Below are positions 1-64,000 of a stretch of DNA of 64,000 nt, piece by piece. The stretch is from Bacteroidales bacterium (lineage in GTDB: Bacteria > Bacteroidota > Bacteroidia > Bacteroidales > UBA7960). Each line of letters starts with the position of its first letter. Within the stretch, counting starts at the first letter, position 1. The stretch lies in the NCBI GenBank assembly GCA_003560165.1, contig PWJC01000018.1, positions 1,987 to 65,986 of the forward strand, read 5' to 3'. The notes under the pieces were generated by a model. The model ran no database searches. It saw only the letters and a program-made list of their open reading frames with translations, and had not been told where the DNA came from. The translations under genes and the position numbers were made by a program.

Positions 1-99
1 ATTTTTTATAAAAATTTTGTTAAAATCAGGAAGGGGGTGAATATAATGCTGAAAAACAGCAATATGCGTATGGGTAAAACAGGCCTGAAAGGGAAGGGA

Positions 100-513
100 T
101 CACTGTCCGGTCACGGTGATGGTCAGCTTGCGCGAACCGCCTCTTTCCCTGAACTCGCAAAGGAAGATTCCCTGCCAGGTGCCCAGTTTCATCCGTCCCC
201 CCGAAACGGGAATGTTCAGGGAGACCCCCGTAAGGGCTGATTTGATGTGTGCCGGCATGTCGTCGTCCCCCTCCATGACGTGGGTATAATAGGGCATACG
301 TTCCGGGGCCAGGTGGTTCATGGCCTGGTGGAGGTCTCGGGCTACCGAAGGGTCGGCGTTCTCATTGATCATCAGTCCTGCCGAGGTGTGGTGAATGAAC
401 AGGTTCACCATGCCGGTAGACGGCAGTTTCTCCATGGCTTCGCTGATATGCCGGGTAATGGAGTGAATGCCCCGTTGAAAGGGCGGGAGGCTGATTTCAT
501 ATTGGGCGACCAT
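100..513 (-). CDS. YjbQ/UPF0047 family protein (secondary thiamine-phosphate synthase-like)
   Basis: 137-aa ORF. The core HHTSAGLMINENADPSV ... EGDDDMPAHIKSALTG ... LGTWQGIFLCEFR matches the conserved YjbQ family pattern from memory. TGA stop at 100-102. Confidence 0.8.
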   Translation of the reverse strand: MVAQYEISLPPFQRGIHSITRHISEAMEKLPSTGMVNLFIHHTSAGLMINENADPSVARDLHQAMNHLAPERMPYYTHVMEGDDDMPAHIKSALTGVSLNIPVSGGRMKLGTWQGIFLCEFRERGGSRKLTITVTGQ

Positions 514-639
514 GATCTTTTTTTTCCAAAATTAATCACAATCGTTCAAATAGCCATCGGTTTTGGGCCCGATCAAACATTCTCTTTGAGCTGTTGTTCT
601 TTTATGGGAAGTTGTCATTTCGTAATAAGGAAATCAGGT

Positions 640-2766
640 ATGTCAGAACACTTATTCAAAACGGTGGCCTTCAAGGTAAAGGGAATGTCGTGTACCAACT
701 GCGCCCTGGGCATCAGGCATGTGCTGGAAAAAGAGGGTTTTCACAAGGTCACGGCCGACTTCACCACGGGCGAGGTGCGCTTCGAAGCAGCCGATGAGTC
801 AAGATTGCCGCTGGCGGTCCGGCGGATCGAATCTCTGGGCTATACTGTTGAGAGTGCCCTCGACAGGGAAGGGATCCCGAAAAAAGGCATGGCGTCTATC
901 GAAAAGAAATTCTGGTTCACCGCCGTCTTCACCCTTCCCCTGGTGTTGGCCATGTTTATCCCGGTCGATTTCCTGCACAATGAATTCTTTCAGCTGGCGC
1001 TGACCATCCCCGTTTTCACTGTCGGTTTTTTGCATTTCGGACGAAGCGCCTGGTACAGTCTGAAGGCCGGTGTGACCAATATGGATGTACTGATCTTCCT
1101 GGGTAGTACAGCAGCCTTTATTTACAGCCTGATCGGTACCATCTACGGGCTTGGGCACGATTATATGTTCTACGAAACCTCCGCTTCTATCATTTCCATT
1201 GTGCTGTTGGGCAATATGCTCGAATACCGCTCGGTGAGAAAGACCACCTCTGCCATCGACGACCTGGTAAAGCTGCAGAAAAATATTGCCCGGCGGCTGA
1301 TCACCGAAATGCACGGAGGGCAGGAGCGTGTTGAGGAGGTGGATGCCTCCCTGGTCGAGAAGGGAGATGTTGTGCTGGTGAATACAGGCGATAAGGTGGC
1401 TGTCGATGGAGAAATAATCTGGGGATCGGGCAGCCTTGACGAAAGCCTGATTTCGGGAGAAAGCCTGCCCGTCGATAAGGAGAAAGGAGATAAGGTGGTG
1501 GGGGGGACACTGCTGGTTGCCGGCAGCCTCAGGGTAAAGGCCACGGCCACCGGAAAAGATACGGTGCTTTCGCAGATCATTGAGCTGGTGCGCAATGCCC
1601 AGCAAGACAAGCCCAAATTACAAAACCTGGCCGATAAGATCAGCAGGGTGTTCGTGCCCGTGGTGGTGGGACTAGCCCTGTTGACCATTGCCTTCTGGTT
1701 CTTCGGCACCGCGCTGCCCTTCCGCGATTCACTGATGCGGGGGATCGCCGTATTGGTCATTGCCTGTCCGTGTGCCCTGGGCCTTGCCATTCCCACTGCT
1801 GTGGTGGTGGGGTTGGGCCGCTCGGCCAAAAGCGGCATTCTGATCAAGGGTGGAACGGCCATCGATAAGCTCAGTGCGGTGAATATGGTGGTATTTGATA
1901 AAACAGGCACCCTGACCACCGGAAAATTCCATATTAACAAGCTGGAATGTTTCGGCCAGCCAGAAGAAAAGGTACGCAGCCTGCTCTACAGTCTCGAAAA
2001 GCATTCAGGTCATCCTGTTGCCCAGGCCATTACGCAGTACTTTTCGGGGGCTGAACTTCTGCGTTTGGAAAGCGTGGAAGAACAAAAAGGAATGGGCATC
2101 GAAGCCACCGACACCCAGGGCAACAACTACGTGGCGGGTTCCTACAGGGTGGCATCCCATCTGACCTCCGACGATACCCACAACGTGTATCTATTGATGA
2201 ATGGCGAACTGATCGCCTGGCTCGATTTGGAAGACGACATAAAACCCGGGGCTTCCGCATTGATCGCCTATTTACACAAAAATGGGCTCAGGACCGCCCT
2301 GCTGAGTGGCGACAGGCAGTCGCGCTGCGACCACATTGCATCCGAACTGGGCATTCAGCAGGTGTATGCCGAGATGCTGCCCGACCAGAAATTACAGATC
2401 ATCGAAGAATTGTCTGCCACGGCCAGGGTGGCCATGGTTGGCGACGGCATCAATGATGCGCCTGCCCTGGCCAAGGCCTATGTGGGGATCAGCATGAGCG
2501 ATGCCACCCAGGTGGCCGTCAGATCGGCCGAGGTGATACTGCTGAAAGGCGACCTTGACCTGCTTGCCAAGGCATTCGGCACGACCAGGACCACGTTGCG
2601 CACCATCAGGGAAAACCTGTTCTGGGCATTCTTTTACAATGTGGCCGCCATTCCGCTGGCCATGATCGGATTGCTGACCCCCATTGTTGCTGCCTTTGCC
2701 ATGGCGGTATCCGACGTGATCGTGGTGGTAAATTCGCTGCGGTTAAAAAAACGGCGTATCCGGTAA
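640..2766 (+). CDS. copA: Heavy-metal (Cu+/Ag+-type) translocating P1B-type ATPase
   Basis: N-terminal HMA domain with GMSCTNC (CxxC). It also has SGESLPV, the transmembrane CPC motif (IACPCALGLA), DKTGTLT and GDGINDAP. I moved the start to the ATG at 640 (MSEHLFKTV...) because the 247-639 extension of the ORF runs antisense to yjbQ. Confidence 0.9.
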   Translation: MSEHLFKTVAFKVKGMSCTNCALGIRHVLEKEGFHKVTADFTTGEVRFEAADESRLPLAVRRIESLGYTVESALDREGIPKKGMASIEKKFWFTAVFTLPLVLAMFIPVDFLHNEFFQLALTIPVFTVGFLHFGRSAWYSLKAGVTNMDVLIFLGSTAAFIYSLIGTIYGLGHDYMFYETSASIISIVLLGNMLEYRSVRKTTSAIDDLVKLQKNIARRLITEMHGGQERVEEVDASLVEKGDVVLVNTGDKVAVDGEIIWGSGSLDESLISGESLPVDKEKGDKVVGGTLLVAGSLRVKATATGKDTVLSQIIELVRNAQQDKPKLQNLADKISRVFVPVVVGLALLTIAFWFFGTALPFRDSLMRGIAVLVIACPCALGLAIPTAVVVGLGRSAKSGILIKGGTAIDKLSAVNMVVFDKTGTLTTGKFHINKLECFGQPEEKVRSLLYSLEKHSGHPVAQAITQYFSGAELLRLESVEEQKGMGIEATDTQGNNYVAGSYRVASHLTSDDTHNVYLLMNGELIAWLDLEDDIKPGASALIAYLHKNGLRTALLSGDRQSRCDHIASELGIQQVYAEMLPDQKLQIIEELSATARVAMVGDGINDAPALAKAYVGISMSDATQVAVRSAEVILLKGDLDLLAKAFGTTRTTLRTIRENLFWAFFYNVAAIPLAMIGLLTPIVAAFAMAVSDVIVVVNSLRLKKRRIR

Positions 2767-2789
2767 GTTGGCCAGGTACAGAAAAAGGC

Positions 2790-4661
2790 CTATGCATTCA
2801 TCGACATCAAAAACTCTTCGTTGCTTTTGGTATGCCTGATCCTTTCGAGCAGAAACTCCATGGCCTCCATGGGCGTCATGTCGGCAACGAACTTGCGGAG
2901 CACCCAAATGCGGTTCATCATCTCCTTGCTGAGCAGCAGATCCTCCCTGCGGGTACCCGAGGCCACAATGTCGATGGAGGGGAATATCCGCTTGTTCGAA
3001 AGTTTGCGGTCCAGCTGAAGTTCCATATTGCCCGTTCCCTTGAATTCCTCGAAGATCACTTCGTCCATTTTCGAACCGGTATCGATCAGGGCGGTAGCAA
3101 TGATGGAGAGCGAACCGCCGTTTTCAATATTGCGTGCAGCACCGAAAAAACGCTTTGGCTTGTGCAGGGCATTGGCATCGACCCCTCCGCTCAACACCTT
3201 GCCCGAAGCCGGTGATACGGTATTGAATGCCCTGGCCAGCCGGGTGATACTGTCGAGCAGGATGACCACATCGTGGCCACATTCCACCATCCGCTTGGCC
3301 TTTTCCAGCACGATGCCAGCCACCTTGACGTGGCGTTCGGCCGGTTCGTCAAAAGTGGAGGCGATCACTTCGCCGTGAACATTGCGGGCCATTTCGGTTA
3401 CCTCTTCCGGCCTCTCGTCAATGAGCAGCACGATAAGGTAGGCCTCGGGGTGGTTGGCTGCAATGGCGTTGGCGATCTCCTGCAGCAGAATGGTCTTCCC
3501 GGTTTTGGGCTGGGCCACAATGAGACCCCGTTGTCCTTTACCTATTGGGGCGAACATATCGATGATACGCGGAGACATGGTTGCGCCCGCATGCCCGGTT
3601 AACTGGAATTTTTCATCGGGAAAAAGGGGGGTCAGAAAATCGAAGGGCACCCTGTCGCGGGCTTCAGCGGGTATGCGGCCATTGATCAGTTCCACTTTGA
3701 TCAGGGGAAAATACTTTTCGCTTTCCTTTGGGGGCCTGATGCCTCCTTTTACCGTATCGCCCGTTTTCAGGCCAAACAGCTTGATCTGGCTCTGAGACAC
3801 GTATATATCGTCGGGAGAGTTCAGGTAATTGTAATCAGAAGACCTGAGGAAGCCATACCCATCGGGCATGATCTCCAATACCCCTTCTGCGGTAATAATG
3901 CCGTCGAACTCATAAACCGGTTCACCCCTGCGGTCCGGTCCCTTATGTTTTGGTTGGCCCTCCTTCTCTTTTTGCACCTGTTCGGGCTGGCCCGGCTTCG
4001 GTCTGTCTTTGAGACCTTGTTGCTGGGGAACTTCTTCGGTCTTGTCTTTCCTGGGGGCCTCATCGGGCTGTTTTCCCCTCGGATCAGGCTTTTCGGCCTG
4101 CCTGGGTGTTTCCCTGGATTTGGCTTCTGCCTGGGCAGCCTGACGCCGGCCCTGTTGCCCTCGCTTATCCGGACTTTTGTCCTGCTTGTGCCTGTGCGGG
4201 GCATCCTCTTGCCTTTTCGCCGGCTGTTTTCCGGCCTCCTGCCCCTGCCCGCCCTGCCTGGGGGTTTGCTCTTCGGCCCTGGCTGGTTCAGGTTTTTTGG
4301 CTTCCTCTGCCTTAGGCCTGCCCACCTGGTCCGGCTGTGGCTTTTCCTGATGTTCGGGCTTCCCGACCACCTCCACCTTTTCTTCTTTATTCTGAAGGTC
4401 TTTGCCGGCATCTTCCCGCTTGGTTTGTTCGGAAGATGTGCCGGCGGGAATGCGTTTGCGCGGTCTGCCGGGCCTGCGGCCTGTCTTTTTCTCCCTGTTC
4501 TCGGCCTCCTTTACTCCATCCGGACGCAATGCCTGTGCATCCAGTATTTTATAAATAAGGTCTTGCTTTTTATAGGAGTCTACTTTTTTAATGTCAAGGC
4601 TTTTTGCAATTTCCTTGAGTTCTGTAAGTAGTTTGCTGTTCAGCTCTACAATGTCGTACAT
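2790..4661 (-). CDS. rho: Transcription termination factor Rho with ~200-aa low-complexity insertion in the N-terminal domain
   Basis: N-terminal helical bundle ([22 protein letters not shown]...). OB/CSD region ([15 protein letters not shown]), Walker A (AQPKTGKT), and C-terminal [27 protein letters not shown] / [10 protein letters not shown]. The protein is 623 aa versus roughly 420 for a canonical Rho. TAG stop. Confidence 0.95.
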
Positions 4662-4881
4662 GTGTTATCAGAAATTAGGTATCCGTGATGGATGATGGAT
4701 GTTGTTTTTAGTCGGAAGATTTCATTATGTGAAAGCAATACAGTTACACACTGCATTCGGATAAGGGATTGGTGTCGTTACGGTGAACGATCCCAGGGCA
4801 AGGATATTGGGATGAGATATAAAATTGTATGGTGACGTATTAAAGAATACTAGAATATGCGGGAATCCGCGCACAAATATA
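4662..4881 (-). promoter_or_regulatory. Putative rho promoter (-7 box TATATTTG at 4874-4881, second TAAATTTG at 4884-4891) and ~200-nt 5' leader
   Basis: The reverse complement of 4874-4881 reads TATATTTG, matching the Bacteroidota -7 consensus TAnnTTTG. The leader RNA is C-rich and G-poor: the + strand is about 57 G versus 24 C by my hand count. Confidence 0.35.
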
Positions 4882-4968
4882 AACAAATTTATTCAATTAA
4901 AAATTATTTATTTTCCCTACCTTGCCTCGTTTGCCGACTTTCCGGCTGGAGCAGAGCGTTTTTTTGTC

Positions 4969-4976
4969 TATTTTTG
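4969..4976 (+). promoter_or_regulatory. Bacteroidota-type -7 promoter box (TATTTTTG)
   Basis: Exact TAnnTTTG match 36 nt upstream of the ATG at 5012. Confidence 0.4.
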
Positions 4977-5011
4977 TTATGTATTGTGTCAAACCAAACC
5001 CTCCACCAGCT

Positions 5012-5482
5012 ATGATGCAACGAATTCAGAGCCTGTACCTGTTCCTGGTATTTGTTTTTACCGTTCTGTTCGGGCTGCTTCCCATGGCCCATTTTCCAAC
5101 CAGGGCGCCCGGGATGCCCCTGCGGTTGTTTGAGCAACGCATTTTTTTTGATGCCTTTGAACAGTTGTCGAGAGGCTGGCTTGGGATTGCCCTGTTGGTG
5201 CTTTTTATGGCCATCCTGGTGCTGACATTCTATACCACCTTTCAATTCAGGCGACGCCTGTTCCAGATCAAGCTGGGCAAGTTGAATATCCTGCTGCATG
5301 TGGCCCTGATCCTGGTGACCTTCTTCTTTATTGACAACGTACGAAGCCAACTGGGATATCCCGAATTCTCCTATGGGTCAGGTGTTGTCTTTCCCCTGAT
5401 TTCGCTGTTACTCATCCTGATGGCAAACAGGGCCATCAGACGGGATGAGAATCTGGTGCGATCAGCCGACCGGATCAGGTAA
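5012..5482 (+). CDS. DUF4293-like small integral membrane protein
   Basis: Start MMQRIQSLYLFLVFVFTVLF... with about four hydrophobic helices. It resembles the DUF4293 family common in Bacteroidota. The start was chosen downstream of the promoter box. Confidence 0.6.
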   Translation: MMQRIQSLYLFLVFVFTVLFGLLPMAHFPTRAPGMPLRLFEQRIFFDAFEQLSRGWLGIALLVLFMAILVLTFYTTFQFRRRLFQIKLGKLNILLHVALILVTFFFIDNVRSQLGYPEFSYGSGVVFPLISLLLILMANRAIRRDENLVRSADRIR

Positions 5483-5485
5483 GGA

Positions 5486-6559
5486 TCAGTCTTCGAGTTT
5501 TTTGGCCACGTAATCGGAACTGAACAAGCCAAGGGCGCCCATGTACTTCAGTTTGAATTTGATGAAGTCGCCCACCTTGTATTTCTTTGGGTTTCTGCCC
5601 AGGTCGATGACCAGGATGTCGGAACTGGCCCCCGCGATCTCCATGTTTTTGTCAAGGGGGATCAAAAAATCGGGGCTGATGTCCAGAAGCCCCACGTCAA
5701 GCAGGGCCCGCCATGAGGTTTTCCCGTAATCTTTCGTATTGATCTCATAGGAATCGCCCGAGGGGTTCTCTGCCAGGTTGCCTTCGGGCACCATGGGCTT
5801 TTCAATGAGTTCAATGATCTCGGAGCGGAAGGTGATCACATCGTCCTTCATCCCCCTGATGGTTTTCCCGGTCCAAAGGTCGGCCCCGAAATAGAGGGTT
5901 TCTCCCACGCGGAAATGATTGACCACCGAAGGGACCTGGTTCTTGGCCAGCATGGGAATGGTGACCGAGGTACCCCCCGAAAGCAGCCTGATCTGCCTGC
6001 TGAATTTCATTTCGACAATTTGCCGGTACAGGCTCAGCTGTATCAGCTTGTCGCGCGAGGGCATCACCCCGTAGAGGCAATTGAGGTTGGTGCCAAATCC
6101 CAGGATGTCGATGTTGGGCAAGCCAAAAGCCTGTTCGTAAAAATTGACCAGGTTGTCGCCCATGACCCCTTCCCTGAGCTCACCCATCTCTACCATGATG
6201 ATCACCTGGTGTTTCTTATCCTGTTTTTCTGCTTCTTTGGATATGATTTTCAAGGTTTCCAGGTCGGAGTTCAGGCTTACGTCGGCGTATTTGACCACGC
6301 TGCGGATGCTGCGGCGGGGTGGGGGCTTGATGTAGACGGTCCTTACCTCCGGGTCGATCCGCTTGATGGTGCGCAGGTTGGAAATGCGTGAATCCATCAG
6401 TTCCCTGGCACCCAATCCGATGATTTCCCTGATGAACATGGGGTTACCGCAAAGCAGTTTGGTCACGATACCCCATTGGATATGGTGTTTGCTGAACAGG
6501 CGGTCGAGGTAGTCGTAATTGTGTTTGAGCTTCTTTCGGCTGATCGAGATTTCTGCCAT
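5486..6559 (-). CDS. Alanine/ornithine racemase family PLP-dependent enzyme (predicted amino-acid racemase)
   Basis: 357 aa with the fold-type III PLP barrel pattern (HIQWGIVTKLLCGNP ... VIIMVEMGELREG ... SGGTSVT ... FRVGETLYFG). This is typical of the COG3457-type racemase group. Confidence 0.7.
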   Translation of the reverse strand: MAEISISRKKLKHNYDYLDRLFSKHHIQWGIVTKLLCGNPMFIREIIGLGARELMDSRISNLRTIKRIDPEVRTVYIKPPPRRSIRSVVKYADVSLNSDLETLKIISKEAEKQDKKHQVIIMVEMGELREGVMGDNLVNFYEQAFGLPNIDILGFGTNLNCLYGVMPSRDKLIQLSLYRQIVEMKFSRQIRLLSGGTSVTIPMLAKNQVPSVVNHFRVGETLYFGADLWTGKTIRGMKDDVITFRSEIIELIEKPMVPEGNLAENPSGDSYEINTKDYGKTSWRALLDVGLLDISPDFLIPLDKNMEIAGASSDILVIDLGRNPKKYKVGDFIKFKLKYMGALGLFSSDYVAKKLED

Positions 6560-6571
6560 ACCTGATTTGGT

Positions 6572-7009
6572 CTATTGAGTGCGCCTCATTTCAAGGTATT
6601 TGCTTGTGAAACCTAGTTTCTCGTAGAGGTGGCGGGCCGGGTTTTCGGGTTCCACGTGCAATTTGATGTCGCCTTTGGCCTTTTCGAAGGTTTTTTCCAT
6701 TAGCTTCCTTCCCAGTCCCTGCCCCCGGTAATCTTTATGCACGGCAATATACACCAGGATGTTATCCGGAATATATCCTCCCATGCCTGTTTTGTTTACC
6801 ACCACTGCGCCGGTGATCCGGTCACCATCGCGGGAAACCAGGACAAAGCCCCCAAATTTTTCCTGATCGTCCAGGGCAAAATTGATGCATTTGGTGATGT
6901 ATTCATGTTTGTCGCCAAACTGGTCGAGGTGTTCGTACAGGAAATCGGCCACTTCTTTCCGGGTTTGTTCCGGAACCTTGTCTTTGGGAAAATAAAATGT
7001 GTAGTCCAT
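6572..7009 (-). CDS. GNAT family N-acetyltransferase
   Basis: 145 aa. It carries the acetyl-CoA-binding motif YRGQGLGRKLMEKTFEKAK (R/Q-x-x-G-x-G/A). Confidence 0.8.
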   Translation of the reverse strand: MDYTFYFPKDKVPEQTRKEVADFLYEHLDQFGDKHEYITKCINFALDDQEKFGGFVLVSRDGDRITGAVVVNKTGMGGYIPDNILVYIAVHKDYRGQGLGRKLMEKTFEKAKGDIKLHVEPENPARHLYEKLGFTSKYLEMRRTQ

Positions 7010-7010
7010 G

Positions 7011-8444
7011 TCAGCTTTTTTTTGTGAAGTTAATCAATATAAATGTGAAAAACGACAGGCTAATGCCGAAAATATTGGGATCCAGCCCCCATGGCAGCTC
7101 ACGGCCACCGATGATCAATACCAGGGTGGTCCCTCCGCCCAGCAGCATGGCCCAGAATGCGGCCGCCGAACTGGCTTTTTTATAAAACAACCCGCCCATT
7201 ACCGGCACGAACAGCCCCGATACCATAAATGCATAAGAATAAAGCATCAGTTCGAGCACATTGGGCATGACGGTGGCCAGCAGCAGGGCAATACTGCCCA
7301 GACCGAAGGTAAGCCCCTGGGAGATAAGCAGAAATCCTTTCCGGCCTTGTGGCAACCGGAACCACCTGCCAAGGATATCGGTAATAAAGTTGCCGCTGGA
7401 GGCCATCAGGCAACTGTCGGCTGTCGACATGATGGCCGAGAAATAGGCTGCCATCATCAGCCCCATCATCCCCACAGGCAAAACGGTCCGCAGCAGTAGG
7501 GGGAGTCCCTGTTCAGGATTAATATGCAGGTGCGAACTGTATCCGAGGTATCCGAACAAGCCCTGTTCGATGGCGACCCGGGCAAAGAGTCCGAGCAATA
7601 CCCCCATAAACGCCATGACCGGCCATTCGAAAAGACCGGCAATATACCAGGCCCTTTGTGCCTGTCGGCGATTTTTGGAAGCATAGATTCGCTGATAAAG
7701 GGTCATGCCCACAAACCATATGGGAATGATGGTGACTGCCCAGTTGAGCATTTGCTGCCAGCTGATGTTGGCCAGGCTGAAAAATTCGGGCGGCAATACC
7801 TCCCTGATGCCCGTTAAGCCCCCCACGCTGTAATACGATATGGGAATCCCGATAAAAATCAGCCCTCCCATGAGGATGATCCACTGTATGGTGTCGGTAT
7901 AAATGACCGCTTTGATGCCTCCCATGGCCGTATATAGAATGACAATCGCGCCCATGATAATCAGGGCCGTTTGCCTGTCGAGCATGGGCGTAAAGGTGGC
8001 TTCGGCCAGAATGGCCCCTGCCAGGATCTGAGAGCTGGTGAATCCAAGATAGCCGATGGCCGATATGATGCCGGCCAGCAGAGCTACCCGCGGCGTATAA
8101 AAACTTCCCAGAAACTGGGGAAAGGTGTAAAATACCCGGCTGGCTTCCATCTGTTTTACCCTGGGTATCAGAATAACGGCACTGAGCCAGGCCCCCAGCA
8201 GACCGGTAAAAAGCATCCACGATCCGGCCAGGCCCATGATGAAGCCCAGTCCGCCCAGGCCGATCGAGAACCCTCCGCCCACATCGGTGGCCACCACCGA
8301 CAATCCGATGTGAATACTGCCGATCCTCCTTCCCCCTACATAATAGTCGTCGACCCCCTGGTTGCGCATAAGGAAGTAAATGCCGATCCCGATCACGCCC
8401 ATCATGTATGAGATGAACACCAGAAGATCCAGATAATGCATCAT
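7011..8444 (-). CDS. Sodium:solute symporter (SSS) family transporter
   Basis: 477 aa and about 13 hydrophobic helices. N-terminal pattern DYYVGGRRIG ... GLSVVATDVGGG is typical of the SSS family. The stop lies 1 nt from the GNAT start, which suggests an operon. Confidence 0.8.
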   Translation of the reverse strand: MMHYLDLLVFISYMMGVIGIGIYFLMRNQGVDDYYVGGRRIGSIHIGLSVVATDVGGGFSIGLGGLGFIMGLAGSWMLFTGLLGAWLSAVILIPRVKQMEASRVFYTFPQFLGSFYTPRVALLAGIISAIGYLGFTSSQILAGAILAEATFTPMLDRQTALIIMGAIVILYTAMGGIKAVIYTDTIQWIILMGGLIFIGIPISYYSVGGLTGIREVLPPEFFSLANISWQQMLNWAVTIIPIWFVGMTLYQRIYASKNRRQAQRAWYIAGLFEWPVMAFMGVLLGLFARVAIEQGLFGYLGYSSHLHINPEQGLPLLLRTVLPVGMMGLMMAAYFSAIMSTADSCLMASSGNFITDILGRWFRLPQGRKGFLLISQGLTFGLGSIALLLATVMPNVLELMLYSYAFMVSGLFVPVMGGLFYKKASSAAAFWAMLLGGGTTLVLIIGGRELPWGLDPNIFGISLSFFTFILINFTKKS

Positions 8445-8553
8445 GAAGAAAAGGGTGGGTTTTGTCCATGCAAAGGTATGAAAACCTGGCCAAATAGCAA
8501 ATTCAGGCTATAAGCCCTTGCAGGTTAAGGTATTGGAAATCAAAAAAGTTGTG

Positions 8554-8561
8554 TATTTTTG
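8554..8561 (+). promoter_or_regulatory. Bacteroidota-type -7 promoter box (TATTTTTG)
   Basis: Exact TAnnTTTG match just upstream of the ATG at 8576. Confidence 0.35.
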
Positions 8562-8575
8562 CCGGTCAAACCCAT

Positions 8576-9535
8576 ATGCCCATGTCGCCCCGACTCTATC
8601 CATGGGAAAGCCCCCGGCCCTACAATGCATGGTCTGAACTGTGCCGGCAGCGCTATGGAGGCAGGTTGCAGAAACTCTCGATCAATGCAGGGTTTTCCTG
8701 CCCGAACCGGGATGGCACGGTGGGCACCGGAGGCTGTACCTTCTGCAACAACGAAGGATTCAGCCCTGCTTACTGCCTTCCGGAAAAACCCATTCATGCC
8801 CAGATCGACGAAGGCCTGGAATTTGTCAGGCGGCGTTATCCCAGGGCCAACCGCTTTGTGGCCTATTTTCAGCCGTATTCCAACACATACGCAAGCCTTC
8901 AGCAGCTGCAGAAAGTTTACGGGCAGGCCCTGGGGCACCCTGCGGTATCTGGACTGGTCATTGGTACCCGGCCCGATTGCGTGGACGAAGAAAAGCTGGA
9001 CTACCTGGCCGCCCTGTCGCAGAAATACTTTATCAAGGTCGAATACGGGGTGGAGTCGTGTTACGACGACACCCTGAAACGTATCTGTCGCGGACACAAC
9101 TTTGCCGATGCCGCTCTCGCCATTGCCATGACATCTGGCAGGGGGCTGCTTACTGGAATTCATATGATACTGGGCCTTCCGGGAGAGAGCCGTGAAAGGA
9201 TACTGGCCCAGGCCGGGCTCATCAACGGCCTTGCCATAGACACCATCAAGTTCCACCAGCTTCAGATCGTGAGGGACACCCCCATGGCTGGTGAATATGC
9301 GCGCTTTCCCGAACGCTTTGCCTTGTTTGGGCTGGAGGAATACGTTGAACTCATGGCAGATCTTGTCGAGAGGCTTCGCCCCGGCATTGCCATTGACCGT
9401 TTCTCCGGCGAGATCCCGCCCCGGCTGATTTTGGGCAAGCGATGGGGAAAGGTGCGGGCCGACCAGGTAACCGAAATGATTTGGCAAAGGCTCCTTGAAA
9501 GGGATACATACCAGGGTTGTCTCTACACGGCATAA
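8576..9535 (+). CDS. TIGR01212-type radical SAM protein (YhcC family)
   Basis: LQKLSINAGFSCPNRDGTVGTGGCTFCNN contains the family's characteristic Cys cluster. Length is about 320 aa. The start is uncertain among 8549, 8576 and 8582. Confidence 0.8.
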   Translation: MPMSPRLYPWESPRPYNAWSELCRQRYGGRLQKLSINAGFSCPNRDGTVGTGGCTFCNNEGFSPAYCLPEKPIHAQIDEGLEFVRRRYPRANRFVAYFQPYSNTYASLQQLQKVYGQALGHPAVSGLVIGTRPDCVDEEKLDYLAALSQKYFIKVEYGVESCYDDTLKRICRGHNFADAALAIAMTSGRGLLTGIHMILGLPGESRERILAQAGLINGLAIDTIKFHQLQIVRDTPMAGEYARFPERFALFGLEEYVELMADLVERLRPGIAIDRFSGEIPPRLILGKRWGKVRADQVTEMIWQRLLERDTYQGCLYTA

Positions 9536-9628
9536 AAAGCGGCCGGCGAATGCTCTTTGCTCCCTGTGAAAGATCAGCAGGCTTGAAAAAATAGGTGGTT
9601 CTTTTTTTTGGGGGGGCAATTATTTCTT

Positions 9629-9636
9629 TAAATTTG
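9629..9636 (+). promoter_or_regulatory. Bacteroidota-type -7 promoter box (TAAATTTG)
   Basis: Exact TAnnTTTG match 35 nt upstream of the abgT ATG at 9671. Confidence 0.4.
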
Positions 9637-9670
9637 GCCTCATTTTCAGGAAACTTAATGTGCGCTAGTT

Positions 9671-11224
9671 ATGGAGAAGCAAAATAGCAATATGGTGTCG
9701 AAAATGCTCAGCGTTATCGAGCGCGTGGGCAACAAGCTTCCCCATCCCGGGGCACTCTTTGCATTGTTTGCCGTGGCCATCATTTTTCTCAGCGGAGTGG
9801 CCGCACTGTTTAATGTAACGGCCGTGCATCCGGGTACTGGCGAGGAGGTAACGGTCTTCAACCTGGTGAGCCGCCAGGGCTTGCATATGATCATGACCAA
9901 TATGGTGGTGAATTTTACCTCATTCGCCCCCCTGGGAACGGTTTTGGTGGCCCTGCTGGGCATCGGGGTTGCCGAGGCAAGCGGGCTGATGTCGACAAGC
10001 CTCCGCCAGTTGGTAATATCTGCTCCAAAGAAGTTGCTGACCTTCGCCATCGTATTCGCCGGTATTTTGTCCAATACGGCCAGTGAGGTCGGCTATGTGG
10101 TGCTGGTTCCTCTGGGGGGAATGATCTTCCTGGCCGTGGGACGAAACCCCATTGCGGGCATCGCGGCTGCATTCGCCGGTGTTTCGGGTGGATATTCGGC
10201 AAACCTGCTGCTTGGGACCATCGATCCCCTGCTTGCCGGCCTCTCCGAAGAAGCGGCCCGGATCATCGATCCCATCTATAACGTGAACCCCACCGCCAAC
10301 TATTACTTCATGTTCGTTTCCACCTTTTTTATCGCCTATATCGGCACCTGGATCACCGAAAAGATCGTTGTGCCGCGTTTGGGCGAATATAAGGGAGATG
10401 CCAGGCCGGAGGAGATCAAACAACTTAGCGGGGATGAACGAAAGGGTTTGCGGGCTACTTTCTGGGCCCTGATCGTCATGGCCCTGGTGCTGCTGTGGAG
10501 TGCAGTCCCGATCGAAGGGGGAATCTGGTCTTCCATTCCCGGTTCTGGTTTTATGCGCGACCCCGAAACCGGCGATCTGCTCAGATCGCCCTTTATGAGC
10601 GGGATCGTAGCCATCATCTTTTTGGTGGCTGCCGTTCTGGGCGTGGTATATGGGATTGCGGCCAAAACCCTGAAGAGCAATTATGATGTGATCAACGGCA
10701 TGGGCAAGTCGATGTCCACCCTGGGCACGTATATTGTGCTGGTATTTTTTGCCGCACAGTTTGTGGCTTACTTCAACTGGACCAATCTGGGCCTGATATT
10801 CGCCATCCAGGGAGCTAACTTTATCGGGTCGCTGGGCATGGGCCGCATCCCGCTGATGATCGCCCTTGTGCTGGTTTCTGCCTTGATTAACCTGGTAGTG
10901 GGAAGCGCGAGCGCCAAGTGGGCCATTCTTGCCCCGGTTTTCATCCCCATGTTCATGCTGCTGGGCTATTCGCCCGAGTTTACCCAGCTTGCCTAACGTG
11001 TGGGCGACAGCGTTACCAATGTAATCGCTCCCATGATGTCCTATTTTGCGATGATCGTGGCCTTTATGGAGCGATACGACAAGAAGGCCGGTATCGGCAC
11101 CATTATCGCCACCATGCTGCCCTATACCTTTATTTTCCTGGCAGCCTGGCTTATCATGCTGATCATATGGATCATTCTGGGCATTCCGATCGGCCCGGGT
11201 GCACCCCTTTTCTATGAGTTGTAA
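9671..11224 (+). pseudogene. abgT: AbgT family transporter (p-aminobenzoyl-glutamate/antimetabolite transporter family) interrupted by a single in-frame TAA
   Basis: Two ORFs (9671-10996 and 11000-11224) lie in the same frame. TAA at 10994-10996 sits where the family has a conserved Tyr: here ...[15 protein letters not shown], family pattern ...AYRxGDS.TN. Everything else is intact. Confidence 0.7.
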
Positions 11225-11261
11225 TACACAAAGCCGAACTGTTGTTGTGACTACTCCTGAT

Positions 11262-11291
11262 GCAATACGCGGCCCCGGGGCCGCGTATTGC
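11262..11291 (+). terminator. Perfect 30-nt palindrome / strong GC hairpin downstream of abgT
   Basis: GCAATACGCGGCCCCGGGGCCGCGTATTGC is its own reverse complement (13-bp stem, 4-nt loop). It lies 37 nt after the abgT stop. No U-tract follows. Confidence 0.4.
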
Positions 11292-11371
11292 GCTGCTGGA
11301 AGAAAGCAAAGAAATATTTCGTATATTTATCCTCCCCGCCCCGGGTCCTGTTGATTTTTTTCTTCCCGGTT

Positions 11372-12286
11372 ATGGACGTTATGGAAAAAGACACCATCCT
11401 GGTACCTGTCGACTTCAGCGATGTGGCATACTTTGCCATGGATCATGCTTTGTCGATAGCCCGGAATTTCGGTCATAAACTGGTCCTGTTGCATGTGCTG
11501 GCAAAAAAGGACAGGGTGGGTCTTAAAAAGCAGGAAGCAGAGGACAAACTGTCGGATTTCTCGGCCAAACTTTCCCGCGTACACGACCTGAAGGTCAGTT
11601 ATCTGGTACGGCAGGGGAATATATACACCACCATCAGCGAACTGGCCGATGAATTGCATGCCGCCTTCATTGTAATGGGGGTGCAAGGTGAAAAAGGGGC
11701 CAAGCACCTGGCCGGCAGTTATGCATACCGGGTGGTTTGCTGTGCCAATGCCCCGGTTCTTGTGGTCAAGAACCACCATCATCACCTGGGCTTCCGCAAC
11801 ATTGTTGTTCCCATCGACTTTTCCAAACGGAGTGTCCAGAAGGTAGCCCAGGCCGTGAAATTTGCCCGGTACTTCCATGCAAAGATCCGGGTTTTTGGTT
11901 TTTTGTCGAGCCAGAACAAGGCCAAGATCATCAATAAGGAGGCTTTGCTGAAAAGTGTCAATGATTTTTTTGAGGAAAACGGTGTAAAAGTCAGTGCCCA
12001 CCTGGTGGTGAAGCCTGGCATGGACTGGCCGGAAGCCCTGATCTTGTTTGCCCAACAGGTAGATGCCGACCTGATTATGATTGTTGCCGAGAGGGGAGGG
12101 CGCATTCAGGATCTTTTTTCGACCAATCATACCGAGCGCATCCTGGATGCGGTTCACATTCCGGTATTGACGATTGTTCCCGGGAGCGCAGACCTGGCCG
12201 TCGAATCGAAGTCAGCGCCTCACCGGCTGCTGACCCCCTTTGTGGACCCCTTCGGTTTTCTGAAACAACCCGGCATTACCGATTGA
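11372..12286 (+). CDS. Universal stress protein (tandem UspA domains)
   Basis: Two Usp-like halves: ILVPVDFSD...LLHV... and IVVPIDFSKRS.... The start is ATG 11372 or 11381. Confidence 0.75.
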   Translation: MDVMEKDTILVPVDFSDVAYFAMDHALSIARNFGHKLVLLHVLAKKDRVGLKKQEAEDKLSDFSAKLSRVHDLKVSYLVRQGNIYTTISELADELHAAFIVMGVQGEKGAKHLAGSYAYRVVCCANAPVLVVKNHHHHLGFRNIVVPIDFSKRSVQKVAQAVKFARYFHAKIRVFGFLSSQNKAKIINKEALLKSVNDFFEENGVKVSAHLVVKPGMDWPEALILFAQQVDADLIMIVAERGGRIQDLFSTNHTERILDAVHIPVLTIVPGSADLAVESKSAPHRLLTPFVDPFGFLKQPGITD

Positions 12287-12399
12287 GTTTTCCAGGGCCG
12301 GGTCTGTAACGCGGCATGTTTTTTGATCGGTTCGAACAATCTGGCCCGTTGGCTGAAATATGGCAGAACCTGTAAGGGCTGCCCCAAAAACAAGAGCAT

Positions 12400-13563
12400 A
12401 TGCTGGCATTTGACAATACTGAAGTTGCATTCAGGGACAAAAGCGACAAGGAGCTGAAAAAAGCCTGGTGGCTTTTCAGGGCTGTGGGAAAGCCCGCTGT
12501 GGTAAAGCTTGGTTCCATGGTGCTGCACCCGGCCTTATGGCTTGGCATTCCTGTACGATGGGCCATTAAACCCACCGTGTTCAGCCATTTCTGTGGTGGC
12601 GAATCGATCGATGAATGCGAACCCACCATTAAAAGGCTCTATGACTCCAATATATACACCATTCTCGATTATTCTGCCGAGGGAAAGGAAACGGAATCCG
12701 ACCTCGACTACACCAAAAACCAGATATTGCTGACCATCGATAAGGCGGCCGGTGATAAACGGATCCCGTTCGCAGTGTTCAAGCCGAGCGGGATGGCCAG
12801 GTTTTCCCTGCTTGAGAAAGTACAGGCAGGTGAGTTGCTCACCCCGGATGAGCAGCAGGAATACAACAGGGTCGGGCAACGCTTTGAGGAGATCTGTACT
12901 CATGCTGCCCGGATGGACGTTCCGGTGATGATCGACTCGGAAGAAAGCTGGATACAAGACATCGTGGATGGGATGGTGGAGGAACTGATGTTCCGTTTCA
13001 ATACCAGCAAACCTTTGATATACAACACATTACAGATGTACCGCCACGACCGTCCCGGGTATTTGAAACGGTTTATTACCCGGGCCAGGGAAAAAGGCAT
13101 CTTTGCCGCGTTTAAGCTGGTCAGGGGGGCGTATATGGAAAAAGAGCGCGACCGGGCAAGAAAAGCCGGCTACCTCTCGCCTATCTATCCTGACAAAGAA
13201 GCGACCGACCGGGCCTTTGATGAAGCCACTGCCCTTTGCCTTGCCAACCTGGACAACGTGGCGGTAAATATCGGCACCCATAATGAGATCAGCTGCGCCA
13301 AAGCCGTCGATATCATTTCGGGTCTATCCGTCCCCAGCGATCATCCGCACATCTCATTCGCACAGCTGCTGGGGATGAGCGACCACATTTCCTACAACCT
13401 GGCCAGGGACGGCTACAATGTTTGCAAGTACGTTCCTTACGGACCGGTGAAAACCGTGATGCCCTACCTTATCCGCAGGGCGCAGGAGAACACCTCTGTT
13501 GCCGGTCAGACCTCAAGGGAGTTGTTTCTGATCCGCAAGGAGATTGACAGACGGAAACTCTGA
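12400..13563 (+). CDS. Proline dehydrogenase (stand-alone PutA-like catalytic domain)
   Basis: 387 aa. N-terminal FxxKSDKELKKAWWLF pattern and C-terminal ...FAQLLGMSDHISYNLARDGYNVCKYVPYGPVKTVMPYLIRRAQENTS are typical of monofunctional proline dehydrogenases. Confidence 0.85.
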   Translation: MLAFDNTEVAFRDKSDKELKKAWWLFRAVGKPAVVKLGSMVLHPALWLGIPVRWAIKPTVFSHFCGGESIDECEPTIKRLYDSNIYTILDYSAEGKETESDLDYTKNQILLTIDKAAGDKRIPFAVFKPSGMARFSLLEKVQAGELLTPDEQQEYNRVGQRFEEICTHAARMDVPVMIDSEESWIQDIVDGMVEELMFRFNTSKPLIYNTLQMYRHDRPGYLKRFITRAREKGIFAAFKLVRGAYMEKERDRARKAGYLSPIYPDKEATDRAFDEATALCLANLDNVAVNIGTHNEISCAKAVDIISGLSVPSDHPHISFAQLLGMSDHISYNLARDGYNVCKYVPYGPVKTVMPYLIRRAQENTSVAGQTSRELFLIRKEIDRRKL

Positions 13564-13607
13564 AATCTTTCTGCTGACCACCTGCGGGCATTGAGCCAGG
13601 CTACCCT

Positions 13608-14441
13608 CTAAACTGTTGTGTCCCGTTGTCTTGCCACTTCAAAACTCAGTATGGCCACCGAGGCTCCTACATTGAGTGAGTCGATGCGTCCCTTCATGGG
13701 GATGCAGATCAACTGATGGGCTGCCTGCCGCATACCTTCCGACAAACCCTTGTCTTCTGCTCCAAAGGCAAGGGCTACTGCCCCGGAAAGATTCGCCTGG
13801 TAATATTTTGACTGGGTTTGCAATACGGCAGCAAACAAAAGGGGTTGCTGTTTCTCTGTCCACTGCCGTTTATCCCTGAGCCAGCCGATGGCGCTGTCTG
13901 TGGTGCAACCTGCCACCGGTACGGTAAAGGCACAACCCAGGCTGGCGCGGATGGTGTTCGGATTGTAGAGATCGCATTGGCTATCTGTGAGTATGACCGC
14001 ATGGACCCCGGCAGCATCGGCTGTGCGCAGAATGGCCCCCAGGTTGCCGGGTTTCTCGATGCCTTCGAGGATAAGCAACAGGGGTGTTTCCGGAAGGGGC
14101 AGCTGTTCCAGGCTTAAGGGTCGCTGATGGCCTGACAGTACGACCCCTTCGGCATCGCGGCGGTAGGCAAGTTTATTGTAAACCTGCCTGCTCACCTTCG
14201 CAACCGGTAGCTGCCCCGACAGGTAGTTGCCCAGGGAGTATGCCGGATCTTCGCGGTAGATGTCGGGGCAAAGCAGCAGGCGGTGGCATTTCAGGCCTGC
14301 CCCCAGGGCAAGGGAGACCTCCCGTCTGCCCTCGGCCACAAACAATCCCGATCGACTGCGTTCAGACTGTTTTTGCTGAAGGCGCAGGATTTGTTTTACG
14401 AGGGGGTTTTGCAGGCTGCTGATGGTCTCTTGTGTGTTCAT
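13608..14441 (-). CDS. TrmH/SpoU family RNA 2'-O-methyltransferase
   Basis: SPOUT motifs are present: ILEGIEKPGNLGAILRTADAAGV, LAFGAEDKGLS and IPMKGRIDSLNVGASVAI. Confidence 0.85.
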   Translation of the reverse strand: MNTQETISSLQNPLVKQILRLQQKQSERSRSGLFVAEGRREVSLALGAGLKCHRLLLCPDIYREDPAYSLGNYLSGQLPVAKVSRQVYNKLAYRRDAEGVVLSGHQRPLSLEQLPLPETPLLLILEGIEKPGNLGAILRTADAAGVHAVILTDSQCDLYNPNTIRASLGCAFTVPVAGCTTDSAIGWLRDKRQWTEKQQPLLFAAVLQTQSKYYQANLSGAVALAFGAEDKGLSEGMRQAAHQLICIPMKGRIDSLNVGASVAILSFEVARQRDTTV

Positions 14442-14461
14442 GTGTTTGCAATTTCTGTATT

Positions 14462-14550
14462 ACGGTAGAATGGAAGGTCGAATACGGAAGACGGAAGACA
14501 GAAATAAGAAAATTTAAAAGTTTAAGAAATCACTTTTCTGCTATCTTCCA
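14462..14550. repeat. Degenerate GA-rich 7-nt-periodic tract with downstream complementary CT-rich arm
   Basis: The tract reads cggtaga atggaag gtcgaat acggaag acggaag acagaaa taagaaa. An AT-rich spacer follows, then cttttctgctatcttcc, which is complementary to ggaagaCagaaa. It resembles the (GAAGGTA)n elements at 28.8, 52.4 and 63.9 kb. Confidence 0.4.
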
Positions 14551-14554
14551 TAAA

Positions 14555-16975
14555 TCACCCCGCCCGCCGGAAAAACGTTCTGTGAGACGCAAAACTTGCG
14601 GCCGCCAGGGCATAACAAAGTACGCCCAGACCCATAACGGCTTGAAAACCATGCTCAACGGCAATGAGCATGGCCAGGGAGGTACTGATCACCGACAGGG
14701 ATCCGTTTATGCCCCAGGCCCAGGGAATCTGCCCCGGGTCGTAATCCGACAAATAACGGATCCCCAGGGGGAAAAGCATGCCTTTAAAGAACGAGGGAAT
14801 GCCGATCAGCAGCAACCCGAGAAAGATCTTCAGTGCCACCGGGCTGGCGATAGAAAACTTCAGAAAAGGTGTCAGGAAAAAGGTATAGGCCAGCAACCCC
14901 AGGGTCACCAGAAGGGCAATGCCTGCAGGGAAACGGGGCCTGGCCGGAAGTTTTTCCGACCACAGGCTGCCGCATCCGCTGGCAATAAGCATGGTGCTGA
15001 TTACCGCCGATATGGCAAATACCGGCTGGCCGAAATACAACACGAATCGCTGGATGAGGATGATCTCCACAAACATATAGCCGATGCCCAGGGCGGCAAA
15101 GTACAGCAGTGTGCCGCCTTTGCCGCGGTGACCCCTGCGCAGTTTCAGCAGGGGGAGGACAATGAACAGTAGGGCCAGTATGCTGCTTTGGACAAGGGTT
15201 ACCACCACGATAAGGTATCCTAGTTCAAGAAAGGGTATTTGCTCCTGTCCGAAAACCTGCGACAGTTGCCGAAAGTTGGACAATTTCAGAAATTGTCCAA
15301 AATAGGGTTTGCTGTCGGTAGCCGGATGGATCATAAAGCCGTATTCGTCAAGAAAATCCTTGTCGCTTGCCATGATCCTGTCGATATAGGTAAACAAGGC
15401 AGTGTCTTCCAAGCTGTTGTATTGCTGTCTCTCTTCGGGGCGGATGTCGGGCAACAATACCGGGTCGAAAAACATTTCATGACAAAACTGCCTGATGGCC
15501 GCCGTTTCCTGAGGCGTAATGACAGATTTCTTCAACACGAAGGTGATGGTTCCCCAGGAGCGCACGGCGGCAATGTGTTTTTCGGGTGAGGTGATGCCCT
15601 GGCTTTCCAGGGTCATCACAAGGGTTGACAATAGTTTCAGGCTGCTGCGCGAAGGGTAGTCCATCCAGCTTGATACGGCAATCATGCCATCGCTTGCCAG
15701 GCGGCTCCACATCAGCTGAAAGGCCTCCAGTGTCATTCCGTAATTCTCTTCCAGGGCATTGATGCCGACACTGCCTCCGAAGGCCTCCTGCTGCGGCATA
15801 CTGATCAGGTCATAATCGGCAGTGGCCCTGGCGGCGAGAAAATTCCTCGGCTGCACTGCATGCAGATTTACCTTTTCGTGCAAGAACAAATTCCCGCTCA
15901 CAGCAGCAAATTCTTCCTGCAATAGCCCGATCACTCCCGGATGTTCGATGACCGCATCCAAAACGGCGGGATTGTGGGTGAGGGCATGGGACACCGGTGC
16001 TCCTTCAGCGGCGTTCAGCAGGAGCAGGCGTTGCGGTGTCCCGATGGCCCAGGGAAGGGCCTGGCTGGTGTAATCAAGGATGTGCGAAGTTTGCCCCGGC
16101 TGGTAAGTGGGGATGACTCCGAAAAAATCACCGTTGACGTATACCTGTTTTTTGACAGGTACCTCCCCGGTAAATGACAGGCTCAGGGCAGGCGCGAAGC
16201 GAAGCGCCGGGGAGGCCACCACCTGGGTAAACCCATGAACGGCCGGCTTGCTGTGTACAACGCTTGCATCGGGCAGGTTCATTGCGCGTGCCAGGTCTTT
16301 ATACTCCGACATGGGAATATGTCCGGGCCGGCCGATCAGCAGTACCATTACTGCCAGGGCAGTTCCGGCCGCAAACAGGTGCAGGCTGCGGCGTTGGGGG
16401 GGCATGCTGAGCAAACCGGCGGCTACCGGCAGCAAGCCGATCAGTGGCGGAAGATGCGACGGATGCAGCAATCCGAGGGCAAGCAATACAACCACCCCTC
16501 CCACTCCCGAACCCAGAAGGTTGGAAAAATAATGCGTGCCGATCTGCCTGGCGTATTTAATGAACAGCAGGCCAATGGCCAGGGCCCCGGTAAAAAAAGG
16601 GATGAAATAGATCAGGTAATTTGCTGCCAGGACGGGAAACTGAGTTTGCTCTACAAACAACAGGTATACATCGAAGCGAAAGATCTCCATGCGGGTGATA
16701 TGAAAGGCGACCATTATAAATAGCCCGCTCAGGGTCATCAGGAGGGGGATGAGCCATTCCGAATGCCTGAGCAGCCTCTCCCTGGCAAGTGCCAGCAGGG
16801 TTCCGCTTGCGCCGAAACCCAGCATGGCTACCGAAATGATCATGTAGGCGAAATGATGCCACTGCACAATCGAGAGGAGTTGCATCAGGGCAAGCTGGAA
16901 GGCAATGATGGCGGCTGAATGTAGGCCCAGGCTGAAGATCAGCCGCGTACTGGCATTCCCTGACGGCATTTCCAT
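14555..16975 (-). CDS. Polytopic membrane protein with central spermidine-synthase-like (class I methyltransferase fold) domain
   Basis: 806 aa. There are about 7 N-terminal and about 5 C-terminal hydrophobic helices. They flank a soluble region (LLLLNAAEGAPVSHAL...DLISMPQQEAFGGSVGINALEENYGMTLEAF...DGMIAVSSW) that resembles membrane-anchored SpeE-like proteins. The gene starts 4 nt after the pcm stop. Confidence 0.6.
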   Translation of the reverse strand: MEMPSGNASTRLIFSLGLHSAAIIAFQLALMQLLSIVQWHHFAYMIISVAMLGFGASGTLLALARERLLRHSEWLIPLLMTLSGLFIMVAFHITRMEIFRFDVYLLFVEQTQFPVLAANYLIYFIPFFTGALAIGLLFIKYARQIGTHYFSNLLGSGVGGVVVLLALGLLHPSHLPPLIGLLPVAAGLLSMPPQRRSLHLFAAGTALAVMVLLIGRPGHIPMSEYKDLARAMNLPDASVVHSKPAVHGFTQVVASPALRFAPALSLSFTGEVPVKKQVYVNGDFFGVIPTYQPGQTSHILDYTSQALPWAIGTPQRLLLLNAAEGAPVSHALTHNPAVLDAVIEHPGVIGLLQEEFAAVSGNLFLHEKVNLHAVQPRNFLAARATADYDLISMPQQEAFGGSVGINALEENYGMTLEAFQLMWSRLASDGMIAVSSWMDYPSRSSLKLLSTLVMTLESQGITSPEKHIAAVRSWGTITFVLKKSVITPQETAAIRQFCHEMFFDPVLLPDIRPEERQQYNSLEDTALFTYIDRIMASDKDFLDEYGFMIHPATDSKPYFGQFLKLSNFRQLSQVFGQEQIPFLELGYLIVVVTLVQSSILALLFIVLPLLKLRRGHRGKGGTLLYFAALGIGYMFVEIILIQRFVLYFGQPVFAISAVISTMLIASGCGSLWSEKLPARPRFPAGIALLVTLGLLAYTFFLTPFLKFSIASPVALKIFLGLLLIGIPSFFKGMLFPLGIRYLSDYDPGQIPWAWGINGSLSVISTSLAMLIAVEHGFQAVMGLGVLCYALAAASFASHRTFFRRAG

Positions 16976-16978
16976 TGC

Positions 16979-17710
16979 TTACTCTGCTCGTTCAAAAGGC
17001 ACAAAGCGCACGGGCATCAGGCTCCGGGTGGTGATGTCTCCCCCTTCTTTTTTTTCGACCAGCATCAATTGCTGCATCTGGTAGGGAGAACCTACCGGGA
17101 TAATCATACGTCCGCCTTCTCTGAGCTGGCGTATCAGTGGAGGGGGGATGTATTCGGAGGCCGCAGTGACCACAATGGCATCGAAAGGGGCATGTTCTTC
17201 CCATCCATGGTACCCGTCGGCGATCTTTACATGGACATTGTCGTATTGGGCCTCCAGTTTTCGCCTGGCCTGCTGTCCCAGTTCGCTGACGATCTCAATG
17301 GTATATACCCCGTCAATGATCTCTGCCAGGATGGCTGCCTGGTAGCCCGAGCCCGTGCCGATCTCCAGGACCCTATGGTCAGGACGTGGATTAATGATCT
17401 GAGTCATGTAGGCCACCATAAATGGCTGGGAAATAGTTTGCCCGTAGCCTATAGGAAGGGGGCGGTCCTGGTAGGCAAAGCGGCGCTGTGATACAGGCAC
17501 ATAAAGATGCCGGGGCACCCTCCTCATGGCATTCAGGGTGGCCGGGTCGTCGACCCCCCTGCCCTGTATCTGTTCGCGCACCATCCTGTTCCTTTCTCGC
17601 TGAAAAGGGTCGGACGAGGCATTGGCAGCCGGAAACCCAACCCGTGCTCCGGCAAGCATCACCAGGCAGATGCCGGTTAAAATACAACAAAAAGCCTTAT
17701 TCAACCCCAT
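16979..17710 (-). CDS. pcm: Protein-L-isoaspartate O-methyltransferase with N-terminal signal/anchor sequence
   Basis: Motifs VPRHLYVP, GYGQTISQPFMVAYM, VLEIGTGSGYQAAILAEI and DAIVVTAA are present. The start at ATG 17710 is supported by a -7 box at 17755-17762. The N-terminus MGLNKAFCCILTGICLVMLAGA is hydrophobic. Confidence 0.85.
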   Translation of the reverse strand: MGLNKAFCCILTGICLVMLAGARVGFPAANASSDPFQRERNRMVREQIQGRGVDDPATLNAMRRVPRHLYVPVSQRRFAYQDRPLPIGYGQTISQPFMVAYMTQIINPRPDHRVLEIGTGSGYQAAILAEIIDGVYTIEIVSELGQQARRKLEAQYDNVHVKIADGYHGWEEHAPFDAIVVTAASEYIPPPLIRQLREGGRMIIPVGSPYQMQQLMLVEKKEGGDITTRSLMPVRFVPFERAE

Positions 17711-17754
17711 ATGGTCCTCGTATTTGAAATGTACCCTGGCCAGTCTGCTCATTA

Positions 17755-17762
17755 CAAATATA
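17755..17762 (-). promoter_or_regulatory. Bacteroidota-type -7 promoter box (TATATTTG on minus strand)
   Basis: The + strand reads CAAATATA. The box is 45 nt upstream of the pcm ATG at 17710. Confidence 0.4.
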
Positions 17763-17955
17763 CAGGAAGGGAATGGCAAAACCAAACCCCCTTTCCCCTG
17801 TATAAAACCACGGGGTCCGGCCCTGTCCGGCGGATGTTAAAAAACCACAAATAGTAAACAAAAACGCCTGATTGTTTGTATCTTGCATAATAAAAGGAAC
17901 CCAGCCCGGGGTGGCCTCATCCCGGGTGTGAATTCAAAAGACAGGACATAAAAAC

Positions 17956-20361
17956 ATGATTTATTTACAGCATCATTTCCTTCTGCTGCTTTGTGCGCTG
18001 GCCTGGTTGATGCCGGTCAGTGCAAAGGGCCTCTCCGGGGGACAGCAGATGGAAAACCTTGAGATCATTCAACGCCTGGAAGGTTTTTCAAGAAACTTCC
18101 CCCAGCAGAAAGTCTATCTGCATACCGACAAAGACAGCTACCATGCCGGAGAAACCATCTGGATGAAAGCCTATGTGGTGAAGGGAAGCACGCATATGCC
18201 CGATACACTCAGCAGGAACCTTTATGTAGAAATGACCGATCAGGAAGGTAAGCATATCAGCAGCCTGTTGCTCGAAACCGGGGGCGGTACTTCCCATGCC
18301 GATATCCAGCTTCCCGATTCACTACCCGAAGGCAATTATTTCCTTCGGGCCTACACCAATTGGATGCGCAATTTTGACGAGGATCTGTATTTTTCAAAAA
18401 ACATCTTCGTGCACAATACCCTCGAACCGGATTTTATTTCGCGCAGTGACCTCCGGATGAACCGCCGGTTTAACCGGGAACTTTCGGGGCACCGTCAGCA
18501 GATGCAATTCGGCTTTTTCCCCGAGAGTGGCAATATGGTGTACGGACTGGAGAGCCGGGTTGCCTTCAAGGCAAGCAATCGGCTCGGGCAGGGTGAGCCG
18601 GCCAGCGGCAGGGTAGTCGACAACCTGGGTCGCGAAGTGCTGTATTTTGAGTCCCGCCACAACGGCCTGGGCGTTTTTTCCCTTATCCCCCGCGAGGGCG
18701 AACATTATTTTGCAGAAGTGGAATTTGAAAACGGAGCCCGGGAAACTTACCCCCTGCCCAAACCCCTGCCCCATGGTTTTGCCATGCAGGTCACAAGTGA
18801 AAACGAGGACATTTTGGTGGAGGTGAAGGCAAACTTCGATCCGGCCCGTTTTGGCATGCCCGACCAGGTATTTGTCCTTGCCCAGACCCGTGGGCAGGTA
18901 GTTGCTGCCGGTAGCGGGATGCTGGAAAACGGCAGCTTCAGCTTCCGCATCGACGCAAATGAGCTTCCGCCCGGAATTTGTCAGATCACCCTGTTCGACG
19001 GCAACGCATTTCCGGTTGCCGAGCGCCTGGTTTTTTCTGACCCGCAAAGGGTTCCCGAAGTGGGAATAGATGCCTATGTCTCAGAAAACGAAGGGGACAA
19101 TGTGCTTTCTCTTGATGTGTTTTTCGACGATCAGCTGCAGAAAACCCCTGCCGGATCCTATTCCATGTCGGTGGTTGAATGGCCGGTGCCAGAAAAAGAG
19201 ATTCCGCTCAACATCGCTTCCTATCTCTTGCTTGCCAGTGATATTGGCAAAAGCCTGGAAGATCCCTCCTATTACCTTCAGGGCCCGGACCCTGAAAGGA
19301 AGCAGGCTCTCGATCTGCTCATGATGACCCACGGCTGGAGGCGTTTCAGTTGGGAAAAGCTGTTGGCCGGCAGCTATCCGGAAATCACTTACGGAATTCC
19401 CGATGGGTTGTCTGTCGGCGGGAAGGTCCGTGCCCTGGCTTCGGCCGGGAAAGCGGATAATGTTCATGTGGAAATGACCATTGCAGACCGGGAGGCAGAC
19501 AGATACGCCACCCGCACCGATGAGGACGGAAACTTTTTGTTTACCGGTCTTCATTATTACGGTCACTTTAATGTGTTGCTGAACACCCCCTATAACCAGA
19601 ACGGAAGGAATTTGTGGATTGATCTGCATGCCCGCCAATTCAAAGACATTCCCTATCCGTTGAATATGCATACCCGTCCGAACAGCGTACTTTCGCGGGG
19701 ACAGGATTGGGTTCGGGTGAGATCACCGCGAATGCGACTGCGCCCGGCCTCCAGGGCCAGGCCGCAATTGGGAGAGCCGTATTTCGGGCGCCCCGACCAG
19801 GTCATCTACCAGCACGACATTCAGGGCCACTACACCAATATGATCGACCTGTTGCGCGGACGTGTGACAGGCCTTACCATCGAAGGTTCGAGGCTGACAT
19901 TTCGCGGGCAGAGCTACCCTTTCACCGATACCGAACCCTTGTATGTGGTTGATGGGGTCATGGTACATAAATCGACTTTTATGTCGGTGAATCCTGGCGA
20001 TTTGCAGCGGATTGAGATCATGAGGGGCTCCAGTGCCGCTATTTTCGGAAGCCGGGGAGGTGGCGGTGTGCTGATCGCCTATACCAAGAGAGGAGAGGAA
20101 ACAAGCCGCCGCATCTTTGAATTTACCCTTAAGGGTTACGAATACCCCAGGGAATTTTTCCAGACCGTGACAGACATTCCCGGCTACTTACAGGCCGGCA
20201 TTCCCAGAACCCTTTATTGGGAACCTGAGCTCAGTCCGGGAGAGGGCGGCATGACCAGCGTGTACATTCCTGCCCCAAATTTTGGCAATCAGGTAGTAGT
20301 TGTCATTGAGGGCCTCACCGGCAAGGGCGATCCCCTGTTTGTCAGGGCCCGTTTTGACTAG
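17956..20361 (+). CDS. Secreted MG2/alpha-2-macroglobulin-like repeat protein with C-terminal TonB-plug-like domain (paralog 1 of 3)
   Basis: 801 aa with a signal peptide (LLLLCALAWLMPVSA). Motifs include QQKVYLHTDKDSYHAGETIWMKAYVV, LPDSLPEGNY and LMMTHGWRRFSWE. The C-terminal plug-like stretch reads PLYVVDGVMV...NPGDLQRIEIMRGSSAAIFGSRGGGGVLIAYTKRG. No beta-barrel follows. Confidence 0.7.
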   Translation: MIYLQHHFLLLLCALAWLMPVSAKGLSGGQQMENLEIIQRLEGFSRNFPQQKVYLHTDKDSYHAGETIWMKAYVVKGSTHMPDTLSRNLYVEMTDQEGKHISSLLLETGGGTSHADIQLPDSLPEGNYFLRAYTNWMRNFDEDLYFSKNIFVHNTLEPDFISRSDLRMNRRFNRELSGHRQQMQFGFFPESGNMVYGLESRVAFKASNRLGQGEPASGRVVDNLGREVLYFESRHNGLGVFSLIPREGEHYFAEVEFENGARETYPLPKPLPHGFAMQVTSENEDILVEVKANFDPARFGMPDQVFVLAQTRGQVVAAGSGMLENGSFSFRIDANELPPGICQITLFDGNAFPVAERLVFSDPQRVPEVGIDAYVSENEGDNVLSLDVFFDDQLQKTPAGSYSMSVVEWPVPEKEIPLNIASYLLLASDIGKSLEDPSYYLQGPDPERKQALDLLMMTHGWRRFSWEKLLAGSYPEITYGIPDGLSVGGKVRALASAGKADNVHVEMTIADREADRYATRTDEDGNFLFTGLHYYGHFNVLLNTPYNQNGRNLWIDLHARQFKDIPYPLNMHTRPNSVLSRGQDWVRVRSPRMRLRPASRARPQLGEPYFGRPDQVIYQHDIQGHYTNMIDLLRGRVTGLTIEGSRLTFRGQSYPFTDTEPLYVVDGVMVHKSTFMSVNPGDLQRIEIMRGSSAAIFGSRGGGGVLIAYTKRGEETSRRIFEFTLKGYEYPREFFQTVTDIPGYLQAGIPRTLYWEPELSPGEGGMTSVYIPAPNFGNQVVVVIEGLTGKGDPLFVRARFD

Positions 20362-20494
20362 CAAAAAGCAACCGGCGAACTTGTCAGCAGCCTGCCTGAC
20401 TTTGCCTTCCGGGCATCAAAAATATGAAAGGATTGCATGCGTTTGGCATGATTATGGATGCCGTTTTCTTGATGAGCGGGAATCCAAAATCACC

Positions 20495-20502
20495 TATATT
20501 TG
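20495..20502 (+). promoter_or_regulatory. Bacteroidota-type -7 promoter box (TATATTTG)
   Basis: Exact TAnnTTTG match 63 nt upstream of the ATG at 20565. Confidence 0.4.
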
Positions 20503-20564
20503 TGCGTTCCTTACTCCGGGGGTATGCTGCTGCATGCCAAATACTCACCAATCGACACACTACC

Positions 20565-22925
20565 ATGAAACATCTTTTTAAGTTAATGATCATCGCAGTT
20601 TTCCTTGTTCCGGCTGTTTGGCAACATCCGGTCTTTTCGCAGGTTGACTCCGGGGCACAGATCCTGGGAAGCCTTAATCGTGTGCCTGCCGAAATGCCGC
20701 AGCAAAAGCTGTTTCTCCATACCGATAAAGACGAATACCTTGCCGGCGAAACCCTCTGGTTCAAGGCCTATCTGGTGAATGCCTTCTCTCACCAGCCCGA
20801 TCTGCTAAGCACCAACCTGCAGGTCCATCTTCTGAATGCCGACGGAGACCTGGCTGGATTTGCCCTGGTGAAGCTGACCGATGGCTATGGCCATGGTGAT
20901 TTTCAGCTCCCCGACTCCCTGGCGGATGGGAATTATCATATTCTGGCCCATACCGACATGATGGAGGCCTGGGGCAGTGACGAGGTTTTTAAAAAATATT
21001 TTTATGTTCACAATCCCGAAGAGGAAAACTTTATCAGGCGAAGGGGCATCAGATCTAACCGAAGGCTTAACCGAAGCCTTGAAAACCTGGAAGAAAATGT
21101 CCAGTTTGCTGTGTTTCCCGAGGGAGGGAATATGGCCGCCGGACTGGAGAACCGGGTGGCATTCAAGGCCGCCGATGGCCTTGGCCGGGGAATGGATGCC
21201 AGTGGCCGGCTCAGGACAGGGGATGGTACCGAGATCCTGACCTTTACCACCATCCACGATGGGATGGGCGAGTTTGCCTTTGTACCCGAGGCAGGAAAAG
21301 AATACACAGTTCAGGTTGAATTTGCCGACGGTTCAGGCATTCAGAAGGTTCTGCCTGCGGCCCTGGAGGAAGGCTATGTATTGAATGTCCTGCCACGCGA
21401 CGGCAAACTCGAGGTGTCGGTAAGCGCCAATTTTGACTCCAGGCAGTACAACATACCCCCCGACATCTTTATTATTGCCCAGGTCAGGGGACGTGCCTAT
21501 TTTTACGAGCTCGGCATGCTGAGACAGGGACGGTTCAACACCACCATTCCGGCGGATATGCTGCCCACCGGGGTTGCGCAGATCACTGTTTTTGATGCCA
21601 ACAACACTCCCCTTGCCGAACGTCTGGTATTTGTCAATCATCACGACATCGGCGAGGCTTCCATACAAACCTCCACTTCTTCCCTTGGAGGGCAGTCGGC
21701 CATCGTCATGGACCTGACTTTTGACGAACACGAATTCAAGGACAGCAAAACCGGTTATTCGCTGGCCGTTTTGGCCAGCCCTGAGGGTTCGCCCGGCTAT
21801 GGCGAAAACATTGCCACTTCATTTTATCTGACCAGCGAGTTGGGTCATCTGGTGAATGACCCCTGGTATTATTTCCAGGACAATGACGAAGCCCGCCTGG
21901 CGGCCGATCTGCTGATGATGACACATGGCTGGAGAAGGTTCAGTTGGGAGAATATCCTTGCTGGCGACTTTGGCGATGTGGAGGCCAGAAGGGAAGAAAG
22001 GTTGACGATCTCGGGGAAGGTGACCCTGAGCAGGTATGATGATTCGCCCGGCGAACAAACTGTTGAGCTGGGCTTGCTCGATGGGCAGTCGGTGGAGATC
22101 TACAGGTCTACCACCCGGCATACCGGAGAATTTTCTTTTTCCGGTTTGGAGTTTGACGAATTGACCCGGGTGCGCATCACCGTGCCCGCCTCCACCAGGG
22201 AGCGGCGCATGGAAGTTGAGCTTGACCGCCGCGAATACAGGAAACGCCCCCACGTACCGGGCTTTTACAGCCAAAAGCACGAGATATTGCGCAGAGGCCG
22301 CGCCTGGCGAAGGGTTCCCGTGCCTGAAACCTTGCTTCCCGACCCCACCCGCCAAAAGCATACGCGCATTTCGGCTCTGGGTGCCGCCCCCGATTTCGTG
22401 CTCTATATGGACGATGTGAGGGGTGAACCCACCGACATGGCCAGCCTGATGTCGGGCAGGGTGAGGATCAGCCGTGGCCCGGCCAGCATCAACTTGCCCA
22501 CCATACCCCTTTTCCTTATAGACGGGAGTATCGTCAAGCAACCGGTCTTTTATGCATTAAATCCGGTCGACCTGGAGAAGATTGAAGTGTACAGCGGAGC
22601 CTCCACGGCCATTTTTGGTGCAAGGGGTGCAAACGGTGCCATCCATGCCGTAACCAGGACAGGCCTTAATCGCGACGAAACCATGTTCAACGTGACCGGA
22701 TACCATATACCCAGGAAGTTCTTTGTCAACCATATCCATTATTCCGAATATGCCGCACTCGGCCTCAGCAAAACCTTATTGTGGGAAGAGATCCTGGTGC
22801 CCAACAACAACGGAGAAGCCAGATACATGTTCCCCGGCATCGATTCGTTCGATCACGTAAGGGTAGTTATCCAGGGTGTGGACAACAATGGGCACATCAT
22901 CTATACCGAACAGAAACTGCGATAA
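20565..22925 (+). CDS. Secreted MG2-like / C-terminal plug-like protein (paralog 2 of 3)
   Basis: The start is at MKHLFKLMIIAVFLVPAVWQ (signal peptide), downstream of the promoter box. It shares QQKLFLHTDKDEYLAGETLWFKAYLV, LPDSLADGNY, LMMTHGWRRFSWE and PLFLIDGSIV...NPVDLEKIEVYSGASTAIFGARGANGAIHAVTR. Confidence 0.7.
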   Translation: MKHLFKLMIIAVFLVPAVWQHPVFSQVDSGAQILGSLNRVPAEMPQQKLFLHTDKDEYLAGETLWFKAYLVNAFSHQPDLLSTNLQVHLLNADGDLAGFALVKLTDGYGHGDFQLPDSLADGNYHILAHTDMMEAWGSDEVFKKYFYVHNPEEENFIRRRGIRSNRRLNRSLENLEENVQFAVFPEGGNMAAGLENRVAFKAADGLGRGMDASGRLRTGDGTEILTFTTIHDGMGEFAFVPEAGKEYTVQVEFADGSGIQKVLPAALEEGYVLNVLPRDGKLEVSVSANFDSRQYNIPPDIFIIAQVRGRAYFYELGMLRQGRFNTTIPADMLPTGVAQITVFDANNTPLAERLVFVNHHDIGEASIQTSTSSLGGQSAIVMDLTFDEHEFKDSKTGYSLAVLASPEGSPGYGENIATSFYLTSELGHLVNDPWYYFQDNDEARLAADLLMMTHGWRRFSWENILAGDFGDVEARREERLTISGKVTLSRYDDSPGEQTVELGLLDGQSVEIYRSTTRHTGEFSFSGLEFDELTRVRITVPASTRERRMEVELDRREYRKRPHVPGFYSQKHEILRRGRAWRRVPVPETLLPDPTRQKHTRISALGAAPDFVLYMDDVRGEPTDMASLMSGRVRISRGPASINLPTIPLFLIDGSIVKQPVFYALNPVDLEKIEVYSGASTAIFGARGANGAIHAVTRTGLNRDETMFNVTGYHIPRKFFVNHIHYSEYAALGLSKTLLWEEILVPNNNGEARYMFPGIDSFDHVRVVIQGVDNNGHIIYTEQKLR

Positions 22926-22947
22926 ACAGCTTATTGACCAGAGCACC

Positions 22948-22987
22948 GGCCTTCGCATACATGATGCGGAGGCCGTTTGTTTATTTG
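22948..22987 (+). terminator. Rho-independent terminator after paralog 2
   Basis: The hairpin is GGCCTTCGCAT-acatg-ATGCGGAGGCC, with 11 bp and one G-U pair. It is followed by GTTTGTTTATTTG. Confidence 0.55.
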
Positions 22988-23137
22988 CGGCTCAGGAGCC
23001 GCAGCGGGTTCACGGAATGGGGGAGGCCGGGACACTTGAATTTCTGCCGCCTTTTTTGTATATTGCGTTAATGTAACGCATTGAAATTGTGAATAAAACA
23101 ATCATGGTAGCATAATTAAATCAGAGGAACACAACAC

Positions 23138-25543
23138 ATGTACAATCGACAAAAAGCATTGTTTCATTATTTTTTTGCAGTGATATTGGGTGTTTTGCCG
23201 GGAATCAACCTGTCGGCTTCCCTGAAGGCCGATGGGGTGGAAAAACCCCTGGAGGTACTGGAAGCTTTCAGGGAGAAGCTTCCCCAGCAAAAAGTTTTCC
23301 TGCATACAGACAAGGAGAACTACCTGGCCGGAGAGGACATCTGGATCAAGGCATATGTAGTGGACGCTGCCACACACCTGCCCGACACCCTCAGTTCGAA
23401 CCTCCAGGTCGAACTGCTGAATTACAGGGGCGAGTTGGTGGAGCGGATGCTGCTGCGGCTGGATAATGGCCGGGCCCATGGTGAATTCACCCTGGCCGAC
23501 TCCCTGTCGGACGGCAATTATGTGTTGCGTGCACACACCCATTGGATGAAGAATTTCGGAGAGGACTTTTTCTTTGACAGGCATCTTTATGTGAACAATC
23601 CGGAAGAAGCAAACTTTATCCGTTTCGGCGACCGGCGCCAGAACAGACGGTTTAACCGCGAATTGGACGCAAGGGGCGGGCAAATGCAGTTTGCTGTCTT
23701 TCCTGAAGGTGGCCAGCTGGCCAGCGGCCTCGAAAACCGGGTAGCTTTCAAGGCCACCAATATGCTGGGGGCCGGCCTGGACGTCAGAGGAAGGCTTACA
23801 GACAGCCAGGGCAATGAGATCACTGCCTTTGAGAGCCTTCATCTGGGGATGGGTGTGTTTTCTTTCACTCCCCTTGCCGGGGAAAGCTATTTTGCCGAAG
23901 TGGTCTTTCCCGGAGGTGAACACAGCCGGATTCCCCTGCCCGAGGCAAAAACCGGGGCTTACCTGCTGACTGTCGCACAGGATGAGGAGTTCATTCACAT
24001 CGGAGTGAAATCCAACTTCGACCCGGTAGAACACGGATTGCCGCAAACAGTGCACCTGCTTGCCCAGGTCAGAGGAGAGCCCGTCTTTGCCGGGAGCCCC
24101 GTCCTCGAAAATAACCGGCTGTCGGTTGATCTGCCCCTTGGTGAACTGCCTGCCGGCATCGTGCACATCACGCTGTTTGGCCCCAACGCCACACCACTGG
24201 CCGAGCGACTGGTATTTGCCAATCAGGAAACTGTTTCGGCGGTATCCGGGGCAGGTATCTCAGATACTGCTGAACGCGACGGTTCCGGGATGGTCACGGT
24301 GGCGTTCGACAAAAGCGGGGAAGAAGATACCGGCAGCTATTCCCTGGCGGTGGTGGAAGGGGGAGGGCCAGACAATCCACACGCCTCCAATATCCTCACA
24401 TGGTTTTACCTGGAAAACGATCTTGGGCAGGCACTGGAAGACCCGTGGTATTATTTTTCGGAAGATTTCACCGAAAGAAAAGAGGCCCTGGACGTGATGA
24501 TGATGACCCACGGATGGCGGAGGTTCGAATGGGAGTCTTTGCTGGATGGCGAATTCCCGGAGCCTGGCTATCCTGTAATGGACGGACTGTCCATCAGGGG
24601 GCAGGTGGTGCCGCTCGGATCGTCGTATATGCCGGGTCAGCTCACTGTCGAACTGGCTGTGATCAGGAACGAGGAGTATTCGCATTATTCGACCGAGACC
24701 AATTTTGATGGTGAGTTCGTTTTTGAAGGCCTTGATGTGGAAGGTTATTTTCTGGCCGAAATGACCACCAGGGGCGATCTGACCGACCGGAGGTTCCGCA
24801 TCGACATGATCGCCCGTAAATACGACCGCTTCGATTACGAGTACATCATGGATTTCCATACCCAGGCACATAGCGTACTCAGCCGGGGCAGCGATTGGGA
24901 AAGGGTCAGGAGGCCTCTGACGTTGTTATCGGATTACCCCGACGACATCGAAGAAAGAGACCGGTCCGGCACCATTGGTACACCGGATTTTGTCCTGTAC
25001 CTCGACGACGTCCGGATGGAGTACCCCGACCTGGCAAGCCTGCTTCCCGGTCGCATACCGGGATTGCGGACAGACCAGGGCAGTTTTTACTTCCATGGCC
25101 CTTCGAGCATCAATCTGGATACCGAGCCCCTTTTCCTGGTGGAGGGGGTCATTGTAACCCGGGCTTCCTTTTTCAGCCTGAACCCCAAAGATGTGGAGAA
25201 GATAGAAGCCTACCGCGGACCCAGTGCGGCCATTTTCGGACGAAGTGGGGCAAACGGTGCCCTGAATGCGGTCATCAGGACCGGGCGGGGCGAAACCTAT
25301 TATGAATTCCAGCTTCTGGGCTACAATAGCCCCCGCACCTTTTTCCAGTCGGAACTGCCGGCTTACCGCTATGAGCAAAGCGGGGTAGCCCGCACCATTT
25401 TCTGGGAACCCATGATAAAACCGGGTGAAAATGGCAAGCGGCAGTTGGAGTTTGAGCTGCCCGCCGAAGATGTGCTCTACTACATCCTGTTGCAGGGAAT
25501 GGATGCAGAAGGAGGGTTTACGTACCAGTTGCGCATTCTCTGA
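23138..25543 (+). CDS. Secreted MG2-like / C-terminal plug-like protein (paralog 3 of 3)
   Basis: 801 aa. It shares QQKVFLHTDKENYLAGEDIWIKAYVV, LADSLSDGNY, MMMTHGWRRFEWE and PLFLVEGVIV...NPKDVEKIEAYRGPSAAIFGRSGANGALNAVIR. Confidence 0.7.
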   Translation: MYNRQKALFHYFFAVILGVLPGINLSASLKADGVEKPLEVLEAFREKLPQQKVFLHTDKENYLAGEDIWIKAYVVDAATHLPDTLSSNLQVELLNYRGELVERMLLRLDNGRAHGEFTLADSLSDGNYVLRAHTHWMKNFGEDFFFDRHLYVNNPEEANFIRFGDRRQNRRFNRELDARGGQMQFAVFPEGGQLASGLENRVAFKATNMLGAGLDVRGRLTDSQGNEITAFESLHLGMGVFSFTPLAGESYFAEVVFPGGEHSRIPLPEAKTGAYLLTVAQDEEFIHIGVKSNFDPVEHGLPQTVHLLAQVRGEPVFAGSPVLENNRLSVDLPLGELPAGIVHITLFGPNATPLAERLVFANQETVSAVSGAGISDTAERDGSGMVTVAFDKSGEEDTGSYSLAVVEGGGPDNPHASNILTWFYLENDLGQALEDPWYYFSEDFTERKEALDVMMMTHGWRRFEWESLLDGEFPEPGYPVMDGLSIRGQVVPLGSSYMPGQLTVELAVIRNEEYSHYSTETNFDGEFVFEGLDVEGYFLAEMTTRGDLTDRRFRIDMIARKYDRFDYEYIMDFHTQAHSVLSRGSDWERVRRPLTLLSDYPDDIEERDRSGTIGTPDFVLYLDDVRMEYPDLASLLPGRIPGLRTDQGSFYFHGPSSINLDTEPLFLVEGVIVTRASFFSLNPKDVEKIEAYRGPSAAIFGRSGANGALNAVIRTGRGETYYEFQLLGYNSPRTFFQSELPAYRYEQSGVARTIFWEPMIKPGENGKRQLEFELPAEDVLYYILLQGMDAEGGFTYQLRIL

Positions 25544-25553
25544 AGACCACACC

Positions 25554-26669
25554 TCAGGATGCTGAGGAAGGGATACCCAGCAGAAACTGGATGGTGTCTG
25601 TGCCGTCGGGGTAATCCCAGGGCATAGGTCGCTGACTGCTGCCTGCCGGGATAACAGGCATGGTGGCGGTGGTCAGTTCCCGTGGCCCGACTACGCACTG
25701 CAGGCTGCTGAGGTTACGCTGTATAAATGCCTTTGCCGACGCCAGGTTGCTGTATCCCGAATAATGGATTATGCCTACGGGGGATGCAATGGCCGGGCTT
25801 TGCCTGAGCAGGAAGAAGCCGGCATCGGTAAAATGGCTGCCTTGCGCAGACAGCAGTGCTCTGTAGTATTGCAGGTTGTGCAGGTATTTCGGATTTTCTG
25901 CCACTCCGGAAAAGGCGGCCCATGCCTTGGTGATCTGCCCGGGGGCCATCCCGGTGGGTAGCATCAAATGGGATACATTGCGGCATCCGAGGCCGAAATA
26001 CGAAAAAACGTCTTCGCCCAATGCCCTGAGCCCGGCCGCCGTTTCATTACCGGTGATCAGTGCCAGTGAGTTGCGGTTCCGGCGGATCAAGTGTGGGTAC
26101 TGCCCAAAATGATAATCAAAGTATCTTGCCGTATTGTTGCTGCCGGTGGCTATCACCGCATCAAATCCTTGTAGAACGCTGCCTTCGCATGTGATGCGGT
26201 TATGGAATCCCGGCCACAGGGTGCGGAGTATTCGGGCAACGGCCGGAAACAGAAAACGATCGTGCGAGGATAGTTTGGCAATGCAACGGTGGCCGCTGAT
26301 CAGGATACAGAGGGCATCGTGAAATCCCACCAGGGGGATGTTCCCGGCCATGATCACGGCCACTGAACTGGTTTCAGGGGTGGGCTGAAGCAGGGCGGGA
26401 TAAGCACCCACCCACTTTTCAAGCACATCGCGGTTCAGCATCGCCGAGAGCCCATGGAATGCCCTGGCCAGGTTGCCTGTGGTAAACCAGGGATTTTCAT
26501 ACCGGCTTTCGTGCGCTGCCTCTACCAGGGCCTTTACCTCCGGTGATGCCGGCTGGCGGGTGGGGCCTTGCTCCATGACCTGCCCCGCCGCGGCGAAAAA
26601 CCCTCCCAGCCTGCCAAAGGCCTGGATGCATCCTTCCAGTTGCGGTGAACTGTTGCCACTGTTCATCAA
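25554..26669 (-). CDS. Acyl-CoA reductase (LuxC-like) family protein
   Basis: 371 aa. The pattern NPWFT..N........L...L....L..W... IMAGNIPLVGFHD...ILISGH...KLSS.D ... FDAVIATGSNNTARYF is typical of the Bacteroidota LuxC-like group as I remember it. Confidence 0.65.
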   Translation of the reverse strand: MMNSGNSSPQLEGCIQAFGRLGGFFAAAGQVMEQGPTRQPASPEVKALVEAAHESRYENPWFTTGNLARAFHGLSAMLNRDVLEKWVGAYPALLQPTPETSSVAVIMAGNIPLVGFHDALCILISGHRCIAKLSSHDRFLFPAVARILRTLWPGFHNRITCEGSVLQGFDAVIATGSNNTARYFDYHFGQYPHLIRRNRNSLALITGNETAAGLRALGEDVFSYFGLGCRNVSHLMLPTGMAPGQITKAWAAFSGVAENPKYLHNLQYYRALLSAQGSHFTDAGFFLLRQSPAIASPVGIIHYSGYSNLASAKAFIQRNLSSLQCVVGPRELTTATMPVIPAGSSQRPMPWDYPDGTDTIQFLLGIPSSAS

Positions 26670-26685
26670 TGCGGTTGAAATGGAT

Positions 26686-26693
26686 TATCTTTG
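26686..26693 (+). promoter_or_regulatory. Bacteroidota-type -7 promoter box (TATCTTTG)
   Basis: Exact TAnnTTTG match. Its context ttatctttgcaat is identical to the box upstream of the L31 gene. The ATG at 26721 lies 28 nt downstream. Confidence 0.45.
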
Positions 26694-26720
26694 CAATTAA
26701 GAACTGCAAGACAAAGTTAC

Positions 26721-27614
26721 ATGATAAGTTGGTACCAACATATGGTCAGAGGGTCTCTTCTTGTTTTGTCCGCGTGGCTGATGATGTTGACGGCAGCGGC
26801 CGGCCCCCTCTCCGGAAACCCCTTTTTCAGGCAGGCCGAAGACTCCCTGTCGGCCCTGGCCTGGCAAATTGTGGTGCCCCCTGACGATAAAGGTCGTTTG
26901 GAGAATAACCGGCAATTTACGGCTTACTTTAAAGAGGTTTTGCAGTTGCCGGGTGCCTTCGACCATCCTTTCGATTCATTACAAACGGTTTCATTCCTGT
27001 ATTCGCCAGGCAGGGATTTCCGAATCATCAGCTGGTATGTACCCCTTCAGGGGCAGCAGTTCGAATATTTCGGCCTGCTGCAGTTCAGCAAATCCTCAGA
27101 GAACGGGGATTCCCTGATCGTGTTCTCCGACGCAAGCCGGCACATCAATGGGAGAGAGCAGGGAGAACTCGATGCCGGCAGCTGGTATGGTGCCTTTTAT
27201 TACCAGATCAGTTGCCACCCCTTGGCAACTGGCGATATTTGCGCCCTTCTGGGCTGGAAGGGAGACAACCCCTTTACGCGCAAGCGCGTCATAGAACCCC
27301 TGACCATCCAACAGGGCAGGCCGGTATTTGGCAAGGCTGTCTTCGACCAGGAATTTGAAACCGCTCACCGTGTTGTGTTCGAATATTCGGCCAGGGTGTC
27401 GATGAGCCTTGACATTGAACAGGAGTTGGTCTACCGGGGTGAACCCCTGAACGAAGTGATTGTGTTTGACCGGCTGGTCCCAGCGGTCGCGGGCATGGAG
27501 GGTCAGTACCGTTTCTACGTGCCCGAGGCCAATGTGTTCGACGGGATGGTCTTTGAAGCGGGACGCTGGAGATTGATCAGGGATCTGGATGTTCGCATGC
27601 CCGACAGGGATTAA
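26721..27614 (+). CDS. Hypothetical exported protein (conserved Bacteroidota-type, function unknown)
   Basis: ORF with an N-terminal hydrophobic signal (VRGSLLVLSAWLMMLTAAAG). I recognise no motif. The start was placed after the promoter box. Confidence 0.55.
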   Translation: MISWYQHMVRGSLLVLSAWLMMLTAAAGPLSGNPFFRQAEDSLSALAWQIVVPPDDKGRLENNRQFTAYFKEVLQLPGAFDHPFDSLQTVSFLYSPGRDFRIISWYVPLQGQQFEYFGLLQFSKSSENGDSLIVFSDASRHINGREQGELDAGSWYGAFYYQISCHPLATGDICALLGWKGDNPFTRKRVIEPLTIQQGRPVFGKAVFDQEFETAHRVVFEYSARVSMSLDIEQELVYRGEPLNEVIVFDRLVPAVAGMEGQYRFYVPEANVFDGMVFEAGRWRLIRDLDVRMPDRD

Positions 27615-27731
27615 GTGGCGGAGAAAGATTTTTGGGATTTCCTTTTGCCAGTTGTTTTATTTTGCCAATTTTGCATTACGATCGTTTATCGTTTCTTCCG
27701 GTCATTCCTAACCTCATAAAAACCTGGTAAA

Positions 27732-28805
27732 ATGAAAAAACATAATTTTAGTGCAGGACCTTCGATCCTGGCAAAGGAAGTTATCGAAAATACGGCAAAT
27801 GCGGTACGCGACCTCAATGGTATTGGGCTATCGGTCATGGAATTGTCGCACCGCGGAAAAGATTTCCAGGCCGTTATGGATGAAACAGTGGCCCTTTTCA
27901 GAGAGCTTCTCGACATCCCCGGAAACTATCACGTGTTGTTTCTGGGTGGAGGCGCCAGTCTCCAATTCTGTATGTTGCCCTTCAATTTGCTGGTCACAAA
28001 GGCCGCCTACCTCGAAACAGGAACCTGGGCAAAAAAAGCCATCAAGGAAGCCAAAGGTTTTGGTCAGGTGGAAGTGGTCGCTTCTTCGGCCGACAAAAAC
28101 TTCAACTACATCCCCAGGGGCTTCAGCATCCCCGATGATGCCGATTATTTCCACATCACCACCAACAATACCATTTTCGGTACCGGCATTTTCGAAGATT
28201 ACGACAGCCCTGTGCCCGTGGTCGCCGATATGAGTTCCGACATTTTCAGCCGGCCGCTCGATGTGTCCAAATACGGAATAATCTATGGAGGGGCTCAGAA
28301 AAACCTGGGGCCTGCCGGGGTTACCTTTGTCATTATCCGCGAAGAGTTGCTGGGCAAGACAGAACGATACATACCTACCATGCTGAACTACCAGACGCAT
28401 ATCGACAACGGCTCCATGTTCAACACCCCGCCCTGCCTGCCCATCTATACCTGTATGGAAACCCTGCGCTGGCTTAAAAAACTGGGTGGGGTAAAGGTCA
28501 TGCAGGAAATGAACCAGGAAAAAGCTTCCATGCTTTACGACGAAATTGACCGCAACCTCCTCTTCAGAGGCACTGCCGTCAACGACAGCCGTTCGGTCAT
28601 GAACATCTGCTTTGTCATGCGGCCCGAATACCAGGATCTTGAAAAGGAATTTCTGGATTTTACCGTTTCCAGGGGCATGGTTGGCCTGAAAGGGCACCGT
28701 TCAGTAGGTGGGTTCCGTGCTTCGACCTATAATGCCATGCCCAAAGAAAGTGTGCAGGCCCTGATCGATGCCATGCAGGAATTTGAGAAAAAACACGCAA
28801 AATAA
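27732..28805 (+). CDS. serC: 3-phosphoserine/phosphohydroxythreonine aminotransferase
   Basis: [17 protein letters not shown]..., [10 protein letters not shown]-type motif ([16 protein letters not shown]) and [19 protein letters not shown] containing the PLP lysine. Length is 357 aa. Confidence 0.95.
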
Positions 28806-28812
28806 CCCGGAA

Positions 28813-28910
28813 AGGGAGAAGGCGGAGGGTGGAAGGTAGAAGGTAGAAGGTAGAAAAGTTGAAACTCTTTAACTCCTAAACTCCTAAACTCATACACCTT
28901 CCGACCTTCC
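28813..28910. repeat. Composite intergenic element: GA-rich (GAAGGTA)x3 tract, (TAAACTCC)x~3 tract, then complementary ACCTTCC GACCTTCC arm
   Basis: The sequence is gggagaaggcggagggtg-GAAGGTA-GAAGGTA-GAAGGTA-gaaaag ... aactccTAAACTCCTAAACTCa ... ACCTTCCgACCTTCC. It begins 8 nt after the serC stop. Confidence 0.8.
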
Positions 28911-28963
28911 GGCATTTCTTTTTGCCGTAGTAAAAAACTGGTAACACATTAAATTATAAAGAC

Positions 28964-29887
28964 ATGAAAAAAGTATTGATCGCCACCGAGAAGCCATTTG
29001 CTCCTGCTGCGGTTAATGGGATCAGGGAGGTCCTCAACCAGGCAGGCTACCAGATGGAATTGCTGGAAAGCTACACTACGGCCGATGAATGGAAGAAAGC
29101 GGCCGGTGATGCAGATGCCATGATCATCCGCAGCGACAAGGCCAACGCTGATGTCATCGGATCATCTCTCAAGCTGAAGATCATTGTCAGGGCTGGTGCC
29201 GGTTACGACAACATCGACCTTGAGGCTTGCAACAGGGCAGGGGTGGTGGCCATGAATACACCCGGCCAAAACTCCAATGCCGTGGCCGAACTGGCGTTCG
29301 GGCTGATGCTCTACCATGTGCGCAAGGGATTTAACGGAAAATCGGGCAGCGAACTTCGGGGTAAGAAACTCGGCATCCATGCCTATGGCAATGTGGGGCA
29401 GTTCATGGCCCAAATAGCCAGGGGCTTCGGAATGGAATTGTACGCATGCGACCCATTTGTTGAAAAGGCTAATATAATTGCCGACGGACTGAAGCCATTA
29501 AATACGGCCGAAGAGTTATATAAATCCTGCGACTTTGTTTCCCTTCATATTCCGGCAAATGAAAAGACCAGGAAGTCGATCGGCTACTCTCTGCTGTCGC
29601 TGATGCCCAAAGGTGGTACCCTGGTGAATACGGCCCGAAAGGAGGTCATTGACGAGGAAGGACTGTTGAAACTCATGGAAGAACGCAGCGACATCAACTA
29701 CCTTTCCGATTTGGCCCCCGACGCCAAAGAGATTTTTGAGGACAAATACCCAGGCCGTTTTGTCTTCACTGCCAAAAAAATGGGTGCCCAGACTGCCGAA
29801 GCAAACATCAATGCAGGCATTGCCGCTGCCACCCAAATTGTGAACTTTTTTGAAAAAGGAGACACCACCTTCCAGGTGAACAAGTAA
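28964..29887 (+). CDS. serA: D-3-phosphoglycerate dehydrogenase (short D-2-hydroxyacid dehydrogenase type)
   Basis: NAD-binding motif GIHAYGNVGQFMA, plus RAGAGYDNIDL and a catalytic-region HIP motif. The gene sits immediately downstream of serC. Confidence 0.8.
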   Translation: MKKVLIATEKPFAPAAVNGIREVLNQAGYQMELLESYTTADEWKKAAGDADAMIIRSDKANADVIGSSLKLKIIVRAGAGYDNIDLEACNRAGVVAMNTPGQNSNAVAELAFGLMLYHVRKGFNGKSGSELRGKKLGIHAYGNVGQFMAQIARGFGMELYACDPFVEKANIIADGLKPLNTAEELYKSCDFVSLHIPANEKTRKSIGYSLLSLMPKGGTLVNTARKEVIDEEGLLKLMEERSDINYLSDLAPDAKEIFEDKYPGRFVFTAKKMGAQTAEANINAGIAAATQIVNFFEKGDTTFQVNK

Positions 29888-30008
29888 GACAGCCACCAGC
29901 TGGAAGTTTTCCCGGACCGCAAGTACCGGAGGCCTGCCCTCAAGCCTGGTTTCCGGTGCACTCTCCGGCCCGGTATTTGTTTTTGTTTCATTTTAAATAG
30001 CTCAATTT

Positions 30009-31253
30009 ATGGCAATATTGAAACCATTCAGGGGTTACCGGCCTCCGAATGAAATAGTAAAGCAATTGGCTTCAAGGCCTTATGATGTGCTTAACTCCGA
30101 AGAAGCCCGGCAGGAAGCCGAAGGAAATCCCTATAGTTTTCTGAGGGTTGTCAAACCGGAAATCGAACTTCCGGTGACAACCGACCTGTATTCGCAGAAG
30201 GTATACGACAAGGCCCGCGAAAACTTTCTCAAATTTATCAACAAGGGCTACCTGGTAAGGGACCCCAGGCCAAATTACTATGTATATGGCCAAACCTGGA
30301 AAGAAAAAACCCAGTATGGCATTGTGGGATGTGCCGGGGTGTCTGACTACCTGAACAACATCATCAAAAAACACGAGCTCACCCGTCCCGACAAGGAGGA
30401 AGACCGCATGAGGCATGTGCGGGTTACCAATGCTAATGCCGAGCCCGTATTCTTCACCTATAAAGGTGTGGAAGCCATCAACGAGTTGGTGGCCGGGGTG
30501 GTTACCGGCCCTCCCATTTATGATTTTATTGCAGACGACGGTTTTGGCCACCATTTTTGGGTGGTCGATGAGGAGGAAATGATCCGGCAAGTGGAGGCCC
30601 TGTTTGCTGATGTGCCCTGTTTCTACGTTGCCGACGGCCATCACCGCACCGCCGCGGCAGCCTTGGTGGGCAAGGAGAAGAAAGAAAACAACCCCGGGCA
30701 TACCGGCGAGGAAGCCTACAACTTTTTTATGGCCGTTCTTTTTCCGGCCGATCAACTGACCATTATTGACTACAACAGGGTGGTCAAAGACCTGAACGGC
30801 CTCAGCAAGGAAGATTTCCTGAAAAATCTTGAGAACGATTTCGAGGTAGAGGAAAAGGGGAGTCGCGAATTCAGGCCCGGACAACTGCATACCATCAGCA
30901 TGTATCTCGATGGCAAATGGGTTGCATTAAAGGCCCGCCGGCACACTTACGACGACAACGACCCCATCGGGGTGCTTGATGTCACCATTTTGTCCAGGTC
31001 AGTGCTTGAACCCATTCTGGGCATCAAAAACCTGCGAACTGATAAACGCATCGACTTTGTCGGCGGTATTCGTGGCCTGGGCGAACTCAAACACAGGGTA
31101 GACAGCGGCGAAATGCAGGTGGCTTTCGTACTCTACCCGGTAAGCATGAAACAACTCATGGACATTGCCGATACCGGAAACATCATGCCGCCAAAAACCA
31201 CCTGGTTTGAACCTAAATTGCGCAGCGGACTGGTGGTGAACACCCTCGATTAA
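30009..31253 (+). CDS. DUF1015 domain-containing protein
   Basis: The N-terminal MAILKPFRGYRP ... PYDV and the FYVADGHHR motif are characteristic of DUF1015. Length is 414 aa. Confidence 0.85.
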   Translation: MAILKPFRGYRPPNEIVKQLASRPYDVLNSEEARQEAEGNPYSFLRVVKPEIELPVTTDLYSQKVYDKARENFLKFINKGYLVRDPRPNYYVYGQTWKEKTQYGIVGCAGVSDYLNNIIKKHELTRPDKEEDRMRHVRVTNANAEPVFFTYKGVEAINELVAGVVTGPPIYDFIADDGFGHHFWVVDEEEMIRQVEALFADVPCFYVADGHHRTAAAALVGKEKKENNPGHTGEEAYNFFMAVLFPADQLTIIDYNRVVKDLNGLSKEDFLKNLENDFEVEEKGSREFRPGQLHTISMYLDGKWVALKARRHTYDDNDPIGVLDVTILSRSVLEPILGIKNLRTDKRIDFVGGIRGLGELKHRVDSGEMQVAFVLYPVSMKQLMDIADTGNIMPPKTTWFEPKLRSGLVVNTLD

Positions 31254-31295
31254 AAACTTTATCGGCCCAGGTCTCATTTTATAAAAAAGATTTGT

Positions 31296-31303
31296 TATCT
31301 TTG
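31296..31303 (+). promoter_or_regulatory. Bacteroidota-type -7 promoter box (TATCTTTG)
   Basis: Exact TAnnTTTG match 54 nt upstream of the L31 ATG. Confidence 0.45.
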
Positions 31304-31356
31304 CAATCCCGAAAAGGGAAGCAACTGGCTAAAAAACTTTATAAACTATCACACCG

Positions 31357-31620
31357 ATGAAGAAGGATATCCACCCCAAAAATTACCGATTTGTGGTTTT
31401 CAAGGACATGTCGAACGATTACAGCTTCCTGACCCGGTCGTCTGCCACCAGCAAGGAAACGATCAAATGGGAGGATGGCAATGAGTATCCCCTGATCAAA
31501 CTGGAGATCTCACACACTTCGCATCCTTTTTACACAGGTAAGCAGCAACTGGTCGACACAGCCGGGCGAGTGGATAAATTCAGGACCAAATACAAGAAAC
31601 ACCTTAAAGAGAATAAATAA
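31357..31620 (+). CDS. rpmE: 50S ribosomal protein L31, type B (no zinc-binding Cys motif)
   Basis: [10 protein letters not shown] ... [24 protein letters not shown]. There is no CxxC motif, hence type B. Confidence 0.9.
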
Positions 31621-31642
31621 GGTGTTTGTTTTAAAAATATTG

Positions 31643-31680
31643 AAAAAAAGCCCTCACTTGAGGGCTTTTTTTTTATTTTT
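31643..31680 (+). terminator. Rho-independent terminator after L31 gene
   Basis: The hairpin AAAAAAAGCCCTC-actt-GAGGGCT is followed by a T-run of about 10. Confidence 0.85.
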
Positions 31681-31724
31681 ATACTCCGAAAGCCATCTGG
31701 ATCTTTACATTCAAGACATTGAAA

Positions 31725-32915
31725 ATGAATTATATTTTGTTTGGTGCCCATGCACGTGATCATTTGCTTCCCTTTACCTTCATTCGCCCCGTTGCCGACA
31801 TCCGGCTGGGTATTCTGACCATCAGGGAAAAGTGGGAGATTTTCCTCGGCAATAAAACCTCAACCCTTACCCAGGAATACCTTTCGGACAAATATCCCCT
31901 GATCAGGGAGGAGGACAATGTACTGATCAATGGCAGTGTGATACCCAGTAAACAGATCGTGGAAGAGATCAGGGAACTGGATCCCAACCAGACCCTGGTA
32001 TCGGGCGATATCCTCATTGCCCACCGGGTCAGGTCGGAAGACATCGACAATATGGATGCCGAATTGCTGGAGGATGTCGAGCCCATGCATACCAAAAGCC
32101 CGGTAGTCAAACTGTTCCTGCTTTCCGATTTGATTGTGCTCAACCAGGGGCAGATACTGGCCGATTACATGCTGCTTACCGCAGGCAGAAAAAGCCAGCC
32201 CATACCCGACCATGTCAGGGTCATTTCTCCCGAAAATTTGTTCGTGGAGGAAGGGGCCAAACTGGATCTGATCACCATCAATGCCTCTGAAGGCCCGGTA
32301 TACATCGGAAAAAATGTCCACATTATGGATGGGGCCATGCTGCGCGGACCGCTTGGGGTGGGTGATTCATCGATTGTCCGGATGGGGGCCAAAATATACG
32401 GAGGGTCTTCCATTGGTCCATTCTGCAAGGTGGGTGGAGAAATGAGCTCATCCATCATCTTTGGCTACTCCAACAAGGCCCATGATGGTTTTCTCGGGCA
32501 CAGCGTGATCGGCGAATGGTGCAACTTGGGTGCCGATACCAATACTTCCAACCTGAAAAACAACTACGATCAGGTAAGGCTTTGGGATTATGCCGAAGGC
32601 AGTTTTACAGATACGGGAATGATGTTTTGTGGCACCTTCATGGGAGACCACTCCAAGTGCGCCATAAATACCATGTTCAATACCGGTACTGTGGTAGGGG
32701 TAAATGCCCAGTTGTTCGGAACCGGGTTTATGCGAAATTTTATTCCGTCCTTTACCTGGGGCAGCACTTCGGGTTACACCACAGTGCATATCGACAAGGC
32801 CATTGATGTGGCCAGAAGGGTTTACGCCCGAAAGGACAAGGAGTTTACCATCATAGATGAACACATACTGCGGAGCGTGTTCGATCACACCTTTGGTTAC
32901 CGGAAGATCATGTAA
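31725..32915 (+). CDS. GlmU-like putative sugar nucleotidyltransferase with left-handed beta-helix C-terminus
   Basis: The N-terminus reads NYILF..........LLPFTF.RPVADIRLGILTIREKW. The C-terminal half has hexapeptide-repeat character (IGEWCNLGADTNTSNLKNNY). The first ATG is at 31725; the ORF track start at 31719 is TTG. Confidence 0.65.
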   Translation: MNYILFGAHARDHLLPFTFIRPVADIRLGILTIREKWEIFLGNKTSTLTQEYLSDKYPLIREEDNVLINGSVIPSKQIVEEIRELDPNQTLVSGDILIAHRVRSEDIDNMDAELLEDVEPMHTKSPVVKLFLLSDLIVLNQGQILADYMLLTAGRKSQPIPDHVRVISPENLFVEEGAKLDLITINASEGPVYIGKNVHIMDGAMLRGPLGVGDSSIVRMGAKIYGGSSIGPFCKVGGEMSSSIIFGYSNKAHDGFLGHSVIGEWCNLGADTNTSNLKNNYDQVRLWDYAEGSFTDTGMMFCGTFMGDHSKCAINTMFNTGTVVGVNAQLFGTGFMRNFIPSFTWGSTSGYTTVHIDKAIDVARRVYARKDKEFTIIDEHILRSVFDHTFGYRKIM

Positions 32916-33176
32916 ACTATCCGGAAGCCTTTCCCCTGCAGGCTGTTCCATGCAAAACAGCCAATGCCCCTGTTTTTTCATGACAGTTTCATGCTGGCAC
33001 ACTCATTGATTGTATAGAGGACGGGCCCGGACAATCATGGGCAAACAAAGGGGTGTAAGTCTGACCACCTTGATGTTCAAGGCGCTGACAAGGCAGCATG
33101 TTTTCTTTCCGGTAAGGGAACTGGGCGGAAGCGTGACTTTTTATCATGGATTAATGACAATTTGACCGAAAACCTG

Positions 33177-35636
33177 ATGGGTAAACTATTTGACACAGAT
33201 CTTTTTGATTCGCGCGACGGGTTGGACGCCGACAGCGAATTCATTCCATTGCTCTCGACAGAGGAAGAACAACAGATGGCCGCGGAGGAAATCCCCGAAG
33301 AACTGGCCATTCTCCCCCTGAAAAATACCGTTTTATTCCCCGGGGTGGTCATTCCCATAACCGTTAGCCGCGACAAATCCATCAGGCTGGTACGTGAAGT
33401 ATATAAGGAATCCCGCATCATTGGAGTGGTTTCCCAGAAAGACCCCGCCGAGGAAGAACCGGCCTTTGACGACCTGAATGCCATTGGCACGGCTGCCTAT
33501 ATCATCAAGATATTGAAGATGCCCGACGGAAACACCACGGTGATCATTCAGGGGAAAAAGCGCTTTGCGATGAAGGAGGCCACGCAGTTTGAACCTTATC
33601 TGAAAGCCAGGGTGATCTCCTTTGATGCAGCCAAAGAGCCACCTGCCTCCGATAAATTCAAGGCTCTGATCTCCACCCTCAAAGACCTGGCCATCCAAAT
33701 TGTCAAACTTTCTCCCAATGTCCCCAGTGAAGCAGCTTTTGCCCTGAAAAACATTGAGAGTCCGGTTTTTCTGGTGAACTTTATTTCGTCCAACCTCAAT
33801 ATCGAGGTAGACGAAAAGCAGAAACTGCTTGAGATTCCTGATCTGGAAACCCGGGCCAATGTGGTTTTGGGACATTTGAACAGGGAATTGCAGGTAGTGG
33901 AACTGAAAAACCAGATCCAGTAGAAAGTCAAGGTTGACATTGACAAGCAGCAGCGCGACTACATTCTTGGACAACACTTAAAAACCATACAGGAAGAGTT
34001 GGGAGGCAACCCCCATGAGGAACAGATCAGCGAGATGAAGCAAAGGGCGGCAAAAAAAAAATGGGATGCACAGGTCGGAGAAGTGTTCCGAAAGGAGTTG
34101 TCGCGGCTGCAGCGCATGAATCCTGCGGCCATGGAATACACGGTTCAGCTGAACTACCTCGAAACCATGGTGGAGTTGCCCTGGAATGAGTTTACTCCCG
34201 ACAACTTCGATCTGAAAAAGGCACAGCGAATACTCGATCGCGACCATTACGGACTGGAGAAGATCAAGGAGCGCATTATTGAGTACCTGGCAGTTCTCAA
34301 GTTAAAGGGCGACATGAAATCGCCCATATTGTGTTTTGTCGGTCCTCCCGGGGTGGGCAAGACTTCGCTGGGAAGATCCATCGCCCGCGCCATTGGTAGG
34401 AAATACCTCCGGATGTCGCTCGGGGGGCTGAGGGATGAAGCCGAGATCCGGGGACACCGCAAAACCTATGTGGGTGCCATGCCCGGCCGGATCATCCAGA
34501 ATCTGAAGAAAGCCCGGTCGTCAAATCCTGTATTTGTACTCGATGAAGTGGACAAGGTGGGTCACCATACGTTTTCAGGCGATCCTTCCTCTGCCCTGTT
34601 GGAGGTGCTTGACCCGGAACAGAACAACAGCTTTTACGACAACTACCTGGAAGTCGAATACGACCTGTCGAACATCATGTTCATTGCCACCGCCAACACC
34701 CTGTCGGGCATACAGCCGGCACTGCGCGACCGAATGGAAGTGATCGACCTGAGCGGGTATATTGTGGAGGAAAAACAGGAGATAGCCCGCCGTCATCTGA
34801 TCCCCAAGCAGCTGGAGGCCCACGGGCTTAAAAAAGAGCAGTTGAAATTCAGCAAAAAGATACTGGCCCGGATCATTCAGGATTACACCAGGGAGTCGGG
34901 TGTGCGAACACTGGAAAAGACCATTGCCAAGATCATCCGCTCAGCGGCACGCGACATCGTCTTGGGCAATCATCTGGATCCGGTCTTAACAACAGATGAT
35001 CTGAAACGCAACCTGGGCCCCCCGAAATTTGGCCGCGAACAGGATGACCTCAAAGGCCTGGCAGGCGTTATGACCGGATTGGCCTGGACCTACACCGGCG
35101 GTGAAGTGCTCTTTGTGGAGGCAAGCATCAGCAAGGGAAAAGGCAACCTGAACATGACCGGGAACCTGGGCGAGGTGATGAAGGAATCGGCCATTCTCGC
35201 CTTGGAATACCTGAAATCACAGGCCGGATACCTGGACATCGACCCAGGATTGTTCAGTTCGTATAATGTTCACATCCACGTCCCTGAAGGGGCCACGCCC
35301 AAAGACGGACCTTCGGCAGGCATCACTATGTTTGCCGCATTGGCTTCTGTTTTTACCCGGCGAAAGGTGAGGCCCGATGTTGCCATGACGGGAGAGATTA
35401 CCCTCAGAGGGAAGGTATTGCCCGTTGGTGGCATCAAGGAAAAAATACTGGCGGCAAAACGTGCCGGTATCAGGCAGGTCATTCTTTCGGAAGACAATCG
35501 CAAGGATGTGGAGGAGATCAATCCCAAATACCTTAAAGGAGTTGATTTTAAATACATTAGTAAAATGATCGAGGTGGTTGACCTCAGCATGTACAAGGCA
35601 ACCGCAGATCGGCCGGTAAACCTGCAGCCTGTGTAA
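33177..35636 (+). pseudogene. lon: ATP-dependent Lon protease (LonA) interrupted by a single in-frame TAG
   Basis: The N-domain ORF (to 33923) and the AAA+/protease ORF (from 33924; track start 33999) are in the same frame. The junction reads ...[35 protein letters not shown], where Lon homologs as I recall them have Ser (IQSKV...). Walker [10 protein letters not shown], Walker [10 protein letters not shown], catalytic [11 protein letters not shown] and [14 protein letters not shown] are all intact. Confidence 0.75.
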
Positions 35637-35661
35637 ACTGCTTCAGGCCTGATTTTTGGTT

Positions 35662-35691
35662 TTTGATTTACCATATTCTTTACTACCTTTG
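35662..35691 (+). promoter_or_regulatory. Bacteroidota-type promoter (-33 TTTG, 18-nt spacer, -7 TACCTTTG) for rpsA
   Basis: TTTG at 35662-35665 and TACCTTTG at 35684-35691, separated by an 18-nt spacer. This is close to the TTTG-N19-21-TAnnTTTG architecture known for Bacteroides. Confidence 0.5.
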
Positions 35692-35796
35692 CTGTCCCGT
35701 TTGCGGGCCCTGTTATCCTCTTATTGTTGAACCCGGTTCCCCTTCGTTTGCAATTACATGCAAACCCACAGGGCAACCACAGATTGATTATTTTTA

Positions 35797-38277
35797 ATGG
35801 CCGAAGAAAACAAAATAACCGGTTCTCCGGAAGAAAAGCCTGTAGTAAAAACCACCGAACAGGCAAATGAGCCCAAAGCCGATAAGGATGAACTCAAGAT
35901 CGAGGATCCGCAAAATCCCATTGCAGTCGATGAGGTAATCCAGCCAAATGAAGAAACCGCATTCCCCGAGCAGGTACCCGGTGAATTTGACTGGGATTCA
36001 GTAGACAAAAAGCAAGAGGTTTATACCGATTCTGAAAGGCAGCGGCTCGAAAGCCTCTATGAAGAAACCCTGAAATCCATTGGCGAAGGAGAGGTGATCG
36101 ACGGGAAGGTGGTATCCAAAAATCCGCGGGAGATCGTTGTGAACATTGGTTTTAAGTCGGACGGGGTTATTCCGGCTGCCGAACTCAGATACAATCCCGA
36201 GCTGAAAGTTGGCGATGAGATCGAGGTTTATGTGGAAAGCCAGGAAGACAGTACCGGACAGCTGGTGTTGTCACACAAAAAAGCCCGTACCCTCAGGTCG
36301 TGGGAGCGAATCAACAAGGCCATGGACAACGATGAGATCATCAAGGGCCTGGTCAAGTGCCGCACAAAGGGCGGACTAATTGTTGATGTCTTTGGCATTG
36401 AGGCCTTTTTGCCGGGTTCGCAGATTGATGTGAAACCCATACGCGATTACGACATCTATGTTGGCAAGACCATGGACTTCAAAGTGGTCAAGATCAACCA
36501 CGAATACAAGAATGTTGTGGTTTCGCACAAAGCCCTGATCGAGGCCGAGCTGGAAATCCAGAAGGCCGAGATCATCGCCAAGCTTGAAAAAGGACAGATC
36601 CTCGAAGGTACGGTGAAAAACATCACTTCCTATGGTGTATTTGTCGATCTTGGGGGTGTGGACGGATTGGTACATATCACCGACCTTTCCTGGGGCCGGA
36701 TCAACCACCCCGAAGAGATCGTCAACCTGGACGAGAAGATCAATGTGGTGATCCTGGACTTCGATGAGAACAAAAAACGCATTGCACTGGGCCTGAAACA
36801 ACTTACCCCCCATCCGTGGGATTCGCTCGACCCCGAACTGAAAGTGGGCGACAAGGTAAAAGGCAGGGTGGTCGTAATTGCCGATTATGGTGCTTTCATC
36901 GAGATTGCTTCCGGAGTGGAAGGCCTGATTCATGTATCCGAAATGTCGTGGTCGCAGCATCTGCGTACAGCCCAGGATTTCCTGAAGGTTGGCGATGAAG
37001 TGGAGGCAGAGATCCTCACCCTCGACCGTGAGCAAAGGAAAATGTCTCTGGGCATCAAGCAACTCATCACCGATCCGTGGGAGAACATTCATGAAAAATA
37101 TGCTCCGGGGTCAAAAACCACCGCCACGGTGCGCAACTTTACCAATTTTGGAATTTTTGTGGAACTCGAAGAAGGAGTGGATGGTCTCATCCACATCAGT
37201 GATCTTTCGTGGAGCAAGAAAATCAAGCATCCTGCCGAATTTACCAAGATCGGCGAAAGTATCGAAGTGGTGGTGCTTGATGTTGACAAGGAAAATCGCC
37301 GTCTTAGCCTGGGGCACAAACAGCTGGAAGAAAATCCATGGGATGTATTCCAATCGGTTTTCACCATCGACTCGGTACACCAGGGAACCATAGTGGGCAC
37401 TTCAGATAAGGGGGTGATCGTTGCCCTTCCTTATGGAGTGGAAGGTTTTGCCCCCACCAGGCATATTGTAAAAGAGGACGGTTCTACGGCCAAGATGGAC
37501 GAAACCCTCGATTTCAAAGTAATCGAGTTCAACAAGGACAGCAAGAAAATTGTTGTTTCACACACTAAGGTTTTCCAGGACGTTAAATATGCTGAAAAGG
37601 CTTCTGAGTCTGCCGAAAGAAAGACCAGGGAAAAGACCACAAAAAAAACAGTGAGAAAAATGAAGGATAGCCTGGAGAAAACCACCCTGGGCGATCTGGA
37701 TGTGCTGGCAAACCTGAAGTCGGAGTTCGAAAAAACTGAAAAATCCGAACAGTCGGCCAAGCGGGAAGAAGCGATCAAGAAACTGGAATCCAAGGAGGAG
37801 CCCAGGGAAGAACCCAAGGCAGAAACCAAGGAGGGACCCAAGGCAGAGGCCAGAGCAGAACCCGAGGCAGAGGTTAAGGAAGAACCCAGGGAAGAGCCCA
37901 AGGCAGAACCCAAGGAGGAACCCAAGGAGGAACCCAAGGAAGAACCCAAGGCAGAAACCAAGGAGGAACCCAAGGCAGAAACCAAGGAGGAACCCAAGGC
38001 AGAGGCCAAGTCCGAAGCTGAGGCAGAGGTTAAGGAAGAACCCAGGGAAGAACCCAAGGCAGAAACCAGGGAAGAAATCAAAGAAATAACTCCGAAAGAG
38101 GCCTCCAAAAAAGCCCTGAAAACAGCCAGGGAAAAGAAAGCTCCGGCAACCGGAGCTGGCAAGGAGGAGAAGAAGACGAAAAAAGAGGCTGAAAGCAAGG
38201 ACAAAAAGGGCCCGGAAACAGAAGGAGACAAGGAGAAAAAAGGCCCGGAAACAGAAGGAGAGGAGAAGCCAGGCTAA
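35797..38277 (+). CDS. rpsA: 30S ribosomal protein S1 with N-terminal acidic and long C-terminal K/E/P-rich repeat extension
   Basis: There are six S1/OB repeats (e.g. [96 protein letters not shown]). Length is 826 aa versus about 600 typical for the phylum. Confidence 0.95.
37795..38075 (+). repeat. In-frame tandem repeats encoding (K/R)EEPKAE(T/P/A) units inside rpsA 3' region
   Basis: Repeated gaacccaaggaggaacccaaggcagaaaccaag units are present. The longer block [14 protein letters not shown] occurs twice, at about 37864 and about 38026. DKKGPETEG occurs twice further downstream. Confidence 0.85.
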
Positions 38278-38304
38278 GTCCCGACACTGTTTGATAGCTG
38301 CTTG

Positions 38305-38336
38305 GAAGGGTTGCTCCCGTATGGGGGCAACCCTTC
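38305..38336. terminator. Strong hairpin between convergent rpsA and oxidoreductase genes (possible bidirectional terminator)
   Basis: GAAGGGTTGC-tcccgtatgggg-GCAACCCTTC forms a 10-bp perfect stem, extendable through tccc/gggg. Flanking U-tracts are weak. Confidence 0.5.
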
Positions 38337-38338
38337 TG

Positions 38339-41302
38339 TCATTCTGGCTGCCAGGCCTGGGTACTCACCTTCAGTGCCTGGAACAAGACCACGGCCGGAT
38401 GAAAGGCGCGCCTGCCGGTCCCGTCAAGGATCTGCTGCCTGCAACTGGTTCCGGGTGCTGCAATTATGGCCTCGGGTCCGGCCGCCCTGATTGCCGGGAA
38501 TAATGACAACTCACCGATTTGCATGCTGATGGCATGGTGGTTCTTCTCATAACCGAAAGCCCCTGCCATACCGCAGCATCCGCATTGAATTTCCTCTACC
38601 GCCCCGTTGGCTGCCAGGCCCAACATCTTCAGCGAATAATTGGTCGACGACAATGCTTTCTGATGGCAGTGCCCGTGCAGGTAAATTTTTTCCGCTTTAC
38701 CCGGGAACCGGGAGGGATCGATGTTCCCTTTTTCGTATTCACCAACGATAAACTCATCGATGGTCAGGCAGTTTTTTGCCAGTGCCACTGCCTTCTCTTT
38801 CCAGGCTTGCCTTACCAGTTCAGGGTATTCATCGCGAAAGCAAAGGATGGCCGAAGGTTCTATGCCGATCAGCGGAATTTTGTCCGATACCAGGGGGAAA
38901 AGCAATTCCACGTTCTTTTCGGCAAGTTGCCTCGCTTTTTTCAACAGCCCTTTCGACAGGTATGCCCTTCCGCTTTCCCGGTGCCCGGGTATCTCTACCC
39001 TGTATCCCAAGTGGTGAAGCAAGCCGATAGATTGGATGCCTGTGGGGGTGTCGTTGTAGCTGGTAAACTCGTCACAAAACAGCAACACCCTTTTGCTGCC
39101 GTCCAGTAGGCCGTTGAGTCCGGGAAGGTTTTTGCTCCCCCAGCGTTCAAGGCTTTGTTTGTGCAGCAGCGGCAGCTTTCTTTCTTTTGCGAAGCCCAGC
39201 GCATATTTGATCAGAGCCGAGCTCAGGGGCCAGGTGGAAACTGCGTTGTACAAACCAGGCAGCCGGCTTCCTATTTTGCTCAGAAAGCCAAAAGCCCCGA
39301 TTGCCCTGGCCCGGAAGGGGGTCCTGTTGGCGTCATAGTATTGTTGCAGGGTCTCGGCCTTGTATTTTCCCATGTCTACGCTCGAAGGGCATTCGGCCTT
39401 GCATCCCTTACAGGAAAGGCAAAGATCCAGGACGTTGATTAATTCCCTGTGGTCGAACGGATTGTTCCTGCCGGAGTTGGTGATGAATTCCCTCAGCAGG
39501 TTTGCCCTGCCGCGTGTGTTGTCGTCTTCATTCCGGCTCGCATGATAGGACGGACACATTACTCCGCCGGCTTCCGGCGACTTCCGGCAGTCGCCGGAGC
39601 CATTGCATTGTTCCACTGCCCTTAAGAAACCCAGGGTCTTGTCGTAATCGAAATAAGTATCGATCTGTCGTATTTTCTGATCCGCTTTGTAACGAAGCGA
39701 GGTTTTCATGGAAGGGGAGGATACGATCTTGCCTGGGTTGAGCAGGTTCATAGGGTCCCAGGTGGCTTTGACCTGCCTGAGCAGTCCGGCATTCTTTTCG
39801 CCCAACACCAGGGGGATGAACTCTGCCCTGAGCCTTCCGTCGCCGTGTTCGCCGCTGAGTGATCCGCGGTACTTTTTTACCAGTAGGGCCGCTCCCCTGG
39901 CAACCTGATAGAATCGCTCAACATCTGCACTGCTTTTAAGGTTCACAATGGGGCGTATGTGGATCTCTCCCGAGCCGATATGCGCAAAAAACACGCATTT
40001 AAGGCTTAGCTTTTCCAGTATCCGGTTCAGTTCGCTGACGTAGGCAGGCAGGAGTTCGACGTGAATGGCGGCATCCTCAATAACTGCCACCGGTTTCGCA
40101 TCGCCTGGAATATTCGACAGCAGCCCCAGCCCGGCCTTGCGCAGGGCCCAGACCCTTTCGATGTCCTCGCCAAAAAGCCTGGGATAATGCGTGCCCAGCT
40201 TCTCGCGTCTCAGCTCTTCCTCCATGGCCCCGGCCCTGTCTATGGCCTCCTGGCGGTTTTGACACACAAATTCCACGACCATGATGGCGCCAGGATCGCC
40301 CTGGATGAAAAACCTGTTTTTGCTCTGTCCGATATTTGATCTGGTGCAATCGAGGATGACCCTGTCGATTAGTTCAACGGCAACAGGCTTGTGTTTGAGC
40401 GCCACCAGATTGGCCTGCAGGGCTTCTTCGATGTCCTTCACATGGACACAAACCAGGGCTTTTTCAGGGGGCGGCAGGGGAACCAGGTTCAGCTTGAAGG
40501 TGGTGTAAATGGCCAGGGTCCCCTCGGCACCGCAAAGCAATTTACAGAAATTGAATGCTTCCTTTCCTCCGAACACATCCGAATTGAGCAGCAGATCCAG
40601 TGCATATCCGGTATTTCTGCGGTTCAGCCTCGGGTCGGGATAATGTGCCCTGATCTCGGCCTGGTTTTCGGGGGCAGAAAGCAACCCGGACATTTGTCTG
40701 TAAATCCTGTTCTCCGTCTGGTTGCCTGCGCATTTATTGCGGAAGCCTTCCCGGTCGAGGGCAGAGAAAACCACTTCCGATCCGTCGTAAAGCAAGGCCT
40801 CTATTTCGAGGGTGTGATCGCGGGTGCTCCCGTATACCAATGAATGCGACCCGCAGGCATTGTTCGCGACCATCCCTCCGATCATGCAGCGGTTGGATGT
40901 AGAGGTTTCGGGTGCGAAAAAAAGTCCATGAGGTGCCAGGTAGCGGTTCAGGTCGTCGAGGATGACTCCCGGCTGCACCCTTACCCATTTTTCGGCGGTG
41001 TTGAGTTCGATGATGCTGTTCATGTAGCGGGAGCAGTCGACCACCAGCCCCTGACCAACAACTTGTCCGGCCAGGGAGGTTCCTGCGGTGCGGGGGATCA
41101 GCGGCAAGCGGTGATCAAGGCAGAATGCCAGTATCTGTTTCAGGTCTTTTTTATGGGCAGGGCGGCAAACAGCCAGGGGAACTTCCCTGAATACGGAAGC
41201 ATCGGTGGCGTACATCAGCCGCCACGAAAGATCGTGATAAAGATCGCCTTCGAGTGTTTCCTGAAGCGCGGAAAATGGAATGGCAGTTGAGTTTTCAGAC
41301 AT
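38339..41302 (-). CDS. FAD-binding (GlcD-like) and Fe-S (GlpC-like, CCG domain) fusion oxidoreductase
   Basis: An N-terminal FAD PCMH domain (PRTAGTSLAGQ) is followed by ferredoxin-like clusters (CNGSGDCRK..., CLSCKGCKAECP). The C-terminal Cys-rich CCG regions include CCGMAG. The start is at ATG 41302 (MSENSTAIPF...); the upstream 60 codons look non-coding. Confidence 0.85.
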   Translation of the reverse strand: MSENSTAIPFSALQETLEGDLYHDLSWRLMYATDASVFREVPLAVCRPAHKKDLKQILAFCLDHRLPLIPRTAGTSLAGQVVGQGLVVDCSRYMNSIIELNTAEKWVRVQPGVILDDLNRYLAPHGLFFAPETSTSNRCMIGGMVANNACGSHSLVYGSTRDHTLEIEALLYDGSEVVFSALDREGFRNKCAGNQTENRIYRQMSGLLSAPENQAEIRAHYPDPRLNRRNTGYALDLLLNSDVFGGKEAFNFCKLLCGAEGTLAIYTTFKLNLVPLPPPEKALVCVHVKDIEEALQANLVALKHKPVAVELIDRVILDCTRSNIGQSKNRFFIQGDPGAIMVVEFVCQNRQEAIDRAGAMEEELRREKLGTHYPRLFGEDIERVWALRKAGLGLLSNIPGDAKPVAVIEDAAIHVELLPAYVSELNRILEKLSLKCVFFAHIGSGEIHIRPIVNLKSSADVERFYQVARGAALLVKKYRGSLSGEHGDGRLRAEFIPLVLGEKNAGLLRQVKATWDPMNLLNPGKIVSSPSMKTSLRYKADQKIRQIDTYFDYDKTLGFLRAVEQCNGSGDCRKSPEAGGVMCPSYHASRNEDDNTRGRANLLREFITNSGRNNPFDHRELINVLDLCLSCKGCKAECPSSVDMGKYKAETLQQYYDANRTPFRARAIGAFGFLSKIGSRLPGLYNAVSTWPLSSALIKYALGFAKERKLPLLHKQSLERWGSKNLPGLNGLLDGSKRVLLFCDEFTSYNDTPTGIQSIGLLHHLGYRVEIPGHRESGRAYLSKGLLKKARQLAEKNVELLFPLVSDKIPLIGIEPSAILCFRDEYPELVRQAWKEKAVALAKNCLTIDEFIVGEYEKGNIDPSRFPGKAEKIYLHGHCHQKALSSTNYSLKMLGLAANGAVEEIQCGCCGMAGAFGYEKNHHAISMQIGELSLFPAIRAAGPEAIIAAPGTSCRQQILDGTGRRAFHPAVVLFQALKVSTQAWQPE

Positions 41303-41638
41303 CAGGTTCGGGATTAACAGGCTTGATTCACCTGAGCGTGAAGCCCAAAATGCGTTGGGATGGTCTGTGTAAATATACATGAATTTTTCTGTTCGATCCG
41401 GGTCAGTCGGGAAGTCGGAGGACGGAGGATGGCATGAAAGGAACAACAGAACGAGAGAACGAAGGAACGAAAGTAACTGCATTTCGACATTTCGACCCTT
41501 ATTTCAACTGTCAAAATCCGGAGCGTTGGTGCTAAATTTGATTATCTTCGTGGCAGAAACAACTTCCCGGGGCAGGTATCCATTGCGGTGTCCTCGCAGC
41601 CTGTACCATTGCCCGGGATGAAAGTGCGCTACCTGCCC

Positions 41639-45067
<3,429 letters not shown>

Positions 45068-45557
45068 TGGTTACGTATGGATTTGCAAGGCTGACCGAAA
45101 CGATGTGATGGGCAGTGTGTTCCAATTGCTGAATTTCGAAGAACAGCGTAAACCCACATTCAGCAGAGATCATGTGCAGTTCGCTTTGGTAAGTAACCCA
45201 GAGGGTGTCTGTTTCCCTGCCGAATGAAAGCACAAAAGCGGAAGTAGTTGCGGAAGGATTCAGGGGAAGCTCAACCAGCGAAACATCCTCTGCCATGTCG
45301 TAAATGGGTTGATCCTGCCTGCCCAGCCCGGCAATGCTCAGGGTGTCGATGGTGGCCGCGACCGGTTCTTCCTGGCCGGCCAGGAAGAACCTCATGCGCA
45401 ACTCATTGGCGGTGACTTCTCCGCATACCTCGTCGTCATGGCATGCCCACATGCCCATGCCAATCAATAGCATGAACAGCCACCTCAGATGCCGGATCAG
45501 GAGTTCAGGCCGTATTGGTCGTTGCATGAAAGCAAAATTAAGAAAAAAGCATCACTG

Positions 45558-46643
45558 TCAGTAAAACCCCAGATCGGCCGGAATGATGCCTGCACGCTGA
45601 CTCGATATGAGTAAGCCCTGGCTGCTGAAGCGCATGATGATCCCGGGCTGAACGTAGTCGATGGCATCGGTCACATAGATCTCGCCGCTGTCCGGGTCGG
45701 CCGAAAGACCGTAAAAACCCCTCCCTTTCGATGCAACAAACAACCTGGCCCCTGATTGGGGGTCGGCCGTTGACATGGAAAAAATATCCCTTCCTAAAAA
45801 GTAAAGGGTTTCTCCACAGGGGCTGATCTGCAGACGGGAGATCGGGTTCCCCACCTTCCCTAAGGGGTAGAATCCCAGTATTTCGAGATTCCGGGGTTCG
45901 ATCTGGTACAGGCCGGGCTGGCCTTTCAACATGGGCTCCCCCCCCGAAAGCACCCAAAGATAGCCGGCCGCATCGACCACCATCGATTGGGGGCCGGGTG
46001 GCAGGTGGAGGCTGTCGGTCAGGCGATCTGTTTCAGTATCTATGGCGTACAGATAGCCCGACCCCGTGCCTGCAACCAGGACCCGCTCGCCCAGCCTCAG
46101 CATGGCCTCCGTCCATCCCCTCATCGGTATCTGCCCTGTGATCTCCATGCCCTGCAGGTCTGCAATGCTCAACCCATTGCCATAGAGGTCGCTTACATAG
46201 GCCCTGGAAGCATTCACCGGCAAAAGGTAACGCGGCGACACCAGCCCGGTGATGGTGCCCTGGTGCTGGAAAGTGTGGGGATTGATGATCTCAATGGTTC
46301 CCGAATTGTTGATCACCAGATAGGCCAACCCGTTGTGGATGGTCATGGATTGGAACACATCGCCCAGAGGTTTGTTGTTGACCCGGCTATACAGATTATG
46401 GTAGATGCTGTCCGTTGTCTTGTCGTAATAGCTCAGGCTGGCATTTCCCCAGCCGAAATTTCCTTCGTTCACCACAAAGGCTCCCTGACCTTCCCGGATC
46501 CCAGGCAGTTCAGGGCCATTGTGTGCCGGGTCTTTTTCGCAGGAGAGCGAAAGAAGGCATAGAAGGAGAAGGCCGGAAGCCATGGCGATGAGCCCGGGGA
46601 GGGGTTGTTTTACCTGGCTGTTGCATGGAAGGGATGAGGTCAT
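45558..46643 (-). CDS. YncE-like/DUF5074-like beta-propeller surface lipoprotein
   Basis: Lipobox LLSLSC. Motifs GAFVVNEGNFGWGNASLSYYD and C-terminal IYVTDAIDYVQPG are typical of the DUF5074 'cell surface protein' group found beside TonB receptors. Confidence 0.6.
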   Translation of the reverse strand: MTSSLPCNSQVKQPLPGLIAMASGLLLLCLLSLSCEKDPAHNGPELPGIREGQGAFVVNEGNFGWGNASLSYYDKTTDSIYHNLYSRVNNKPLGDVFQSMTIHNGLAYLVINNSGTIEIINPHTFQHQGTITGLVSPRYLLPVNASRAYVSDLYGNGLSIADLQGMEITGQIPMRGWTEAMLRLGERVLVAGTGSGYLYAIDTETDRLTDSLHLPPGPQSMVVDAAGYLWVLSGGEPMLKGQPGLYQIEPRNLEILGFYPLGKVGNPISRLQISPCGETLYFLGRDIFSMSTADPQSGARLFVASKGRGFYGLSADPDSGEIYVTDAIDYVQPGIIMRFSSQGLLISSQRAGIIPADLGFY

Positions 46644-47671
46644 TGGTTCAGGTAGATGAATTTTTTTGAATAATGCTGTTTCCCGTCGCTCACATGCAGC
46701 AGGTAGAATCCGTCGGCAATCCGGAGTCGGGGGAAGCTGACCGTATGCATCCCGGCCCTGGGGATGGGGATGGTTTCCCGGTAGATCAACTGCCCGGCCG
46801 GATGAAACAAGCTCATGACCACACTTCCCTCTTTCGGGCTTTGTATCATGATGCGGCTGCCTTGACTGGCCGGGCTGGGCCTGATGCCTGCCCTCAGACC
46901 GGACTCCGGGGCCGCGGCCTGGTGAATGACCCCGATGGCGTCCAGATCGAAGCCGCCGGTGGGGAAAGGGGTTGGCCAGGGGTCGTTGATGATGTTGCCA
47001 TGGGTGTCGAAGGAAGCAAAGAGGGTGTCGATACTGCCAACAACGTCGACCACCCGCACATGGGTGATGCGGTTCACATCCAGGCCCGGGCTGCCCTTGA
47101 GGGTGTCCAGGTCGAAGGGGACCCCATAAAATACGCGGTATTTTCCGGCCAGGTTGTGAATCTTTTCAGCTTCCAGGGTCCCAAAGGCAGAAATCTGGGT
47201 GTCGGTCCGGGTTAACGAGGTGTTCGGGAACCTGACAAAATGCCTCCCGTCAGAGCTTACCTCCACAAAAGCCAATTCAAGAAAATAGTCATCAAAAGCA
47301 TTTTCAAAAACGGCAAAGTCCCAGCCAGGGCCATTGGCGATGGGCGGATCAAAGCCAAGTATTGCATAACCACCGTCCCCAAGGCTGAGTGTACCTCCTT
47401 CACCTGCCTTCCCGATTGCATCATTGCAGTCGCCTGCCGAAGCATACCCCAGCGAAGGCCTCGAAATGTCGATATAAGCTCGCCGGACCGCACATTCTGT
47501 TGCCCATCCCACAAAAACAGCAGAATCCTTGTGGATGGCTGTTGATCCGGGCCGTCCGGCCGGTGAAGAGAATTGCGCATAAAGCGTGTTGGAAAGCTGC
47601 AGGAACAGGCACGGAACCAGAATGGACCAGATCCATATCATCCGTTTGAGGTCAAGCGTTGTTTTTACCAT
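46640..47671 (-). CDS. Secreted protein of unknown N-terminal domain with T9SS type A C-terminal sorting domain
   Basis: It has a signal peptide. A roughly 250-aa domain (GDGGYAILGFDPPIANGPGWDFAVFENAFDDYFLELAFVEVSSDG) is followed by a CTD-like tail (...GFYLLHVSDGKQHYSKKFIYLNQ). There is a 4-nt overlap with the downstream gene. Confidence 0.55.
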   Translation of the reverse strand: MVKTTLDLKRMIWIWSILVPCLFLQLSNTLYAQFSSPAGRPGSTAIHKDSAVFVGWATECAVRRAYIDISRPSLGYASAGDCNDAIGKAGEGGTLSLGDGGYAILGFDPPIANGPGWDFAVFENAFDDYFLELAFVEVSSDGRHFVRFPNTSLTRTDTQISAFGTLEAEKIHNLAGKYRVFYGVPFDLDTLKGSPGLDVNRITHVRVVDVVGSIDTLFASFDTHGNIINDPWPTPFPTGGFDLDAIGVIHQAAAPESGLRAGIRPSPASQGSRIMIQSPKEGSVVMSLFHPAGQLIYRETIPIPRAGMHTVSFPRLRIADGFYLLHVSDGKQHYSKKFIYLNQ

Positions 47672-47695
47672 AATACGGGCTGTCCCGGGGCAGTG

Positions 47696-48733
47696 TTATT
47701 GCTTAATAATCCTTTTGGTATGCCGGTATTGCTCTCCCTCCAGGCTTAGCAGGTAGATGCCCGAAGGCAGACTGCTTAGGTCAATAGGTTGTTCCTGAGG
47801 CAGATGGCCCGACTGCATGAAACGCCCCGCACTATCTGTAACGCGGTAAGTGATACCCCCCTTACCAGCTGTTCCATCAATGGATACGCTGACGCCGTTT
47901 AAGAATGGGTTCGGATAGATGACCGCATCCTGCACCTGACTGATCCATGGGGATTGGGTGGTGTTTCCATCATCCATGGTGGTGATCTGTCCGATGCAGA
48001 TCAGGGCAGGTGTGTTCATCCCCCATTGGCCCACATCGGATGAACTAAGCCTGAGTTCCAGGCTGTCTGTTGCCCCGATCCCGTCAAGGGGGATGCGCTC
48101 CCAGGTATCAACGATGTAGTTTTTACGACTGTCTTCAAAGCGATAGTCTGCCAGGTAGAATTCCACCTTTTGGTCTTCCAGGGCCTCTCCATGGCGCCAG
48201 CCGACAAGGGTCAGCAAAAACCAATCGGGATCATTTCCGTCTTCACCTCCGAATTTTTTTGAGAACTCATCTCCGTTGAGCATAGCCAGGGCTGCGTAAG
48301 TGGTATTGCTTACCACCATGTCCTTCAGGGAACCTCCCTTTGCCGGACCCTTAGGAATAAGGAACAGGCTGTTGGCAAAGGTAAGCGGGTCGGACACATA
48401 GGCAACGGCATAATTCGTGTTCCCTTCGTAACCACCTCCGGTAACAACACTGTATTGATTGCCAATTCCGGGGGTTTCGTTATCTGTGGTGCTGGACAGT
48501 GAGAATCCACTCCAGCTGTAAAGTTCATCGGTCCACCAGGTGAAATAATTTGGAAAAAACAGATATCCGCTAACAAATCCTCCGGAACCATCCGAGCCAT
48601 TCCAGTAAGTTTCCGGCTCCAGTTCCATTTCGTCGAAATTGGCAACTGTCTGGGCAGTGAGTTGGCCGGTTGTTATGCTTATTGACCATAGCATAAGGGA
48701 CAACGCAATAATATGCGTGGTAAAGTTCGTCAT
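47696..48733 (-). CDS. DUF4465-like domain protein with T9SS type A C-terminal sorting domain
   Basis: YWNGSDGSGGFVSGYLFFPNYF...WSGFSLSSTTDNETPGIGNQYSVVTGGGYEGNTNYAVAYV matches my memory of DUF4465. The C-terminal VIYPNPF...GIYLLSLEGEQYRHTKRIIKQ is a T9SS CTD. There is a 4-nt overlap (ATGA) with the receptor gene. Confidence 0.6.
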   Translation of the reverse strand: MTNFTTHIIALSLMLWSISITTGQLTAQTVANFDEMELEPETYWNGSDGSGGFVSGYLFFPNYFTWWTDELYSWSGFSLSSTTDNETPGIGNQYSVVTGGGYEGNTNYAVAYVSDPLTFANSLFLIPKGPAKGGSLKDMVVSNTTYAALAMLNGDEFSKKFGGEDGNDPDWFLLTLVGWRHGEALEDQKVEFYLADYRFEDSRKNYIVDTWERIPLDGIGATDSLELRLSSSDVGQWGMNTPALICIGQITTMDDGNTTQSPWISQVQDAVIYPNPFLNGVSVSIDGTAGKGGITYRVTDSAGRFMQSGHLPQEQPIDLSSLPSGIYLLSLEGEQYRHTKRIIKQ

Positions 48734-50661
48734 GGGCTTTGGTGTTGTTTGGGTGAATTCAGGGTGAATGAATAACCGGCCCCTGCCCTGAAATGCCTTA
48801 AAGGCATGGGTCGGCCAGACATGACCTGATAGGCCTGGTTGAATACGTTATGGGCCGATACGAAAGCATGGAAACTGTATGAGGCCGGTTTCCAAAAACA
48901 AGACACATCTGTATGATGGAAAGAACCCAGCCACTGGCTGTTGTCGGTGGTTGTGTATCGCCTGCCAGTATATGACTGATTGACGGAGATGCCAAGATGC
49001 CTGAATTGCACATTCAGATTAATGCCCATTTGGTTTTCAGGCACATAGATAAGTTGCTTTCCTCTGGAGGCATCGTTGGGACTTTTGGCCACCGTATTGA
49101 CAGCCTTTGTGTGGTCCCAAAGCATCTGCCAGTTCAGCACTGCCTGCCCTTTTTCGAGTTGCCCCTGCAATCGTGCCTCTGTGCCATAACTCCTTACCTG
49201 CATGATGTTTTCCGGGCTCCAGTGCATACTTCCCTGAACGGGGACCCACATGATCCAGTCATCGATCTTCCTGTGAAACCCCGTGAGGGAAAACCGGACA
49301 TGGTTCAATGTGTTAACAGAAGAATTGCGCAGGAAGTTAATCCCAATATCCTGGCTCCAGCCTTTTTCGGGCTTTAAGTCAGGATTGCCTCCCGGTACCC
49401 AGTATCTGTCGTTCAGGCTCGGTATGCGGTAATTTTTTCCGGCATTGATCTTCAGATACATCCCGGATACCATCTTTAAAGACATCCCAACTGATGGTGC
49501 AAACGGTAAGGCCTGCCCGGAGGCGAACTCCTGTCTTGCGTTGACATGAAACTGTGTTGCCCCGGGAATCATATCCCATTTCAGGGCCATAAAAACAGCG
49601 TAGGTGAATTCTTCCCTTCGGCCGCTGTATTCATCCGACCATGCCCTGACGCGTTGGAAATGAATGCCGGGGTTGCCAGTGAATCCGGGTGCCGGGCTGA
49701 ACATGTATTCTGCCTCCTGCGAAAGGGTCTCGGCCGTTGAGTTGCTTTCCGGGGTCAGACTGTCTGCATAGGATACCTCTTCGTTAAAATAGGCTCCTCT
49801 CCAGTTCATCACACCATGTTTGCCTGCGTATGACCAGTGTCCGGTAACCCTCAAGGAGGCGTCTTCCTGATACCCCCCCTGATGGGTTTGCATCATGGCT
49901 GGCGGGATGTGACGTGCATTGTCCTGCCACCACCACCTGAGGTCGATGTGATGTTTCTGGTGGGGCTGATAATGAATTTCATGGAGTATGCCCTGTTGCC
50001 TTGTCCCGGCATGCTTTTGTTTCATAACCGGTTGATGAGCGAAGCCACTATGAATAAATTGATAGCGGTTCTCTGCTTCCAGGTTGAATACCCTCAGCCT
50101 GGTACTCAGGCGCCCAATCCCCGCTCCAACGGCTAGTTGCTGCATGAACTCCCCGGTATTTGACCCGCTTAGCCCAAAGCTGGTATGGACTCCCTGCCCG
50201 CTTACTCTTTCATTCTGAAAATGAATTACCCCGCCCATACTCCCGCTGCCCCACAGCGCACTACCCCCTCCGTACTGAACGCTGACACGGTCAGTAAAGA
50301 AAACGGGTATCAGGCTCAGGTCGGTTTGACCATGCATGGGATTTTGAATGTGGAAGCCATTCCATACCAGGGCTGTCTGAGCTGCTGTTCCACCTCGCAG
50401 TGATGTGGCAGAAAGGTTACCGGGGCCATAACTTTTGATAAAAATACCGGCATGCCTGCTTAGCAGGTGATCGACCGACAAATGACGGTGGGCGTTCAGG
50501 GCCTGGCTTCCGATCTTTATGAGCTGATGCCCGGCATCAAATACCTGATGCCGGGAAGTGCTTACCTGTACCTCATCGAGTGTGATAAGGGTATCCGGCT
50601 CATCGATGGTGCCAGCCAGTGCCTGCAGGGGCAGCATACACAGCAGTAGAATGCGAAACAT
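48730..50661 (-). CDS. btuB: TonB-dependent receptor, BtuB-like (cobalamin riboswitch-controlled)
   Basis: It has a signal peptide, a plug (LDEVQVSTSR ... FIKSYGPGNLSATSLRGGTAAQTALVWNGFHIQNP) and a roughly 640-aa barrel ending in an aromatic-rich strand. It is directly preceded by a cobalamin riboswitch. The start is at ATG 50661. Confidence 0.85.
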   Translation of the reverse strand: MFRILLLCMLPLQALAGTIDEPDTLITLDEVQVSTSRHQVFDAGHQLIKIGSQALNAHRHLSVDHLLSRHAGIFIKSYGPGNLSATSLRGGTAAQTALVWNGFHIQNPMHGQTDLSLIPVFFTDRVSVQYGGGSALWGSGSMGGVIHFQNERVSGQGVHTSFGLSGSNTGEFMQQLAVGAGIGRLSTRLRVFNLEAENRYQFIHSGFAHQPVMKQKHAGTRQQGILHEIHYQPHQKHHIDLRWWWQDNARHIPPAMMQTHQGGYQEDASLRVTGHWSYAGKHGVMNWRGAYFNEEVSYADSLTPESNSTAETLSQEAEYMFSPAPGFTGNPGIHFQRVRAWSDEYSGRREEFTYAVFMALKWDMIPGATQFHVNARQEFASGQALPFAPSVGMSLKMVSGMYLKINAGKNYRIPSLNDRYWVPGGNPDLKPEKGWSQDIGINFLRNSSVNTLNHVRFSLTGFHRKIDDWIMWVPVQGSMHWSPENIMQVRSYGTEARLQGQLEKGQAVLNWQMLWDHTKAVNTVAKSPNDASRGKQLIYVPENQMGINLNVQFRHLGISVNQSYTGRRYTTTDNSQWLGSFHHTDVSCFWKPASYSFHAFVSAHNVFNQAYQVMSGRPMPLRHFRAGAGYSFTLNSPKQHQSP

Positions 50662-50721
50662 GCGATTGGTTTCCGGTGAATTTTTGCCTTTTTCCCGAAA
50701 GCTGCAAATCAATAATAAACG

Positions 50722-50912
50722 CACAGGCAGGTCTTCTGACTTACTCCATGTTTACCGCCTTCCCACCTCTTTGGGCAGTGGCATTGCAGAGGTAAACATT
50801 AATCAAGGAGCTTACAGCAGCGGGAACTGTCCGGGATTCTCACCCGATTCCCTTTTCATCCGGTTAATCCGGTAGGATGCCGGAACCTGTACCCGGCAAA
50901 GGTAGGCAAAAA
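50722..50912 (-). promoter_or_regulatory. Cobalamin (AdoCbl/B12) riboswitch
   Basis: The minus-strand RNA reads ...AAAAGGGAAUCGGGUGAGAAUCCCGGACAGUUCCCGCUGCUGUAAGC...AUGCCACUGCCC...GGUGGGAAGGCGG...AGUCAGAAGACCUGCC. The conserved GGGAA / GGUGAGAAUCC / GCCACUG elements and the B12 box (50726-50741) are all present. Confidence 0.85.
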
Positions 50913-50934
50913 ACCATAAAAGCTCGGAAAAAGA

Positions 50935-52236
50935 TCAAAAATAGGTGGAAATGCCCATGCTAAGCAGTTGGTCAACCGGACGGCAATCGCCTGTCATGAT
51001 GCTTCCCTTGCTGTTTTTGGCCATTGCAGCGCAGCCCCCTCCGCACAGCAGCTGGAGATGACATTCTTTGCATTCGTCAATGGAGCATACGTCCCTTGTT
51101 TGCCATTTGGAAATTTCTTCCTGATTCAGTATCACTTCGGGGTAAAATTTCCCCAACTCTTCTCCATTTTTCCCAACAGTGGCTGTGCAACTGTAAATGG
51201 TTCCCAGATAATCGAACGCCCATTCGCTCTTGCATCCGGGGCAGGCATCGAATAAAGGGGCAGGGAGTTCACCATGATCTTTCAGGAAACGGGCTGCGCT
51301 AAAAGCCGGACGGTGAAATTCGAGTATTTCCGGATGTGACCGGATGAGTCCGTAAAGCCCGGCATACAAAGAAAGCCTTGAAAATAGCTTTGCTGTGCCG
51401 GCGTGACAATGATGAAGTTCATAATTGCGCCCAAGCTGGGATTTAAAATGGGGGGATTTTGTCCAGCCCTTGTCAATGGCAAACCTGGATAGTTCAGGTA
51501 GCGAACAAATGTTTTCCTTATCGACCACAACCCTCAGATTCACGGTGATCGCCCTGGAAAGGCATTCGTCAATGTTGGCAACGATCTTCCCGAAACTTGG
51601 TTTGCCTCCATTGCAGGGCCTGCGTTTGTTGTGGATGTGTTCCGGACCGTCGAGCGTAAACTGAATTTCACGGATGTTAACCTTTTCAAGAGCGGGGAGG
51701 TATTTGTCCAGGTAGTATCCATTTGTAACAGCCGCCAGATCCATCTGTTGGGTTTCACACAGACCGATAAAGCGGGTCAGTGCAGAAAAATAGGAACGAC
51801 CGGTTAAAAAGGGCTCACCCCCAAAAAGGGTTATGTATTTTTTCCGGTGGGGCAGATGGGTACGAATGAATGCAAAAAAACCGTCGGTCAATTTTGCCGA
51901 GAGTGCTTCCGGGGAATTCTGATAAGGTAGTTGATAGCAGTAAGAGCAGGAAAAATTACAGTTGTAGGTGGGCGCAAAAAATACCTGAACCTCCTCCTGG
52001 CTTCGCTGTTCCAGGTAATCGATATAGGCAAGGCGATAACGTTGTTTTTCCCGGAGGGGGTCTGTGATATATCCTTTTTCTACAAAGTCTTCGATTGCTT
52101 CGCTTTCCTGGTGGCTCTGAAGCAGTGCAAGCTCAGGTCCGGATACAATATCAGCCTGGCCCGATAACAGGTTGGCCAATACGTACCTGGCTGAGCCCGG
52201 GATTTCAGCAACGATGTTGTACCTGGAAGGACCCAT
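50935..52236 (-). CDS. Radical SAM/SPASM domain protein (peptide-maturase-like)
   Basis: The CNFSCSYC (CxxxCxxC) cluster is at residues 93-100, after an ~85-aa N-terminal extension. The C-terminal SPASM signature reads CPGCKSEWAFDYLGTIYSC ... CKECHLQLLCGGGC ... GDC. Confidence 0.85.
   Translation of the reverse strand: MGPSRYNIVAEIPGSARYVLANLLSGQADIVSGPELALLQSHQESEAIEDFVEKGYITDPLREKQRYRLAYIDYLEQRSQEEVQVFFAPTYNCNFSCSYCYQLPYQNSPEALSAKLTDGFFAFIRTHLPHRKKYITLFGGEPFLTGRSYFSALTRFIGLCETQQMDLAAVTNGYYLDKYLPALEKVNIREIQFTLDGPEHIHNKRRPCNGGKPSFGKIVANIDECLSRAITVNLRVVVDKENICSLPELSRFAIDKGWTKSPHFKSQLGRNYELHHCHAGTAKLFSRLSLYAGLYGLIRSHPEILEFHRPAFSAARFLKDHGELPAPLFDACPGCKSEWAFDYLGTIYSCTATVGKNGEELGKFYPEVILNQEEISKWQTRDVCSIDECKECHLQLLCGGGCAAMAKNSKGSIMTGDCRPVDQLLSMGISTYF
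50936..50943 (-). promoter_or_regulatory. Bacteroidota-type -7 promoter box (TATTTTTG on minus strand) for the riboswitch/btuB operon
   Basis: The + strand reads CAAAAATA. It overlaps the stop codon of the radical SAM gene and lies about 25 nt upstream of the riboswitch core. Confidence 0.4.
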
Positions 52237-52242
52237 GTGGTA

Positions 52243-52353
52243 TCAATCGTGGCATCCTGCCTGTGCAGCCGTTGTTTTTGCACAGCATTGAGCTTGCTTT
52301 GTTTTGCTTTGCCTGTCTTTTTTGTTGTTGTTCTTTTTAATGAGGCTTGTCAT
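52243..52353 (-). CDS. Candidate 36-aa Cys-containing precursor-like sORF (MTSLIKKNNNKKDRQSKTKQAQCCAKTTAAQAGCHD)
   Basis: ATG at 52353-52351 and TGA at 52245-52243, which is 6 nt before the radical SAM ATG. I translated it by hand; it falls below the 60-aa cutoff of the ORF track. There is no independent evidence of expression. Confidence 0.3.
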   Translation of the reverse strand: MTSLIKKNNNKKDRQSKTKQAQCCAKTTAAQAGCHD

Positions 52354-52380
52354 CTGTCTATTGTTTTTATATTCAGGTAA

Positions 52381-52450
52381 GGTGAAAGAACGAAGACGGA
52401 AAAAAAAGAAGGTAGAAGGCAGAAAGTGGAAAGTAGAAAGTAGAAAGAAA
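52381..52450. repeat. GA-rich 7-nt-periodic tract (GAAGGTA GAAGGCA GAAAGTG GAAAGTA GAAAGTA GAAAGAA)
   Basis: Six heptads run from 52408 to 52449, preceded by gaaagaacgaagacggaaaaaaaa. The tract lies between the methyltransferase stop and the sORF. On the transcribed (minus) strand it is CU-rich. Confidence 0.8.
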
Positions 52451-52477
52451 AATTCGTTCTGTCGTTCATTCTGCCTG

Positions 52478-53107
52478 CTATTTTACACCTTTGACCGTAA
52501 AACTTGCCACCCGGATCTTGCCTTTATCATAGGGTTCGGACTCTTCCAGAATTTCTGATTCACTGAAACCGGCATTCTTTATGTTCTGCATGTAAAGGTC
52601 TTTTGTCAGGGCCCCCGCCCAGCATTGAGCTACCATGTCCGGATCGTTTCGGAAGGCTTCGGGAACCTGGTCAAGCGAATAAATATCACTGACTACAAAC
52701 TGACCTCCCGGTTTAAGTATTCTATAAATCTCGTGCCAGACCTGCTCCTGCTTTAGTGAGTGGTTGATGGTACAGTTTGAGATTACCACATCAGCCAGAT
52801 CACTTTGCAGGTCGATCTGCTCCAGCCCCGATCTGATAAAACGGACATTTTCAAAGCCCATGAGTTCTGCCTGCCTGGCGGCGGCACCCAGCATGCCACC
52901 TGAAATATCCACCCCCCAGGCCATGCCCCCATCGACGGCCAGGGTGGCCATACGCAAAACATCGTGGCCTTTGCCGCATCCCAGATCAATGCAATTATCC
53001 CCGGCTTTGATCTCTGCCAGTGAAAAGGCTCCGCCACACGACAGACAACAATCTTTCCCGGAGAGCGCATCGTATCTCTTAACAATACTGCCGGATAAAT
53101 CAACCAT
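52478..53107 (-). CDS. ArsM-like SAM-dependent methyltransferase (short form)
   Basis: Motifs DCCLSCGG, the SAM-binding CIDLGCGKGHDV, VISNCTINH and AQCWAGAL correspond to the conserved Cys positions and motif order of arsenite methyltransferases. Length is 209 aa. Confidence 0.7.
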   Translation of the reverse strand: MVDLSGSIVKRYDALSGKDCCLSCGGAFSLAEIKAGDNCIDLGCGKGHDVLRMATLAVDGGMAWGVDISGGMLGAAARQAELMGFENVRFIRSGLEQIDLQSDLADVVISNCTINHSLKQEQVWHEIYRILKPGGQFVVSDIYSLDQVPEAFRNDPDMVAQCWAGALTKDLYMQNIKNAGFSESEILEESEPYDKGKIRVASFTVKGVK

Positions 53108-53142
53108 ATAAACAGAGTTTTATATATCAATAAGTGTGAAGG

Positions 53143-53150
53143 CAAATATA
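53143..53150 (-). promoter_or_regulatory. Bacteroidota-type -7 promoter box (TATATTTG on minus strand)
   Basis: The + strand reads CAAATATA, 36 nt upstream of the methyltransferase ATG at 53107. Confidence 0.45.
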
Positions 53151-53203
53151 GAAATTAATTGCTTCTTCCGGAAGCAGGCCAGGCAGTTTTGTCGAAAACG
53201 GTT

Positions 53204-53389
53204 TTAACGCGACGGGATAACAATGGCCAGGATGATGTAAAACAACAACCCGATCAATCCGAGAAAAAAGCCAAAAACAAAAAGGATCCTGACTAATGTG
53301 GGATCCAGGTCGAAATATTCGGCCAGGGCACCACAAACACCAAAAATCATGCGGTCGTTATTTTTTCTGAGCCTTTTGGGTTTTGTCAT
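53204..53389 (-). CDS. PspC domain-containing small membrane protein
   Basis: RMIFGVCGALAEYFDLDPTLVRILFV is followed by a TM helix. The start is ATG 53389. Confidence 0.8.
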   Translation of the reverse strand: MTKPKRLRKNNDRMIFGVCGALAEYFDLDPTLVRILFVFGFFLGLIGLLFYIILAIVIPSR

Positions 53390-53411
53390 GGTGAACAAAT
53401 TTGTGAACCCC

Positions 53412-53446
53412 AAAAATAAAAAAAAGCCGGCTTATGTTGCCGGCTT
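53412..53446 (-). terminator. Rho-independent terminator after rocD
   Basis: The hairpin AGCCGGC-aacataa-GCCGGCU on the minus strand is followed by UUUUUUUUAUUUUUG. Confidence 0.75.
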
Positions 53447-53466
53447 TTAAGGGATTGTTCTCAGGC

Positions 53467-54690
53467 TTATTCAAAAGAAATAATTGATTTGCGAATGATA
53501 TCCACACATTCCATTAATTGGTCTTCTGTAATAACCAGCGGTGGAGCAAAACGGATCTTGTCGCCGTGAGTGGGTTTTGCAAGCAGCCCGTTTTCGGCCA
53601 TCTTCAGGCAAACATCCATGGCATCCCTGCCGTTTTTGGAGCGGATGACAATGGCGTTCAGGAGGCCTTTCCCCCTGACCAGGGTCAGCATGTCTGATTT
53701 GATGGCACGGAGTTCCTTGCGTAAGAGCTGTCCGAGCTGTTCCGACTTTTCTGCCAGTTGTTCCTCTCTGATCACTTCGAGGGCGGCCATGGCCACCCTG
53801 CCGGCCACCGGATTGCCGCCAAAGGTAGAGCCATGCTGCCCGGGTTTTATCACCAGCATGACGTCGTCGTCGGCCAGCACGGCCGATACAGGATACATGC
53901 CTCCGCTGATGGCTTTCCCGAGGATGACCACATCCGGCCGGACGTTTTCGTGATCGCAGGCAAGCATTTTCCCTGTGCGCGCGATGCCGGTCTGCACCTC
54001 ATCGGCAATGTACAACACATTGTGCACGGTGCACAGTGCGCGGGTTTTGGTAAGGTAACCATCATCGGGGACAAACACTCCGGCTTCGCCCTGTATGGGT
54101 TCAAAAAGAAAACCTGCCACGTTCGGGTCCTTCAGGGCCCGGGCCAGGGCGTCCACATCGTTGTATGGAATCCGTATAAAGCCCGGGGTAAAGGGCCCGT
54201 AGTCGGTTTGTGCATCCGGATCGTTCGAGAAGGACACAATGGTGGTGGTCCTTCCGTGAAAGTTGTTTTCGCAGACAACGATCTTTGCCTGATTCTCGGG
54301 AATGCCTTTTTTCTGATAGCCCCACTTGCGGCAAAGCTTGATGGCCGTTTCGACGGCTTCTGCGCCCGTATTCATGGGCAGGACCTTGTCGTAGCCAAAC
54401 AGCCTGGTAATGTATTGCTCGTATTGGCCCAAAACGTCGTTATGAAAAGCCCTGGAGGTAAGGGCGAGGGTTTGTGACTGCCGGGTGAGGGCGTCCACGA
54501 TTTTGGGGTGGCAGTGTCCTTGGTTTACCGCCGAATAGGCCGATAAAAAATCATAATAACGTTTACCTTCGACATCCCACACAAAAACCCCTTCGCCCCT
54601 GGAAAGCACCACGGGCAACGGATGATAATTATGTGCACCGTATTTGTCTTCCAGTGCAATGGCTTCTTTTGTCCCAATTTTTTCACTCAT
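53467..54690 (-). CDS. rocD: Ornithine aminotransferase
   Basis: [52 protein letters not shown] and the PLP-Lys region [12 protein letters not shown] are present. The start is at ATG 54690 (MSEKIG...). Confidence 0.9.
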
Positions 54691-54770
54691 ATCGGCTCTC
54701 CTTCTGTTTATATAATGTTCTTTTATCTTGCCGGTCACTTTCCATGGCCGGCGACTTGAAAAATATGTGG

Positions 54771-54778
54771 CAAATATA
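54771..54778 (-). promoter_or_regulatory. Bacteroidota-type -7 promoter box (TATATTTG on minus strand)
   Basis: The + strand reads CAAATATA, 81 nt upstream of the rocD ATG. Confidence 0.35.
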
Positions 54779-54864
54779 CATGATTTTTTTCGTTCGATAT
54801 TTGCTGCAGACGAATGAAAAAAATATGCCGATAGCATGTTTTTACAGGGCTTATCCGGAAGTTA

Positions 54865-54904
54865 CAAAAAAACCGGCAGCTCCCCTTTCGGGAACACTGC
54901 CGGT
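54865..54904 (-). terminator. Rho-independent terminator after the superoxide dismutase gene
   Basis: On the minus strand, ACCGGCAG...(inner UCCC-GAAAG-GGGA)...CUGCCGGU is followed by UUUUUUU. Confidence 0.7.
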
Positions 54905-54935
54905 CACCATCACTCATCACCCGATCTTTCTGCTG

Positions 54936-55679
54936 TTATTGTACGAGTTCTGCGTACCTGCGTTCAACCTCTTCCCAGTTTACCACGTTCCAGAACTTTT
55001 CGAGGTATTCGGGGCGGCGGTTCTGGTATTTCAGGTAATAGGCATGTTCCCAGACATCCACGCCCAGAATAGGTGTTCCCTGCTTGTCTGCCACATCCAT
55101 CAGCGGATTGTCCTGGTTTGGGGTGCTGGTTACGCTCAGCTGGCCATCGGCATCTACGATCAGCCATGCCCAGCCGCTTCCAAACCTGGTAGCACCTGCC
55201 TTGTTGAATTCTTCCCTGAAATCATCAAAGGAAGAAAAACGGGCTTCAATTGCACTCAGCAAGGCGCCCGAAGGCTTTCCGCCTCCGTTGGGGCTCATTA
55301 CTTTCCAAAACAGGTCGTGGTTCCAGTGCCCGCCACCGTTGTTGCGGACTGTCATCGGATGCTGGCTCATGTTTTTGAATAGTTCCTCAAGGCTCATGTT
55401 TTCGAGCTCAGTACCTTCAATGGCATTGTTCAGGTTGTTCACATAGGCCTGATGGTGCTTGCCATGGTGTATTTCCATGGTCTTTTGATCAATGTAAGGC
55501 TCCAGTGCATCATAGGCATAAGGCAATGGTGCCAATGTATGTTTTCCGTTTTGTTCGCTCATAGTTCCTCTCTCTTTTGCTTGGTTATTATTCGGTTCTC
55601 TTTCCTCTACGGCCTGCTGGCATGCAGTAACCGATGCCATGGCAATAATCATGAAATAAAAACGCAGCGTCTTTTTCAT
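54936..55679 (-). CDS. Fe/Mn superoxide dismutase with N-terminal lipoprotein-type signal peptide
   Basis: [26 protein letters not shown] and [18 protein letters not shown] supply the metal ligands. The N-terminus [20 protein letters not shown] has a lipobox. An alternative cytoplasmic start exists at the internal MSEQNGK. Confidence 0.9.
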
Positions 55680-55788
55680 GGCAAGTGTTTTTTATGGGGT
55701 TTGTGAGTTTGTGGTTTTAATTTAGTGTCATTCCAGATAACAAAACCGTTTGGGATTTGTTCATCTCGCATAAGGGCAGCAGTACCCA

Positions 55789-56748
55789 TTATTCACTGCC
55801 TCCGGCACTGAGGTAGGGGGCGATCCTCTCCCAGTTGGCCTGGTCGATCAGATGGGATTGCCTGATGTCGGCTGCCGATTCAAAAGGCCCGTGCTGCCGG
55901 CGCAGATTCAGGATGGCAGTCACGGTTTCGCGGTCCAGGTATGGATGCCTGATGAGTTCAGCAAAACCCGCCTGGTTAAGATCCAGTTTCCTGACATGGT
56001 CCGGGCTCACGAACAGGTAATCCCTGATTTGCCCGTACCGGATGCTGTCCATGCCGTATACCTCCATTAACTGGTCGATGCGGTGATATCCTCCTAAAAG
56101 CTCACGGTACCGGACGATGCGTCTGGCGAATACCGGACCAATACCTCTTAGTCGTCTGAACGCCATGCTGTCGGCCAGGTTGATGTCAATAAGGGCAGGC
56201 TGAGGTTCTGATCCTGGAGCCATCGTGCCTGGCCGGGGCTCCCCCTTGCCTTGACTGACGTTTTGCCGGGATATGCTGCCGACAGACACAGGCCGGTCGG
56301 GGAGTAAAATATAGGGTTCCAGAACTTCGTACAGTTCGCGGCTCATGAAATAGATCTTTGACAGATCGTCTTTGTAACGGAAGTTTCCTCCTGCCGACAG
56401 GTAATTTCCGATGATCTCCGAGAGGTAAGAAGGGAGTCCCATCGCCTCCCACTCGTCCTTGCTGAGATGGTTGGGGTCAAAGGGGCGGGGTCGCAAGCCC
56501 TCTGCAGTCAATGGGCGGGCGCCGAACCTTTCCGGAGGTGCTGGAGTTTCCGTTGACTGACTGAGCCTTTCATTGAACAGTGCTGCTTCTTTTTTTACCC
56601 TTTCGCTGTCGATGCCGGCCCCGCTGTACAAATGCCTGCCCAGGGTGCTGACAATGGGCATCAGTACGATGGCTGCGATCAGCAACACGATGCCTTTCCT
56701 TTCGCGGCGGCTAAAATATAACCAATCTTTTATGGGCGTATACCCCAT
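55789..56748 (-). CDS. ComEA-like helix-hairpin-helix DNA-binding protein with N-terminal membrane anchor
   Basis: A TM helix lies near the N-terminus (GIVLLIAAIVLMPIV). There are two HhH units (INLADSMAFRRLRGIGPVFARRIVRYRELLGGY and LDLNQAGFAELIRHPYLDRETVTAILNLRRQHGPF). Confidence 0.7.
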   Translation of the reverse strand: MGYTPIKDWLYFSRRERKGIVLLIAAIVLMPIVSTLGRHLYSGAGIDSERVKKEAALFNERLSQSTETPAPPERFGARPLTAEGLRPRPFDPNHLSKDEWEAMGLPSYLSEIIGNYLSAGGNFRYKDDLSKIYFMSRELYEVLEPYILLPDRPVSVGSISRQNVSQGKGEPRPGTMAPGSEPQPALIDINLADSMAFRRLRGIGPVFARRIVRYRELLGGYHRIDQLMEVYGMDSIRYGQIRDYLFVSPDHVRKLDLNQAGFAELIRHPYLDRETVTAILNLRRQHGPFESAADIRQSHLIDQANWERIAPYLSAGGSE

Positions 56749-56871
56749 ATCTGAGACATAAAAAATAGGTTGAATCCGCTTAAAAATAGAACAAAAACTT
56801 GCACCCTGCCAGATCGCTGACCCTTAGCGGCGAAAAAAAACGGTTGCGGTTGATTTTTGAGGATTATTTTA

Positions 56872-56879
56872 TATTTTTG
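56872..56879 (+). promoter_or_regulatory. Bacteroidota-type -7 promoter box (TATTTTTG)
   Basis: Exact TAnnTTTG match 72 nt upstream of the ATG at 56951. Confidence 0.35.
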
Positions 56880-56950
56880 GCCTTTTCCCGGGAGGGTCAG
56901 ACTGGTCGGTCCCTTTCTTGCTGGTCACCAAAATAACACGGAATTGCATT

Positions 56951-58309
56951 ATGTCCTTATCAGGAAATGAAAGCCGGGATGGCTTCAGTAGCCGGTTTGG
57001 TATTATTTGCGCCACAGCCGGCTCGGCAATCGGACTGGGCAACATCTGGCGCTTCCCATACATTGTCGGAGAAAGTGGGGGAGGCGCCTTTTTATTGATA
57101 TACCTAGCATTTATCCTCTTGCTGGGTATTCCTGTCATGCTTTCCGAATTCACCATTGGCCGTCGCGGGCAGCGCAACGCCCTGGGCTCTTTCAAACGGC
57201 TTGCCCCCCGAAAGCCCTGGTACCTTGTCGGCGTAATGGGCATTGTGGCCGCCTTCATGATACTCGCCTTTTACAGCACGATTGCAGGATGGACCCTCGA
57301 ATACGTGAGCAAGGCGTTGACCAACGCCTTTGCAGGCAAATCGCCCGAAGAGATCAACCTGATGTTTGTGAACTTCCATACCGGTACTTTCTGGCCGTTG
57401 CTCTGGCAGTTCGCATTTATGGCCATGACTGCCTGGATCATTTTGTCGGGAGTGCAGAAGGGCATCGAAAAATACGCCAAGGTGCTGATGCCTTTCCTGG
57501 TGGTGCTGCTGGTGATCATGGCCCTGAGAGCCATTACCCTGCCTGGCTCGGGCGAGGGCTTGAGTTTTTTGTTCAGACCCAATTTTGCGGCCATTGACTC
57601 GGGGGTCGTGCTGGCAGCCCTGGGGCAGGCATTCTTTTCTCTCAGTATCGGTATGGGAACCCTGATCACCTATGGTTCCTACATCAGGAAAGAAAACAAC
57701 CTCGGAAATATCTCCGTCGAAGTTTCCCTTGCCGACACCCTGATCGCCATATTGGCCGGTGTGGCCATTTTCCCTGCCGTGTTTGCCTTTGGCCTGGATC
57801 CGGCCGACGGTCCCGGGCTCATTTTTACGGTATTGCCGAATATCTTTCAGCAGATGCCCGGCGGGTACTTCTTTGCCATCGTCTTTTTCGTGCTGCTTAC
57901 CATTGCTGCCCTTACCTCGTCGATCAGCATCCTCGAGGTTGTGGTTGCTTACATGACCGAAGAACTGAAACTGTCCAGGCGCAAGGCCACCATCATGGCG
58001 GCTATGGCAGCTGCCTTTGTTGGGGTTTTTTGCACCCTTTCCTTTGGCCTCTTGCAAGATGTGACCATCAGCGGCCTCCATGTGTTCGGACTGCTCGATT
58101 TTACCGCTTCCAACCTCTTGTTGCCCCTGGGTGGTCTGCTGATTGTGCTCTTCGTTGGCTGGTACCTCAGCAGCAGTGTTGTGCGGGATGAAATATCCAG
58201 CGGAGGGATGTTCAAAGCCAGGTTTTTTGCCGTTTTGATGTTCGTTTTGAAATTCATTGCCCCGGTGGCTATTGCCATCGTTCTTTTTGATAGTTTGGGA
58301 ATTATTTAA
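56951..58309 (+). CDS. Neurotransmitter:sodium symporter (NSS/SNF) family transporter
   Basis: The N-terminus carries RDGFSSRFGIICATAGSAIGLGNIWRFPYIVGESGGGAFLLIYL, the hallmark NSS TM1 motif. Confidence 0.9.
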   Translation: MSLSGNESRDGFSSRFGIICATAGSAIGLGNIWRFPYIVGESGGGAFLLIYLAFILLLGIPVMLSEFTIGRRGQRNALGSFKRLAPRKPWYLVGVMGIVAAFMILAFYSTIAGWTLEYVSKALTNAFAGKSPEEINLMFVNFHTGTFWPLLWQFAFMAMTAWIILSGVQKGIEKYAKVLMPFLVVLLVIMALRAITLPGSGEGLSFLFRPNFAAIDSGVVLAALGQAFFSLSIGMGTLITYGSYIRKENNLGNISVEVSLADTLIAILAGVAIFPAVFAFGLDPADGPGLIFTVLPNIFQQMPGGYFFAIVFFVLLTIAALTSSISILEVVVAYMTEELKLSRRKATIMAAMAAAFVGVFCTLSFGLLQDVTISGLHVFGLLDFTASNLLLPLGGLLIVLFVGWYLSSSVVRDEISSGGMFKARFFAVLMFVLKFIAPVAIAIVLFDSLGII

Positions 58310-58320
58310 ATTGTTGTCCT

Positions 58321-59775
58321 ATGTTGGAATCGACGCATCAGATCATTGCCGGGACCGGGGTGATCGCCTCCGGACTCGGATCACCCATCCTGGAGACCAT
58401 TAACGATATAATATCCTGGTACAATGGATTTGTCGGGGGGTACCTTCTGCTGATACTGTTGGTGCCTACAGGCATCTATTTTGCTTTTCAGTTCAGGTTC
58501 CTGCATGTCCGAAAATTCTGGCATTCCTTTGCCATTCTCGCCGGCCGTTACACCAAAAAGGGCGAATCGGGCGATGTAAACCACTTCAAGGCACTGACCA
58601 CTGCCCTGTCGGCTACTGTGGGTACTGGTAATATTGTCGGTGTGGCGCTGGCCATTCACTGGGGTGGGCCGGGGGCCATCTTCTGGATGTGGGTGACCGG
58701 GTTCTTCGGCATGATGCTGAAGATGGTCGAATGTACCCTGGGTCTTAAATACAGACGCTTTAATCCCGACGGCACCGTATCGGGAGGGCCGATGTACTAT
58801 ATGGAGGAGGGTTTGAAGCACATCCTGGGCAGGCATGCAAAGACCCTGGCAGTGATTTTTGCCGCAGCTGCCGTTCTGTGTTCCATGGGAACAGGCAATA
58901 TGGCCCAAAGCAACTCCATGACAGATGTGCTGAACACCACCTACAATATTCCCACCTGGGCCAGCGGATTGGTGATTACCGTTCTGGTGCTGCTGATCAT
59001 CGTGGGTGGGCTGAAGCGGATCGCCGAGGTGACCTCCCGCCTTGTACCCTTCATGGCCCTGGTCTATTTTTTTGCGGCCGTTACCGTGGTGGTAGTGAAC
59101 ATTGAGAACCTCCTTCCGGCATTTGGCATGATCGTAACTGACGCATTTACCGGCACGGCTGCTGCAGGAGGATTTGCAGGGTCGGCCTTTATACTGACCC
59201 TGACCATGGGGGTGCGGCGGGGGCTGTTTTCCAACGAGGCCGGGCAGGGTTCGGCGGCCATGGCACATGCTGCCGCCAAAACAGAATACCCCATGCGCGA
59301 AGGCCTGGTGGCCAGCCTGGAGCCCTTTATCGATACCCTGTTTATCTGTACACTAACCGCCATAGTGATCATCATGACCGGTGCCTGGCAGTCGGGCATT
59401 GAAGGTGTAGGGATGACGGTCGAGGCCTTTGGCCTGGGGCTGGATAAGATCAGCCTCGGATATATCGCCCCGCATATCATTTCCCTGGGCTTGCTTTTGT
59501 TCGCGTTTTCCACCATTATTTCCTGGTCGTATTACGGTACCCGGGCGGCCCAATACCTTTTCGGCTTCCGGGCCATCAAGCCCTACTATTATGTATATGC
59601 CCTGTTCGTATTCCTGGGTTCCATCTGGGGGCTGGAACTGGTTTGGAACTTTGTCGACATGGTGATTACCTTTATGACCATACCGAACCTGATTGCCATT
59701 ATCCTGCTGATGCCCGTGATGCGCAAGGAGATCAGGAATTATTTCAGCAATCCTGATTACGATAAGCGGGTCTGA
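58321..59775 (+). CDS. Alanine/glycine:cation symporter (AGCS) family transporter
   Basis: GDVNHFKALTTALSATVGTGNIVGVALAI.WGGPGAIFWMW and FSNEAGQGSAAMAHAAAKT are characteristic AGCS motifs. Confidence 0.9.
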   Translation: MLESTHQIIAGTGVIASGLGSPILETINDIISWYNGFVGGYLLLILLVPTGIYFAFQFRFLHVRKFWHSFAILAGRYTKKGESGDVNHFKALTTALSATVGTGNIVGVALAIHWGGPGAIFWMWVTGFFGMMLKMVECTLGLKYRRFNPDGTVSGGPMYYMEEGLKHILGRHAKTLAVIFAAAAVLCSMGTGNMAQSNSMTDVLNTTYNIPTWASGLVITVLVLLIIVGGLKRIAEVTSRLVPFMALVYFFAAVTVVVVNIENLLPAFGMIVTDAFTGTAAAGGFAGSAFILTLTMGVRRGLFSNEAGQGSAAMAHAAAKTEYPMREGLVASLEPFIDTLFICTLTAIVIIMTGAWQSGIEGVGMTVEAFGLGLDKISLGYIAPHIISLGLLLFAFSTIISWSYYGTRAAQYLFGFRAIKPYYYVYALFVFLGSIWGLELVWNFVDMVITFMTIPNLIAIILLMPVMRKEIRNYFSNPDYDKRV

Positions 59776-59866
59776 GTGGTTTATTGTCCCGGCACGGTTT
59801 TTGAAATGAAGGCAATAAACCGGCCTGAAAGCCAGTTAACTATACAGCGCAGAAAAACCCAATTTA

Positions 59867-61375
59867 TTGATCAGGCTTAAGTTCTCCTTATTATGTTGCC
59901 TGTGTCTTTGGGCTATCGGGGCCCATGCACAGGACGACCGGACTCCCATCGGCTGGGAAGCCCGGACTGCCGAATTTGACCGCCGCATCGGCGACAATGT
60001 CAGGCGGCTGATCGGCGATGTGGTATTCACCCACGAAGATACCCGGATGTACTGCGACAGCGCCTACCATTATACGGCGCTGAACAGCTTGCGGGCCTAT
60101 GGCAACATTCATATTCAAGTCAGCGATACGGTAAACATATACGGTGATGAACTGTTCTACAACGGCGATACCCGCCTTGCCGAACTCTCCGGAAGGGTGC
60201 GGATGCGTGACCCTCAAATGACCCTCTATACCGAATTTCTCGAATACGACCTTGACCGGAACACAGCCAATTACCCGGATGGGGGCCGCATTGTGGATGC
60301 CGACAACGAACTCACCAGCCGCTGGGGCTTTTATTTTGCCGATCAAAAGGAGTTTTTCTTCAAAGACGATGTGGTATTGGTGAACCCCGAATACACCATG
60401 GAATCCGATACCCTGAAATACAATACCGTTACCGAAACCGCTTATTTCTTCGGTCCCACCACCATCCTGAGCGATGAAAACATCATTTTTTGCCGGAACG
60501 GCTGGTACGATACCCGCAACGATATTGCCAGGTTTAGCCGTGATGCCCATTTTTCGAATAACGAACAGTCGCTCACCGGCGATTCGATATTCTACGACCG
60601 CAACAGGGGATACGGACGTGCAGAGAACAACGTGATGCTGCGCGACAGTGTTGAGCAGGTCATTATTACCGGAGAATTTGCGGAACATTTCGAAAGAGAA
60701 GGCCTGTCGGTGGTTACCCGCAGGGCCATGCTCACTCAGGTAGCCGAAAATGACTCCTTGTTTCTGCATGCCGACACCCTGAAATCGGTCTATGACAAAG
60801 ACAGGGACGAGAGACGGTTTCTTGCCTACCGCCATGTACGTTTCTACCGCAGTGATCTTCAGGGTCTGGCCGATTCCGTGCTCTACAACATGGCCGACTC
60901 GACCATCTACTTATTCCACGACCCGGTGTTGTGGTCGGACAATTATCAGTTGACGGCCAGCAAAATCGAGGTAAAGACCAGTGGCGACCAGGTGGAACAG
61001 CTGCGGCTGCTGGATGCGGCCTTCATCGTAATGCAGGAAGACACCCTGGGTTTCAATCAAATGAAAGGCAGGCTGATGACAGGCCACTTCCGCGACAACG
61101 AGCTGTGGCGCATTGATGTGGAGGGGAACGGAGAATCTATTTTCTATATCATTGACAACGACGGCCAGCTGGTGGGCATCAACAAGGCGGTATCCTCAGA
61201 TATTGTTATCTTTATAGATGGCGCCGAACTTACCGGCATCCAATTTGTGCGCAACCCCGACGCCGCCCTGTACCCCCCTGACGAACTGCCCCCGGACGAT
61301 CGGAAATTGAGGAATTTTCGATGGATGGATCACCGCAGGCCGATTGATAAATGGGATATTTTCGTGTGGCGTTGA
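59867..61375 (+). CDS. OstA/LptD-N-like domain protein (exported)
   Basis: A signal peptide (LLCCLCLWAIGAHA) is followed by repeated OstA-like beta-jellyroll strands (LIGDVVFTHEDTRMYCDSAYHY...AYGNIHIQ...). The only in-frame start before the signal peptide is TTG at 59867, so the start is uncertain. Confidence 0.65.
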   Translation: MIRLKFSLLCCLCLWAIGAHAQDDRTPIGWEARTAEFDRRIGDNVRRLIGDVVFTHEDTRMYCDSAYHYTALNSLRAYGNIHIQVSDTVNIYGDELFYNGDTRLAELSGRVRMRDPQMTLYTEFLEYDLDRNTANYPDGGRIVDADNELTSRWGFYFADQKEFFFKDDVVLVNPEYTMESDTLKYNTVTETAYFFGPTTILSDENIIFCRNGWYDTRNDIARFSRDAHFSNNEQSLTGDSIFYDRNRGYGRAENNVMLRDSVEQVIITGEFAEHFEREGLSVVTRRAMLTQVAENDSLFLHADTLKSVYDKDRDERRFLAYRHVRFYRSDLQGLADSVLYNMADSTIYLFHDPVLWSDNYQLTASKIEVKTSGDQVEQLRLLDAAFIVMQEDTLGFNQMKGRLMTGHFRDNELWRIDVEGNGESIFYIIDNDGQLVGINKAVSSDIVIFIDGAELTGIQFVRNPDAALYPPDELPPDDRKLRNFRWMDHRRPIDKWDIFVWR

Positions 61376-61399
61376 CCCGACAGGCTAATTTCATCGAAC

Positions 61400-62668
61400 A
61401 TGGTATCTTACGAAAAGCATAGTCTTCCCAACGGTCTCCGCATACTGGTACACCGCGACGACACAACCCCCATGGCGGCTGTGAATATATTGTACAACGT
61501 GGGAGCCAGGGATGAAGATCCTGAACGTACCGGTTTTGCCCACCTGTTTGAGCACCTGATGTTTGAGGGTTCTAAGAACATACCCGATTACGATCGTCGC
61601 CTTCAGCATGCGGGTGGAGAGAACAATGCCTTCACCACCAACGACATCACGAACTATTACCTCAGCCTGCCGGCGCAGAACCTGGAGGTGGCTTTCTGGC
61701 TCGAATCGGACAGAATGCTGGGCCTGGCGTTTTCTGAGGAAAAATTAGCTACCCAGAAGAACGTGGTGGTCGAAGAATTCAGGCAATCTTTTTTGAACCA
61801 ACCCTATGGAGATGCCGGGTTGCTTCTGCGTCCGCTGGCCTATGAGATACATCCCTACCGTTGGCCGACCATTGGCAAAGACATCAGCCATATCCAGGAG
61901 GCCACCCTGGAGGAGGTCAGGCAGTTCTTTCATGCCCATTACCATCCGGGCAACGCCATTTTAAGCGTTAGTGGCAATGTGATTCCGGAGGAAGTATTCC
62001 GTTTGGCCGGCAAATGGTTTGGAGAACTTCCCGGCCGGAAGACCCCTCAGCGCAAACTGCCCGCCGAGCCCCTGCAGCGGAAGCAAAAACGACTGGTTGT
62101 GCAAAGGGAAGTGCCCCAGCACCAGCTAATCATGTCGTTCCATACCTGCAGCAGGTTGCATCCCGATTTTCATGCCACCGACCTGTTGAGCGATGTGTTG
62201 GCAAACGGCGATTCGTCAAGGCTGATCCGCAAACTGGTCAATCATAAAAAATATTTCAGTGAGGCAAATGCCTATGTTACAGGCAGCCTCGATCCCGGGC
62301 AATTGGTAATCTCCGCCAGGCTGCATAAGGGGGTGGATCCCGTTCATGCCGAGGAAATCCTTTGGAAAGAGCTAGCCCTGCTTGCCGGTGAACCCCTGGG
62401 TGAAAGGGAACTGGAGAAGGTGAAAAACAAGGTCGAGACCACCCATACCTTCTCTGAAAGCAATCACCTGGCCAAGGCCATGAACCTGGCCTATTATGAA
62501 CTGATGGGCGAGGCAGGGTTATTGAACCTCCAGATGGAAAAATATGCCAGGGTAAGCCCGGAGAGGCTTCAGAAGGTGGCGGCCGGCATCTTTACCGAAA
62601 AGAATGCTTCGGTCCTTCATTACGAAAAAGCCAACGGAATCAAAGGGAAAGAAATAATCCAGGAATGA
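61400..62668 (+). CDS. M16 family (pitrilysin/insulinase-like) zinc peptidase, catalytic subunit
   Basis: The inverted zinc motif HxxEH is present in GFAHLFEHLMFEGS. Length is 422 aa. Confidence 0.85.
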   Translation: MVSYEKHSLPNGLRILVHRDDTTPMAAVNILYNVGARDEDPERTGFAHLFEHLMFEGSKNIPDYDRRLQHAGGENNAFTTNDITNYYLSLPAQNLEVAFWLESDRMLGLAFSEEKLATQKNVVVEEFRQSFLNQPYGDAGLLLRPLAYEIHPYRWPTIGKDISHIQEATLEEVRQFFHAHYHPGNAILSVSGNVIPEEVFRLAGKWFGELPGRKTPQRKLPAEPLQRKQKRLVVQREVPQHQLIMSFHTCSRLHPDFHATDLLSDVLANGDSSRLIRKLVNHKKYFSEANAYVTGSLDPGQLVISARLHKGVDPVHAEEILWKELALLAGEPLGERELEKVKNKVETTHTFSESNHLAKAMNLAYYELMGEAGLLNLQMEKYARVSPERLQKVAAGIFTEKNASVLHYEKANGIKGKEIIQE

Positions 62669-62669
62669 T

Positions 62670-63947
62670 ATGACAGACCGCAGCACCCCCCCCGCCATCC
62701 GGCTTACCGATAGCATCCCGTTTATCCGGCCGCAGAGCCACCTTCTCGACAACGGACTGACTGTCTGCTTCCTCGAGGGGGGGAGCGAAGACATCATGAA
62801 GATCGAACTGGTTTTTTTGTCGGGCAGTTATCATCAGAACGACCCCCTGGTGGCTTTTGCCACCACCAAATTGCTGGGGGCCGGTACAGTGAAAATGAGC
62901 CAGGAGCAGATCAGCGAGATGCTCGATTACCATGGCGCCTCCCTGCAGCTCAACCCCCAGAAAGACATTGTGTCGGTCGGGATCCATCTGCTTGGCAAAC
63001 ACCTGAGGCCGTTGCTGGGACTGTTGCAGGAAATTTTGCTTCAGCCCTTATTCCCTGCTGAAGAGTTGCAAACCTTTCTGAAAAATCAGCAACAGATCCA
63101 CATCATCAATCAGAAAAAGGTTCAGCACCTGGCCATGACCATCTTTAACGAGCTCATCTATGGTGAGGCCCATCCTTATGGGTACCGGGTAAAAACCGAA
63201 GACTTTGAGGGGATGGAAAGAGAATCCCTGCTGCAATTCCATCGCAATTGGTTCCGTCCTGCCAATGCTTTCTGCATTGTTTCCGGACACCTGCCCGCCA
63301 ATACCGGCAAATTGCTGGAGTCCTGCCTTGGGTCGGGTAGCTGGGGTGCATCCGAAGTGGCCTCGCCACCTGTTTACCCCCTGATCTCCCCCGGCAGCCG
63401 GAAGGTATTCCTGGAAGTACCCGGCTCCCTGCAGTCGGCCATACGTATCGGCAAACAGCTCTTCAATCGGACCCATCCGGCCTATCACCGGCTCAAGATC
63501 GCCAACGCCATGCTCGGAGGGTATTTTGGGTCGCGGCTGATGCAGAACATACGCCAGGACAAAGGCTTTACCTATGGCATCGGCTCCAACCTGGTTTCGT
63601 TGTTGCGCAATGGTTATTTTTTCATTTCCACCCAGGTTGGTACCGGGGTCCGGCAGGCCGCAACCAATGAGATCTACAAAGAACTGCATGGCTTGCGGAC
63701 CCGGCCTGCTTCGCATTCCGAACTGGATACCCTGAGGAACTATCTGTCGGCCAATTTCCTCCGTTCGTTCGACGGGCCGTTCGCACAAAGCGAGCGACTC
63801 AAGGAACGCCTGGTGTTCGGGCTTGATTTTGCACACGATGAAGCCTATATAAAGGAATTGCTGTCCGTAACCCCCGAACAACTCATGGAGGTGGCCGGCA
63901 ATTACCTGCACGAAGACGGGATGATGGAGGTGGTGGTGGGAAAGTAG
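62670..63947 (+). CDS. M16 family peptidase, non-catalytic partner (no HxxEH)
   Basis: It has M16-like length and C-terminal domain pattern, and begins 1 nt after the upstream M16 stop. The zinc motif is absent. The TAG stop lies inside the first unit of the downstream heptamer array. Confidence 0.75.
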   Translation: MTDRSTPPAIRLTDSIPFIRPQSHLLDNGLTVCFLEGGSEDIMKIELVFLSGSYHQNDPLVAFATTKLLGAGTVKMSQEQISEMLDYHGASLQLNPQKDIVSVGIHLLGKHLRPLLGLLQEILLQPLFPAEELQTFLKNQQQIHIINQKKVQHLAMTIFNELIYGEAHPYGYRVKTEDFEGMERESLLQFHRNWFRPANAFCIVSGHLPANTGKLLESCLGSGSWGASEVASPPVYPLISPGSRKVFLEVPGSLQSAIRIGKQLFNRTHPAYHRLKIANAMLGGYFGSRLMQNIRQDKGFTYGIGSNLVSLLRNGYFFISTQVGTGVRQAATNEIYKELHGLRTRPASHSELDTLRNYLSANFLRSFDGPFAQSERLKERLVFGLDFAHDEAYIKELLSVTPEQLMEVAGNYLHEDGMMEVVVGK

Positions 63948-64000
63948 AAGGTAGAAGGTAGAAGGTGGAAGGTAGAAGGTAGAAGGTAGAAGGTAGAAGG
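63944..64000. repeat. Tandem heptanucleotide array (GTAGAAG)x8, one GTGGAAG variant, truncated by window end
   Basis: The array reads gtagaag gtagaag gtagaag gtggaag gtagaag gtagaag gtagaag gtagaag g. The M16 stop codon TAG (63945-63947) is part of unit 1. Confidence 0.9.

Follow-up and report, generated by a model that had tools for sequence, protein, structure and literature searches.

Tandem macroglobulin-plug proteins that lack a transporter barrel in a Bacteroidales genome

Three tandem genes in a 64,000-nucleotide stretch of Bacteroidales DNA (the whole stretch analysed, hereafter the window) encode proteins in which the plug of TonB-dependent transporters (TBDTs) lies near the C-terminus, behind an array of macroglobulin (MG)-type domains, and is followed by a β-sandwich rather than a barrel. 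A plug seated within a barrel is the defining feature of TonB-dependent transport, and given that no membrane barrel is present the three proteins cannot be transporters. From their full-length collinear homology and shared domain order and length they are members of a very large Bacteroidota MG2-plug family, an architecture already named generically in databases (NCBI: "TonB-dependent receptor plug domain-containing protein"). What is new here is the presence of a TonB box in other orders against its loss in the window's clade, the two-unit fusions, the repeated tandem expansions, and a subfamily linked to TBDT and DUF4249 genes. We give about even chances to the reading that the window proteins are Sec-exported, barrel-less, non-transporting proteins of the periplasm, derived from the TonB uptake apparatus and possibly still tied to it.

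The gene array

The first-pass annotation had reported three consecutive homologous genes on one strand, and open reading frames coding for proteins of 786–801 aa were indeed found on the plus strand at 17956–20361 (paralog 1, 801 aa, the same as public protein P0001), 20565–22925 (paralog 2, 786 aa) and 23138–25543 (paralog 3, 801 aa). The frame of paralog 2 is open from 20424, and public gene calls give an 825-aa form. The ATG at 20565 is nevertheless the better start, because a signal peptide begins there in alignment with the N-termini of the family, because the 47-aa extension upstream has no counterpart in homologues, and because a Bacteroidota −7-type promoter box lies inside that extension. 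The box, TATATTTG at 20495–20502 on the plus strand, 63 nt ahead of the start codon of copy 2, bears out an earlier claim of a promoter before this gene as a pattern match only, with 12 instances of the pattern TAnnTTTG on the plus strand of the 64 kb. A terminator had likewise been proposed after copy 2, and a terminator-like hairpin with a 12-bp stem (8 G-C pairs) and a T tract was located at 22947–22985 on the same strand.

Over approximately 780 aligned residues the protein identity is 37.1% for copies 1 and 2, 42.2% for copies 1 and 3, and 40.8% for copies 2 and 3. The long motifs by which the homology had been recognized are present in all three copies with small deviations in copy 1 (MQFGFFPESG, GLESRVAFKA) and copy 3 (LADSL, AIFGRSGANG). 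The estimate that roughly half of the N-terminal positions of copies 1 and 3 are identical was fair only past the signal peptide, since the identity is 42.5% over residues 1–110 and 52.7% over residues 49–160. At the DNA level, likeness among the copies (67–79% over 55–110 nt) is confined to the most conserved motifs, which rules out recent duplication or gene conversion. The alternative of an old, maintained triplication is supported by the pairing of each window copy with its positional counterpart in another metagenome-assembled genome (MAG), where copy 1 shares no more than 52% identity with that of the window, and by the retention in all three copies of 23 family-invariant residues. An 806-aa open reading frame on the minus strand (14555–16975), considered as a fourth paralog, proved to encode a polytopic membrane protein that is unrelated to the three and has no Pfam match.

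Domain map, plug and export

The AlphaFold2 model of paralog 1 (pLDDT 89, pTM 0.83) places macroglobulin-type sandwiches first, followed by a carboxypeptidase-regulatory-like sandwich, a linker, the plug and a final sandwich. Ahead of these, a putative signal peptide was read from the sequence at 17956–18027 (aa 1–24), with FLLLLCALAWLM as its h-region and cleavage between VSA and K. The MG2 domain, a β-sandwich in the model, spans 18106–18414 (aa 51–153) and matches PF01835 over aa 52–135 (E 6.4e-9, 36.5 bits vs a cut-off of 32.8); the corresponding Pfam matches cover aa 48–131 of paralog 2 (20706–20957) and aa 52–135 of paralog 3 (23291–23542), and with 34.6–40.1 bits all three copies exceed the gathering cut-off of 32.8. 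Further macroglobulin-type sandwiches occupy 18502–19182 (aa 183–409), as judged by DSSP assignment of the model and by Foldseek matches to α2-macroglobulin (A2M), C3 and ECAM, so that the earlier description of the N-terminal part as MG2/A2M-like is sustained by both Pfam and Foldseek. The most variable part of the conservation profile, aa 362–419, runs up to a helical insert at 19213–19365 (aa 420–470) that carries the LLMMTHGWRRFSWE motif and in which W461 and R463 are invariant across 99 sequences.

The modelled sandwich at 19408–19626 (aa 485–557) appears to be CarboxypepD_reg-like and is the probable counterpart of the N-terminal extension domain of SusC. On the window copies PF13620 scores 15–19 bits, below its cut-off of 32.3; relatives score higher, still under the cut-off, and precomputed PF13620 matches exist in many homologues. 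A linker follows at 19627–19788 (aa 558–611), with the clade motif RGxxWxRxxRP and no TonB-box-like motif (from column statistics and a comparison of 345 family linkers), and then the plug itself at 19789–20103 (aa 612–716). Pfam Plug matches aa 615–705 of paralog 1 (E 1.4e-11, profile positions 10–107 of 107), aa 646–692 of paralog 2 (22500–22640) and aa 631–708 of paralog 3 (25028–25261), the scores of 25.9–45.3 bits lying above the gathering cut-off of 23.9 in each case.

That the C-terminal module is plug-like, as first suggested, is supported by Pfam and by profile and structure comparisons. The plug of paralog 1 matches residues 139–239 of SusC 5t3r_D (E 7.6e-8), and the family profile matches RagA at E 8e-18, better than other TBDT classes at about 1e-6. 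All 50 PDB matches listed for a model of the plug fragment are TonB-dependent transporters (SusC, RagA; TMq up to 0.72), with a fold that AlphaFold may have copied from homologous training structures. The plug ranks with the best-conserved segments of the family protein, and its motif GxSAAIFGSRGxxG comes third in information content when the protein is divided into 10-residue blocks. The C-terminal position of the plug arises because the whole SusC front end, comprising the putative CarboxypepD_reg-like domain, linker and plug, is placed behind the MG array.

Beyond the plug, DSSP and the alignment of family C-termini define a β-sandwich with a TLYWEP motif at 20113–20355 (aa 720–800). The tail had been put at 60–80 residues; it is short, but extends about 85 residues past the plug core and about 95 past the Pfam match. 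The absence of a barrel is supported by this modelled sandwich and by the lack of any Pfam match to the barrel PF00593 at E ≤ 1 in the three copies, a match that a bona fide TBDT elsewhere in the window does give. Moreover, TIGR04056 reaches only 42–60 bits on the window copies vs a cut-off of 368, and only over model positions 104–217. In the longer members of the family (1,043–1,789 aa) no barrel was found either, their added length being due to further N-terminal domains or to a repeat of the unit.

The proteins had been called secreted, which stands in so far as Sec signal peptides are concerned but points to the periplasm rather than the surface. None of the window copies has a lipobox cysteine, and searches of Pfam and NCBIfam at E ≤ 1 gave no C-terminal domain of the type IX secretion system (T9SS) in them, whether Por_Secre_tail or type B; as positive control, PF18962 identifies such a domain at 47696–48733 of the window. 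Among relatives the N-termini resemble signal peptides, and only 4 of 99 match a lipobox loosely, one of them an over-extended start; some have a long hydrophobic N-terminal stretch with no obvious cleavage site, which could be a membrane anchor. A SusC TonB box can meet TonB only in the periplasm. Thus, the lack of a lipobox and of a T9SS domain, taken with the TonB box of relatives, makes a periplasmic location of the three window proteins the most likely one.

The family and its TonB box

Homologues number at least 1,589, almost all of approximately 800 aa among the matches listed (E 0 to 1e-136, mostly 94–100% query coverage, 770–850 aa), and a profile search at E ≤ 1e-30 returned 9,948 representatives of 50%-identity clusters, again nearly all of this length. 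The family occurs at no fewer than 589 genomic loci in Bacteroidales, Cytophagales, Sphingobacteriales, Chitinophagales, Saprospiraceae and Flavobacteriales, with Spirosoma, Dyadobacter, Hymenobacter and Pedobacter among its culturable carriers. Two-unit fused proteins of about 1,600–1,860 aa exist, and tandem expansions have arisen independently (loci L017/L020 and L070).

A strict TonB-box motif (LxEVxV) is present in 54 of 345 family plug regions, mostly outside Bacteroidales. In one relative, P0259, the segment MLQEVVVTA lines up with MVDEVVVTG in the SusC homologue 5t3r_D, and the TIGR04056 match reaches model position 71. The window copies and their clade have no such box upstream of plug strand 1, where a poorly conserved Pro/Arg-rich stretch is found instead; the candidate PDQVIY was rejected as it aligns with strand 1 itself (Pfam profile position 10). 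As read from these alignments, the SusC box is kept at the homologous position in relatives from other orders and has been lost from the window's clade, and any link of the window copies to TonB is therefore indirect.

The gene order TBDT, DUF4249, family member on one strand recurs at 6–7 of 83 loci in several orders (L015, L071, L085, L086, L074 and L011). The operon-linked subfamily is basal and has the most degenerate plug, with no Pfam Plug match, and the linked TBDTs have CarbopepD_reg_2 and Plug domains of their own. DUF4249 is a putative TBDT lid (bioRxiv 10.1101/2023.03.17.533168). Across the 83 loci, BLAST clustering of 1,010 open reading frames disclosed no conserved operon partner, each family occurring at 14 loci at most and being clade-limited, and 150 immediate neighbours scanned with Pfam represented 157 families, no family occurring in more than 12 neighbours and none being TonB, ExbB or ExbD. 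Synteny of PCMT, of the 806-aa membrane protein and of the two unannotated genes downstream is limited to the window's own clade.

Candidate roles and relation to known systems

In the reading to which we give even chances, the plug would probably be a soluble module, carried on the MG scaffold, that interacts with proteins or holds a ligand; this we infer and regard as the weakest step. The final MG-like sandwich would occupy the barrel's usual place. The family would have been coupled ancestrally to the TonB uptake apparatus, as suggested by the members with a TonB box, which would be TonB clients, and by the subfamily co-transcribed with a TBDT and DUF4249 lid. In the window's clade the box would have been replaced by the linker motif RGDDWxRxxRP, so that the window copies probably act without TonB; and the three copies may act jointly, as two units of this protein are found fused elsewhere. 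A broader version, in which the family is a new class of soluble periplasmic TonB clients and the box-less window copies are derived, TonB-independent and perhaps co-assembling members, we consider unlikely. Were its members TonB clients, TonB would bind them or pull on them to an end other than outer-membrane transport: its pull could release a ligand held between plug and MG scaffold, or the family could titrate or regulate a limited TonB pool.

Bacteroidota dominate polysaccharide turnover in the gut, soil and sea, and a plug without a barrel, with the upstream domain and in many lineages the TonB box, extends through the phylum in some 10,000 sequence clusters. If the family binds TonB, non-transporter clients of TonB exist, and nutrient uptake may draw on a TonB pool that is regulated or shared; if it does not, the plug is a stable autonomous fold open to reuse.

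A rather improbable alternative is that the proteins are thioester-less, A2M-like protease traps or inhibitors of the periplasm, their MG arrays caging a protease once an exposed variable segment is cut, with paralogs differing in bait specificity and the plug merely structural. In its favour is the likeness of the full model in Foldseek to A2M, ECAM, Salmonella A2M, C3, C4, C5, CD109 and TEP1 (E 1e-15 to 1e-12, best 1.3e-15), and it is consistent with the least conserved internal segments (aa 361–400 and 591–610) being those of greatest paralog divergence (20–28% identity) and with one relative lying near the threshold for A2M_BRD (22.3 bits vs 22.7). However, the TM-scores to the A2M family are low (TMq 0.10–0.33), and so only the type of domain, not its arrangement, is shared. 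Furthermore, the CxEQ thioester motif is absent from the three copies, two of which (2 and 3) are cysteine-free; apart from MG2 the window proteins match no macroglobulin-family Pfam domain at E ≤ 1, bait-region (A2M_BRD), receptor-binding and CUB domains included; they are half the size of bacterial A2Ms; and the strong conservation of the plug and the TonB box of relatives are left unexplained. To our knowledge, no described macroglobulin contains a transporter plug. There is a slim chance that the proteins are instead adhesins or nutrient-capturing binding proteins, secreted or held at the cell surface by an unrecognised outer-membrane export route. Ig-like/MG arrays and CarboxypepD_reg domains are common among Bacteroidota surface proteins, paralog expansion is typical of such proteins, and one subfamily is operon-linked to a TBDT and its surface lid, but the window proteins have neither of the features, lipobox and T9SS C-terminal domain, that mark the two known surface routes of the phylum, in a genome where the Pfam model for the latter works. 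The relatives' TonB box makes sense only in the periplasm, and the neighbouring genes are of housekeeping type, not polysaccharide utilisation loci.

Slimmer still is the prospect that the plug works in trans, entering a separately encoded barrel-only outer-membrane protein or sealing another channel at its periplasmic mouth to form a two-piece gated pore. The TBDT-type motifs are kept, with conservation of at least 90% for the arginines of RG and SRG, the predicted fold superposes on in-barrel plugs, and some members share a transcript with an outer-membrane TBDT. Against this, adjoining genes include no conserved barrel-only partner, the operon-linked TBDTs already possess plugs, and the folded domains on both sides of the plug, together with the pTM of the full-length model, suggest a compact protein and not a free plug. 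We regard as negligible the chance that these are ordinary SusC-like receptors reduced to fragments or pseudogenes through assembly error or decay, for which the best that can be said is that NCBI applies the same generic name to receptor fragments. The three-gene array was found again, with identical gene structure, in four independent assemblies (ENA, two NCBI MAGs and Logan), and there are thousands of relatives of the same length, against the possibility, raised in the first-pass annotation, of receptors split by assembly errors; in addition, the plug is followed by a conserved folded domain, the first 600 aa bear no relation to receptors, and the invariant residues are intact in every copy.

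Our literature search found no paper on the MG2-plug family or on barrel-less or plug-only proteins of this kind, the sole match for "MG2 domain" being a full-length, 1,864-aa macroglobulin of Tannerella. Three proteins of B. thetaiotaomicron, BT1139, BT4200 and BT4324, have PF07715 and AlphaFold models without a β-barrel, and were set aside unanalysed by Price and Arkin (bioRxiv 10.1101/2023.03.17.533168), the only mention of barrel-less plugs, and of these three proteins, that we found. By description, they are barrel-less plug proteins like the window copies. Pairs of a TBDT and a DUF4249 lid, of which BT2172/BT2173 is an example, stand directly upstream of the basal MG2-plug subfamily on the same strand, unlike the window array, whose neighbours are PCMT and unannotated genes.

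Bacterial A2Ms (E. coli ECAM/YfhM, Salmonella A2M) are the top structural matches for the whole window-protein model and consist, as the window proteins do, of MG2 and a series of MG sandwiches; they probably resemble them in periplasmic location as well, but at about 1,500–1,900 aa they are approximately twice as long as the 786–801 aa of the window copies. The closest relationship on the plug side is with SusC/RagA transporters (TIGR04056; e.g. BT1763, RagA), the N-terminus of which is homologous to the segment from the putative CarboxypepD_reg-like domain to the plug and shares its plug fold. SusC/RagA proteins have a 22-strand barrel, which the window proteins do not, and no SusD-like gene adjoins the window array. 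In further contrast to SusC/RagA, the SusC-like cassette of the window proteins comes after a 480-aa MG array and is succeeded by a β-sandwich.

Three tandem genes and their relatives

Three consecutive, homologous genes on one strand, sharing long motifs and carrying signals of their own, had been proposed in the first-pass annotation to derive from an old, maintained triplication, and the analysis agrees on each point. The ORFs, all on the + strand, lie at 17956-20361 (copy 1, 801 aa), 20424/20565-22925 (copy 2, 786 aa counted from the ATG at 20565) and 23138-25543 (copy 3, 801 aa). In a three-way alignment the pairwise identities are 37%, 42% and 41%, with conservation over the full length, and the quoted motifs recur in the translations with minor deviations only. 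We placed the start of copy 2 at 20565 because the resulting N-terminus, MKHLFKLMIIAVFLVPAVWQHPVFSQ, matches the family pattern of an N-terminal signal peptide, because the 47 codons 5' of this ATG had no equivalent among the N-termini of homologues, and because a TAnnTTTG box found by pattern match (TATATTTG, 20495-20502, +) falls within that extension. This box before copy 2 and a strong terminator-like hairpin after it (22947-22985, +) are the candidate signals.

Likeness between the copies at the DNA level is confined to the most conserved motifs (67-79% over 55-110 nt), and thus the duplication is old. In a neighbour-joining tree each copy groups with the same-position copy of L005, the locus of a related MAG, and given that copy 1 of L005 is only 52% identical to copy 1 of the window, the triplication is older than the split. 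That it has been maintained is consistent with the conservation in all three copies of the 23 residues invariant in 99 family sequences. Relatives with the same flanking genes carry one copy (L025, L027, L046) or two (L007). Most family loci have just one copy. Tandem pairs or triplets are found in several unrelated lineages, and L070 and L017/L020 represent separate triplications.

The identical protein and three-gene array are present in an ENA assembly, two NCBI MAGs (GCA_007134595.1, GCA_007121345.1) and a Logan assembly, and there are at least 1,589 homologues, those listed being nearly all of ~800 aa and mostly from Bacteroidales MAGs. This recurrence and uniform length argue against receptors split by assembly errors, the possibility raised in the annotation, and we consider the chance that the family is an artefact negligible. 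Homologues that have a name are annotated as 'TonB-dependent receptor plug domain-containing protein' or 'hypothetical protein'. Searched exhaustively with a profile, 1.84 billion representatives yielded 9,948 clusters at E<=1e-30. When one genome was scanned for each species, at least 589 loci came to light across the Bacteroidota, in Bacteroidales, Cytophagales (Spirosoma, Hymenobacter, Dyadobacter, Larkinella, Pontibacter), Sphingobacteriales (Pedobacter), Chitinophagales (Puia), Saprospiraceae and Flavobacteriales.

Among the best 150 representatives at least 12 proteins are of ~1,600-1,860 aa. No barrel was found in the longer members, whose extra length is due to additional domains at the N-terminus or to a second whole unit. 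Four of these proteins, the public entries P0121, P0123, P0125 and P0139 (~1,750-1,800 aa), contain two full MG2-plug units head to tail in one polypeptide, with no internal signal peptide; several of the four have degenerate plug motifs. By Rosetta-stone logic, such fusions suggest that the units may act together.

Domain architecture and the plug

MG2 (aa ~50-135) and Plug (aa ~615-705) score above the Pfam gathering threshold in all three copies, with a sub-threshold CarboxypepD_reg match at aa ~485-545. The AlphaFold2 model of full-length copy 1, based on a 99-sequence alignment (pLDDT 89, pTM 0.83), comprises a signal helix (aa 1-24), a second helix (26-47), beta-sandwiches (51-153, 183-266, 275-361, 369-409), a helical insert (420-470) with the invariant W461 and R463 of LLMMTHGWRRF, a further sandwich (485-557), a linker without secondary structure (558-614), an alpha/beta plug (615-716) and a last sandwich (720-800). 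Foldseek comparison of the whole model with the PDB returned alpha-2-macroglobulin-family proteins (E. coli ECAM, Salmonella A2M, CD109, TEP1, A2ML1, C3/C4/C5) at E 1e-15 to 1e-12 with low TM-scores. These matches and the Pfam MG2 score support the earlier description as MG2/alpha-2-macroglobulin-like, although, as modelled, the copies have the domain type in common with that family and differ from it in arrangement.

The C-terminal block had been likened to a receptor plug with no barrel, and this too was borne out. When copy 1 aa 605-722 was modelled separately (pLDDT 82.7) and searched against the PDB, all 50 matches listed were TonB-dependent transporters (TBDTs), CirA, FepA and BtuB among them, and the block is therefore a plug; the fragment matched SusC (8aa4_A) at E 2.6e-6 and TMq 0.70, and RagA (6sml_B) at TMq 0.72. 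The match to the 981-position NCBIfam SusC/RagA model, TIGR04056, is restricted to plug positions 104-217 (42-60 bits versus a cut-off of 368), the barrel part being unmatched in the copies, and a phmmer search of the PDB matched SusC homologues and RagA over plug residues only. A profile built from 99 members found RagA/SusC at E 8e-18 as against ~1e-6 to 1e-5 for siderophore and B12 receptors, so that, judged by sequence, the plug is specifically of the SusC/RagA type. Its GxSAAIFGSRGxxG motif ranks third in the protein by information content per 10-residue block, which suggests strong constraint.

We rejected 'PDQVIY' as a TonB box; alignment places it on plug strand 1. In the window clade, nowhere in the C-terminal half are conservation and model confidence lower than in the 20 residues upstream of this stretch, which follow a clade-specific RGDDWxRxxRP motif. 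At the same position Cytophagales, Sphingobacteriales, Saprospiraceae and others have LL(K/Q/D)EV(T/V)(V/I)(K/R)(A/G)KK, and phmmer aligned MLQEVVVTA of the public family protein P0259 with MVDEVVVTG of the SusC homologue 5t3r_D, a stretch that we take to be the TonB-box position of SusC-like transporters. Given this box in relatives, and given that the TIGR04056 match of P0259 reaches upstream to model position 71, the family appears to have inherited a complete SusC front end, the box being lost later in the window lineage.

Gene neighbourhoods

One flank of the array is formed by two divergently transcribed, adjoining genes, for a PCMT protein-isoaspartate methyltransferase (16979-17785, -) and an unannotated 806-aa polytopic membrane protein whose central region is soluble and which has no Pfam match (14555-16975, -); six loci of the array's Bacteroidales clade have kept the pair and its divergent orientation to the MG2-plug genes. 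On the other flank, before serine-pathway-like genes, are two unannotated genes without significant Pfam match (25554-26669, -, and 26691-27614, +), one with a faint LuxC-like match, which keep their place beside the array in six related loci. The synteny is limited to the array's own clade. No neighbour family occurs in more than 14 of 83 loci, and 150 immediate neighbours comprise 157 Pfam families, the commonest of them in no more than 12, with no TonB, ExbB or ExbD among them by Pfam. In four loci (L016, L017, L020, L029) an ECF sigma factor gene and a 450-aa gene, possibly for an anti-sigma factor, lie upstream of and divergent from the MG2-plug gene or array, an association confined to one Bacteroidales clade.

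In six loci a TBDT gene, a DUF4249 gene and a family member follow one another on the same strand, overlapping or separated by short gaps (L015 739-7105; L071 3893-10316; L085 3928-10265; L086 3913-10349; L074 and L011, minus strand). The loci come from Bacteroidales, a Sphingobacteriales MAG, Puia and an unclassified Bacteroidetes MAG, and their TBDTs (~900 aa) contain CarbopepD_reg_2 and Plug. DUF4249 lipoproteins have been proposed to act as lids on TBDTs of the non-SusC kind (bioRxiv 10.1101/2023.03.17.533168). The operon-linked copies form a basal group in the neighbour-joining tree and have degenerate plug motifs. An unannotated 255-aa gene lies immediately upstream of the TBDT in L085 and L086, and an unannotated 240-aa gene adjoins the family copies in L015 and L074.

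Elsewhere in the window, the lon protease gene (33162-35636, +) is apparently interrupted by a single in-frame TAG (33921-33923), which is why the gene is listed as two ORFs of one frame, of 253 and 545 aa; an intact 818-aa Lon occupies the syntenic place in a related MAG, and the TAG may be explained by an error of sequencing, by a nonsense mutation or by read-through. On the minus strand, a cobalamin riboswitch (50709-50905, 106 bits) lies directly upstream of a gene for a complete TonB-dependent receptor with Plug and barrel (48730-50724), which is followed by that for a DUF4465 protein with a T9SS C-terminal sorting domain (47696-48733). The whole (47696-50905) looks like a B12-regulated uptake operon, the accessory protein being T9SS cargo and not a lipoprotein.

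Localisation, mechanism and known systems

Putative signal peptides are present in the family and lipoboxes essentially absent, and neither Pfam nor NCBIfam found a T9SS C-terminal domain in the copies, the same Pfam model detecting one in another protein of the window. Only in the periplasm does a TonB box have a use. Together with the box in relatives, these features are most economically read as those of a periplasmic protein, which would be soluble or, in certain relatives, anchored by an N-terminal helix that is not cleaved off; a surface binding protein we regard as quite improbable. A protease trap would accord with the macroglobulin-like folds; no thioester was found in any of the three copies, and no cysteine in copies 2 and 3, and we think this role unlikely. 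A plug acting in trans to serve another barrel would accord with the TBDT operons; such a role seems very unlikely. The plug is probably a soluble interaction or ligand-holding module on the MG scaffold, which would ancestrally have been coupled to TonB. In one subfamily the plug protein may be coupled to a particular TBDT-lid pair, and the window copies have lost the TonB box and may work together.

The copies are neither transporters nor receptor fragments nor canonical macroglobulins. Their architecture is already visible to annotation pipelines, yet undescribed, and TonB binding by box-bearing relatives, if true, would raise the interest of the family. Three B. thetaiotaomicron proteins with a Plug domain and barrel-less AlphaFold models, 'not considered further' (bioRxiv 10.1101/2023.03.17.533168), resemble the family, as described, in having a Plug without a barrel; our literature search found no other related report. 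The closest described systems are SusC/RagA transporters, from which the window copies differ in having neither barrel nor TonB box, and bacterial macroglobulins, from which they differ in having no thioester and, of the macroglobulin-family domains, MG2 only.

Follow-up and report, generated by a model that had tools for sequence, protein, structure and literature searches.

Four tightly packed genes on the minus strand lie 3' of a cobalamin riboswitch in the genome of an uncultured environmental Bacteroidota, within the 64,000-nucleotide stretch of DNA analysed here (the window). In order of transcription, they encode a BtuB-like receptor, a DUF4465 protein carrying a C-terminal domain (CTD), a protein referred to as X, and a BtuG-like DUF5074 propeller lipoprotein. 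These features and the two genes that follow them, all in window coordinates, are:

50709-50905, minus strand: cobalamin riboswitch aptamer (RF00174; Rfam covariance model, 106.4 bits), B12 box at 50726-50741
48730-50661, minus strand: btuB-like TonB-dependent receptor, 643 aa, signal peptide MFRILLLCMLPLQALA (Plug, 55 bits; TonB barrel, 104 bits)
47696-48733, minus strand: BtuJ-like DUF4465 protein with T9SS type A CTD, 345 aa (DUF4465, 162 bits; domain about 47987-48520, CTD about 47699-47920)
46640-47671, minus strand: protein X, 343 aa, with signal peptide, N-domain and T9SS type A CTD (TIGR04183, 28.0 bits)
45558-46643, minus strand: btuG-like seven-bladed propeller lipoprotein, 361 aa (DUF5074, 83 bits)
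45012-45527, minus strand: DUF6452 lipoprotein (81 bits), directly 3' of btuG
44408-45067, minus strand: DUF6048 protein (103 bits), directly downstream

The receptor stop overlaps the DUF4465 start by 4 nt (48730-48733) and the X stop overlaps the btuG start by 4 nt (46640-46643), both as given in the original prediction, while 24 nt separate the DUF4465 and X genes. It is uncertain whether the DUF6452 and DUF6048 genes belong to the operon, as only L012 and L014, the nearer relatives, have them after btuG, and they are missing from the cassettes of L006-L009.

Over the full RF00174 model (1-189), the riboswitch scores 106.4 bits (E 1.2e-25), where the gathering score is 31.5. Direct mapping of the B12 box, AGUCAGAAGACCUGCC, from 50741 down to 50726 places it where it had been predicted, and the receptor ATG at 50661 (MFRILLL...), which agrees with the 643-aa gene annotated in public versions of this contig, lies ~64 nt 3' of the box, in line with the predicted 65 nt. 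At the riboswitch, neither significant structure nor a clear terminator was found as an expression platform, and the way in which it acts may be repression, as is assumed below. The closest solved relatives of the receptor are the BtuB chains in structures of the Bacteroides thetaiotaomicron BtuB-BtuG complex (8p97_A, 8p98_A, 8bmx_C), aligned over the full length with E values of about 1e-49 to 3e-48; its top NCBIfam model is TonB-B12, whose 95 bits are far under the BtuB equivalog cutoff of 600. The propeller, which had been described as a DUF5074 beta-propeller lipoprotein, matches B. thetaiotaomicron BtuG structures (8p97_B, 8okv_B, 8bmx_D and others) over residues 43-356 with E of about 4e-57. 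Its signal is lipobox-like by eye, with a probable lipidation cysteine in LSLS|C35 followed by EKD, and it is the only protein of the three accessory proteins with such a signal, as predicted: the other two signal peptides end in ...TAQ and ...YAQ. The riboswitch and these family matches support the reading of the locus as a cobalamin-riboswitch-controlled btuB/btuG-type corrinoid uptake operon, which was the core of the original prediction.

The DUF4465 assignment, made earlier from the letters alone, holds at 162 bits in Pfam, but its equation with BtuH does not: DUF4465 defines the BtuJ family (BtuJ1/BtuJ2, PDB 9FCT/9I2L; PMC13398666, PMC12751083). The protein has a Sec signal peptide without cysteine (by eye), and its nearest solved relative is PDB 9hmu, the B12-bound D5EK51 (E 3.6e-18). 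B12 binding has been demonstrated for eight divergent DUF4465 proteins, and a tyrosine in the HI loop, 97% conserved, is the hallmark B12 contact of the family (PMC13398666). In the window's protein this loop reads NTPAL (Leu244) rather than the family's NTPAY, a loss common only to the two closest homologues (P0002, NTPAL; P0003, NTPAM). The replacement of so conserved a contact raises the prospect that the ligand specificity of the domain is lost or altered, with the domain binding another corrinoid or tetrapyrrole or serving as a mere partner of X. We regard this as quite unlikely, given that the remaining domain is strongly conserved, that the gene is still riboswitch-controlled within an intact cassette, and that the tyrosine of the NTxY motif, Y146, is kept; by-eye motif comparison with D5EK51 and BtuJ2 suggests that Y146 is the B12-binding tyrosine of the DE helix. 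Moreover, related CTD-type copies carry Tyr in 17, Phe in 9 and Val in 1 case at the HI-loop position, and the frequency of Phe in these sister proteins suggests that the hydroxyl is not strictly required in the clade.

The third gene had been described as encoding a protein of unknown domain. This stands insofar as Pfam gives no match anywhere in X, whose sole recognised domain is the CTD (about 46643-46879); structure and motif comparison, on the other hand, now make a BtuH-type identity likely. The signal peptide of X is cleaved at about YA|QF and lacks a lipobox cysteine (by eye). An AF2 model of the N-domain (residues 33-255, 46907-47575) has a pLDDT of 86 and a pTM of 0.88, and the two PDB entries it matches with the highest TM scores in Foldseek, 7biz_A (BtuH2; TMq 0.47, E 8.5e-4) and 8blw_B (BtuGH; TMq 0.43), are the only two BtuH-domain structures found. 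At the sequence level, phmmer and hhalign pair X 94-132 with BtuH2 367-406 at about 51-57% identity (P about 2e-5) through the shared motif SLG-GGY-I-GFD-I-N-G-DF-V-NAFD...E. BtuH2 residues Asn399 and Glu406 correspond to the invariant N124 and E132 of the X family, and Phe401 to the nearly invariant F126; in BtuH2, these residues contact the nucleotide loop and the metal site (PMC8941943, PMC13616437). In a relaxed alignment, PAGQ, WAT and Trp577 (W232 of X) are also collinear, and when an HMM of the X family was run against 3781 ORFs, 90 family matches were returned and the first 42 of the further matches were all BtuH2-type ORFs, below which matches of another type may follow. The sequence relation nevertheless appears weak and marginally significant, with a confident alignment of only about 36-45 columns and an hhalign probability of 67-80%; profile searches of the PDB with the X family did not recover 7biz, and X, whose domain is shorter, has nothing equivalent to the BtuH2 segment bearing the corrin contacts Tyr475, His476, Tyr510 and Trp511.

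Other genomes have this arrangement too. Databases contain at least 7985 homologues of X, which was found in no fewer than 561 species genomes; of 80 species loci with X, 62 show a link to B12 (BtuB, BtuG, DUF4465 or an upstream B12 box), and 21 have exactly the gene order of the window. In 46-47 of the 80 loci a B12 box lies upstream in the same orientation, whereas no locus has one on the opposite strand, and the same gene order with a riboswitch recurs in unrelated genomic neighbourhoods. As judged from these genomes, the layout is a widespread cassette of environmental Bacteroidota, present in hundreds of species.

These data bear on whether X binds corrinoids at all. It might instead be a lectin- or discoidin-like surface module that docks to a glycan or protein, or play an unrelated role within the operon: its best Foldseek E-value is that of an F5/8 type C domain (3nng), followed by many CBM32, CBM6 and discoidin domains, its confident alignment with BtuH covers one motif, roughly one in five well-flanked X loci lacks a B12 link, and the btu operons of B. 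thetaiotaomicron also encode BtuK2 and BtuL, which do not bind B12 (PMC13616437). We nonetheless hold it to be unlikely. The highest TM scores go to BtuH structures and not to lectins, the conserved motif holds exactly those residues with which BtuH2 contacts the nucleotide loop and the metal site, the association of X loci with B12 boxes is strong and strand-specific, and X is naturally fused to DUF4465 in DUF4465-X-CTD proteins (P0162, P0218, P0234). X is thus probably a BtuH-type component with a putative corrinoid-binding N-domain.

T9SS type A tails had been predicted on both middle proteins, and both are recognised: TIGR04183 gives 48.5 bits for the DUF4465 protein, whose tail also matches Por_Secre_tail (37 bits), and 28.0 bits (cutoff 23) for X, whose CTD stays under the Pfam threshold. 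Solved T9SS CTDs (8glk_D, E 8e-6) are matched by the X-family CTD, which also aligns with the DUF4465-family CTD at an hhalign probability of 97.6%. Across 80 X-bearing genomes, all but one of the complete X proteins (74 of 75) and of the DUF4465 proteins (35 of 36) have a CTD, as against none of 40 BtuG proteins, essentially all of which carry a cysteine lipobox; the CTD architecture is also found in 108 of the 120 top DUF4465 homologues. No T9SS machinery gene was identified among ten large ORFs checked in the window, and the CTDs are presumed to be used for export by a T9SS of the host. That they are relics or serve another purpose, both proteins staying in the periplasm as soluble binders, could appeal to the modest CTD score of X and to the description of non-lipoprotein DUF4465 members simply as having periplasmic targeting signals (PMC13398666), but it is highly improbable, because the CTDs are retained so consistently over at least 80 species and match solved, functional T9SS CTDs, and because the B. 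thetaiotaomicron counterparts act at the cell surface.

We therefore consider it likely that the locus encodes a riboswitch-repressed outer-membrane module for corrinoid capture that follows the BtuB-BtuG type of Bacteroides and suits a T9SS-bearing bacterium. Low intracellular cobalamin would permit expression of the four co-transcribed genes. The import core would consist of the BtuB-like TonB-dependent transporter with the BtuG-like propeller as its lid, as in B. thetaiotaomicron, and the DUF4465 jelly-roll (BtuJ-type) and X (compact BtuH-type) would be exported by Sec and then pass through the T9SS by means of their type A CTDs. Whether retained at the surface or set free, they would capture extracellular corrinoids and deliver these to BtuG and BtuB.

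Depending on the organism and the protein, type A CTD cargo can be either released or bound covalently to lipopolysaccharide on the surface, and nothing in the sequence separates the two fates. Release into the medium as soluble 'corrinophores', comparable to haemophores or BtuJ-loaded vesicles, is a possible, if tentative, variant. None of the BtuG proteins, which must stay on BtuB, has a CTD, and this fits a mobile layer formed by the CTD proteins; tandem 2xDUF4465-CTD proteins are common, and BtuJ of B. thetaiotaomicron acts at a distance on vesicles (PMC12751083). Against this, a diffusible high-affinity binder would be costly in open water, and the existence of close lipoprotein versions of the DUF4465 domain (P0107, L014) suggests that surface tethering is a conserved requirement.

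BtuB-BtuG-type uptake under a cobalamin riboswitch is known; T9SS tails on putative B12-capture accessory proteins appear to be new. No paper was found that links T9SS to B12 capture or describes this layout, the DUF4465 papers found do not discuss the CTD-type architecture, and no corrinoid-binding T9SS cargo was found reported in the literature searched. The cobamide loci of B. thetaiotaomicron combine a BtuB-BtuG core with the surface lipoproteins BtuH, BtuJ, BtuK and BtuL (PMC10404256, PMC8941943, PMC12751083, PMC13616437). The present operon resembles them in its cobalamin riboswitch, its full-length BtuB and BtuG homologues and its DUF4465 (BtuJ-type) and BtuH-like accessory genes. It differs in that these two accessory proteins carry no lipoprotein signals but Sec signals and T9SS type A CTDs, in that the cassette contains none of btuFCD, btuK and btuL, and in its host, which is not a gut Bacteroides. 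With BtuJ1/BtuJ2 and the DUF4465 family (PF14717; 9FCT, 9I2L, 9HMU), the window's protein has in common the domain, the MNTPA loop and, by eye, the NTxY motif, but it has Leu for the HI-loop tyrosine and a CTD architecture rather than that of a lipoprotein. Compared with BtuH2 (PDB 7BIZ; BT_1956), X has a binding domain of about 220 aa rather than about 270 aa, with different loops and a ~30-aa insertion of its own; it lacks the N-terminal PKD/Ig stalk and has a CTD where BtuH2 has a lipid anchor. Both proteins resemble T9SS type A cargo (TIGR04183/PF18962; 8glk, 8glj, 8qb1) in their Sec signals, C-terminal beta-sandwich of ~75 aa and PxP-, GxY- and K-I-I-K-type motifs; whereas the T9SS cargo in the literature searched comprises proteases, glycanases, adhesins and haem-related proteins, the cargo here, belonging to or resembling B12-binding families in its PDB and Foldseek matches, is predicted to bind corrinoids.

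The receptor gene in the window is preceded by a complete cobalamin aptamer, as had been predicted, and the proposed Rfam covariance-model scan scored it far above the gathering threshold (RF00174, 106.4 bits against 31.5, E 1.2e-25, model positions 1-189). The B12 box AGUCAGAAGACCUGCC maps to 50741->50726, and the receptor ATG at 50661, about 64 nt downstream of the box, opens a 643-aa open reading frame that is likewise called as a gene in the public copies of the contig. The features under discussion, with their immediate flanks, are the following.

50935-52236, minus strand: radical SAM/SPASM peptide-maturase-like gene
50709-50905, minus strand: cobalamin riboswitch, B12 box at 50726-50741
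48730-50661, minus strand: TonB-dependent receptor, BtuB-like
47696-48733, minus strand: DUF4465 protein, 345 aa
46640-47671, minus strand: protein X, 343 aa
45558-46643, minus strand: BtuG-like propeller protein
44408-45527, minus strand: DUF6452 lipoprotein gene and overlapping DUF6048 gene

The four genes downstream of the riboswitch are spaced in an operon-like manner. The receptor and DUF4465 genes overlap by 4 nt (48730-48733), the DUF4465 gene is followed after a 24-nt gap by the X gene, and the X and propeller genes overlap again by 4 nt (46640-46643), with both overlaps agreeing with the original prediction. No terminator was found between the aptamer and the receptor ATG, and the fold of 50630-50760, computed as a check on the expression platform, was no better than that of shuffled sequences (z = -0.05).

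On the flanks, the radical SAM gene ends 30 nt ahead of the riboswitch, its best NCBIfam match being CefB-like at 141 bits, well under the cutoff; only the closest relatives, loci L010 and L012, have it upstream of the cassette. Directly after btuG and ahead of ligA, the DUF6452 lipoprotein (signal ending in MWA, then C and HDDE) and the DUF6048 protein are encoded as a pair that also follows btuG in L012 and L014 and is absent from more distant cassettes, and which the operon may have acquired in the window lineage. As members of the cassette, both the pair and the upstream maturase were rejected because neither is conserved beyond the nearest relatives. Elsewhere in the window, three paralogues of some 800 aa lie in tandem (17956-20361, 20424-22925 and 23138-25543, plus strand), each with an N-terminal MG2 domain (alpha-2-macroglobulin-like) and a C-terminal match to the TonB 'Plug'; no barrel domain was detected in them by the domain scan, and the combination is an unusual architecture.

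The import core can be assigned by homology. The receptor has Plug and TonB-dependent barrel domains, in line with its predicted identity, and its top three PDB matches are BtuB chains of B. thetaiotaomicron (8p97_A, 8p98_A and 8bmx_C, E ~1e-49 to 3e-48), all from entries of the BtuB-BtuG complex. Its scores lie far under the cutoffs of the NCBIfam BtuB equivalogs (TIGR01779, 95.5 bits against 599.7; NF007926, 61 against 836), which we attribute to a centring of these models on proteobacterial BtuB. The propeller protein, also correctly recognized at the outset, scores 82.9 bits for DUF5074 against a cutoff of 27.2 and aligns over nearly its whole length (residues 43-356) with the BtuG chains found in those PDB entries (E 3.6e-57 to 8p97_B). 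By inspection, its signal reads LLSLS followed by C35 and EKD, that is, a lipobox-like cysteine and then a charged export motif. The homology of the two proteins to the BtuB and BtuG chains identifies the pair, at the level of sequence, as a BtuB-BtuG unit like those of PMC10404256.

The second gene encodes a DUF4465 protein (PF14717, 162.1 bits against a cutoff of 25), the nearest solved relative of which is B12-bound D5EK51 (9hmu, E 3.6e-18). This domain had been taken for BtuH in the original prediction, an identification that the literature does not bear out: DUF4465 is the BtuJ family, an augmented jelly-roll represented by BtuJ1 (BT_1491) and BtuJ2 (BT_1957) (PMC13398666; PMC12751083, a preprint; PMC13616437, a review). 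B12 binding has been demonstrated for eight divergent DUF4465 members, and the hallmark HI-loop motif, (M)NTPxY, carries a tyrosine that is 97% conserved and makes a central B12 contact (PMC13398666). The HI loop of the window protein reads MNTPAL, with Leu244 at the hallmark position; its two closest homologues have NTPAL (P0002) and NTPAM (P0003), the next nine have NTPAY, and the DUF4465 genes of related cassettes encode Y there in 17 cases, F in 9 and V in 1. The occurrence of phenylalanine and valine at this site indicates that the clade tolerates loss of the hydroxyl. The tyrosine of a second motif, NTxY, is kept as Y146, and visual comparison with the D5EK51 and BtuJ2 sequences points to this residue as the B12-binding tyrosine of the DE helix.

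Both the DUF4465 protein and X end in predicted T9SS type A C-terminal sorting domains (CTDs). In the proposed check against TIGR04183, which has a cutoff of 23 bits, the two tails score 48.5 and 28.0 bits, respectively, and that of the DUF4465 protein also matches Por_Secre_tail at 37 bits. Among solved T9SS CTDs, the tail of the X family matches 8glk_D (E 8e-6), 8glj_D and mirolase (8qb1), and it aligns with the DUF4465-family tail at an hhalign probability of 97.6%. Judged by these matches, both tails are genuine type A sorting domains. At the N terminus, by inspection, the two proteins have Sec signal peptides without a usable cysteine, which leaves the propeller as the only one of the three with a lipobox, as had been claimed; the DUF4465 protein, with a CTD and a signal peptide lacking cysteine, is not anchored in the manner of the lipoproteins BtuJ1 and BtuJ2 of B. 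thetaiotaomicron. None of the ten large window ORFs scanned codes for a T9SS component (core genes porV, sprA/sov, gldKLMN and porU).

This division of anchors recurs in other genomes. Among the best 80 species loci, a CTD is present in 74 of 75 complete X proteins and 35 of 36 complete DUF4465 proteins, and in none of 40 BtuG proteins, essentially all of which have a lipobox cysteine. In the top 120 DUF4465 homologues, DUF4465 and CTD Pfam domains occur together in 108, many of them with two DUF4465 domains in tandem before the CTD; homologues of about 540 aa, considered as possible carriers of the X domain, have this tandem arrangement and were excluded as such. Anchor swapping does occur in DUF4465 proteins, to judge from homologue P0107, a lipoprotein without a CTD that is 58% identical to the window DUF4465 domain, and from locus L014, in which the DUF4465 gene product is a lipoprotein and X retains its CTD. 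We read these patterns as indicating that the component forming the lid of BtuB stays lipidated, that peripheral binders can use either route of surface delivery, and that T9SS-bearing lineages mostly take the CTD route for them.

Protein X, the product of the third gene, belongs to a family of at least 7985 homologues (E <= 0.001, typical identity about 50%) for which the T9SS tail is the only annotation. Its N-domain (residues 33-255) has no Pfam match, so the description of the gene as encoding an unknown domain was apt in that respect; structure matches and a shared motif suggest that the domain is probably BtuH-like. An alignment of 36 members contains the strongly conserved motifs SLGDGG, DFAVFEN, VEVSSDG, NLAGKY and GGFDLDAVG. 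That X might be a diverged DUF4465 protein was ruled out, as hhalign of the two family profiles aligns their CTDs only. Natural fusions of the order DUF4465-X-CTD exist (P0162, P0218 and P0234). Residues 89-156, which span the most conserved motif, match NCBIfam NF033170, 'LIC_13355 family lipoprotein', weakly (E 0.0056), a hint that the X/BtuH-like domain has distant relatives.

The relation of X to BtuH was approached through structure and sequence. The BtuH family of B. thetaiotaomicron (BT_1956, BT_1488 and BT_1490) has a C-terminal globular B12-binding domain of about 270 aa. An AlphaFold2 model of X residues 33-255 (pLDDT 86, pTM 0.88), used alone in a Foldseek search of the PDB, gave the highest query-normalised TM for BtuH2 (7biz_A, 'B12 binding lipoprotein from B. 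thetaiotaomicron', TMq 0.47, E 8.5e-4) and the second-highest (TMq 0.43) for 8blw_B, a BtuG1/BtuGH fusion with a BtuH domain. TM is lower (0.28-0.39) for generic discoidin and CBM32 domains, yet one of them has the best Foldseek E-value; the whole-protein model of X returned just low-TM matches to multi-domain glycosidases. Sequence agrees weakly with this result: 7biz_A is the top phmmer match of X in the PDB, through SLGD-GGYAILGFDPPIAN-GPGWDFAVFENAFDD against SLGSFGGYIIVGFDHSIPNSGNQYDFCVQGNAFDG; X-family profiles searched against PDB sequences did not recover BtuH. The X HMM scores about 15 bits on BtuH2, and hhalign of the X family with BtuH2 gives P ~2e-5 and a probability of 67-80% over only 36-45 aligned columns.

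Full btuH2 and btuJ2 genes were recovered from human-gut metagenome contigs with a 60-aa chimeric fragment as the query, which in a protein search had returned unrelated short proteins only. The recovered BtuH2 agrees with the published numbering at Q333, F334, N399, F401, E406, Y475, H476, Y510, W511, D522, W577, L578, S582 and E584; a BtuH profile built from these loci was too uniform and did not improve the hhalign result. In the hhalign alignments, Asn399, Phe401 and Glu406 of BtuH2 correspond to N124, F126 and E132 of X; across the 36 family members, N124 and E132 never vary and F126 hardly does. In BtuH2, Asn399 contacts the phosphate and belongs to the metal site, Phe401 contacts the lower ligand, and Glu406 belongs to the metal site (PMC8941943, PMC13616437). 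A relaxed alignment of the two proteins is collinear throughout (PAGQ with PAPGQ(333)F, WAT with WAT, W232 with Trp577), and in it X carries an insertion of its own of about 30 aa; the corrin-contact segment of BtuH2 (Tyr475, His476, Tyr510 and Trp511) lies in a long insertion without an X counterpart, in a low-confidence part of the alignment. Over the 3781 ORFs, 80 aa or longer, of all retrieved loci, the X-family HMM found 90 family matches, and 42 of the 42 further matches listed were BtuH2-type ORFs. Taken together, model and profile comparisons make it fairly probable that X contains a compact domain distantly related to the one with which BtuH binds B12, and X may, by extension, bind corrinoids.

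Genomic context supports a corrinoid role for X, as far as gene neighbourhoods can indicate one. With one genome per species, at least 561 genomes encode X, belonging by record title to Bacteroidales, Flavobacteriales, Chitinophagales, Saprospiraceae, Sphingobacteriales and Cytophagales, along with a few Ignavibacteria- or Chlorobiota-labelled MAGs. Four X contigs (L049, L058, L064 and L067) carry Ignavibacteria, Chlorobiota, Bifidobacterium or Chloroflexota MAG labels; the first two labels may reflect real spread within a wider group, and the last two look like binning errors. The operon layout predicted for the window was confirmed there, but it turns out to be widespread and not peculiar to it: the four genes recur in this order behind a cobalamin riboswitch where the surroundings are otherwise unrelated (for example L006/L007, from a Sphingobacteriales-labelled MAG, and L008/L009). 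Statistics for the best 80 X loci of the at least 561 genomes are given below.

Gene content and order at the best 80 X loci
BtuB-like receptor: 53
BtuG: 45
DUF4465 gene: 37
At least one B12 link: 62 of 80 (33 of 42 where each flank spans at least 4.5 kb)
Order receptor-DUF4465-X-BtuG, as in the window: 21
Order X-receptor-BtuG: 12
Order DUF4465-X-receptor-BtuG: 6
X alone: 22
Strict B12-box pattern upstream of X: 46-47 on the same strand, 0 on the opposite strand

Among the 'X alone' loci, an Rfam check of 12 revealed a cobalamin riboswitch just upstream of X in 2 more. In X-receptor-BtuG cassettes, a further gene stands between riboswitch and X. In L043 (4193-5893, plus strand) its product has 566 aa, with weak signals of a beta-propeller, a middle region to which no domain was assigned, and a T9SS CTD that is clear at 43 bits; a gene in a similar position occurs in L018, L028, L033, L051, L056 and others, and this may add a third type to the CTD-sorted accessory proteins.

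From the aptamer, the gene packing, the family assignments, the sorting domains and the conserved cassette with its anchoring rule, all of which can be read from sequence, a working scheme may be drawn. When cobalamin is low, the riboswitch would be unliganded and the four genes would be expressed. BtuB and BtuG would form the import core, and the DUF4465 protein and X would be exported through Sec and then the T9SS, to be either anchored or released; on or near the surface, both would bind corrinoids and hand them to BtuG and BtuB, presumably in that order. It is conceivable, though on balance doubtful, that in environmental Bacteroidota and some Ignavibacteria/Chlorobiota-labelled genomes the T9SS deploys two corrinoid-scavenging proteins outside the cell as a layer supplying a BtuB-BtuG importer capped by a lipoprotein, one protein being a BtuJ-type jelly-roll and the other a minimal BtuH-type domain not recognised before. 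The minimal domain would then be one with thousands of members and no Pfam family. If this were true and release took place, the two proteins would count as the first secreted protein 'corrinophores', and competition for B12 in soils, sediments and waters would depend in part on the T9SS.

Most Bacteroidota have to scavenge B12, a cofactor that is scarce and shared, and present models of multi-protein capture and relay rest on gut Bacteroides, in which every accessory binder is a lipoprotein. Gut Bacteroides such as B. thetaiotaomicron are not known to have a T9SS, which would account for the restriction of past studies to lipoprotein versions. The papers defining BtuG, BtuH and BtuJ/DUF4465 do not mention the T9SS, and literature searches combining it with BtuG, B12-binding, cobalamin, riboswitch or cargo, incomplete in coverage and hence no proof of absence, returned nothing on point. 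Non-lipoprotein DUF4465 members have been described as having 'periplasmic targeting signals' (PMC13398666), and the CTD-bearing proteins are probably among them. The names already given in databases are 'DUF4465 domain-containing protein' and 'T9SS type A sorting domain-containing protein'.

The proposal of a B12-capture set with a different export logic is supported, with the amendments that its DUF4465 protein is BtuJ, that X is probably BtuH-like and that the layout is common. The transporter system itself is known; what differs, as predicted from the sorting domains, is the conserved delivery route of the accessory layer, by which the cassette, in at least several hundred species, would deliver the same or related binding domains with the BtuG lid lipidated. 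Exchange of a lipobox for a CTD is by itself unsurprising in Bacteroidota; the consistent split between a lipidated lid and T9SS-sorted binders, the scale of the X family and the direct testability of the scheme make it worth following up. Testable leads emerge, namely a link between the T9SS and vitamin acquisition, and the large unannotated X family (at least 7985 homologues) as a candidate corrinoid binder, which may be a new one of BtuH type. Moreover, the natural fusions and anchor swaps could be used to dissect transporter-bound from roaming components.

A lipoprotein-only set for comparison is found in L103 (978-5846, plus strand), a B. thetaiotaomicron-like locus from a human gut metagenome, where btuJ2, a DUF4465 lipoprotein with NTPAY, is followed by btuH2, with a PKD stalk and a B12 domain, and by a 696-aa lipoprotein with Receptor L-domain repeats. 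Against this set stands the CTD-bearing cassette of the window. The btuJ2 product combines the HI-loop tyrosine of NTPAY with a lipid anchor, whereas the window DUF4465 protein combines Leu244 with a CTD. Likewise, domain searches found no PKD/Ig stalk in X, and whereas BtuH2 presents its domain on PKD/Ig-like modules behind a lipoprotein signal, X combines a type I signal peptide with a CTD.
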